Source of the DNA: Chiloscyllium plagiosum
Taxonomy: Eukaryota
DNA: 64,000 nucleotides
Reading direction: 5' to 3'
NCBI RefSeq assembly: GCF_004010195.1
Contig: NC_057752.1
Coordinates: forward strand, 4,896,879-4,960,878
Shown here: positions 1 to 64,000 of the stretch, one piece after another
Position numbering within the stretch: position 1 is the stretch's first letter
Layout of the letters: the number at the start of each line of letters is the position of its first letter
Notes under the pieces: generated by a model
Told to the model about the DNA's origin: nothing
The model's database searches: none
What the model saw: the letters and a program-made list of their open reading frames with translations, nothing else
Made by a program: the position numbers and the translations under genes

Positions 1-120
1 TCCACCCCCAAGGCTCCCAGCCTCATTCTTGATGAAGGGCTTTTGCCCAAAATGTTGATTCTCCTGCTCCTCGGATGCTGCCTGACCTGCTGTGCTTTTA
101 CCGCACCATTCTAATCTAGA
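1..120 (+). mobile_element. Penelope-like element 3' tail with degenerate hammerhead motif
   Basis: tTGATGA-aGGGC-tttt-GCCC-aaaatgtt followed by ctcctgctcctcggatgctgcctgacctgctgtgc, shared with other copies in the window. Confidence 0.65.
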
Positions 121-2225
121 CCCTAGTGTTGTTAATGCCAGTCCTTGGCTGGTGTGACTGAGGAAACTATAGCCAGTCCTTCAGCAAGAAAGCATTCAAC
201 TCAAAAGAAGTCAATATTTGAAAGGCAAAGAAGGGAGTGCAAAAATGGCTTTCTGTAATGGACAATTTTCAGGAATAGGAACTGGCTAAACTCTGCCAGT
301 TTTCCAAGGAAGGTCAAAACTATAAAAACCTAGGATGCTAATCAATAGATAGCAGAGGCAATTATGGCACACAATGATACGCATTGATCCAATACTTAAA
401 AATATTGTCTCAACCATCAGATTGCTGTGAACTGCTATAGAAATGTAAATAATACTTCTAGGCTAATGAGCTATAAACGACCGTGTGTCCCAAATTTCCT
501 GGAAATGTTAATCCCAAAAAACATTTTGATTAAAGCAAAGCTGATAAATTCATGGACTCTTCATGAACCCAGGGAATGAGATTATTAAAATATGTAAAAT
601 ACTTACCTAGCTTAAGGAACACTGATCTTTGTAAATTTGTTGATGTTACAATAAACTGTTAAAAAGAGTTGTAATCTTTGATCATTTTCTTTACTAGATG
701 GAATCTTAAAATTACGAGTACAAGGGAGAAGGCACGGGTTCACCTACCTGTAAAAAAATCACTATGACGGTAGAGGGTTTTCATTCCTCTAAGAATCACC
801 CTGGCCTTTTGTCTTCCTGATGTGAAGTCTACTGCAGTATAGATTCTACACAAACATTCCCATTTCCCTGAAAGTAATTGACCAGAATAATCGCCCAGCT
901 TTATTTCTCTACTATTTAATGTTGTCTTAGTACATTCCACTTCTATCTCTGCCGGTCCCTTCCCCAGCAGTATAAAAACAATAATATCCTGAGGAGGACT
1001 TCTATAAGACAACTGGTGCTAACTGAACTGAGACTGACATCTGCGGATACATGATCAGATTTGATTAATTGTTAAAAACAGGAATCTGAGTGCGCACAAG
1101 ACAATAAGAGTCTTTGGTAGAGTTGATTTATTTGGTTTAGATTTTAATTCTATGATAACTGAATAATCTGTGACTGACCATAATGCACATCCACTTATTT
1201 AATAATCTTAACATTTTATGGGACATTACAATCACACACAATTGCTTTGCAAATGACACAAATGAAACACAGGGCCTCTGGGTTGAAAAAGCCAGTGCAG
1301 TTTACGGAACATTTGCAGGCACTGCACAAAACAGTCCTGCGATAATACACCACCATATTGAACTTACAACTACTATTTTTTTCATGAATAGTTCGGGGAT
1401 ATAATATGCCTATTTTTCAGGATGGGAGGTATGAATGTTTTAGTTATGCAAGAGACTGAAATGGCTGATGTTTGGTTGGCAGGTAAAACAATTCTGTGGA
1501 GTCAGCATTTTAAGGAGCGAACATCTTTTGTTCCTCAGCAGATCCATGTGAAATCAATGGCAGGGCTGTCACTGATAATCACATCACCGTAACCCCGACC
1601 ACATTCAAGCATTGATTTTTTGAACTTCAATTTTGTTTGCAAAAATGTGACAGCCTTTGCTGATGCGGCATTCATTTAAGATTAAAAATCTACCTGGAAA
1701 CCATATATTTTTGTCGTTTTTCTTTTCTTAAAATGAATATTATGTTTCCCCGATGTCATAATTTTATTAGTCAATACTAGACTAGGAAGAACTGGTCTGA
1801 TCCCAGTTGGTGCTGAATTAGCTCTCTTGCCAGAGGGGAAGTTTTGGATGCTGCAGATGATTACAGCACCCTTGACCAGAGAAGGAAAGAAATCAATCAA
1901 AATTCCTGGTGAAACATATACATGTACAGATGTTAGCTGAGGAGAGAAATGGGCTCAGCTGTGAAGTTCCTTCTGGTACCCTCTGATGCTCAGTGCTGCA
2001 GCTCATTTATGAATGAAAAGTTGGGACCCATCTTAATTAGGTACCAAAGGCAGTGAGCACAGGTGAAGCTATACCCCAACACAAGTCAGTATCTTTGAGA
2101 GAAGAGGGTAGAAAACTGGAAGTGAAGGATTTTAAGGCAATTGATTTTTGTTTGGAATGGATGCCAGGATCTAGGAGTAAAGGTAATCTTTGCATATGTC
2201 GACCTTTTTAATCACCCTCCCATCA

Positions 2226-2837
2226 ATTAGATTAGATTCCCTACAGTGTGGAAACAGGCCCTTTGGTCCAACAAGTTCATGCTGACCTTCCGAAGAGCAA
2301 CTCACCCAGACACATTCCCCTACATTTACCTCTAACACTATGGGCAATTTAGCATGGCCAATTCACCAAACCTGCATATCTTTGGACTGTGGGAGGAAAC
2401 CAGAGCACCCGGAGGAAACCCACGCAGACACAGTGAGAACGTGCAAACTCCACATAGACAGTCACCAAGGCTGGAATTGAACCCAGGTCCCTGGCACTGT
2501 GAGGCAGCAGTGCTAACCACTGAGCCACAGTGCCACCCCGTTGGATTAGATTCCCTACAGTGTGGAAACAGGCCCTTTGGCCGAACAACCAACCCACTGA
2601 AGAGACCCATTTCCCTCTGAATGATGCACCTAACACTATGGGCAATTTAGCATGGCCAATTCACCAAACCTGCACATCTTTGGACTGTGGGAGAAAACCG
2701 GAGCACCCGGAGGAAACCCACACAGACACAGAGAGAACGTGCAAACACCACACAGAGAGTCGCCTGAGGCTGGGATCGGACCCGGGTCCCTGGCGCTGTG
2801 AGGCAGCAGTGCTAACCACTGAGCCACCGTACCGCCC
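2226..2837 (-). mobile_element. Two tandem HE1-like tRNA-derived SINEs (about 2226-2540 and 2543-2837)
   Basis: Reverse strand reads GGTGGCTCAGTGGTTAGCACTGCTGCCTCACAG (A box), GGGTTCAATTCC-like B box and a (TAATC)n tail. Confidence 0.85.
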
Positions 2838-3156
2838 GGAGTTTCTTCAAGGTTTATAGATTTAAAAAAAGGTGTCCCGATTTACTCCTGATTAAACCCA
2901 TATATAGTTACTGCTTTTGATTGTCTCTTCCTTGATGTTTTCCCAAGTCCTTGTATTCATGTTTAAGAAACAAAAATGTAAAAGATGTTTTTACTGTTCT
3001 GTTAATCCATAGCACACTTGGTTCCTATCTATTATATTCACTCACTGCTGCGTCAGTCAAATCTCAATTTGCAGCTTTTAGGCTTCACAACAGAGCCTGA
3101 TTCTATCAGTTCATGTGGTTTCCTGCAATTGGGTTCTGTTCTATTCCCTCCAAAAG

Positions 3157-3487
3157 ATAGAGTCATAGAGATGTACAGCACGGAAACAGATCCTTCGGTC
3201 CAACCTGTCCATGCCGACCAGATATCCCAACCCAATCTAGTCCCACCTGACAGCACCCGGCCTATATCCCTCCAAACCCTTCCTATTCATATACCCATCC
3301 AAATGCCTCTTAAATGTTGCAATTGTACCAGCCTCCACCACATCCTCTGGCAGCTCATTCCATACACGTACTACCCTCTGCGTGAAAAAGTTGCCCCTTA
3401 GGTCTCTTTTATGTCTTTCCCCTCTCACCCTAAAGCTATGCCCTCTAGTTCTGGACTCCCCGACCCCAGGGAAAAGACTTTGTCTAT
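3157..3487 (-). mobile_element. CR1 LINE 3' fragment
   Basis: ORF ...RGNFFTQRVVRVWNELPEDVVEA...; CR1-type tail ctatgactctat. Confidence 0.85.
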
Positions 3488-3814
3488 GAAATGTATATCA
3501 TAAATATCCTTTAATTGTAAATGGAGTGAACATTTCAGAGTATTACACACTGCCTTGAAGAAAATTGAACTAATTGGAATTTCTTGAAGAAATTTGACAT
3601 TGACACTGTCATGTCAAATTTAATATGTCAGGTAAATCACCTTTACAAATTTTATGAATAAAGTATCTTTGAAAGGAAAAGGTGTTTATTTAATTTGGCT
3701 CCAGTTTTTTTGTGATGTTGTTATCTGTTTATCAACCTTGGCATAAACTTCACTATCTTTTCGGGCAGTAACATGACATAGAGCTTGTTCAGTTTTCATC
3801 TCATTGATTTCGTT

Positions 3815-4115
3815 ATGGTCGCTCAGTGGTTAGCACTGTAGCCTCACAGTGCTGGGGACCTGGCTTCAATTCCAGCCTTGGGCAACAGTGTGGAGCTTAC
3901 ACATTCTGCCTGTGCTTGTGCGGTTTCCCCCTGCAGTCCAAATGTGTAAGGCAGGTGGACTGGCTATGCTAAATTACCCAATAATGTCCAGGTAGCCATG
4001 GGAAATGTGGAGTTATGGGGATAGGGTCAGGGCTAGGTCTGAATGGGACGCACTTGGAGGAAAGGTGCAGACTTGATGGGCTGAATGGTCTCTTTCGTTG
4101 CCGTAGGGGTTCTAT
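3815..4115 (+). mobile_element. Degenerate HE1-like SINE
   Basis: gctcagtggttagcactgtagcctcacag...ttcaattcc head. Confidence 0.7.
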
Positions 4116-5654
4116 TATTTCAGCAACACCCAACTCCCTCCACTAGCCTCCAGCCACATTATCTTCGAACTGGAGTGTCTACTTGAAGACAACTCCACAA
4201 GCTAGTAGGTTTCCATAAATGTGAGAAATTACTCTCAGGCATATTATTCATATGAGTGCAGTAGATGCAAACTGCAGTGAGACTACTACCTGCTGAGTCA
4301 CAGCCAACATCACTTTTGGCATTGAGTCTGAAGATCAAAGATTCAAGTCCGATTCCAAAGCCTTGAAGCCAAATTTATGGTGACCCACGCAGAGCAATGC
4401 TGTCTTTACAGAAACACCATCTTTTAGACGAGCCATTAAACTGAGACCTCACCTGACCTCCAAGGTGGATATAAAGATCCCAAGATCACTATTCAAAGAA
4501 CAGCAGGGCAAATCCCCTGGCGCCCTCACTAATGTTTATCGCTCAACCAATATCACCAAAAACAATGTTATCCAGTCATCATCACATTGAGTGGTGTATG
4601 TAAACTGATCACTGCGTTTTCTACAGTACAATGAAGAGAACTCGAGTGCTGCATTGGCTGTAAAGTGTTTGGAAGATTATGAAATGCAAATTCTTTTTTG
4701 TTTCTTATAAATTAAGCTAACTCAATCAGATGCCAAGGTTTTTTTTTCTTTCAATTCTCTCTGAAAGCTGGAAGACACTGCACAATTATATAGGGGAATT
4801 GAATTGTGGAAGTGGCTGCAATATTCTAAAAAGTGAATTGCAAATGCTATTGCAGTTTTATGGTTGTGACAGCAGTCACAAGCTCCAATGTGATAAAAGA
4901 GGCTTACAACCCACCAGGGTGCCAAGACAGTCTCTATGGTAACAGAGCTATTCATCTCCTAGCAACAGGATTGAAAAATTGACTGTCCATTCTAATTAGT
5001 TTTTCAACATGCAATCTGGGAGAGGCAGGCTGTGTTGGGATTACTGACAGTGGCAAGTCTGACATGCTCTTGAACCAGTGAACAAAAGAACTGTGAAAAT
5101 AATTTAATTGCTTGCCCTTTTGTTTCATTGTAGCAGAAATATGTTATTACAAAAATGTTCTTTCTACTATTCATCAAAAGTTATTGACAAGCCAAAAATT
5201 GGCCCCAACATGATTCACACTTCTAATTATCTATCTGTCAATTTAATAAACTCAGGATCAACAACCAATGATCGGTGTCTCAGGCAGAATCAATGGCACC
5301 GGTAGACAGATCTCTGGATTAACATGTGTACCTTTGAAGATGGCTGTGGTTCTGCCAGTAGGCAAGTGGATAAATACAGCATTCAATGCAGCCAGAAAAT
5401 TAAACCAGAAAGGTCCTTCTGAATTGTCTGGTGAGTAAGAGGGATACTTCAGTGTCTCCAAACTACAGAGTATAATCATACTTTCAGCTTTCTTCAGTGA
5501 TTTTTGCTGGAGAGTACACATAGGTATCAGATTAGCATATCATCAGACCTGCCTGTGATTTAACCTACCACTGAACCACATATCAACAGTCACCATCTAG
5601 AATAGCACAAGGAACAGCAAACATGGGGTGACAAATGAATGGAACTTGACATAC

Positions 5655-5950
5655 ATTAGATTAGATTCCCGACAGTGTGGAAACAAGCCCTTCGGCCCAA
5701 CAAGTCCACGCTGACCCTCCAAAGACTAACCCACCCAGACCCATTCCCTCTGACTCATGAACCTAAGACTATGGGTAATTTTTAGCACATCTTTGGACTG
5801 TGGGAGGAAACCGGAGCATCCAGAGGCAACCCACGCAGATACAGGGAGAACGTGTAAACTCCACACAGACAGTCACCCGAGGTTGGAATCGAACCTGGGA
5901 CCCTGGTGCTGTGAGACAGCAGTTATAACCACTGAGCCACTGTGTCGCCC
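5655..5950 (-). mobile_element. HE1-like SINE
   Basis: Same head, body and tail as the copies at 2226-2837. Confidence 0.8.
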
Positions 5951-6249
5951 CAATTATGAAATGGGCAACAGAGTTTGGATGCCTAGGGGTGAAGTATAAT
6001 CTGATTTCAGGGATCAGAAAACAGGTTGTATGTTCTGATCTGGATTGTATGTATGTTATTCTACGTTGGTCCCCGGTTCACTAAAATCTCAACTTTTAAA
6101 ATGGTCATTCTTATATTCAAATCTATTCATCTCTTCCATAGCCTCATTCCACCATATCTCTGTACTCTACTCCAGCCCTATAAGAATTCCATGTTCCACC
6201 AAATCTCCACTTCCTTTAACACCACCACTATCGACCGTGTCTTCAGCCA

Positions 6250-6960
6250 CCATAGATTCATGTAGCATAGAAACAGGCCCTTTGGCCCACCATGTCTATG
6301 CTGACCAACAAATACCAAACTAAGCTAATCCCACTTCCCTGCAGTTGGTCTATCACCTACTATGCCCTGGCATTTTAAGTGCTTGTCCAGCTGCTGCTTA
6401 AATATTGTGAGAGTACCTGCCTCCAGCACCCTCTCAAGCAGCACGTTCCATATTTCTATCACTCTCTAGGTGAAACCATTTTCCTCAGATCCCCTCTAAA
6501 CATTTACTCCTCACCTTAAATGTACGTCTTTTGGTCTTAGACATATCTGCCATGGGGAAAAGATTCTCGCGATCTACCCTGTCCAAGCCTCTCAATTTTG
6601 TTTTCCTCAATCAGCCCCCTCAGCCTCCTCTGTTTTCCAGGTAAAACAAGCCCAGTCTATCCAGTCTCTCCTCATAACTGAGACTTTCCATCCCAGGTAA
6701 CATCCTGGTGAATCACCTCTATATCCTCTCCAGTGCAATGATGTCTTTGGATGTGGCGACCAGAACTGCATATGGTATTCCATCTGTAGGCTAACTAATG
6801 CTTTATAAGGTTGTAACAAGACTTCCTCGCTCCTATATTCCATACCCTGGCTAATGAAGGCAAGCATCTCATCCACATCTTCACCACCATGTCCACCTGT
6901 GCTAACACCTTCAGGGATCTATGGACTCCTGCACCAAGGTCTCTTTGTTCCTCAGTACTT
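6250..6960 (-). mobile_element. Degenerate CR1 LINE 3' fragment
   Basis: ORF2 C-terminal remnants (LAFISQGMEYRS...EYHMQFWSP). Confidence 0.75.
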
Positions 6961-7467
6961 GCTCGCGACCTACCATAGTCTCATAATTCACCCGAATAAG
7001 TATTGTTCTCTATATTGTTTTAAACCTATATTGAAAAGGTATCATTGTACACCAAATGTTTCCCCTTCATTAGATTATTATTCCAGCATGACATACTTGG
7101 AGTATTTATCTAGAAGATTCAGTCAAACCAAATTATGGATTGAATCTGACACACCTGACATTTGTTGAAATGAAGCTACTTGTAGTGAATTAGCTGATCT
7201 TGGAGGTACAAGTGCTAAAATTGACTTCAGGACCAAGAGTTAGGTACGGTGAAATCAACTATGTTTCCCACTCTACATGTGATAATCATGATACCAGAAA
7301 CGTGAGGCTATACCTATCAGGAAAGGATGAACAAGCTGGATCTGTTTTCTCTTGAAAATGGTTGAGGGGTGAGCAAATGAAGTAGTCTTTGAAATGGTGA
7401 AGTTCTTTTTAATAGATATGGAAGGAATGTTTCCTCTTGTGGGGAAGAGTATAAGGTTATCAATATG

Positions 7468-10148
7468 ACGGTCCCCAAGGGATTTAGATGTTTCAATAAG
7501 AACAGAGAAGATGGTAAAAGGTTGGGGGTGGTATTGTTAATCAAAGATAGTATTACAGCAGCAGGTAGTTTGGGCTGAGGTTAGAAACAGGAAAGGAGAT
7601 GTCACCCGGTTGGGAGTTTTCCATAGGCCTCCGAATTGTTCCAGGGATGTAGAGGAAAGATAGCAAAGATGATTCTCGATAACAGCGAGAGTAACAGGGT
7701 AACTGTTATGGGGTCTTTAACTTCCCCAACATTGACTGGGAATACTATAGTTCAAGTAGTTTAGATGGATCAGTTTTTGTTCAATGTGTGCAGGAGGGTT
7801 TTCTGACACAGTATGTAGACAGGCCAACAAGGGGCGATGGCCATAATGGATTTGGGTCTGGGGAATGAACCCAGCCAGGTGTTAGATTTGGAGGTAGGTG
7901 AGCACTTTGGCAATAGTGCCCACAATTCAGTTATGTTTACAATAGCAATGGGCAGGGATAGGTATATACTGCAGGGAAAGTGGTATAACTGGGGGAAAGG
8001 CAATTATGATGCAATTAGGCAAGATTTAGGATGCATAGGATGGGGAAGGAAACTGCATAGGATGGACACTCTTGAAATGTGAAGCTTATTCAAGGAACAG
8101 CTACTGCGGGTCCTTGATAAGTATGTACCTATCAGGTAGGGACGTAGTTGTCGAGAGAGGGAGCCATAGTTTACTAAAGAAGTCGAAGCTCTTGTCAAGA
8201 GAAAGAAGGAGGCTTATGTAAGGATGAGGTGTGAAGGCTCAGTTAAGAGGCTTGAGAGTTATTAGTTAGCCAGAAAAGATCTAAAGAGAGGGCTGAGAAG
8301 AGCCAGGAGGGGACATGAGAAGTTGTTGGTAGATAGGATCAAGGAAAACCCTTAGGCCTTCTATAGGTATATCAGGAATAAAAGAATGACTAGAGTAAGA
8401 TTAGGGCCAATCAAAGATAGTAGTGGGAAGTTGTGTGGAATCTGAGTATGTAGGGGAAGCACTGAATGAATACTTTTCTTCAGTATTCACATTGGAAAAA
8501 GGCAATGTTAGTGAGAATACGGAGATACAGGCTACTAGATTAGATGGGATTGAGATTGATAACGACAAGGTTTCAGCAATTTTGGAAGATCTGAAAATAG
8601 ATAAGATCCCTGGGCCAGACGGGATTTATCCTCGGATTCTCTGGGAAGCCAGGGAGGAGATTGCAGAGCCTTGGGCTTTGATCTTTATGTCACCATTGTC
8701 GACGGGAGTTGTGCCAGAAGACTGGAGGATAGCAAATGTTGTTCCCTTGTTTAAGAAGGGGAGTCGAGACAACCTGCTAATTATAGCGCAGTGAGCCTTA
8801 CTTTAGTTGTGGGTAAGGTGTTGGAAAAGGTTATAAGAGATCGGATTTATAATCATCTGGAAAGGAATAATTCAATTTGAGATAGTCAACACAGTTTTGT
8901 GAAGGGTCGGTCGTGCCTCACTAGCCTTATTGAGTTCTTCGAGAAGGTGACAAAACAGCTGGATGAAGGTAAAGCGGCTGATGTGGTTTACTTGGACTTC
9001 AGTAAGGCTTTTGATAAGGTTCCACACGGTAGGGTATTGCACAAAATATGGAATTTCAGGATTAAAGGTGATTTAGCAAATTGGATCAGAAATTGGCTAA
9101 CTGAAAGAAGACAGAGGATGGTGGTTGATGGGAAATGTTCATCCTGGAGCTCAGTTACAAGTTGTGTGCTGCAAGGATCTGTTTTGGGGCCACTGCTGTT
9201 TGTTGTTTTTATAAATTATCTGGAAGTGGGTGTAGATGGATGGGTTAGTAAATTTGCAGATGACATTAAGGTAGGCAGAGTTGTGGATAGTGCCGAAGGA
9301 TGTTGTGGGTTACAGAGGGACATAGATAAGATGCAGAGCTGGGCTGAGAAGTGGCAAATGGAGTTTAATGCAGAAAAGTGTGAGGTAGTTCACAGTGGAA
9401 TAAATAACAGGAATGCAGAATACTGGCTAATGGTAAAATTCTTGGCAGTGTAGATGAACAGAGAGATCTCAGTGTCCAGGCGCATAAACCCCTGAAAGTT
9501 GCCACCCAGGTTGATAGGGTTGTTAAGGAGGCATATGGTGTGTTGGCATTTATTGGTAGGAGGATTGAGTTTTGAAGTTATGAGGTAATGCTTCAGCTGT
9601 ACAAGACACTGGTAAGGCCGCACCTGGAGTATTGCGTGCAGTTCTGGTCACCGCATTATAGAAAGTTTGTGGAAGCTTTGGAGAGGGTTCAAAGGTGATT
9701 TACTAGGATGTTGCCTGGTGTGGAAGGAAGGTCTTACGAGGAAAGGCTGAGGGAACTGAGGCTGTTTTTGTTGGAAAGAAGAAGATTGAGAGGTGACTTA
9801 ATTGAGACGTATAAGATAGTCAGAGGGTTAAATAGAGTGGACAGTGAGAGCCTTTTTCCTCAGATGGTGAAGGCTAACATGAGGGGACATAGCTTTAAAT
9901 TGAGGGGTGATAGATTTAGGACAGATATCAGGGGTAGTTTCTTCACTCAGACAGTAATAGAGGCATGGAACGACCTACCTGCAACAGTAGTAGACTCACC
10001 GACGTTAAGGATATTTAAATGGGCATTGGACATACATATGGATAATCATGGAACGGTGTAGGTTAGATAGGCATCAGATTAATTCCACAGGTCGGCGCAA
10101 CATTGAGGGCCGAAGGGCCTGTACTGCACTGTAATGTTCTATGTTCTA
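7468..10148 (+). mobile_element. CR1 LINE, 5'-truncated ORF2 (endonuclease remnant plus RT), disrupted
   Basis: KIPGPDGIYPRIL, WRIANVVPLFKKG, YLDFSKAFDKVPH, QGSVLGPLLF, KFADD; tail gttctatgttcta; contains stops and frameshifts. Confidence 0.92.
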
Positions 10149-10339
10149 AATCCAATAGGGAATTCAGAATAAACTTCTGAAAGAATGGTGAAAATGTGGA
10201 ATTCATGACCAGGAAGTGGCTGCAGGGAAATAGTATAGATTAATTCAGGTTGAACCTGGATGGGAATCTGAGGCAGAGGGAGTAGAGGATTTTTTAATGG
10301 AATTAATTTGGGAAGGATGGGAAAAGGCTCCCGTGTCAC

Positions 10340-10850
10340 ATGTCATAGTGTCATTGAGTCATAGAGATGTACAGCACAGAAACAGACCTTTTGGTACACT
10401 TGTCCATGCCGACCAGATATCCAAACCTAATCTAGTCCCATTTTCCAGCACCCCGCCCATATCCCTCTAAAGCCTTCCTATTTGTATACCCATCCAGATG
10501 CCTTTTAAATGTTGTAATTGTATCAGCCTTCACCACTTCCTCTGGCAGCTCATTCCATACACGTACCACCCTCTGCGTGAAAAAGTTGCCCCTTAGGTCC
10601 CTTTAAATCTTTCCCCCCTCACCCTAAACCTATGCCCTCTAGTTCTGGACTCTTCCACCCCGGGAGGAGATTTTGTCTATTTATCCTATCCATGCCCCTC
10701 TTGGTTTTATAAACCTTGATAAGGTCAGCCCTCAGCTTCCGATGCTCCAGGGTAAACAGCCCCAGCCTATTCCTGTAGCTCAAATCCTCCAACCCTGGCG
10801 ACATCCTTGTAAATCTTTTCTGAACCAGAAATGCACGCAGTATTCCAAGT
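10340..10850 (-). mobile_element. CR1 LINE 3' fragment
   Basis: Same family as 3157-3487 and the 3' end of the element at 20030-24770. Confidence 0.85.
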
Positions 10851-12512
10851 AAGTCAGCACAGACTGGTTAGGGAGAATGACTTGTTTCTGTGCTCTCTTA
10901 TTCTGTGTGGCTCTACATAATGCTTTGTAGCAACTCTTCCTGTAGGTTAAGATGTGAATGGCGAGACAGCACAGTTGTACCTTTACTGTCCTAACTATGA
11001 CAAGCGAAAAATGACCTTCTGGATGAACCGTGTGAAGAATGGTTCTTGAGTGAGGTAGCCAATCGCTCATTGTGACTGCTTGGAGCTCTCATCTGAGAAG
11101 AGGGGGGAATAAAGGGAGAAAGCAGTCACCGCAGTATGAATCATATAGAACACGATAGCTGCAGTGTGAGTCACATTGTATACGGGTGATGCATAATTGC
11201 TAATGGGGGCGAAGAATAATTGTTCCCACTTTTAGAAAATATCCAGATATGGCCGTTTGCCCGTACAATATAACTCGGGGAAGTTAGACTGCCATATAAA
11301 GACAGGCACATTTCTATATTCAGATAGAATTAACAAACCCATCTACCTTCTCTGGAGACGTTTACAATACAATACCGTCGAGTCTGGACCCCTCCATCTC
11401 GATTCATACACTCCTTCCATCAGCTGATAGACATGATTGAAGCTTGTAATCAGCTTTATGCCCTAAAACTACGTCCGCATATCCGGTGTCGATGAGTTAT
11501 TTTGTCTCTTCGCTGAAATATCTTACTTCGGACAGTCAATATCGCCTGAAATAGAATAGAATAAAAATAACAATTGTGCCGGGGTAATGGGAAATTGTAC
11601 TAAAGTTTGTTTTTTTATATATAATTCGACAAAATCAAAATTGGACTGTTTCTCTGAAGTCGCTTCCATTGAAAATAGTTACTCTGTATTGACGTGCGTC
11701 CAGCACAAAAGACTGAAAAATCCCCGCCCCACCCTGTCCCATTCCACAGCCTGTTTCGTTCCACGAAACAATAGCAATAAGAGACAAAGTTACTATACTA
11801 AGGAATCCGTTTTATTTTGTCACCTCTCCCCACCCAACCCAATGGATGACAATATTTGCTGCGAAGATTGTCGGGTGTGACAATTTGGAATTGAGAAGTC
11901 TCCGTTAACATAAGAGCGCGCTGGACGAATTGCAACATGTAGAACACTTTCTGTTACATTGAGAGAAACAGCAATTCAGTCTCACATCGTTACAAACAGC
12001 CAATGTAGCAAATCTCACAAATTATTATATTAATGTTACCGGTAAATAAAATACCACTTTTTACATTCAGGATCTAGTCGTGTAATTCGGCTGTGATTGA
12101 ACGTGGGTTATGTTGTGTAAAAGAATTCATTGGGAGCGGAAAATTCCTTTTGTGAAATAGATGAAAACGTGGCTTCGTTAATTATGAGAAACGTTTTAAA
12201 CAGAATAATCAGCAAATTGTTTATTTGTAAATTGGCATTTATAAGATATTTAATAATTTCCTTCATCAAATGAACAATGTACTCCAGTATGATGTTATCA
12301 GTGAAAGAATATTTCCATTGAATTTCTCTTTATAAGGCAAGGCTATTTTGTTATTTCAGAAGAAGTGGTTTGAATAATTGCTGAGGTGTTTTCTGCTCCA
12401 AAAACCGGAATCTTATTATTTCGTCTGCCTGTTCTACGCTGTTTTATCAAATGTCAGCCTTTGTTCCAAACCACCCGTGGTCAAGTCGATTAGTTTGGCC
12501 AGGAGCGTCTGT

Positions 12513-12660
12513 CCAATCAGAACGCCCGAAGCAGTTAACGGCGCATGTCTCCTCCTATCAGAGCGTCGGCATTGTGATGGTTCCTCGTCACTCAAACTGA
12601 CCTCCTCCAATGAGAATGGCACCACTGCCCAGGCTCCACAGTCTGGCCCAACTATAAGAA
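12513..12660 (+). promoter_or_regulatory. Core promoter of alpha-tubulin gene 1
   Basis: CCAAT at 12513 and 12607; TATAAG at 12653, about 135 nt upstream of the ATG; locally CpG-rich. Confidence 0.6.
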
Positions 12661-12787
12661 CATGTCTCTCCCATCTGAATTGTAGGTTTTTTCTTACGAC
12701 GACCCGTAAAAGTCGCGCTGTAGGAAGAAGTCGCTCAAGCCTTCTCTTTATTCCATTTGTTTTGTCTACTACCAAGGACCAGGCATC

Positions 12788-16845
<4,058 letters not shown>

Positions 16846-17339
16846 CATGATTTTGACATCACAATATGGTGCTGCTGTACAGGGATTCCAGATTAAAGTA
16901 TAAAACATTGCATTAAACATGGTGAATTGTAACTGCAGGTTAACCAATTTGAGGGGGTGTGGTCCTTCAATTTGTTAATTATCAGTTACACACTTGCATA
17001 AGTCATGACCATTAATGTTTAATCACCGGTTTAATGATCTTTGCATTCCATATTTATTTTATTTTAAATCTTATATTCTATTGTTTTTTAAAAAACTTTT
17101 TTTTCTTCTACCCAATGTTCCATCTTGTATTGTATTCCACATCATAATGCCAAGCCTTTGCAATTGACCTCAACTGGTTTTAGGTCAGTGGATAATTTGG
17201 CTATTTTTTTTTTTAAAAGTGTGATTGTGTTTCAACTCTTCCCTTGGTTATATTCTATCACAATGTACACTTTAAATCGAGATTGCAGTGCAGCGAATCC
17301 CTTTACAAATGTAACTCGTGTTCTGTCTCTTGATTTATC

Positions 17340-17345
17340 AATAAA
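17340..17345 (+). terminator. Probable poly(A) signal of gene 1
   Basis: AATAAA at the end of a 3'UTR block conserved with gene 2. Confidence 0.6.
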
Positions 17346-18269
17346 AATCCCTGTTGTCAACTGCCTCACTGTATTTTAATATTGTTAAATGAATTAAACA
17401 TGCTGCATTCCTTTTTCCATTGACACTCATTGGTAATATGGATAGTAAACACTGGAATTTTCAGTACTAAATAGGACTTCAGTGAAGCTGCCAACATTTT
17501 TACTTTAAATGTGTAAAAGTTCCCAAATTCTTCTGATCATGTTTTGAGGTTTTAAAAAGTGACTCAAATGCAGTCCTTGTATTCTAGAGAGGTAAAATTG
17601 TATTTGAATGCAGAATACTTGTATCTGTTGGGATTAAAATATCCCAATAGAATTATAAAACAAGATTGTTACAATTTATGTAAATATTGCCATATTCCCA
17701 ACACACCAGACTAGATTGCAGCCCTTGGAAAAGATGCTGAGGTTAGTGTTTGATTAAGATGTGTGATAATGCATACAACCAAAAGAAATACTTTGACCCT
17801 ATTTGTTTTTTTTTCCACACCCCCCCCCCCCCCCCCCTTCTGGCTAGGACTTCGTTCTTCACCACCTATTCCGTGTGAGCCCTAAACCTTTTTTAAAAAA
17901 CATAACCAGGAGCTACAAGTTTGTATCTTCCCTCTTATCTGTACTGCATTCCCTAGGAACATATGATTGGTTTTTTTGACTGTATAATTTTCTCAGTTGC
18001 ATATTTCAACAACCAAGACTTGCATTTATAGTATATCTTCAACATGGTAAAACTATGGCACTTCAGAGCAATTATCAAATTTTAACATCAAACCACCTAA
18101 GGGGATAAAAGGATAGGTGACCAAAACCTTGGTTAAAGAAGTAGATTTTTAACAATTTAGCCATAAACTTGAAGGAAAGGGAGAGAAATGATTAGGAACA
18201 GAATTCAAGAGCTTCAGCCAATAAGCTGGGAGGGAAAATTGTGATTTTTTTTTTAAAAAGGAGGGGGTC

Positions 18270-19150
18270 ATCTGGTGTGTTCTGTGGTGGAACTGGTCCT
18301 CCTGGGAGCTGATGTGGAGGAATTGGGAATAAAGGATAGCATTTTTATGGGAGGATGGGTAATCTAGGTAGCTGTGGGAGTCAGTGGGTTTGTAGAAAAT
18401 GTCAGTGCTGAGTCAGTCACTATTGATGGAGACAGAAGTCTGGGAAGAGGAGGGAGGTCGCTGAGATTCATTCCCCTCCCACATGGTTGATGCCCTCCAG
18501 TGCATCTCCTCCACTTCCTGCACCTCTGCCCCCAAACCCCACCCCTCCAACTGCAACAAGGACAGGTGGTCTCCTCTACACTGGGGAGACAGGATGCCTA
18601 CTCAGAGCGCTTCAGAGAACATCTCTGGGACATCCGCACTAACCAACCCCACCGCCCTGTGACTGAACACTTCAACTCCCCCTCCCACTCTGCTGAGGAC
18701 ATGCAGGTCCTTGGCCGCCTCTATCGCCACTCCCTAACCACCTGACGCCTGGAGAAAGAACACCTCATATTCTGCCTCTGGACCCAACAACCCCATGGCC
18801 TTAATGTGGATTTCACCAGTTTCCTCATACTCCCCCCTTTCTCTCTCTTTTTTTTCCCCCCTTATCCTAATTCCTACCTTTCCATCTTCCTTTCCACCTA
18901 TCAGCTCCACCCTCCCCTCTGACCTATCACCTTTACCCCCACATCCATCCATCTATTGTACTCTCAGCTACCTTCCCCAGCCCCACCCCTACATTTCTTC
19001 ACCCCGAGGCTCTTAGCCTCATTCCTGTTGAAGGGCTTTTGCCCGAAACATCGACTATCCTGCTCCTCAGATGCTATCTGACCTGCTGTGCTTTTCCAGC
19101 ACCACACTCTCGACTCTAATCTCCAACATCTGCAGTCCTCACTTTCGCCA
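18270..19150 (+). mobile_element. Penelope-like element remnant (GIY-YIG end plus tail) with inverted 5' segment at about 18270-18465
   Basis: ERFREHLWDIRTNQPHRPVTEHFNSPSH (GIY-YIG C-terminal part); hammerhead-like tail at 19025-19055. Confidence 0.75.
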
Positions 19151-21734
19151 ATAATCCAAATAGCCAGGCTAATACTTTGGGGTTGTGATCTCAAATACAC
19201 CATGCAGCTGGTGGAACTTAAAATCAGTGAATTAAAAAACAGCTGGAATGAAAAGGTAGTCTCAGCAATAGTAGCATGAAACTACCATTGGTTATCAAAG
19301 AAACCATTTGGTTCACTTTTGGGAAAGGAACATAAGAACTAGGAGCAGGAGTAGGCAATTCAGCCCCTCCAGGCTGCTCCACCATTTGATAAGATGATGG
19401 CTGATCTAATATTAGCTTCAAATCCACTTTCCTGCCTGCTCTCCAAAACCCTTCAACCCATTACTAGTTAAAAATCTTTCTCCTCTGTAAATTTACTTAA
19501 TTTCCCAGTTTCCATCATACTGAGGTAGTGAATACTACCTCACTACCTTTTGAGAAAAGTAATTTCTCCACATCGCTTTTCAAATCTGGTCCTCTTTATC
19601 CTAAGACTATGAGCTCTCACTCTAATTGCCCCACATGAGGAAACAGCCTTTCTATATCTTTATGGCATCTTATATGATTTGGCATACATTTGACTCCAGA
19701 CCAGAGCAGTGTGTTCGATTCTTAACTGCCTCTGAAATAGTCTAGTAATCCACTCAGTCTTAGAGCAATTAAGGATGGGCAACAAATGCTTAGCCAGTTT
19801 TCCTCAAATATGAAACAAGGCCTCCTACCAACACTATAATGGACAGATTTATCTTCAACAGGTAGGTTGGAGAGGTCAAATAGGTTTTTCCCTCTTGTTG
19901 GTTCTCTTATCACTTGTCACAAGCCCAATTTGGCAACTGCATCCTTCAGGACTTGGCCAGCTCAGTTAGTAGTGGTGCTACCAAACCAATCATGGTGATG
20001 GACATTGACATCCCCAACAATAAAAGGATTCTGGGTAATCCAAGATGGAGAATGGGAAAAATTTCTGGCTGTAATAGCTGTTCCTTTTTTGAGGTATTTG
20101 AGCTGTTGGAGGTGATTTCCTCGAATTCCAGGAGCAGCAATTACTGTTTTATATGCTGTTGCATTGTTTTGGAACTTTGGAGAAAAAAAAAGTCAAAACA
20201 ACAGCACTTTCAAAAGGGAGAGGATCAGACAAAGGAAGCACATGCTGAGGTCAGGAGAGAGAGAGAGAGAGAAAGAAACCCACATTGCTAACTGACACAG
20301 CAGTGAACCTGCACAGTTACTGCCTTTGCTGTTTGAATTCATGTATTACTGGACATCAGAGTGCATCTGGGAAAATTAACAAACAGTGAACTTCACAACT
20401 AATCTTGGAGGAGCCTGTCTGGGAGAATTCAGAGCACAGGAACAAGTAAGTGAATATTTTAAGCATGACCTTACAGTACATCTGCAGAGTGGGTTATTTC
20501 TTGATTATATGTTTTATTGAGATATGTCTCTTGATTAAACTTAAAATATAAGCCATAAGTATTCATTTAACCTGGAACAGTGTTTGTAGAAGAATAAGAC
20601 AATGCTATTTTCTGGGTCTATGGATTGAAAGAAGCAAAAATGGCCTTTATTAGAGTGATATGCTTTTCTTGTCAGATGTGGGAGTTTAGGGAGAGTTTAT
20701 GGGTTACTGAGGATTATATCTGCAATAAATGTCGGTTGCGAATCCTATCCGATCGAATGGATCGGTTGGAGAGACACTTAGAGGCAATGAGGAATTTACA
20801 AGAGCAAGGGGATTTGATGGATGGCAGTTATAGGAAGTGGGGGGGGGGGGGGGGGAAGTCTCAGATATAGTCACATAGATGGGTTAACTCCAGGAAAGGT
20901 AAGAGAGGCAAGCAGTTCGTGCAAAAGTCTTCTGTGGCTATCCTCATTTCAAACAAGTATGCTAGTTTAGAAAAACTAGGGAGCGATGGATTCTCAGGGG
21001 CATGTAGCACGAACAGCCAAGTTTCTGGTATTGAGACTGGCTCTAATGCAATGAGGGGTACGTCGGCTTCCAAGAGATCAACTGTGTTAGGGGACTCTCT
21101 AGTCCGAGGCACAGACAGACGTTTCTGTGACCAGCAGCGAAAAATCAGAATGATGTTGCTTCCTTGGTGCCAGGATCAAGGATGTCTCAGAGAGGTGTAA
21201 AATGTTCTCAAGGGGGAGAGTGCCCAGCAGGACGTCATTGTACACATTAGAACCAACAACCTAGGAAGGGAAAAGGTTGAGATTCTGAAGGGAGATTACA
21301 GAGGGCTAGGCAGGAATTTAAAAAGGAGGTCCTCAAGAGTAGTAATATCTGGATTTCTCCTGGTGCTACAAGTTAGTGAGGGCAGGAATAGGAAGATAGA
21401 GCAGATGAATGCATGGCTGAGGAGCTGGTGTATGGGAGAAGGATTCACATTTTTGGATCATTGGAAGCTCTTTTGGGGTAGAAGTGACCTGTACAAGAAG
21501 GACTGATTGCACCTAAATTGGAAGGGGGCTAACATACTGGCAGGGAGATTTGCTAGAGCTGCTTGGGAGGATTTAAACTAATAAGGTGGGTGGGTGGGAC
21601 CCAGGGAGATAGTGAGGAAAGAGATCAATCTGAGACTGGTACACTTGAGAACTGAAGCAAGTCAAACAGTCAGGGCAGGCAGGGACAAAGCAGAGAACAA
21701 GGTAGCACTGATAAATTAAACTGCATTTATTTCA

Positions 21735-22330
21735 NNNNNNNNNNNNNNNNNNNNNNNNNNNNNNNNNNNNNNNNNNNNNNNNNNNNNNNNNNNNNNNNNN
21801 NNNNNNNNNNNNNNNNNNNNNNNNNNNNNNNNNNNNNNNNNNNNNNNNNNNNNNNNNNNNNNNNNNNNNNNNNNNNNNNNNNNNNNNNNNNNNNNNNNNN
21901 NNNNNNNNNNNNNNNNNNNNNNNNNNNNNNNNNNNNNNNNNNNNNNNNNNNNNNNNNNNNNNNNNNNNNNNNNNNNNNNNNNNNNNNNNNNNNNNNNNNN
22001 NNNNNNNNNNNNNNNNNNNNNNNNNNNNNNNNNNNNNNNNNNNNNNNNNNNNNNNNNNNNNNNNNNNNNNNNNNNNNNNNNNNNNNNNNNNNNNNNNNNN
22101 NNNNNNNNNNNNNNNNNNNNNNNNNNNNNNNNNNNNNNNNNNNNNNNNNNNNNNNNNNNNNNNNNNNNNNNNNNNNNNNNNNNNNNNNNNNNNNNNNNNN
22201 NNNNNNNNNNNNNNNNNNNNNNNNNNNNNNNNNNNNNNNNNNNNNNNNNNNNNNNNNNNNNNNNNNNNNNNNNNNNNNNNNNNNNNNNNNNNNNNNNNNN
22301 NNNNNNNNNNNNNNNNNNNNNNNNNNNNNN
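21735..22330. other. Assembly gap (596 N)
   Basis: Run of N inside the CR1 element. Confidence 1.
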
Positions 22331-24607
22331 AGAAGGTGCAAACCTTGACCTACTCTTGGGAAATAAGGCAGGGCAGGTGACTGAGGTGTTAGTGCGGATG
22401 CACTTTGGGGCCAGCGACCATAATTCTATTCGTTTTAAAATAGTGATGGAAAAGGATAGACCAGATCTAAAAGTTGAAGTTCTAAATTGGAGAAAGGCCA
22501 ATTTTGACGGTATTAGGCAAGAACTTTCAAAAGCTGATTGGAGGCAGATGTTCGCAGGTAAAGGGACGGCTGGAAAATGGGAAGTCTTCAAAAATGAGAT
22601 AATGAGAGTCCAGAGAAAGTATATTCCTGTCAGGGTGAAAGGCAAGGGTGGTAGGTGTAGGGAATGCTGGATGACGAAAGAAATTGAGGGTTTGGTTAAG
22701 AAAAAGAAGGAAGCATATGTCAGGTATAGACAAGATAGATCGAGTGAATCCTTAGAAGAGTATAAAGGCAGTAGGAGTATACTTAAGAGAGAAATCAGGA
22801 GGGTAAAAAGGGGACATGAGAGAACTTTGGCAATTAGAGTTAAGGAGAATCCAATGGGTTTTTACAAATATATTAAGGACAAAAGGGTAACTAGGGAGAC
22901 TACAGGACCCCTCAAAGATCAGCAAGCCGCAGAAAATGGGGGAGATACTAAATGAGTATTTTGCATCAGTAGTTATTGTGGAAAAGGGCATAGAAGCTAT
23001 AGAATGTAGGGAAATAGATGGTGACATCTTGCAAAATGTCCATATTACAGAGGAGGAAGTGTTGGATGTTTTGAAACGCATGAAAGTGGATAAATCCCCA
23101 GAACATGATCAGGTGTATCCTAGAACTCTGTGGGAAGCTAGGGAAGTGATTGCTGGGCCTCTTGCTGAGATATTTATATCATCGATAGTCACAGGTGAGG
23201 TGCCGAAGACTGGAAGTTGGCTAACGTGGTGCTACTGTTTAAGAAAGGTGGTAAGGACAAGCCAAGGAGCTATAGACCAGTGAGTTTGACGTCAGTGGTA
23301 GGCAAGTTGTTGGAGGGAATCCTGAGGGACAGGATGTACATGTATTTGGAAAGGCAAGGACTGATTATTGATAGTCAACATGGTTTTGTACATGGGAAAT
23401 CATGTCTCATGAACTTGATTGAGTATTTTGACGAAGTAACAAAGAGGATTGATTAGGGCAGAGTAGTAGATGTGATCTATATGGACTTCAGTAAGGTGTG
23501 CGACAAGGTTCCCCATGGGAGACTGGTTAGCAAGGTTGGATCTCATGGAATACAGGGAGAACTAGCCATTTGGATACAGAACTGGCTCAAAGGTAGAAGA
23601 CAGAGGGTGGTGGTGAAGGGTTGTTTTTCAGACTGGAGGCCTGTGGCCAGTGGAGTGCCACAAGGATTGGCGCTGGGTCCACTACTTTTCATCATTTATA
23701 TAAATGATTTGGATGCACGCAAAAGAGGTACAGTTAGTAAGTTTGCAGATGACACCAAAATTGGAGGTGTAGTGGACAATGAAGAGGGTTACCTCAGATT
23801 ACAATGGGATCTTGATCAGATGGGCTAATGGGCTGAGAAGTGGCAGATGGAGTTTAATTCAGATAAATACGAGGTGCTGCATTTTGGGAAAGCAAATCTT
23901 AGCAGGACTTTTACACTTAATGGTAAGGTCCTAGGGACTGTTGCTGAACAAAGAGACATTGGAGTGCATGTTAATAGCTCCTTGAAAGTGGAGTCGCAGG
24001 TAGATAGGATAGTGAAGAAGCTGCTTGGTATGCTTTCCTTTATTGGTCAGAGTATTGAGTACAGGGGTTGGGAGGTCATGTTGCGGCTGTACAGGACATT
24101 GGTTAGGCCACTGTTGGAATATTGCGTGCAATTCTGGTCTCCTTCCTATCGGAAGAATGTTGTGAAACTTGAAAAGGTTGAAAAAAGATTTACAAGGATG
24201 TTGCCAGGGTTGGAGGATTTGAGCTACAGGGAGAGGTTGAGTAGGTTAGGGCTGTTTTCCCTGGAGCATCAGAGGCTGAGGGTTAAACATAAACTTTATA
24301 GAGGTTTATAAAATCATGTGGAGCATGGATAGGATAAATAGACAAAGTATTTTCCCTGGGTTGGGGGGAGTCCAGAACTAGAGGCCGTAGGTTTAGGGTG
24401 AGAGGGGAAAGATATAAAAGAAACCTAAGGGGCAACCTTTTCACACAGAGGGTAGTACGTGTTTGGAATGAGCTGCCAGAGGAAGTGGTGGAGCCTAGTA
24501 CAATTGCAATATTTAAAAGGCATTCGAATGGGTATATGAATAGGAAGGGTTTGGAGGGATATGGGCCGGGTGCTGGCAGGTGGGACGAGATTGGGTTGGG
24601 ATATCTG

Positions 24608-24700
24608 TTGGTAAAAACAATGACTGCAGATGCTGGAAACCAGATTCTGGATTAGTGGTGCTGGAAGAGCACAGCAGTTCAGGCAGCATCCGAGGAGCAG
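24608..24700 (-). mobile_element. Penelope-like tail fragment nested in the CR1 3'UTR
   Basis: Reverse complement matches the tail at 34930-34995; it interrupts CR1 sequence at ggatatctg|...|tctggttggcatgg. Confidence 0.7.
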
Positions 24701-25426
24701 TCTGGTTGGCATGGACAAGGTGGACCAAAGGGTCTGTTTCCGTGCTGTACATCTCTGACTCTATGACACTAAGAGCACATTCCATGCTTTTGTCATCCTC
24801 AGTGTGTTCTCCAGGTCGTCTTCAACACTAAGTAAAGATTGATCTGGTGAATGTGGGTGGTAAGTGGTAATTAGCATACATCCTTGCACATACTTAACCT
24901 GGTGCCATGAGATTTCATAGAGCTTGGAGTCAACTTGAGGTCTCAAATCCGCTCCCTCCTAGTTATATACCACTGTGCCACTACTTAGGGTGAATGAGTC
25001 CCACAGGTGGGATCGAACCTGTGCAGGATGGTGATGGAGACGTGACCCGAAAGGGATAATTTTGTGAGCATAACTATGCAAGGCTATTGCTTAACTATTC
25101 CATTGGACAGCTCTCTTAATTTTGACACAAGCGCCAATAGATTAATTAGGTACCTTGGCCCATGCCAGGTGGTCTGTTCAATTTTATGCTTATTACAGTT
25201 TTGTTTGCAGCTATTTTGGTAACCAAGTGGCTTGCTAATCTATTTGAGAGGGGACTGAAGTATGAACTTTCATTTATACCAAATGGCTCTATCAAAATAA
25301 CCCAATATGCTGAGAGCTTTATTTACACCTTTTTGTACATTGATCAAGCTCATCAATGCAAATAACACTGAGTCTTCAGTAACACTCCCTGTAAGTGATA
25401 TATCTATTTTGCATGCCTGACTAGTG

Positions 25427-25728
25427 GGCAGCACGGTGGCACAGTGGTTAGTACTGCTGCCTCACAGCGCCGGGTTCAATTCCCGCATCAGGCAACTGTC
25501 TGTGTGGAGTTTGCACATTCTCCCCGTGTCTGCGTGAGTTTCCTCCGGGTGCTCCAGTTTCCTCCAAAAATGTGCAGGTTAGGTGAATTGGCCATGCTAA
25601 ATTGCCCGTAGTGTTAGGTGAAGGGGTAAATGTAGGGGAATGGGTCTGGGTGGGTTGCTCTTCGGAGGGTCGGTGTGGACTTGTTGGGCCGAAGGGCCTG
25701 TTTCCACACTGTAAGTAATCTAATCTAA
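25427..25728 (+). mobile_element. HE1-like SINE
   Basis: ggcagcacggtggcacagtggttag head and taatctaatctaa tail. Confidence 0.85.
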
Positions 25729-25784
25729 TATGTATGAACTTACATTTATCTATGTTCAAGCAATTTACATTGTATGACCCAGCA

Positions 25785-26125
25785 CAGGGGTTATCCAGCT
25801 GTCGTCTGCTGAGATATTCCTGGGGATCTGCAAAATGATGTGAAAGGGCTTACCAAGCAAGATAGGTGATGTGGCCAACTACCCTGGGCACTGTGATTAA
25901 GTGAAAAAGAATGAGTGAGGGCTGGAGGAGAGGAGGTGGAAGTAGAATGCAATAAACATTGTTCTAAGGATAGCATACTCTTGTATACTTAAAAGTATTA
26001 TGAAAACAATTCTTATATGCAATACTATCACATTATGAATATTGTACAGTGTTCTAATTTGGATTGTGGAGGGATCGATAATTATTAACCTATTTCCTTT
26101 AAGAAATAAAGTTTGAGAACCACTG
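25785..26125. mobile_element. Possible old hAT/Charlie-type MITE
   Basis: CAGGGGTTATCCAGCT ... AGTTTGAGAACCACTG imperfect TIRs; flanking 8-mers acccagca and cccaagca match at 6/8. Confidence 0.35.
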
Positions 26126-27345
26126 CCCAAGCATACCTATATTTCTTTATAGACTACATCCCTCAACTGTCTTAACCAGTGCACAGATTCATGTATAATC
26201 TGCAAATTTACCAACCACACTACCAACATCACTGTCCGGAACATTCGTAAGTACAATAAAGATAGGGAACTGATGATCAGTTCCTGAAGAACATCATAAG
26301 TAATGTGGGTTTAGGTTGAGGTACATCCATGCTACATTTTTGCTGTGGAAGTGGAGCCAATTCCTAATCCAGTGTTTGAAATTCCTGCTGGTACAATCCT
26401 GCTAAATAACCTAGTATGAGGTACCTAACCAAAGATTTTGGAATACTTACTAGAATTCCTCCACCCACTATGCTAGTAACTCCTTCAAATACTGGAATTT
26501 TTTTCTCATCTATGTTATTTTATTGATCTTCGGGCACCTGAGTGACGTACTGAATTTGCTGGACTGCGGCTTTGATCCACAATCTCTAATACAGAAGTGA
26601 AAATGTTATTACTGACAGAGAAAGGTGATACTTGATTTTTTTTGCCACTTTATCCACAAAAGATTATTTTTTCGTTAAAAAAATGGACATCGGCTTTGCG
26701 TTCCATTCCCCCTTTAATGATATCCATCCTTAAATCACACATTTAAACAAGTACACAATATCCTCAATGACAGATATATACCTAATTTAAACGTTTTCTA
26801 CACAAAGGTCACATCAGACAGTAATTTTAGCACAATATCGTGTGTAGCCCCTGACTTTTCAACATTCCAAAGTCAAGGGTACATGATGGAATTGTGATAT
26901 AAATTCTGCAGCAACTGCGGAGTCGGTCAAATTGCTTTCCTCATAGTCCGCATTCTGCAATCTCGGATCATCCCCGCCCCTACTGCAGATGTCTACATAA
27001 CACACATTTCATTACTGCAATACTCATAATCTATTGAAGCTTTCAGTGGCCCTTGTGTTTTCTTGTTTAGTCATCCTTGTACAAATATTAAAAGATGCTA
27101 AACAGGGGGAACTCATTTTATTTTAAAGTCACCCTTTTCCAAGATTTGATATGTGAAAGATGAAGGGCGTGGTTTGAAGACTAGGGCTGCATAGCAAAGA
27201 TATTCCAATTTCAAATCTCACCACTTGCTCAAGCGAAAGGTACTCGCCCCTTTTCTCGTACATTCTGCGGTGATTTATTTTGCGCAGTCCCTGAAACAGA
27301 ACTTGTAACGTTAAAGCTGACGTGTTTTAAAATGCCAACATTTGC

Positions 27346-27447
27346 CCAATCCACTCTAATTGACATCTTCTCCCGCCACCTCCTTTCTTCCTCTGAACCA
27401 ATGGCGATGAAAGATTGGACTAAGGACGGCCTCCATTCATATAAAAA
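27346..27447 (+). promoter_or_regulatory. Core promoter of alpha-tubulin gene 2
   Basis: CCAAT at 27346 and 27398, inverted CCAAT (ATTGG) at 27414, GC-box-like CCCGCC near 27372, TATAAAAA at 27440-27447. Confidence 0.75.
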
Positions 27448-27563
27448 GGCGCCATCCGCTAATATTTCCCACTCGGTTACTTACACCGACTCGTTATTGT
27501 CGAGCGAAGTAACAGTCCCATTCTTTGTAAGTTCATCCATATCATTTTCTGACTTGAATAAAA

Positions 27564-30552
<2,989 letters not shown>

Positions 30553-30754
30553 CATGATTTTGACATCACAATATGGTGCTGCTGTAACAGGGAGCTAAGA
30601 TTAAAATGCAAAACATTGAGTTTTAAACAATTGTTTATTGAAGATTGACCAAATTGAATTGGATCTCCCTTTTCCTATTGGGCATTGCATCGTGGTTATG
30701 TCAATGTGTTTGCATTCCATAATTTTAAGCAAATGTTCTGCTGTGCTTTGTCTG

Positions 30755-30878
30755 GGAGAAAGTGAGGACTGCAGATGCTGGAGATCAGTTGTGTGGTGCT
30801 GGAAAAGTACAGCTGGTCAGACAGCATCTGAGCAGGAGAATCAATGTTTTAGGCATAAGCCCTTCATCTGGAATGAGG
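30755..30878 (-). mobile_element. Penelope-like tail fragment inside the probable 3'UTR of gene 2
   Basis: Reverse complement of the tail family; lies between the stop (30552) and AATAAA (31115). Confidence 0.7.
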
Positions 30879-31114
30879 GGCACAGTCTGCCCAATGTTGA
30901 GCCTCTGCTATACTATACTTGTAGTAACTCTTGGAAGTAATATCATGGCTTCAGTTCAGTGAACAGCTAATGTTTAAGTTGCAATGTGTGCTAAATGTAA
31001 TGAGACATAACACTTGTAATATCTGTAGCAATATACATCTGAATTGAGATTGCTATGCAGCACAAAGTAAATTTGTCACAGATGTAACTCTTGTTCTGTC
31101 TTTATGGCATTATC

Positions 31115-31120
31115 AATAAA
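31115..31120 (+). terminator. Probable poly(A) signal of gene 2
   Basis: AATAAA in the same conserved context (tatcAATAAA..atccctgt) as in gene 1. Confidence 0.6.
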
Positions 31121-31539
31121 TGATCCCTGTCATGTCTTGTCTTGATGCATTGGTCCTGGGCACTTGAAATTACCTAATTACTGAATGGCTGAAATATATA
31201 TATTTTATTTTTAACCTTAACCTTGCCAACAGTTGAGTTGGACAGGAGGTTAAGTCTCAATATTGGTGTTCAGCATGCTGGGAACAAAATAATTAGTGAT
31301 AAATTCATTTTTTTTCTAGTGGATGCTGTAATACCTGACACTCCAGGACTGGGCTATTTGAAATACCTCATTATTTAGGCAATGGATCAAGTTGGCCTAA
31401 TTATCACCAGGGAGACAGGGCCAAAGAGGGATGAATGAGGAAACAGTTTTGATTTCCACTCTATAGGATGGAAAAAGTTACCTTACAGATTATACAATAG
31501 TTTTATCAAAGTGCTTCCTGGGGTGATGTACTATGCAAC

Positions 31540-32215
31540 AAGGAGAGAGTGAAGATTGGCGGTCATTAAAAATGTGTGGTAGTGGAAAAGCACAGCTGGT
31601 CAGGCAGCATCTTAGGAGCCGGAGCGTTGACATTAGGAACAAGTTCCTCATCAGCAATGTGGGGGGGGGGGGGCGTGCTGAGAGATAAATGGGAGAGAAG
31701 AAGGGTGGGGATGTGATGTGTTTTTTTTCTGTGCACCTCCACATACATCTGTGGTCTCCTACATTGGAGAGATAGGATGCCAACTTGTGGAACGTCCCAG
31801 AGAGCATCTTTGGACGTGCACTACACAGCCCCACCACTCCATGGCTGAGCATTTCAACGTTCCCCCTTCACAGACATGCAAGTCCTAGGTTGCCTCTAAT
31901 GCCAAGTTCTAATCACCTGATGTCTGGTGGAAGAATGTCTTGTTTTCTGCCTTTGGACCCTCCAACCACATGGATCAATGCCAATTTCACCAGTTTCTTC
32001 ATCTCTCCTCCCCTGACCTTATCTCAGATTCAACCTTCCAAATCAGCACTGCCCTCTTGAACTGTCCATCACACCCACCTTCATCTACCTATTGTGTTCC
32101 AAGATACCTTCACCCCACCCCAATTCCTAACGAAGAGCCGATGCTCAAAACATCAATTCTCCTTGGATGCAGCCTGATTGGTTGTGCTTTTCCAGCACCA
32201 CACTTTCTGACCCCT
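31540..32215. mobile_element. Head-to-head Penelope-like remnants (minus about 31540-31720, plus about 31720-32215)
   Basis: Tail sequence at both ends in opposite orientations; GIY-YIG remnant in the plus arm. Confidence 0.65.
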
Positions 32216-32979
32216 ATTCAAAAAGGTTAAGTGGACCTGGCTCCTGATTCTATGAAGAGTAAGGTGGTTAAAATTGCAATATGGAAAAATCTTAAGGAGC
32301 CTGACTTGCTAGATATTAAGGAAACTTAAATTTTCAACATGAGGGTCACAGTCCTTGAATTAAGAGGCTGGCCATTTCTGTCAAATGTTTTAAGAATCTC
32401 TGGAATTGTATACCCCTTTTTTTTTGGAAAAAGACAACATGGAGTTAAAGTAGGAAGATTGGTATAACTTGGAATACCATCACAAACCATCCTTAGCAAA
32501 AAGTATTTTCAGGAAGGAACTTTTACTAATGGTTACCTTAACTTCAGGTTGTAAAAATGCTCCCATTGATCCAATCACCTTTAATTTTAAATACCTTGAA
32601 TAGCTATTCTATGGCAAGTGCTGAACTTTAGACAGCAAAGAGAAGTTCCTTGAGACGAACCTTGGGTTTTTAATTTAAAACAAAAACAGGATGTGAGTAT
32701 AGCATTTGTTGCCCTTGAACTAAGTGGCTTGCTCCATCATTTCAGAGAACAATTGAATCAGGGTAGTTCATTGGTCTGGAGACAAATGTATCCTTCCCCA
32801 AAGGACAATAGTTAATTGGCTGGGCATTTTCAACAATCAATAGTAATTCCATGGTCACTATTACTAAATTTCAATTCCAGATTTTAATCAATAAAACACC
32901 AATCTTTTAGCTTCTGTAGTGCGATTGGAATAAACTTCTTCCCCCGGAGCATCAGCCTGGTTGTCTAGACTACTAGGCA

Positions 32980-35000
32980 AAAGAGAGGACTGGAGATTAG
33001 AGTCAAGAGTGTGGTACTGGAAAAGCACAGCTGGTCAGGCAGCATCCGAGGAGCAGGAGAATCGATATTTTGGGCAAACACCCTTCTTCAGGAATGAGGC
33101 TGTGAGCCAAGGAATGGTGAGATAAATGGGAGGGAGGGGTAGGGCTGGGGGAGATTAGCTGAGAATGCATGAGGTGGATGGAGGTGAGGGTAATGGTGAT
33201 AGGTTGGAAAGGAGGGTGGTGCTGAGTTGGAACAGGGGTAAGGTGGGAGGGGAAATGAGGAAACTGGTGAAACTCACATTGATGCCGTGGGGTTGGAGGG
33301 TCCCAAGGCAGAAGATGAGGCATTCTTCTTCCAGGCATCGGGTGGTTAGGGAGTGGTGATGGAGGAGCACCAGGCTCTGCATGTCCTCGGCATTTTTATA
33401 GGAGGCAGGGTGGGAGGAGGTGTAGTCCAGGTAGCCGTGGATGTCGGTGGGTTTGTAGAAGATGTCAGTGTAGAGTCGGTCATCATTGATGGAGATGGAG
33501 AGATCCAGGAAGGGGAGGGAGGTGTTTGAGATGGTCCAGGTTAATTTAAGGTCATGGTGGAATGTGTTGGTGAATTGATGAACTGTTCAACCTCCTCATG
33601 AGAGCACAAGGTGGCGCCGATACAGTCATCAATGTCATGGAGGAAAAGGTGGAGAATGGTGCCGGTGTAACTGCGGAAGATGACTGTTCCATGTAAGAGA
33701 CAGGCATAGCTGGGCCCATGTGGGTGCCCATGGCTACCCCTTTTGTCTGGAGGAAATGGAAGGATTCAAAGGAGAAATTTTTGAGGGTGAGGACCAGTTC
33801 AGCCAAACGAATGAGATTATCAATGGAAGAGTACTTGTGGGGACGTCGGGAGAGGAAGAAATGGAAGCCCTCATCATGGCAGATGGAGGTGTATAGGGAC
33901 TGGATGTCCATGGTGAAGATGAGGTGTTGGGGGCCTTGGGAACGAAAGTCTTGGAGGATGTGGAGGCATAGCTGGTGTCCCAAATATATGTGGGGAGCTC
34001 CTGGACCAGGGGGAATAGGACAGTATCAAGGTATGTGGAGGTGAATTCGGTGGGGCAGGAGCAGGCCGAGACAATGGGTCAGCCGGGGTAGTCAGACTTG
34101 TGAATCTTGGGGAGGAGGTAGAACCGGACGGTGTGGGGTTCTACCTCCTCCCCAAGATTCACAAGTCTGACTACCCCGGCTGACCCATTGTCTCGGCCTG
34201 CTCCTGCCCCACCGAATTCACCTCCACATACCTTGATACTGTCCTATTCCCCCTGGTCCAGGAGCTCCCCACATATATTTGGGACACCAGCTATGCCTCC
34301 ACATCCTCCAAGACTTTCGTTCCCAAGGCCCCCAACACCTCATCTTCACCATGGACATCCAGTCCCTATACACCTCCATCTGCCATGATGAGGGCTTCCA
34401 TTTCTTCCTCTCCCGACGTCCCCACAAGTACTCTTCCATTGATAATCTCATTCGTTTGGCTGAACTGGTCCTCACCCTCAAAAATTTCTCCTTTGAATCC
34501 TTCCATTTCCTCCAGACAAAAGGGGTAGCCATGGGCACCCACATGGGCCCAGCTATGCCTGTCTCTTACATGGAACAGTCATCTTCCGCAGTTACACCGG
34601 CACCATTCTCCACCTTTTCCTCCATGACATTGATGACTGTATGGTCCTGGGCCTCCTTCACCGCCGCTCCCTCACCACCAGACGCCTGGAGGAAGAACGC
34701 CTCATCTTCCGCCTCGGAATATTTCAACCCCAGGGCATCAATGTGGACTTCACCAGTTTCCTCATTTCCCCTTCCCCCACCTCACCCTAGTTCTAAACTT
34801 CCAGCTCAGCAATGTCCCCATGACTTGTCCGGAGTTGTCCTACCTGCATATCTCCTTTTCCACCTATCCACTCCACCCTCTCCTCCCTGACCTATCACCT
34901 TCATCCCCTCCCCCACTCACCCATTGTAAAAGCTGTGCTCTTCCAGCACCACTAATCCAGAATCTGGTTTCCAGCATCTGCAGTCATTGTTTTTACCTCC
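32980..35000. mobile_element. Head-to-head Penelope-like element pair (RT region) with a central palindrome
   Basis: PLE RT motifs FTMDIQSLYTSI and FLQTKGVAMGTHMGP occur on both strands; arms 33620-34125 and 34137-34642. Confidence 0.88.
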
Positions 35001-35329
35001 TAGCTTATTAACATGACCATATTCTATCCGTACTATATCAAAGCATACTAATAGCTAGTTAAAACATCTCTGAATCCATAATGACTGAACTTAGAATTAG
35101 TGACTAAAAACATCTGAGGATGCATAATTAATGAGGAAAAAATTAATGTTTGTGAAATGTTTGTGAGATTATTCGCCATCATAATCCATTTGATTAGTTG
35201 AATCTGATTTTAAATATTCTTGTGTAATCAAAATATACAAGTCAGTATGAATTTTCTTTCTGACAAAATCCTCCTTTGTGGTGGCTCCAACTTTGCTTTG
35301 AAAATGATAAAGAGACTAAAAAATTGCAC

Positions 35330-35435
35330 ATGCTGGAATCCAAGGTAGACAAGCAGGAATCTGGAAGAACACAGCAAGCCAGGCAGCATCAGGAGGTGGA
35401 GAAGTCGGGTTCGGGTATAACTTCTTCAGGACTGG
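35330..35435 (-). mobile_element. Penelope-like tail fragment
   Basis: Reverse strand agtcCTGAAGAagttatacccGAAcccgact, homologous to the copy at 13610. Confidence 0.6.
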
Positions 35436-36824
35436 ACTCAAAATGATAAAAGCATACACTGAATGATCTGCATTGAGAGCACACAAGACATCTAAACAAC
35501 AGCAAATTATATAGCTCCTTTAATGTAGAGTTCATAGGAACATTATAGCACAAAGTATGACACATGCTTCAGAAAGTGGTATTAGGACAGATGACTGAAA
35601 GCCTGGTTTAAATGGTAGGTTTTAAGATATCTCTGAAGGGAGAGAAGAGAGAACACAGAATTCCAGAGCTTGTGGTCCAGACAACTGATGTCACAAACAC
35701 GAATGGTAGGTCTATAAATATTGGGAATACTCAACAGGCCATGTTTAGAGCAGTACAGATATCCCAAAGTGTTGTACATTTGTAAATTACAGGGATGGCG
35801 AGGGGTGAGGCTATGCATGGATTTGAAAACAAGGTTGAGAATTTTAAAACCAAGACACTGCTTCGCTGGGAGCAATTGCATATCAGCGAGAACAGGGGTG
35901 ATAGATGAATGCCTTTTCCTGCAAATTAAGACGGGGCAGTTGTGTTTTGGATTACCGCAGGTTTAAGGAGGATGGTGGGTCAGATATAAATACAGTATAA
36001 ATGAATGCAACATTTGGGAGAGTTAAGCAGATGTTTCTGTACACTATGGACGGGTTGGACCGAAGGGTCTGTTTCCATGCTGTACATCTCTCTGACTCTC
36101 TGTCCTCGGCGGCAATAGTACTCGGTTCCTGAGTGTGGGGTTCGGCCACTCATGGGTTCATGTGGCAGGTCCAGCCACATCCACACCAGCTTCATTATTG
36201 TCTTTCCAACTCGGTCATTTCATTTTGGTTTGGTTGCTCTGGGGCGTCCTCCTGTGGGAGGCCGGAGCCCTGTGTATCTTCATCCCCGCTCAATCATGGG
36301 TGGCGGTGTCAGAAGACGAGATGGAATCTGTCAGTTGACTCAGAGCAAGGACCCATCAGTCAATGTCCAGCATTGGAGGAGGTGCGGGACCCCCGCAGTG
36401 TGACGGTCTCCAGCTCGGAAGCGGCTGATGCAAAAGCGATGTGAAAAGGAGCACATTGCCAGGACCCCAGGGACGATGTCAAACTGGATGGGCAGAGAGT
36501 GTGAACTCTATGGAGGGCGGGGGAGATGAACTTTTTAAGCTGTTTCAGTTTTTGTCATATCAATTTAATATTAATTTATTCAATATTTTACCGTTTGTAC
36601 AATTTATTCAGTAATTTATTCTGGAATCCAAGACGGTGCTGAAACGTGGCGGCGGCATTATACACTTTCACTGTACCGAGGTACAAGTGATAATATTAAA
36701 TAAATCGAAGTCTAAAGTGATCATTAAGTAAATCCAGTCCACGAATGTCAGTACAGGACTGGGGTTAGCTAATCTCAGCAGAGTAGCAATATAAAATTGA
36801 ACTGGACCTCCCAATAAATGATCT

Positions 36825-36925
36825 CCACATTCCTGATGAAGGGCTTATATGCTGGAAAGGTCGACTCTCCTGCTCTTCCGATGCTGCTTGACTGACTGCT
36901 TTTCGGGCACTACACTTCTTAACTC
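36825..36925 (+). mobile_element. Penelope-like tail with hammerhead-like motif
   Basis: CTGATGA-aGGGC-ttatat-GCTG-GAAAG-GTC-gac at 36833-36865. Confidence 0.65.
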
Positions 36926-37710
36926 CATATAAATGGTCAGAGGTCAGGAATTAGACCACAAGAAGCAGAAACTAGGCCATTCGGCCAATCGAGTCTGCTC
37001 CGCCATCCGATCAGGTTATTTAACCCCATTTTCCCGCTTTCTCCCAGTAATCTTTGATCCCCTTGGCAATCAAGTACTTATCTATCTCTGTTTTAAATAT
37101 ACTCAATGGCCTGGCCTCCACAGCCTTCTGTGGCAATGAATTTCACAGGTTCACCACTCTCTGGCTGAACAAGCTTTTCCTTATCTCTGTTCTAAGGCTG
37201 TGCCCTCAGGTCCTGGTCTCTCTTGCCAATGGAAACATCTTCCCAACATCCACTCTGTCCAGGCCATTCAGTACTCTGTATGTTTGAATCAGATCCCTCC
37301 ACCACCAAACCCCCCCCCCCGCCACCCCATCCTTCTAAACTTAATCAAGTGTAGGCCCAGAGTCCTCAACAGTTCCTCATATGTTAAGCCTTTCATTAAT
37401 TCTGCAGTGAGTAACTCTTGTCTCCACAATGCCTGTTCAGCATCTACAAGGTTGTTGGAGATCAGTCATCTCAGGTCCAGGGCCTCATTATAGGAGTTCC
37501 TCAGGGTAATGTCCTATGCCAAACCATCTTCACTTACTTCATCAATGACCTTGCCATCATCATAAGGTCAGAAATGGGGATGTTCACTAACATTTGCAAT
37601 GTTCAGAACCATTCGCATTTTTTTAGATACCAACACAGTCCATTATAAATGCAGCAAGATCTGTATAATGTTTCAGGCTTGTGTTGGAAAGTGGCAAGAT
37701 TCACGTGTGG

Positions 37711-38310
37711 TGTGACAATGCTGCTCCTTTAACAAAGTCATGCTGTCCTTGGCTTTTTTTAGTGAGGTCATAAAAGCAGCGATTCCGAAAAGTCTGAGTT
37801 TAACTACTTGAGAATGCTTTCAAGTTTAAAAAAAAACACTTTTACAATGAAAGTGAATTGGCCATTTTTCCCAGCTCAGCTTTCCTCTGGTTTGGTTTGG
37901 TCTGGCTGTTCACTGAAAGCAGTCAGTCAATTGTTTGCTGCAAAGAAGCAGGTCCATGCTGATCCTCCCTCTCTCTGACATCTTTCGTGTAAGACGTTGT
38001 GTTTGATTTTACCTTTTTTTTGCCAGGGGTATTTATGGGGATTGTTCAAGGAATTTGGAACAGCATCATTAAGCTGGGATAATTTGTTGGGTTTTCAGAT
38101 AGGTTACGTTATTCCATATTCTGTTCTCTTTCGTTTGTGTTTCATTCGGTAATCTTGCAAATAAATTCTGTTTTGTTTAAAACTAAGTTGCTGGGCCAGC
38201 TGCATCACTCCTGGAATATCCACGTTACATCTGCTTAAAACTACTAGCAAAATTAGGGTCTGGGCTACTTTCTTACAATATTTTGAAGGGGTCTGGTCTG
38301 GTCCATAACA
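37711..38310 (+). mobile_element. Solo LTR (600 bp) with 4-bp target-site duplication
   Basis: Starts TGT and ends ACA; flanked by GTGG on both sides (37707-37710 and 38311-38314); internal CATAAAA and AATAAA; CR1 sequence resumes on the right flank. Confidence 0.75.
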
Positions 38311-38651
38311 GTGGAATAAACTTTCTGAGGAAGTGGTGGATGTGGTACAATTACAACATTTAAAAGACACTTAGATAAATACATGAATAATAAATGTTTG
38401 GAGGGATATGGGTCAGGAGCAGGCAGATGGGACTAGTTTAGTTTGGGATTATGTTCGGAATGGATGGTTTGGACCGAAAGGTGTGTTTCTGTGCTGTATG
38501 ATTCTATAGGCACCAGGCAATGTCCATTTCCAACAAAAAAGAATCTAACCGTCACCCATTTGACATGCAATAGTATTACCAACACTCAGTCCCCAATATC
38601 AACATTCTGGGAGTTACCATTGGCCAGAAACCAATTTGGACTAACCAAATA

Positions 38652-38825
38652 CAAAGGAACCTTGATTATACGAAGGACACAGGTGGGGAGTATTTTGGTC
38701 AGTTAATTGAATTCGGGATAATCGAATGCCGGATAACATAGTTTAGCCAAGCATCAGGACCTTATGATCTTGCTGGATAATCTGATATTCGGATTATCGA
38801 ATGCCGGATAATAGAGGTTCCTCTG
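38652..38825. mobile_element. Tc1/mariner-superfamily (Tigger/pogo-like) MITE, 174 bp
   Basis: TIRs CAAAGGAACCTTGATTATACG and CGGATAATAGAGGTTCCTCTG (17/21 match), TA on both sides, internal ggataatcgaatgcc subrepeats. Confidence 0.8.
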
Positions 38826-39619
38826 TAAATATAGTGGCTCCAACAACAAGTCAGAGGCTAGGAATACTGCAGCAAGTAACTCACCTCATGACTCCCTAAA
38901 TGTTGTCCACTGTTTACAAGGCAGAAGTCAGGAGTATGATGGAATAATCCCCACTTGCCTGGATGGGTGCAGCTCCAACAACACTCAAGAAGCTTGACAC
39001 CATTCAGGTCAAAGCTGCCCAGTTGTTTGGCACTACATCCACAATCATCCACTCTCTCTACTACTGAGACAGAGTACAGCAGTGTGTACGATCTACAAGA
39101 TGCACATCAGAAATTCACCAAAACTTCATAGACAGCACATTCCAAACCCATGGCCACTACCATTTGAAGATAGGTACACAGAAACACCACCATCTGCAAG
39201 TTCTCCTCCAAGGAGAAAGTGAGGGCTGCAGATGCTGGAGATCAGAGCAGATCCTGTTCCTTGGATGCTGCCTGACCTGCTGCGCTTTTCCAGCAACAAG
39301 TTCTTCTCCAACCCAATCATCATCCTGATTTGGAAATATATTGCTGCTCCTTCATCATCGCTGGATCAAAATCCTGGAATTACTTCCCTAACAGCATTAT
39401 GGGTGTACCTAAACCAAATAAACTGCAGCAGATCAAGAAGGCAGCTCAACACCACTTTCTTAAGGACACCTGGAGATGGGCATTGAGCCCATTAGGATTC
39501 ACTCAGCCAGTGAAGCCCACATTCCATGAATTGATTTTTTAAAAAAAGCACTTCAACATCTCACCACTCCTCCGAGGATATCTTCCAAACTTACAACCTC
39601 TAGAAATTAGAAGAAGAAG

Positions 39620-39896
39620 GGTTCAATTCCCGCCTCGGGCGACTGACTGTGTGGAGTTTTCACGTTCTCCCCATGTCTGCGTGGGTTTCCTCCGGGTGCT
39701 CCGGTTTCCTCCCACAGTCCAAAGATGTGCAGGTCAGGTGAATTGGCCATGCTAAATTGCCCGTAGTGTTAGGTAAGGGGTAGATGTAGGAGTATGGGTG
39801 GGTTGCGCTTCGGCGGGGCGGTGTGGACTTGTTGGGCCGAAGGGCCTGTTTCCACACTGTAAATAATCTAATCTAATCTAATCTAATCTAATCTAA
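39620..39896 (+). mobile_element. 5'-truncated HE1-like SINE with (TAATC)n tail
   Basis: B box gggttcaattccc, SINE body, about six TAATC units. Confidence 0.85.
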
Positions 39897-41139
39897 AAGA
39901 TGAATAAGAACAGCCTCACATGCAAGTTCCCCTCCAAGCCACACAGTCTGATTTGAAACTAATTGGCCATTACTTAATTATTGCTGGGCCAAAATCCTGG
40001 AACTCCCTCTGTAACAGCACCATGGATGTCCCCAGAACCCAAGAATTGCATAAGTTTAAGAAAGCAATTCACCAGCAACTTCTCTAAGCAGTTAGGGACT
40101 GGCAACAAATACTGGCATAGCCAGTGAGGCCCACAGCCCATGAAGAAAGAAAAAAATGTGGTTATAGAGGAGAGAAATCTGACTGCTCTTATTTACTGGA
40201 AAGTGTTCTCAGGTGGAAAGGAGGATTTAGCTTCCTGAGGACAAACATACCCCCATTTCACTGACACACAATCAAATAATCCATCTGGCACATGAAAAGT
40301 GGCCACTTGGCTTAAAATATTAAAAGTTAACAGCTCCCCTGGGTTTCTGAATGGGTTTAGCAATATTTTATGAGTTGGCCCTTGAGAAAAATATGACACG
40401 TGGAGAGGACCAGCCCTTGAATGACTTTACTGAGTTATTCACTGATACACATGGACCCGTTTCACTTTATCATGAGAGCAGAACATTTGGGCAGTGGTTT
40501 CCAAAGTCCCAATGATCCCCAGTTCTTCTTCCTAAATTTTCCATACCAAGCAACTTAGCACTTAGGGAGCTGTCATGCACAGTTGATCAACTAACTGACA
40601 ACAAATAAAGTGTGACCTCATAGAAAAGCACAGTTTTTCTGATTCACTTTGTCAAAGTACATGAGAACAACTACGGTCCAGGAAACGAAATGGCAAGGAA
40701 AACAAAACAGGCATTTAAAACATTCCACATTTGACTGTTTTAAAGTGATTTCAGCAATTAAACCAATTTTTAACTCTGTTTTCTCTCCAGAGATGCTGCC
40801 AGATCCGCTGAGTTTCTTCAGGGTTCTCTGTCTTTGTTGAATATATTTTAATGTTTCAATGCAAGGTTAAAGGAGATTGTTTTATCTCAAGTGGGGATTT
40901 AGGTCATAGCTTGATTATCTTGTCCAAACACTGCTCTTGTGTGAGCCTCAAGTGTTGAGAAGCCAGCATCTAGCATTTTGATTCCTCCTTTATCTGAAAT
41001 TTGTGCCTAAGAACACATAAATGATTGACATTTTGTATAACATCCAAAGTGGATCCAGTGGCGCAATGCATAACTCATTTGATTCCGAAAGAGAGGATTA
41101 TAGGTTGAACCCCTATCTGGGTTGAGTGTAAACTTTTAG

Positions 41140-41447
41140 GGCAGCATGGTGGCTCAGTGGTTAGCACTGCTGCCTCACAACACCAGGAACTCTGGTTCGA
41201 TTCCCTACTTGGGCAACTGTCTATGTGGAGTTTGTTCTTTCTCCCCGTGCCTGCATGGGTTTCCTCCCACAATCCAATGATGTGCAAGTCAAGTAAATTG
41301 GCCATGCTAAATTGCTCATAGTGTTAGGTGCATTAGTCAGGGGTAAATATAGGGTAGGGGAATGGGTCTGGGTTACTCTTTGAAGGATTGGTGTGGATTT
41401 GTTGTGTTGAAGGGCCTGTTTCCATACTGTAGGGAATCTAATCTAAT
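41140..41447 (+). mobile_element. HE1-like SINE
   Basis: Full head, body and aatctaatcta tail. Confidence 0.8.
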
Positions 41448-41588
41448 TTTTAATATACCTTACAGGAACAATTATCAAATTTCAACACCAAGCCACATAA
41501 GTAGATATAGTACAGGTGGGCAACAACCACCTGTAGTGAAGTAGAGTGAAAAACAGCGGTGATGGGCAAGTCATGCCTACCCTTCCCC

Positions 41589-41798
41589 CCCCACCATGAT
41601 GGCCTCGGCACAGGCTTACTTATGGGGAAAACACAGTAAAGTTGATATGAGGAATGTCATAATGCTATGCATGTGGGCGGCACGGTGGCACAGTGGTTAG
41701 CACTGCTGCCTCACCCCACCATGATGGCCTCGGCACAGGCTTACTTATGGGGAAAACACAGTAAAGTTGATATGAGGAATGTCATAATGCTATGCATG
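41589..41798 (+). repeat. Exact 85-bp direct repeat (41589-41673 and 41714-41798) flanking a 40-bp SINE head
   Basis: Direct comparison. Confidence 0.9.
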
Positions 41799-42996
41799 CT
41801 AGGGACCCAATGATCTATTCTTCCTATTTTTAATGGTCTTATAACAAGACATTTCCTTGTTCAGGTGCAATACCCTCTAAATGTGGTCAAACCAATAACC
41901 TGTATAATGATAGAATCACACCCTTTGATTTACAATTAATGATTCAAATACCCAATATCTATTAACATTAGCTCCCTCTCCACTATTCACCATCAACATT
42001 GAGTGATCTGTGCGTAAGTAAGAACTAAATCTCTCAATTTCTTTCAGCAAAGTTCCCTGCAAACGATATATGTGGTCTCTATTGGTCACAACCAACGTGT
42101 ATGACACTACATTTGTCAGATTTTGATTTAATCTGCAAATTTACTATATACTGTATACCCTAACATACTAGTCCAGAGTGGGTGTGATTCTGCCATTACA
42201 AATCACAATGGACCAATGCTTTCTTGCTTTACAACTTTCACGACCATTCCTTTTAATTTTTGTTCAATGCCATCATTGTCATTGAATATCTCCCATCCAT
42301 TGCCTTAGCCCTTTTGTTCTTCCTCCCCCTCCCCCCTTTCAATAGCATTACTCTTTCCACAGATGCTGCCAGATCTGCTGAGTACTTCCAGAATTCTCTA
42401 GTTTTTATTTTAGATTTCTAGAACTTGCAGTGTTTTGCTTTTATTCAACCTCCTGGGAGAGAACAGAATAAATGGTTATGATAGCTTTAGATTATATAAT
42501 AAGGGAAAAAGATCTAGTGGAATTAAATCACCAGCATGGACTGGTGGACAGGGTGGTCTATTTCTGTGCTGCATAGATTTATAATCAACATATTCTTTTA
42601 AAAAGTGCTCTATTATTAAAACACCATTTACGTGCAACACTTCCATCGTATAAACATTATATGATTTATGGGAAATTAATTATTCGAAATTAATTTGAAA
42701 ACGGTTTCTTCAAATAAATTTGAGAACCACTGGCCCAGATAATGTGCGCAAATCTCTGGAGCAGGACTTGAATTCGCAATCTCCGATTAAAAGACCAGAA
42801 AGGTACCATTGAGACAAAAAGCTGATATCTGATGCTTTCAAGGTTGTCTATTACAGATCGAAAAGTTCCCGTTCTAAAGAGAATTGGGCAGCTTTATACT
42901 GCACAACCTCCATTTCAATGTTATCCAGGCTAAAACCACAGGTCCAATATTTTACGTTGCCGTGATATAGCAAATCGAATGCATTTTTAAAATAGC

Positions 42997-45159
<2,163 letters not shown>

Positions 45160-45767
45160 GCTTGAATTACTATCCCACTCACAAATGCATATTGTGGTGT
45201 GAGCTCCAGCCTCAGTTAATATTGGTGTTTTTTAAGGGTACCTTTTAGTACATTGTAGCATATGTAGCTGTCTTTACAGTGATCTCTGGTCTGATTATGT
45301 CTGTTTGTCTATGCATAATCTTTTGTCTGATGCAATAAAGGAGCTTATTGGTCTCAATTTGTTTCTTTTTGTCAATAGTTGCATTCATTTAAATCACTTT
45401 CTTGATTCCTGTTACCCTTGCCTTAAGAAAAGTCTCACTTGGAACATTCAATTGAGTGGTTGGGCACAAGTTGTACTCTTACGAGCATCCTTATTTGAGG
45501 ATTTTTTTTTAAACTTATGGTTGAACCCTCTGCATTAATCTAATTTCAGTGCTGCTACCTGCAGTGTTTTGTTTTATCTAGACGTGCTATGATGTGTAAC
45601 TTGGTATTGGCAGCAAGCTTTGCTATGCTGTTGTCACCAAAATGCTAATGCATGTCTTAATTAAACCTGAAGTTGAATTGCTGTGCAGGCTATATTATGC
45701 TTTTTGAAATATAATGCAAAAATGCAGGTGCAGCAAGCAATTAATGTGACCAATGTGGAGGAGCTTG

Positions 45768-48472
45768 TTAAAAATCACAACACCAGCCTATAGTTCCAAC
45801 AGGATGATTTTTGGGAGCACTAGCTTTCAGAACACTACTTTGTGTAGCTCTGGGGCCGGATCATAAGACAGAATTTATAGCACAAGATCATAGTGTCATT
45901 CAACTGAAATGATTGAACAAACCTAAAATAAGTTTTTATCTTGGAATGGGTTGCAGGTTTCAGTTCACATGTAAATCCTAGAACTTCTTTCAAGTCACGT
46001 TCTTGATAACTTTAAGGTTTTAAAAAGTGACATCTCAGCTCAGACAATACACTTAAAAGCATGAGGTTTGAATTTGTCTCTCCCATCTTAAGTCAGACTA
46101 GTTTCACTTACAAAGTAGCAATTTATTAATGAATTGACTGCAGATTGTGCCTTTTGAGCAAAATAGAATGTTTCTGTAAATTATAGTTTCACCCCATAGA
46201 CCTGTGTATACAGAAATGAGTGCTGGTGTAAAACCAGAGGGTGTGCACATGTGTGAAAGTGGGGGGGGGCAAGGTGTATGATGGTTTGTGTGTATGGTGT
46301 AGTGGGGTCACGTGTAGTTGAGGCCTCTGCTCAGTCACTCTCCATTGTTGCAAATCCTGAAGTATGCCTTGGCGCATAGTCAGCTGAAGATCTGATGCTG
46401 AATGTTCCTGACTACAATGTTTCCTAACTGGGAGGGAACACTTTGGTGGTTGGGTGGTGTCCGTTCGTCTGTTGTCATAGCATCTGCTTGGTCTCACCAA
46501 TGTACCATACTGCAGGCAAGGATGCCCTGACCTATGAGACAACACTAGCCAAGTCACATGAGTACCTGCTATGTCCATGGTTAGTGGTGTCTGTGTTGAC
46601 ACTGACATATCTTGCAGTGGTTACCATGACAGGGTTGTATAATGTTGTCCTGAATGCAGGGTGGTTTGCTGCAAACAATGGTCTGGTTTCAGGTTTGGCA
46701 GTTGTTTAAAAGTGACAAGTGGAAGCATAGGGAAGGTCTTGGCGAGGTGCTCATTCTCATTGATATGTTGCAGGATGTAAAGAACATGGTGCAGTTTCTC
46801 TGCTCCCAGAATGACTGGATAAAGGGTACCTGAGTGGTTGCATCCCATGTCGCTTCCTGACGAGGTCATTAGTTTCTTGCTGTGGCACATTGGACCTGGT
46901 GATCAATGAGTTGAGCATCGTACCCTGTTTTTGAGGGCATTCTTGAGCATCTTCAGGTGTCTGTTGTGTTCCTCCTCATCTGAATAGATCCCATGTATGC
47001 GTAGGGGATGGCTGTTTTAATGTTTAGGGTGGAAGCTGAGAAGTACAGCATCATGAGGTTATCTGTGGGTTTGCAGTATTGAGGTGCCTTTCATTCTTGG
47101 AGATTTGTCCAAGAATGAGATTGATACTAAGGAGTAGTCCATGGTAAGTCTGATGGTGGAATGATGATATTACTAGTTTCAGTGATTCCTTGCCATGAGG
47201 CCAGAGGAAGAAGATGTCAATATATCTGGTGTTTCATGCTGTTAAGGCTCACTCGCTCACTGAATTTGCAGTTGCAGAATTATATTCACAGATACAAAAT
47301 AGAATCTTTTTGAGCAAAGTAGAATCTGCAGGGAGTCAATGCATGTAATATTTTATAAATTCCTACTTTAGAAACATAGAGTCATAGTCATAGAGATGTA
47401 CAGCATGGAAACATACCCTTCGGTCCAACCCGTCCATGCCGACCAGATATCCCAACCCAATCTAGTCCCACCTGCCAGCACCCGGCCCATATCCCTCCAA
47501 ACCCTTCCTATTCATATACCCATCCAAATGCTTCTTAAATGTTGCAATTGTACTGGCCTCCACCACTTCCTCTGCCAGCTCATTCCATACCCGTGCCACC
47601 CTCTGTGTGAAAAGGTTGCCCCTTAGGTCTCTTGTAAATCTTTCCCCTCTCACCCTAAACCTATGCCCTCTAGTTCTGGACTCCCTGACCCCAGGGAAAA
47701 GACTTTGCCTACTTACCCTAACCATGCCCCTCATAATTTTGTAAACCTCTATATGGTCACCCCTCCGCCTCCGACACTGCAGGGAACACAGCCCCGGCCT
47801 GTTCAACCTCTCCCTGTAGCTCAAATCCTCCAACCCTGCAACATCCTTGTAAATCTTTTCTGAACCCTGTCAAGTTTCACAACATCTTTCTGCAATATTC
47901 CAACAGTGGCCTAAACGATGTCCTGTACAGCTGCAACATGACATCCCAACTCCTGTACTCAATACTCTGACCAATAAAAGAAAGGTAACCTTCTTCGCTG
48001 TCCACTACACCTCCAATTTTGGTGTCATCTGCAAACCTACTAACTGTACCTCTTATGCTCGCATCCAAGTCATTTATGTAAATGATAAAAAGTAGAGGAC
48101 CCAGCACCAGAACTAATCTGACTCAAGATTGGGATACAAACAGACTTTAAACTCACACCTTTAATGCATTGTCTGAGCTGAGATGTCACTTTTTTTATAT
48201 GAAACTTTTAAGTTATCTCAAGAGTGTGACTTGAAAGAAGTTCTGGGATTTATATATTAATGAACTGAAACCTGCAACCCATTCTAAAAGATGAAAGACT
48301 TAACAGCAATTTAGGTTTGTTCAATATATCATTTCAGTTGTATGACACTAATCTTTTGCTATAAATTCTGTCTTATGATCCTGTTCTACAACTACCTGAT
48401 GGAGCAGCATGCGGAAAGGTAGTGCTTCTAAATAAACCTGTTGGACTATAACTTGATGTTGTGATTTTTAAA
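45768..48472. mobile_element. Penelope-like element (another family) with inverted terminal repeats (about 45768-46180 minus; 47285-48472 plus); RT and GIY-YIG remnants on the minus strand
   Basis: Arms are reverse complements (e.g. gtgacatctcagctcagacaat / attgtctgagctgagatgtcac); hammerhead-like remnants near both outer ends. Confidence 0.75.
47376..48107 (-). mobile_element. CR1 LINE 3' fragment nested in the right arm of the PLE
   Basis: LGPLLFIIYINDLD, FADDTKIGG, RGNLFTQRVARVWNEL; tail ctctatgactatgactctat. Confidence 0.9.
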
Positions 48473-51400
48473 TTCAGGCAAATACAGTGTTGCATGTTTT
48501 CAAAATGAATACCAGAGTAAGGATGTGTAATACAAGTGTACAGGACCTTTTAGTAAGACCATATCAGGAGTATTTGTGCAGTGTTGATCTCTTTGCCTAA
48601 GGAAAAGATGAACTCCTATAAAAGGAATGCAGTTCACCAGGCTGATTCCTGGGATTGGTTTTATTTTTCATTTTTGTGGGATGTGGGTGTTACTGGCTGA
48701 AGCTAAGATGACTGACCTCCAACAACCATGACTATCTTCCTATTCCTGCAGAAGGGCTTATGCCCAAATCGTCGATTCTCCTGTTCCTTGGATGCTGCCT
48801 GACCTGCTGCGCTTTTCCAGCAACACATTTTCAGCTCTATCTTCCTATTTGCCCAGTGTGATTCCAACCAGTGGAGAGTTTGCCCCCAATATCAGTTGAT
48901 TCCAGTTTTGTTAGGGCTCCTTGATACCATACTCAGTCAAATGTGGCCTTGATGTCCAGGGTTAACACTCTTTCACCTCCCCTCTGGAATTCCATACTTT
49001 TGTCCTGCTTAAACCAAGGCTGTAATGAGGTCAGGAGAAGACATCGATTTGGTCCCGTGTTTGAGATTCAAAGAATGACTGGGGTATCTGATTGAAACCT
49101 AAATTTTTCTAACCAGACCAGACATAACGATGTTATCCTGTGACCCATGGCCAGAGTAGGAGAAATTTCTTAATTCAGAAAGTGGTGAACATGTGGAGTT
49201 CTCTACCATTTGTTTCTAACGAGCTTTCTAAAGGATAAAGCCATAAAGGGTTATGGGGTGACTGGGATTATTGCATGGAGATAGAAGATCAGCTGTGATA
49301 ATGTTGAATGATGAGTAAGTTGGATACTCTGAATGGTTGACAACTCCTATTTTCCATGCAATTGTCAATGTATAATTTAAATTATTGACTGGATTGAGTT
49401 GTACTGCCAGTGCACAAGCATAGGGGGCACCACTACCCATTCTGAAAATGGGTATGTACTTCCACTATCCTGCTTCTACCAACATTCATGTAGTTTAAAA
49501 ATTTTACTATTCGTCCTTTTGTGGAAACCAATCAGGTGCATTTTTAACATGTACATGTCTTGATTTTGTATTCTAAAGCAATGATTAAACTTTTAAAAGG
49601 AAGAACTACTGGTTAAATCATCCATTGAGATGTAAGAAAACATCCTTCAGGAAAAAGATAGTTTGTGCCAATTGTTGAGTCAAACTCAGCACAGACTATT
49701 TGGCTTCTCATACTGGCGATGTTGATCCAACTTCTCTGCTGACTTCCCTTATCCTTTATCTCTTCTCTCAAAATGTTTTACCTGCTTTGGTTACAATTGG
49801 CAAGCTATTAACTGAAATGTTTTTGGGTTTTTGTTTTGATTTAACACTAGAATTTAATATGTACAGGAAAGTCTTTTGCAAATATTGTTTAAATACAGAA
49901 ATGTATTCAGATGCCAGGTATGCCATTAGCCAGCAATTAAGCTTTTAATTGCATTTTGACAATTAGGGTAGTTGAGGCCCAATAAGGAAATAGTGTGATA
50001 TTCTCAGGATTCAAAATAAGATCCTTGCTTTGTAAAGGGAAGTGAGCAATTTTCTTACTTTTAGGTCAATCTCAGTATCTTTTGAAAATACCTACTTCCT
50101 CTTAATAGATAGCAAACAGGGAAATGGTGCTGCCTTCAGTTTTAGACTACAAGACATAGGAACAGAATTAGGCTATTCAGCTCTGCCATGGCTTTTTCTC
50201 AAACTCATTTTTCTGCCTTCTTCCAGCAACCCTTGATCCCCTTACCAATCAAGAACATTTTGTTCTAATGATCCAGATGCTGGATGTCATACTTAAGTTT
50301 GATGTATTGCTGTTGGTCCTCACGTCTCTATGCTGAATTTCACAATTCCCAGATAGCACAACATTTAAATCAACAGAAAATGCAAATCCACAATTGCGCC
50401 CTCAGTGCTGTATTTGATGAGAACATGGATGTGGGATAGGGCTACAACATAGTTCTGAGAAACAGTGCTGAGTGCAACTACCCATGAAAAATCAGGACTG
50501 CTGAATTTCTCTTAAAAGATTCCAGTGCATACACTGGAAAATTTTAAGTTGGCGATTTAAGAACATTGTTAATGCATTACATGGTGTAAACATTTCTTGT
50601 TCCTTTGTGCTGAATTTTGACTTTGTAATGATGCAATTTTTTAAAAGATTCCAGTGACTCACGGTATCTTGCAAACGTCCATTCATAGTACAATGAGCCT
50701 TAGCTCATTATTGCTAGGCAATTTTGTCCTACAAGATGTCTCAGCCAAGCTTGATCCGTGCCTCACTCGGACCAAGGGGGTGGGGGGTCCACTGGATAGT
50801 GATGAGCAGCATCAATCATTGCTAATTATGTCCACTGTGGCTGAGGTCTGGTGTAATATATCAATTGCTAACTCGTTTGATGTTTGCTAACATGGCAAAG
50901 AGTCAGAGGTTTACAGCATAGAAACTGACCCTTTGGCCCAACTTGACCATGCTGCTTAGTTTTTGCAATTAATCAGGTCCCATTTGCCTGCATTTGGTCC
51001 ACATCTATCTCATCCATGTACCTGTCCAAAGATCGCCAATAGTTTTTGCGTAACAAACTAAAGCTTTATGAAAATTGTAGCTCCATTAGAGGATTGGATC
51101 CAAGTAAGCAACAGTTCTTTGTTGTAAAATCTGGGCCTCCATTAGTTTCCCCGAGCATTTCAAGGGAAATCAGCAAGCAACCCATAATTTGAAATAAATA
51201 TTCACTCAGGATAAGGAAAAGAACAAATAAGGAAACATTAATACACAGCAACTAAACTAATTCACATGTGGTTAATACATTGAGCTGTCACTTAGTTTTT
51301 TTTGTTTTCATTTAGGTTTCAGTTCCCGCTCCATTGCAATTATCTCAAGTCTGGAGATGGTGAATCATACTGGGGTCATACTGTCCTCCAAGCTCAGCAT

Positions 51401-52169
51401 TCCCTCCACATCCAATTGTAGAATGGTAGTAGACAATTAAACAGCTCACCAAAACAGAAGGAATCTCCACAAATATCCTCATCCTCAATGTTTGGAGAGT
51501 CCAGTGCAAAAGATAAAGCTGAAGCATTTCCAACCATCTTTAACCAGAAGTGCTAATTGGATGTTCCATCCCAACCTACTTCATCCTAGATAGTGATGGC
51601 TCTGACAACATCCCAACTGTCGTTCCACTATAGTTACAATACTGCCATCTATCGGTCTATGTGGTAAATTGCTCTATGTAGTAAATTTCCCAAAGGACTT
51701 ATGCCCGAAACGTCGATTCTCCTGCCATTTGGATGCTGCCTGACCTGCTGTGCTTTTCCAGCACCACAGTCATGACTTTGATCTCCAGCATCTGCAGTCC
51801 TCACTTTTTCCTAATTGTTCTGGTATGTCTTCTCCACAAAAATTACAATTTGGTCAAATACCACTCCATCAATCTACTCTCAATTATCAGCAAAGTGGTG
51901 GAAAGTGTCAACAACAGGGCTATGAAGAGGCGTTTACTCAGCAACAGCTTGCTAATAATCAGGGTTCTATTAGGGCCATTTGGGTTTTGACCTTATTCTA
52001 TACAACCTAAGTCTAAACATCTCTATTAGCTAAATTCCAAAGGGTGACGTGAGTGGACTGCCCTTATCAAGGCAGATATGTGACTTCAATGACCCTGAAA
52101 AAAATTAAAGTCAATGGCATTAAAGGGAAATCTCCTTATTTGTTGGAGTCATACCTAGCACAAAGGGAG

Positions 52170-54137
52170 ATGGGTGAGATATTTGGAATGGATGGGGCAA
52201 AATTGGTTGAGAGAGATTTACCAGATACACCCAGATAGTAAAGGAAGGTTTGGTGGTCATATTTGGAGCCAGGAAGTTCCACCAATACCTTTATGGATGT
52301 AAATTTGAAATAATAATGGACCACAAACCCCTGCTAAGTCTAATTAGAGGTCAAGGCTGTGTCACCCATAGCTTCAGGCCAAATTCAGCAGTGGGCTCTA
52401 ATACTAAGTCTGTACAATTACAACTTGGAGCACTATCTGGGAGGCCAAGTAGCGAATGCAGATGCATTGAGCAGGCTCCCACTGGCAGATACATCACTAG
52501 TGACATCATCATTGGAAGTTTCTGTAATGGTTTTAAATTTTCTGGACACACTTCTAGTCACAGCTGACAATATCAGACTTTGGACACAGAAAGATCCCAT
52601 CCTGGCAAAACTGAAATAGCTGGTGGGGACGGGGGAAACCAAAGGGTCATCACAGCCAGAATTAAGGAATTAAGGGCTATGGGGAGAATGCTGGTAAGTG
52701 GAGCTGAAATGCGCATCAGCCATGATTGAATGGCGGAGTGGACTGGATGGGCCGAATGGCCTTACTTCCACTCCTATGTCTTATGGTCTTAATTGAAACC
52801 ATTTTGGATGCAGAGAGACCAGATCACAGTAGAGAATGCCATATTATTATGGGGAGCAAGAGTGATTGTCCTGAGCATGAAACAGCATCAGGAATGTCAG
52901 TGCTGGATGCCAGACTCTGCCAAGCAAGAGAGACAGTTTACATCAGGGAACGAAGTTTGGTGTAGGAACTATGGGAATGGACCTGCACGGGTAAGAGGCA
53001 TGGTCAACATGAGGCCAAATCCAGTGACATGGAAAGTTCATGTCGTTGTGACAGTCCTGAACAAGTGCATGGATCATATGAAAGGCACGAATTCATAAAC
53101 AGTGCGGGATCAAAATGTGCCCTGCCCCTCGGAACAGTTGGAAAGGCTGGCAGAATTCGTGAGTTCTCCATCTCTGTCAAGCGTTGAAGAGACCTCAGAA
53201 TCTGAGATGGACACAGTGGATCTCACCACATCAACGTCTTTGCTGCCAAAAGAAGAGAGTGAATTTCTCCCGAGATGCTCTGGGCACAACAGGCGAGCTA
53301 CAGTGTGTTACATGCCACCCTTGTCTGAGGGAGAGTTGGACAAACAAGATAAAGAACTGGCCTACATCCTCAGACAGAGAGGAGGTAATGAATTCTCCCG
53401 AGATGCTCTGGGCACAACAGGCGAGCTACAGTGTGTTACATGCCACCCTTGTCTGAGGGAGAGTTGGACAAACCTGACCCAGTGCTAAAACATTCCAGGA
53501 GGCGCTACAAGATAAAGAACTGGCCTACATCCTCAGACAGAGAGGAGGTAATGAAAAAAAGGGAAAAAAAAGAAAAAAATAATAAATAGGAGTGTCAGAT
53601 GTCCTGTTCACTCTGAGAGCTGGCTCTTATGAAGAAAAAAATAAACAGGAGAGTAACTGGAAGGTGTGTCAGGGCGGACCAAGAGCCAGAAGGGACCTAG
53701 GGGCGGGCTGCCTTAGAGTGGCCGGAAGGTGGGAGAGACGGGTGGCTTGTGAGGTTGCTGGGGGACTGTATTTTATGCACTGTTTTTTCTGTAATTAGAA
53801 GTCTTATGTACATGTCATTGTTACTGTTTTGTGACTGAAACTGGGATTTGAGGTTTGTCCTCATTTCCCTGAAAACTGGTTGAATGGTAGGGTTTGGGGC
53901 TTGGCTTTGCTACTCCTTTCCCCTGTAAAATTGCTGTTTCTCTGTATACAGCTGTTAATGTTAATTGTTTTTTTTTGTAAACTGTGTATTGTTTAATAAA
54001 ATAAAAAATAACAGAAAAAAAACAGGAGGGTCAGAGGTTCTGTTTACTCTGAGAGCTGAATCATTGTCAAGATCTCTCTACGTGTAAATCAAGGGTGACT
54101 TGGTCATGGGATACCAGCTTCTGTGGAGTTATTTCAC
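52170..54137 (+). mobile_element. Degenerate Gypsy/Ty3 LTR retrotransposon remnant (RNase H, integrase C-terminal part, 3' LTR remnant) with nested fragments
   Basis: FGARKFHQYLYGCKFEIIMDHKPLL and QQWALILSLYNYNLEH...ANADALSRLP are Gypsy RNase H motifs. Confidence 0.75.
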
Positions 54138-54894
54138 ATATGTAGAAAATCTGTGCAAGAATTTCCATCCATTAAATAAACTCTTTCCATGCCATTCTTA
54201 TTTTTGCGTTCTCACAAGGGATTTAAAGTCCCCAATTATTCAGAGCATAAAATAAACAGGCAATGTTTCAAATGCAATTGTTCCCTTTTTACATCTCAAC
54301 ACGCAAATAACCTCACCAATTTATTGAGCAAGGACAAAGAATATAACATTATTCTCAAATTGTTACATTTTAAGAATTACATCAACACAGTGAACTGAAG
54401 ACCTGATAGCTATTCATTCAGTAATTCGATACATAAATGATTAAACTAAACAGTTTCTTACATAAACTTTTTAAGTGGACCATCTGTCTGTTAAAGGCTG
54501 CTTAAGATATTTTGCTACATATTATGTTATTTTCCTAGGTAGCACTGTAACTTTATTTACTTACATAAACAAGGGTTTTCCAAATTGACACAATGCACAA
54601 AGTATATAATTTATACTCTATTTCATATTTTTAATCCAATTTTGTTAATGTAAATAGTACATTACAAAAATAGTAGTTACATTCATATTCACCTGTAACC
54701 AGTCTTCTTCCAGGTTTAATACGACACTCAAATGACTTCATGTAACTTTCAGACAAGTTACATGACCCTATAATTTTAAATCTGTTATTTGTATCTTTGT
54801 AGCATTTCCAAAGAGTTGGCGAAACTGTTCACATCACCTAGGTGACGTTGCTTCCCCCATCCTCTAGCTCAGGTTCTGTTGTCTTCAGTTTAAA

Positions 54895-56310
54895 AGAGTT
54901 ATACAGCACAGAAACATCCATGTTGACCAGGTTTCCAAAACTGAACTCGTCCCATTTATCTCCATATCCCTCTAAACATTTCTTATCCATGTGCCTGTCC
55001 AAACATCTTTTACATGAGTGGACAAAAAACATGGCAGGTGAAGTATAATGTGGATAAATATGAGGATATCCACTTTGGTAGCAAAATAGGGAAGATGGAT
55101 TATTATCTGAATAGCGATAGATTATGAAAAGGAGGATGTGCAATGAGTGACCTTGTACACCAGTCACTGAAAGTAATCATTGCAGGTGTAGCAGGTGGTG
55201 AAGAAGGCAGATGGTATGTTGGAATTCATGATGAAAGGATTCAAGTACAGGAGCAGGGATGTCTTGCTGCAATTGTACAGGGCCTTGGTGAGATCACACC
55301 TGGAGTATTGTGTGCAGTTTTTGTCTCCTCATCTGAGGAAGGATGTTCTGGCAATGGAGGGAGTGCAACAAAGGTTTACCAGACTGATTCCTGGGATGGC
55401 AGGGCTGACGTATGAAGAAACACTGAATCGGTTAGGATTATATTCACTGGAGTTTAGAAGAATGAAGGGGGGATCTCATAGAAACCTGTAAAATTTGAAC
55501 AGGACTAGACAGGAAGGATATTCCCGGTGACCAGAGTCCAGAACAAGGGGTCATATTGTAAGGATACGGGGTAGGCCATTCTGGATTGAGACGAGGAGAA
55601 ATGTCTTCACCCAGAGAGTGGGGAGCCTGTGGAATTCTCTGTCACAGAAAGTAGTCAAGGCCAAAACATTGCATGTTTTTGAGAAGGAGTTAGATATAGT
55701 TCTTAGGGCTAAAGGGAATAAAGGGTATGGGGAGAAAGGGAGAATATGGGACTGAGTTGGATGACCAGCCATGATTTTGTTGAATGGCAGAGCAGGCTTG
55801 AAGGACTGGGGTGGCACAGTAGCTCGGTGGTTAGCACTGATGCCTCACAGCGCCAGGGACCCCGGGTTCCTGGGATGGCAGGACTGATGCATATAGAAAG
55901 ACTGGATCACTATAGTCACAGCAGTTTACAAGAGTGAGAGGAGAATCTCACAGAAACCTATAAAAATCCAATGGGACTCAACAGTGTAAAGGCTAGACAG
56001 GCAGGATGTTCCTGATGACCGGGGGTCATGGTCTAAGAATATGAGATAGGCCATTCAAGACTGAGGGGAGGAGAAATGTCTTCAGCCAGAGAGTGGGGAG
56101 CCTGTGGAATTCTCTGTCATAGAAAGTGGTTGAGATGAAAACATTGAATACCTTCAAGAAGGATTTAGATATAATTCTTAGGGCTAAAGGGATCAAAGAG
56201 TATGGGGAGAAAGTAGGAACAGGAGACTGAGTTGGATGATCAGCCATGATCTTATTGAATGGTAGAGCAGGCTCGAAGGGCTGAATAGTCTACTTCTATT
56301 TTCTATGTTT
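54895..56310 (+). mobile_element. Cluster of CR1 LINE 3' fragments with a SINE head at about 55808-55870
   Basis: [18 protein letters not shown]...QQRFTRLIPGM; two tandem 3' ends. Confidence 0.8.
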
Positions 56311-57029
56311 CTGTGCTTTTACCATGCCAGAAAGCTCCAAACTCACATAATATTTTTGTTTGTCTGCATGCATTCTAAGAATTCAACACAATAAGTGATC
56401 CCTACATTGTCTTTGCTGTCTAGTAGGCACAGTGAAATGTGTCAGATATCTTTGGTGAATGCTCCATTACGATGTTACTTCAGCTGCCCAGTGAATTATA
56501 TTGTACATCTCTCATGAGTAAGTGGTTTGAATTGATCCCAGTGGTGCTCTGCTCTTTGGGTCATAAAGTGTACTCACAGTGCATCTTTTGTACCATTTCA
56601 TCTCTTCACATATTTATTGACATATTTCTTTTGGCTTGCTCAAATTAATCAGATAGCGGGATCTCCCTGATATCATACACGGTCATAGATCTTCTTTGGA
56701 GCTTCCAAGTGAAGAAATGATGGCACTGCTAACTGAATCGCCTTTAGATGTAGAAAATCTCAATCCCACTGATTTATAAGTCTCAATACTTGTGACTTCT
56801 CACTGTCACAACGTATTTTCACAATTTGACAACAGTGGTACCAATTATTACCATGATTTCCTACCCAGAATTGATCAAACAACTTGACACGTTCCGCAAG
56901 AGACATTACTCTCACACAGTTTGCTTCCTGTTAACTAGACCGAATTTTTACTCAACCTCTTCGACACACCATATGTTCACCCTGTTGATACTGGTCTCTC
57001 TTCTCCTGTCGGGTATGTGTGGACTAGCC

Positions 57030-57425
57030 ACTACCATACATCAAGAACATCTCTGAACTGACAGCCAGACTACTGTGACCACTAGGACTTATACAACACT
57101 ACCATTACAGGGCAAGCGACACAAAGAACAGCCAGGGAATTCCTAGAGGCATGGCACTCATCCACAAACTCCATCAACAAACACATCGACCGGGACCCAA
57201 TATACTGGCCACTACAGTGGACAACTGAAACTGACAACCGGAAGCGGCAGGGACAGGCCACTATAAATGCCGGAGGAAACACCACAGAAGCGCTTCACAG
57301 GAGGCTTCCAAGCACCGAGGATGTCACCTAGACAGGGGACGAAACGTTTGCAACAAAAACTTCCAGCTCGGCGAACAGAACCACAGCAACGAGCACCCGA
57401 GCTACAAATCTTCTCTCAAACTTTG
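57030..57425 (+). mobile_element. Penelope-like element 3' end (another family) with hammerhead-like motif
   Basis: GQA.QRTAREFLEAWHS..NSINKHID GIY-YIG end; gca-CcGAGGA-tGTCACC-tagaca-GGGGAC-GAAAC-GTT-tgc. Confidence 0.75.
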
Positions 57426-58257
57426 AGTATGGTCAGATCTTTTTATACTGTAATAACCTCCCACAGTACCTCTCAACAACCCCAACCCCACCTCACCCAC
57501 AACCTCTACCACCCAGAAGTTCAAAGGCATTAAAATAGAAACACCACCTTGAGGTGGTGTTCCTCCAGGTCACACATTATTCTGCCTTGCACATATGCTG
57601 ATGTTCCTTCATTGTCACTGGGGTCAAAATCCTAAAACCCCATCATAGAGTCATACAGCATGGAAACGGACCCTTTGGTCCAACCAGTCCATGCTGAACA
57701 TAATCCCAAACTAGTCCCACCTGCCTGTATCCTTCCAAACCTTTCCTCTTCATGTACTTATCCAAATATCTTTTAGCTGTTGTAATTGTACCCACATCCA
57801 CCACTGGAGCACAACCATGATAAGATCATTGGATCATACAAATAGTAGGTCACTCAGCCTGCTCCAACATTCAATCAGATCATGACAGGGCTATTGTAGT
57901 ACAGTGGTAGTGTCCCTACCTCGGTGCCAGGAAGCCTGCATTCAAGTCCTGCTTGCTCCAGAATTGTGTTATAATATCTCTGAACACATTGATTAGATAA
58001 TTTCCTTAAGATCATGGTTGATGTGATTGTGGCCTTAACTCCACCTTCCTGCCTGTCCCCATAACCCATGGCTCTCTTGTCAATCAAAAACCTGTCCGTC
58101 TCAACCATGAACATATTGAGTAACCCAGTCTCCACTGCTTTCTGTGGAAGAGAATTCCAAACACTAATGACACTGAGAGAAGAACTCCTTTTCATCTCTA
58201 TCTGCAGTGGGACCCTCCATACATTTAAACTCTATCCCTTAGTTCTAGATTCCCTCT

Positions 58258-58352
58258 GAACTGAAAATGTGTTGCTGGAAAAGCGCAGCAGGTCAGGCAG
58301 CATCCAGGGAACAGGAGAATTGACATTTCGGGCATAAGCCCTTCTTCAGGAA
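58258..58352 (-). mobile_element. Penelope-like tail with near-intact hammerhead motif, inserted in a CR1 fragment
   Basis: Reverse strand CTGAAGA-aGGGC-ttat-GCCC-GAAAt-GTC (58349 to 58322). Confidence 0.75.
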
Positions 58353-60559
58353 GATTCCCTCATCAGGGAAACATCCTCTCAAGCCTTTCAAGCCCTTGCA
58401 ATCTGATATGTTTCAATGAGATCACTTCTCATTCTTCTAAACTTTAGTAAGTATATGCTAAACCTGCTGAACCTTTGCTTATAAGACAACTTGTTCATCC
58501 CCAGAATCAGTTTAGTGAACCTTCTTTGAACTGTTACCAATACAAGTACTGTATTTCTGTTCTTAAAACTGTGTTCACAGGATGTGGGTATCACTAGCTG
58601 GGCCAGCATTTATTACCCATCCCTAACTGCCCAGAGAGCAGTTAAGAGTCAACCCCGTTGCTGTGGGTCTGGAGTCACATGTAGGCCAGACCAGGTAAGG
58701 ATGGCAGTTTCCTTCCCTAAAGGACATTAGTGAACCAGATGGGCTTTTACGACAATTGGCAATGGTTACATGGTTGCCATTAGGCTAGCTTTTTATTTTT
58801 CTTCATTGAATTCAAATTAAAATTTCACCATCTGCCAGGGTGGGATTCAACCCCATGTCCCCAGAACACGAACACATGGTTCTGGATTTTGAGACCAGGA
58901 CGATACCACAGTCTCCTCTTAAAGTAAGGAGGCCAAAGTGCACACAAGTGCTGTCTTACCAACGTCCTGTCCGGTTGTAGCAAGACTTTCCTATTTGTAT
59001 ATTCCACCCCAGTAAAGGTCAACACTCCATTTGTCTAACTCATAACTTGCTGTAACTGCATGGTGCCTTCATGTGTTTCATGTACAAAGACACCCAGGAC
59101 ACACCTTATTGCAAACTTCTGCAATATCTCTCCATTCAAATAATATGCTGCTTTTATGTCCTTCCTACCAAAGTCGACAACCTCACACTTCCTCACATTG
59201 TACTCCATCCGTTACTTCTTTTGTCCACTTGCTTAACCTGTTTATATCTTTTTGCAGACTCCTTTTGTAGTCTCTTCAAAACTTGGTTTCCGGCATATGT
59301 TTGTATGGGAAAAGTTTGGCTCTAATACACTCAGTACCTTCATCCAAGTCATTGATGTAGATTGTAAATAGTTGAAGCCCCAACACTGATCCCTGTGGCA
59401 GTCTAGTTACAGTTTGCCCATCTCAGGATGACTAAATTATCCCAATTCTCTATTAGTCAATCCTCTATCCATGCTAAAGTATTAACCACAACAGCAGAAG
59501 CTTTTATTTTCTGCAGTCATCTCTAATATAGATTGGAACAGCTTGAGGCGGGGGGTCCATCATGAGTTCTCAGAGTAATTAGGGATGGATAATAAAAGCT
59601 GCCTCACCAGTATCATTCATACCCCAAGATCAAATTAAAAAACAAAACATTCCCTTCACCATAGAGTCTACCTTTATTTGCATTTCTCCACAAGCCTCAG
59701 GGATGAGGTACAGAAACAACACAAATTGAAGTAATCTAGGATTATGTTCTTAGGCTGCACAGAATATTTTAATTCAATGTCAAAATACACTTATTTGGAT
59801 ATCCAAGAACACTTTGTGATCTAATAGCAAAGTCTGACAAAGCCAAAGTTAATTCCCTCTCTTTTAATGGATGGCTGTCCATGTCAGCCTCCTGCTACCA
59901 GAAATTAGAATCTGAGAGTCAGGTATTGTGTCTAGGTCCATCTCAAAGTGTTGTTGGTGAAGGGATTCTGATAACAATCCTTACCATTGACATATACGAA
60001 AAGTGTAGTGAGATGCTCTATCAGTAGAGAGAATACATGAGTGCTTCAGTTATTCAAGGTGAAAGGAGATCAGAATTTGCTTTGTCTGTGGTGTCCTTCA
60101 CCCACTATCATGGGCAAAATAACCTGCTGACACTCAGTGTCTAGATTAGGTGTTTACCACATGCCCACGCACTCATACGTGACTAGACTTCAGCAAAGGA
60201 GCTAATGTTAAACAACACTGCCATAACCAGCCTCTGTAGCAAATGCCCGAAATGGAGGAGCTGCAGCATTTCTTAACTATGAAAGAAATGGAATGAAAGG
60301 GACAAGAAAATAATTACTCGATGCATTACCAGCTTCTGTAGCAGAAAATGAAATAAATTTGCTCTAGCATTTAAGAAAGACAGCCTTGAATTTCTATGGC
60401 AATTTTCACCATTGTAAAAACTTGCCAAAACACTTCATAGTAAATGAGTTATTTTTGAAGTATGGTCACTGTTGTAATGCAGCAGCCAATGTGTGCACAG
60501 CAAGCTCCCACAAACAGCAATGTGATCAAGATTTGTTAGTTTGCTTTTGTGAGTATATT

Positions 60560-61290
60560 TGAATATAGAGTGTATTCAAAAAGAATGGGTCCCAATGAAC
60601 ACAGTCCGCCTATTTCTGAGCAACAAGCCCACACAAGCAGACAAAACGCATCCAGAAACCAGAGCCACTCTCCCCTACATCAAAGGCATCTCGGAAATGA
60701 CTGCCAGACTACTCAGACCCCTTGGCATCATGGTAGCCCACAACCCCACCAATACACTAAAACAGCAGCTAATGAACTTGAAAGACCCTATACAGACAAT
60801 AAGCATAACTAATGTCATTTACAAAATAATTTGCAAGAACTGTAATAAACACTACATTGGACAAACAGGCAGAAAACTAGTTACCAGGATACATGAACAT
60901 CAGTTAGCCACAAAACAACATGACCCTCTGTCACTAGGATCCTTACATACGGATGAGGAAGGACACCACTTCGACTAGGACAAGCCAAACAGAGACACGC
61001 ATGAGAATTCCGAGAAGCATGGCATTCCAACCAGAACTTGATCAACAAACACATTGACTTGGATCCCATTTACCAGCCCCTGAGAAAAAGAACAGGAAAT
61101 GACATCACCATAGGAAATGGTGTCATCACAGGAAATGACATCACTAACCCAAGGAAACGCAAACATATAAATAGAAAGCAGGCTACACCACCAGTGTTTC
61201 ATTCGGAGGCGCACTGAAGATGTTACCTAGAATGGTGATGAAACATCTGGAAATGAACCTTCCAGCTCAGTGAGCAAACCTACATCCAGG
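60560..61290 (+). mobile_element. Penelope-like element 3' part: GIY-YIG endonuclease plus hammerhead-bearing tail
   Basis: LPYIKGISE...NVIYKIICKNCNKHYIGQTGRKLVTRIHEH; gca-CTGAAGA-tGTTACC-tagaat-GGTGAT-GAAAC-ATC-tg at 61211-61249. Confidence 0.88.
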
Positions 61291-61839
61291 GCCTTTTTGG
61301 TTGGCTGGACAGATAGTGATCAGATTCATGTTCACAGCAAGGAGTTCAATCTGCATTCTGACAGCAATAGACCTGGGGGTCTGCCTTATTACCCTAATTG
61401 TAATTTTTAATAATCAAAGTGCTTAACTGTGATGGCTGAATGATTGCCAAGGACCTGCCTTTGGGTACAGAACTCAAGAAAACTAATTGATTTGTGTTTT
61501 TATTTTTGCCTTCAGCTCCCAAGGCCCAAAGCTCAGAAAGTCTCTCCTCTGAACTCCCTGCCTCTCTAAGACACTCCTTAGAGCTATGCCTTCCATTAAA
61601 CCTTTGGTCACCCGCACTAAAATTTCCCAACCACAATTTGTCTGATACTGCTCCTGTGAAGTGCAGCAGGACTGTTTACCACTTTAACTGTCATGGATAA
61701 ATACAACTTCTTGTTCACGATTTCTGAAGACAATTGTAGAACTGTTAGCTTCAAAACATGGTGAATGAGGGATTCAGCATAACACTAATTGCATACACAA
61801 ATTAATCACAGTATTGTTACATTGTCTAAAGAGGCCATT

Positions 61840-62985
61840 CAGTCATAGTGTCATACAGCACAGAAACAGACCCTACCGTCAACTAGTCCACGTCGATGTC
61901 CCCAAACTAAACTAGTCCCACCTGCCTGCACTTGGCCCATATCCCTCCAAACATTTCTTATTCGTGTACTTAACAAATAACTTTTAAATATTGTAATTGT
62001 ACCTGCATCCACCACTTTCTCGGGCAGTTCATTCCATATATGAACCACCCTCTTGTGTAAAAAGGTTGCCCCTCATGTTCTTTTCAAATCTTTTCTCCTC
62101 GCACTTTAAAAATATGCCCCCTAGTTTTGAACTCCCCCACCTCAGGGAAGAAAACCCTTTTCATTCACTTTATCTATGCCCCTCATGATCTTTTAAACCT
62201 CAAAAAGGTCACCCCTCAACTTCCTATGCTCCAGTTTATTTTTATATCTCAAAACCTCCATTCCCAGCAACATCCTGGTAAATCTCTTCTGAACCCTTTC
62301 CAGGTTAATAATATTCTTCCCATAAAAGGGTGACCAGAACTGCACACAGTTCTCCAGAAGAGGTCTCACCAACATCCTGTACAACCTCAATATGACGTCC
62401 CAACTCCTATACTCAAAGATCTGAACAATGAAGGCAAGCGTGCTAAACATCTTCTTCCCCACCCTGTCTACCTGTGATGTAAATTTCAAAGAATTATGTA
62501 CCTGAACCCCCTAGGTCTCTCTGTTCTACAAACACTACCCAGGGCCCAACCATTAATTGTATAAGTCCTGCCCTTGTTTGTATTACCAAATGCAATACCT
62601 CACATTTATCCAAATTAAACTCCACTTGCCACTCCTCAGCCCATTGACCCCAACTGATCAAGATCTCTTTGTAATCTTCGATAACCTTCACTGTCCACCA
62701 CACCACCAATTTTGGTGCCATCTGCAAACTTACTAACCATGCCTCCAATATTCTCATCCAAATCATTTATATAAATGATAAATAAAAATGAACCCAGTAC
62801 CCATCCCTGTGGAACACAACTGGTCACAGGCCTCCAGTCTGAAAAACAACCCTCCACCACCACCACCCTATTTCCTACCATTAAGCCAATTTTGTATCCA
62901 ATTGGCAAGCTCACCCTGAATTCCGTGTGATCGAGCTTTACTAATTAGTCTACTCTGTGGAACTTTGTCAAAGGCTGTACTAAAG
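61840..62985 (-). mobile_element. CR1 LINE 3' fragment (RT)
   Basis: TAFDKVPQ, VPQGWVLGSFLFIIYINDLD, KFADGTK, LLENCVQFWSP. Confidence 0.9.
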
Positions 62986-63399
62986 GCCTTCATCGGTTCT
63001 AGATATTCTCTCATGTTACACACCTCTGAAGCAGGTAGGACTTGGACCTTGAGGCTTCCTAGCTCAGAGGTAGGGATACTACCACTATACCACAAGAACT
63101 CTCCCTGCACTTGTCCTGTTGCATAGTGCCAAACTCCCGACTTTTCCCCGTAACCTGCCTCCCCCACATTTCCAGGCATTGGTATTGTGAATAACAGCTG
63201 TCCAACCGTGGAATAGGACATTGTTTTTCAAAAAACAGCATCCCAGTTGCAGTATTTTCATAACATCGAAACTGACTTTACTGTAAATAAGGAGATTTAT
63301 TTACCATGGATTGAGACATATTGATTAAACAAATAGTTCTAGACAGTAGTCCACACCAGAGGCAATATAACAAAACACTAAAAACTTGAAGGCTAGTGT

Positions 63400-64000
63400 G
63401 CCTGAAACGTTAATGAGCTTTTCTCCACTGATCTGCGGGGTATTCCTATCATATTCCGTTTTCGCTACAAATAATACATTGGAGATTTTGAGAGGCTGGA
63501 ACACATGGTCTTGGTATCCAAGGAAAACTAAATGCCAGTGTTTGCCTCCAGGCGGCGATGTGTTCCTGCGGATTTAGTTGTTGATTCGTCAATTTGAATT
63601 TCCCTCCTTCATCATTAATTCATTCAAATAACCGTTAGCTTTTTCTCGCTAGTCGTTGCAACAAAATCTGGACGTGACTGGCGGCATTCATAATATTTTG
63701 CTAATCACAGTTTTACTGTCAGTCTGCATCCAGACATTTACCAATTCCCCGTTATTTGCGGGATATAAGGACACGGATACCGCTCCGATGTAACTCATTT
63801 CTAGACCGCGATCAGACCGGACGTGTCAGTGAGGGAAAAACAAAAAAAAAGGGGTGTGGGGCCGACCTTCCGAGTCCACGGATAACGAAGACAGGATGTT
63901 ACAGAAAATAAAAGCAGAGATTATTGAAAGCATTCACTTTGTTAAAGATAATGTTTCTATACAACAATTTTATGTTTTTATTCGAGTTATGCGTTTCCTT
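63400..64000. promoter_or_regulatory. CpG-enriched unique region, possible promoter of a neighbouring gene
   Basis: Visibly higher CpG density than the flanks, like the tubulin promoters; GATATAAG near 63762. Confidence 0.35.

Follow-up and report, generated by a model that had tools for sequence, protein, structure and literature searches.

The tails of Penelope-like elements (PLEs) in a 64,000-nucleotide stretch of the Chiloscyllium plagiosum genome (contig NC_057752.1, positions 4,896,879 to 4,960,878; referred to here as the window) carry dispersed hammerhead ribozyme motifs, which raise the question of what such a ribozyme does for its element and whether the RNA that is copied into DNA has been cut by it. 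Both the role of PLE hammerheads and the origin of inverted one-tailed insertions are described as open questions (PMC8557442, PMC11167929). On balance, and with moderate confidence, we favor the answer that these are covarying hammerheads of Neptune and Poseidon PLEs, whose dispersed copies were likely made from uncut RNA, in Neptune likely beginning at the motif itself. Residues are numbered by the hammerhead convention, and positions such as -3 or +29 are counted from C3 as +1.

Hammerhead motifs in the window and their host elements

A descriptor search, which the first-pass annotation of this DNA had proposed as a check, returned matches far in excess of shuffled sequence. The strict descriptor comprised CTGANGA, 0 to 1 nt, a stem II no shorter than 3 bp, GAAA, and N-U-H, with helix I not required. 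It matched two sites in the window (58349 on the minus strand and 61214 on the plus strand); 100 dinucleotide shuffles averaged 0.15 matches and never gave more than 2. In a sample of 1,356,240 non-N bases, made up of 120 evenly spaced 10-kb stretches on large contigs plus 20 adjoining the window, it matched 130 sites, compared with 4 to 9 in five shuffles. An Rfam search gave no hammerhead among 14 matches at E values up to 10; the miRNA-family matches at 34038-34225 were due to a long palindrome there.

By homology, we counted 19 modules in the window, 15 of family A, 2 of family C and 2 of family B (Table 1). Since the resulting density (∼300 per Mb) equals that found elsewhere (317 per Mb), the window is typical of the genome. 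Extrapolation to the whole genome gives ∼310,000 strict motifs (261,000 to 374,000 from Poisson error only, an interval that is too narrow because copies are paired) and ∼780,000 modules of family A, 188,000 of C and 86,000 of B, or about 10^6 footprints. The hammerhead density here may be among the highest in a vertebrate.

Table 1. PLE-derived features of the window; "listed" marks a coordinate given in the first-pass annotation, TSD a target site duplication
Feature	Position	Strand	Remarks
Family A module	1..127	+	Core 29: C3U, G12 lost
Family A6 module	13611..13696	+	Starts +2
Family A copy with GIY-YIG remnant and tail	18602..19170	+	Hammerhead 19025, A6U
Family A short tailed module	24622..24700	-	Starts +36, no core; absent from first-pass list
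Family A short tailed module	30760..30879	-	Core at 30870 (listed 30850): U4A, G12 lost
Old divergent family A copies	31570..32206		Cores 31654 (minus; listed 31630) and 32127 (plus), both damaged
Long family A copy with remnants of RT and GIY-YIG	32952..34130	-	Hammerhead 33091 (listed 33065), G12A
Plus arm, head-to-head with 32952..34130	34137-about 34997	+	Hammerhead deleted
Relative of A6 module 13611..13696	35434-35346	-	Listed site 35405, damaged
Family A short module	36823..36925	+	Two boxes intact; 10.1-11.1 (stem II closing pair) broken
Head-to-head family A1 insertion	39212..39298	both	Minus arm 39212-39248 tail-only; plus arm 39252-39298 tail-less, starts +34; absent from first-pass list
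TSD of 39212..39298 pair	39200-39211, 39300-39311		∼12 bp, one mismatch
Family A4 fragment	40770..40821	+	Absent from first-pass list
Family C copy (second Neptune-like family), AGCT palindrome	45768..46181	-	First box deleted (listed site 45830)
Family C copy	48109..48474	+	Core 48396, damaged
Family A1 solo insertion	48745..48837	+	13 bp TSD 48732-48744, 48838-48850; core damaged
Family A short tailed module	51693..51812	+	Starts +7
Family B1 (Poseidon-type) tailed copy	57093..57428	+	TATA-like box 57262-57268; hammerhead 57312-57351
Family A1 (Neptune-type) solo insertion, 95 bp, tail-less	58257..58351	-	Starts 1-2 nt 5' of C3; core 58349-58322
TSD of 58349 copy	58247..58256, 58352-58361		10 bp
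Family B3 (Poseidon-type) 5'-truncated copy, tail-less end	60565..61287	+	5' boundary approximate; TATA-like box 61166-61172; hammerhead 61211-61250; GIY-YIG remnant E 2e-4, slightly below Pfam cut-off

The first-pass annotation had listed about a dozen hammerhead copies. Its coordinates are right and the motif lies far above chance, but the number of intact copies was overstated. Only 2 of the 19 modules pass the strict descriptor, both with CpG-decay lesions, in keeping with the same annotation's remark that most copies in the window are mutated. Two of the three copies that it had singled out as best, 58349-58322 and 61214-61247, read as written but carry lesions: the former has U at 15.2 and A at 1.1, so that pair 2.1-1.1 is C.A, and the latter has U at 11.1 and A at 16.2. 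The third, 57312-57351, does have the stem I GCA/TGC, but its first box is CCGAGGA, a U4C core mutation, rather than CTGANGA. The remaining sites (from 29 to 51695, and 45830) are homologous to the motif but damaged, each in a box or a stem. Among the proposed variants, stems II GGGC/GCCC and GAGC/GCTC and the palindromes ACGT and AGCT are genuine; stem II GGAAC/GTTCC (31654) is absent from the strict matches (n = 130) and is better taken as decay.

Predicted intermolecular helix III energies were -3.1 kcal/mol for the palindrome ACGU and -3.9 kcal/mol for AGCU, compared with +1.2 kcal/mol for AUGU (58349) and +1.3 kcal/mol for ACAU (61214). With helix III palindromes predicted to stay unpaired, 58349 and 61214 would be poor cleavage substrates, and the copies at all of the cited coordinates are probably inactive.

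The PLE origin of the motifs was borne out, as they sit in Penelope-like terminal repeats 3' of GIY-YIG/RT remnants and have the published minimal architecture (PMC4209133). Judged by their sequence, they are minimal type I hammerheads of a known kind, located in PLE terminal repeats and mostly damaged in the window. Family A lies 3' of an open reading frame (ORF) with RT, a CX4CX2C linker and GIY-YIG (loci L196, L199 and L209). In family C a similar but degenerate linker was seen once (L106), weaker support than for A, and family B translations have GIY-YIG without a zinc-finger linker. In elements with a C-terminal GIY-YIG after RT, a CX2-5CxxC linker is described as a mark of Neptune that Penelope and Poseidon lack (PMC8557442); by this diagnostic, rather than by an RT tree, A and C classify as Neptune-type and B as Poseidon-type. 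None of the loci retrieved held an intact full-length element. The candidate ATG of family A lies at about +164, downstream of cut and tail, while that of family B stands where stem II begins and opens a frame through the tail; it precedes the cut by 28 nt, compared with 26 nt in the Anolis carolinensis Poseidon element PAc (PMC11167929). Since the family B ATG is upstream of the cut, cleavage would remove it.

Covariation among lineages and decay of single copies

We defined lineages by the sequence downstream of the ribozyme and compared 13 lineage majorities. Both boxes and N-U-H are invariant in all 13, as is the presence of an extra base after A9. Across nine pair positions, 105 of the 117 cells are paired, compared with 67.0 after shuffling and with none of 20000 shuffles reaching the observed value, a figure that is not a probability because the shuffle ignores lineage relatedness. 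The three deep families alone have 23 of 27 cells paired, compared with 13.7 (1 of 20000 shuffles), which is hard to obtain by descent alone. In helix I, pair 2.1-1.1 occurs as C-G, U-A and A-U, and pair 2.2-1.2 as U-A, A-U and C-G. Pair 15.2-16.2 is C-G in nine lineages, G-C in three and C.A in one (A4), with no loop III. The 10.1-11.1 pair is G-C in 10 of 13 and G-U, likely through CpG decay, in three older or small lineages. Within family A, A10.2 accompanies U11.2 (7/8/5/186, p 1.5e-6), and a 16-row alignment of this family is 81.9% paired, with 12 cells changed on both sides and none of 500 shuffles as high, albeit with rows hand-picked for an intact core and therefore biased toward pairing. 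The stem covariation that the first-pass annotation had expected is thus present in helices I, II and III, and since it extends across lineages, the fold was selected in the source elements.

Individual copies, on the other hand, decay neutrally. Departures per position in single family A copies amount to 14 to 20% at CpG and 1 to 9% elsewhere. The view that most copies carry core mutations holds in the window but not genome-wide, where, of 213 family A copies that span the core, 139 have none of its 11 bases altered and 72 agree with the motif throughout. Copies that are intact include L085 8162-8200 (minus strand, helix I of 4 bp), L054 5455-5493 (minus) and L064 1860-1899 (plus). Such conservation suggests that the source elements had self-cleaving RNAs.

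Helix I is the weak part of the predicted fold. Five A lineages, including most of the A1-A3 lineages, have a U.U mismatch at 2.3-1.3, and the predicted probability of helix I in a 138-nt monomer is ≤0.001, in agreement with the low activity reported for PLE hammerheads (PMC4209133). Minimum-energy folding of the homodimer did not yield the double-hammerhead fold.

Ends of the copies and head-to-head pairs

The 5' ends of family A copies (n = 307, evenly spaced sample) pile up at the motif, with 120 at -12 to +3 (7.5 per nt), compared with 16 at -59 to -13 (0.34 per nt), 42 further upstream, 85 at +4 to +25, 26 at +26 to +35 (2.6 per nt) and 18 at +36 to +60; very short copies are under-detected in these counts, and alignments of old copies erode. 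The same interval holds 29 of the 74 family C ends in the evenly spaced sample. Family B has no such boundary, with 0 of 34 ends at -12 to +3 and 24 extending beyond -60. For loci L002-L030, whose query flank resembles a common junction, target matches were omitted from the end counts (two escaped), and these loci were wholly omitted from the extra-G test described below. A single start at -3 was rejected in favor of a band, given that 39 of 312 young copies start at -12 to -4. An apparent bump at +29 to +35 in young copies faded with more loci (32 ends at +12 to +28 and 26 at +29 to +38, of which five are misaligned A4 copies).

This boundary is not an alignment artifact, because solo copies bearing a TSD and raw reads break there too. 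A TSD was found for 23 of 173 solos (control, 2), and 19 of these 23 start at -6 to +5. Run X19 has, among its raw reads, 90 loose ends at -3 whose flanking sequences are unrelated, and the depth steps roughly tenfold. Thirteen ORF-bearing copies (of 30 loci) reach the module; five start at -11 to +10, two further up, four between about +21 and +32 (at +21, +23 and +32) and the rest further down, with none at +29.

A box ∼30 nt above the boundary is kept in all 12 lineages with long copies, while the spacer has diverged. Families B and C have TATAAA there, A1-A3 have TTATCT, and A4, known from only 2 such copies, has TATAT. Short copies end below this box and share their sequence with the long copies; their junctions vary, with a few recurring. 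The A at -3 lies in an initiator-like context. A G precedes this A in 6 of 7 young A1 copies, compared with 12 of 40 at other ends (p 0.009), and in 1 of 4 A2/A3 copies, i.e., it is absent from the older lineages; of the six A1 cases, two come from the two arms of a single insertion, and microhomology or local duplication could account for three. Given a TATA-like box ∼30 nt above the boundary, and ORF-bearing copies that also begin at it, helix I is likely the first part of the transcript. We thus infer that the boundary is the RNA 5' end in the Neptune families; it would correspond to a transcription start at which the first four bases of family A form the helix I 5' strand.

The 3' ends of each family are bimodal, near +90 and +127 for A, +83 and +120 for C, and +75 and +112 for B, in line with the pair of internal sites at which the anole enzyme starts (PMC11167929). 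Units occur singly, in head-to-head pairs or, at most, as partial tandems, and no tandem arrays were seen among the loci inspected. Head-to-head pairing involves 114 of 322 copies of family A and 42 of 76 of family C. Among pairs from the evenly spaced sample, exactly one tail is present in 44 of the 49 of family A and in 20 of the 21 of family C, against an expectation of about half (p 2.5e-9 and 1e-5, respectively), and two tails in none; with other loci added, 50 of 57 pairs are one-tailed and 2 double-tailed. A4 pairs, whose tail motif is undefined, were omitted from this count. One TSD encloses 27 of 45 young pairs (control, 1), with 24 of the 27 TSDs being 13 to 17 bp long, and target sites are AT-rich (66% AT). 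Within the window there is a single pair of this kind (39212-39298), along with two clean solos (58257-58351 and 48745-48837). The insertion traits of EN+ PLEs are present, namely 5' truncation, an inverted partner, a one-sided tail of 30 to 40 bp and a TSD, and one-tailed pairs within one TSD fit priming from both target strands. RNA reads from both strands look like read-through, and no run had molecule ends piled up at one place, a signal beyond the reach of these fragmented poly(A) reads and contigs.

Template RNA, competing accounts and known systems

When assayed in vitro, the Poseidon protein of the anole starts at two internal sites of an uncut RNA and extends both strands of the target, and its hammerhead cuts only with protein (PMC11167929). 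In the copies described here, reverse transcription starts 60 to 100 nt downstream of the cut and passes it, so that the 3' repeat was uncut in the templates; since the copies extend to 30 nt upstream of the cut, the 5' repeat was uncut as well. Given that 13 lineages retain the fold and core despite CpG decay of single copies, and that Neptune copies start between -12 and +3 and end at ∼+90 or +127, the reading that we favor would proceed as follows. Reverse transcription would start at two internal sites and, when these lie in the 5' repeat, would leave inserts of 95 or 130 bp. Where both nicked target strands are primed, one per site, the cDNAs would be joined head to head. Short copies, which lack the upstream box, would be dead on arrival. 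The weakest step concerns the ribozyme itself, for which the anole work (PMC11167929) and the anatomy of the copies would suggest a protein-triggered, dimer-dependent cut. If it cuts only as a protein-assisted dimer, it may act as an off-switch, which would remove the capped end (in Poseidon likely the start codon too) and retire the RNA from the template pool. A fuller version for Neptune remains tentative and somewhat doubtful: the ribozyme sequence would be the initiator, with the capped first bases forming the 5' strand of helix I, a particle of two RNAs and two enzymes would prime both strands from two fixed sites, and the ribozyme, silent during copying, would itself be a protein-triggered off-switch and not a processing step. 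With the ribozyme as initiator, the promoter box would lie outside the transcript, so that only partial tandems could be active.

The motif could instead serve mainly as an RNA dimerization or protein-binding signal, with the helix III palindrome pairing two RNAs per particle, both strands primed and cleavage secondary. The palindrome survives a compensatory switch from ACGU to AGCU, overlapping arms need two passes over one 5' region, and a dimeric form is predicted for the anole protein (PMC11167929). However, a 4-bp duplex is weak (-3 to -4 kcal/mol, predicted), the entire catalytic core including N-U-H is kept beyond the needs of pairing, and Naiad, which has no hammerheads, makes the same inverted tailed insertions (PMC8557442). 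Mixed-source arms are also rare: the arms agreed in variant in 16 pairs and differed in 2, and since arms mostly share the source variant, one locus supplies both. We therefore consider such a signaling role unlikely.

The common source of the two arms would suit fold-back self-priming, as proposed for rotifer elements, with the 5' boundary being a nuclease or polymerase-stop site. This would accommodate the family A ATT at -3 to -1, which is the motif preferred by the anole endonuclease (PMC11167929), the 2- to 3-nt microhomology at some junctions, and the palindromic junctions that have been interpreted as self-priming (PMC3846280). Yet the family C boundary has no ATT, and all lineages with long copies have the box ∼30 nt upstream. 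Fold-back also predicts that one arm type reaches further 5', whereas either one does (13 versus 21 pairs), so that two independent cDNAs fit better than fold-back from a fixed arm. We regard this account of boundary and pairs as improbable.

Alternatively, the ribozyme may cut tandem or read-through transcripts into unit-length, possibly circular, RNA templates (Cervera and de la Pena 2014). The strong conservation of the catalytic core speaks for this model, as do 3 of 312 young copies that start exactly at +29 and a high-depth +91/+29 joint in one contig run. Positions +29/+30 do occur among the listed loose ends and joints in contig runs, and a small cleaved fraction is compatible with the +29 ends, but there is no clear peak at the cut site (+28/+29). 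Instead, 5' ends cluster 30 nt upstream and 3' ends 60 to 100 nt downstream of the cut, nearly all copies span the uncut site, no +91/+29 tandem was present in the DNA examined, and cleavage is dispensable in vitro (PMC11167929). Some 10^6 countable footprints (extrapolated) thus argue against cleaved RNA as the template, which we consider quite unlikely. They also predict a start site for CAGE, with capped ends expected at about -3 in A, -7 in C and, for B, -12 to -22, and set a strict one-tail rule for any reconstituted reaction to reproduce. That cleavage turns translation on, as for hammerheads in the 5' UTRs of fungal and plant RNA viruses, where self-cleavage is reported to give cap-independent translation (PMC13725137), would suit the family A candidate start codon downstream of the cut but is very improbable, because the ATG of family B and that of anole Poseidon (PMC11167929) belong to the part of the motif upstream of the cut and would be lost on cleavage.

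Much of the setting is already published, namely the motif class, the host elements, the inverted one-tailed layout, and a TATA box with initiator in the repeat (PMC4209133, PMC8557442, PMC3846280). In the accessible literature outside subscription journals and Repbase, we found no account of such motifs from cartilaginous fishes and none of copies with their 5' ends fixed at a ribozyme. Like the minimal hammerheads of metazoan PLEs (PMC4209133), those described here lie in the pLTRs of Poseidon and Neptune elements and have an extra base between 9 and 10.1, G10.1-C11.1 and a palindromic 15.2-16.2 without loop III; they too occur as many single and opposite-strand copies, in several families with compensatory changes. 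Helix I is 2 to 4 bp and helix II 4 to 6 bp here, both shorter than in Schistosoma (4 to 5 and 7 to 8 bp; PMC4209133), and the ∼3 × 10^5 strict motifs (extrapolated, helix I not required) compare with ∼4,000 in coelacanth and ∼9,000 in Xenopus (PMC4209133).

With PAc (PMC11167929) our families share two 3' end classes 35 to 40 nt apart, AT-rich targets and an uncut template; they differ in that the abundant families are Neptune-type, with the candidate ATG below the tail, the 5' boundary at the ribozyme, and one-tail pairs that could be counted. Complex EN+ PLE insertions likewise show an inverted 5'-truncated pLTR, a one-sided tail, a TSD and a putative TATA box plus Inr (PMC8557442, PMC3846280); the portions of these papers accessible to us describe single cases, explained by self-priming or endonuclease resolution, and do not say how 5' ends are distributed around the ribozyme. 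Non-LTR retrozymes are also short non-coding type I hammerhead units tied to PLEs (PMC7229834; bioRxiv 10.64898/2026.07.22.740005). They form tandem arrays with canonical hammerheads, whereas the units here are solo or head-to-head and keep the parent's sequence without the upstream box. Finally, L1 twin priming also places an inverted insert within one TSD of 12 to 18 bp and leaves an extra, cap-derived G at full-length 5' ends (PMC11702581); in L1 the arms derive from different parts of one RNA with hardly any overlap, whereas the arms described here overlap in the 5' region and begin at two fixed start sites.

RNA contigs and the hammerhead cut site

In the RNA contigs of run X17, position +91 (counted from hammerhead C3 as +1) was fused to +29 at a depth of 425, far above that of neighbouring joints (L039 4712-4785). 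Judged by its sequence, this joint reads as a tail-less 3' end abutting the exact cut site. The joint was absent from the genomic DNA examined; its source could be a small tandem family with the cleavage site as its boundary.

At a locus of lineage A1 (L054 5455-5493, minus strand), which belongs to family A, a Neptune-type Penelope-like family, the scissile bond is the centre of a second palindrome, UCGA. In the best predicted homodimer this palindrome was paired in place of helix III, a pairing which might keep RNA dimers inactive.

Head-to-head junctions and the family A ORF

Three unrelated loci (L146, L093 and L155) carried an identical head-to-head junction, with arm ends at +10 and 0 and 2 nt of microhomology. 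Their TSDs differ and the tail may lie on either arm; the shared junction reads as recurrent end joining. In the window, the two halves of the Neptune RT palindrome were 99.3% self-identical and had lesions in common, while outside it arm similarity was only ∼80%. The palindrome could be an artefact of the assembly, or else the product of gene conversion or of fold-back repair.

In its N-terminal region, the ORF of family A (L223 740-1500) contains a long Thr/Pro/Ala-rich low-complexity stretch, the length of which differs among copies.

Other segments of the window

Palindrome, tubulin-exon segments and further repeats in the window
Feature	Position	Remark
Neptune RT fragment, palindrome	33620-34642	1,023 bp
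Tubulin-exon segment	15261-16910	Pfam Tubulin and Tubulin_C
Tubulin-exon segment	28835-30618	Pfam Tubulin and Tubulin_C
Tubulin-exon segment	42997-45159	Pfam Tubulin and Tubulin_C
Dispersed repeat	2225-2837, 5635-5953, 25426-25749, 39619-39880, 41136-41449	∼310 bp
RT-bearing repeat fragments	8627-9750, 23116-24607, 61836-62988	distinct from the Penelope-like families

The three tubulin-exon segments, presumably of alpha type by motif, were 97 to 100% alike, and represent either a recent tandem gene cluster or an assembly duplication. The window contains an N gap at 21735-22330. The dispersed repeat, in one instance a direct tandem, is probably a SINE. The RT-bearing repeat is LINE-like, its first fragment including an RVT_1 match at 8881-9450 (E = 1e-24).
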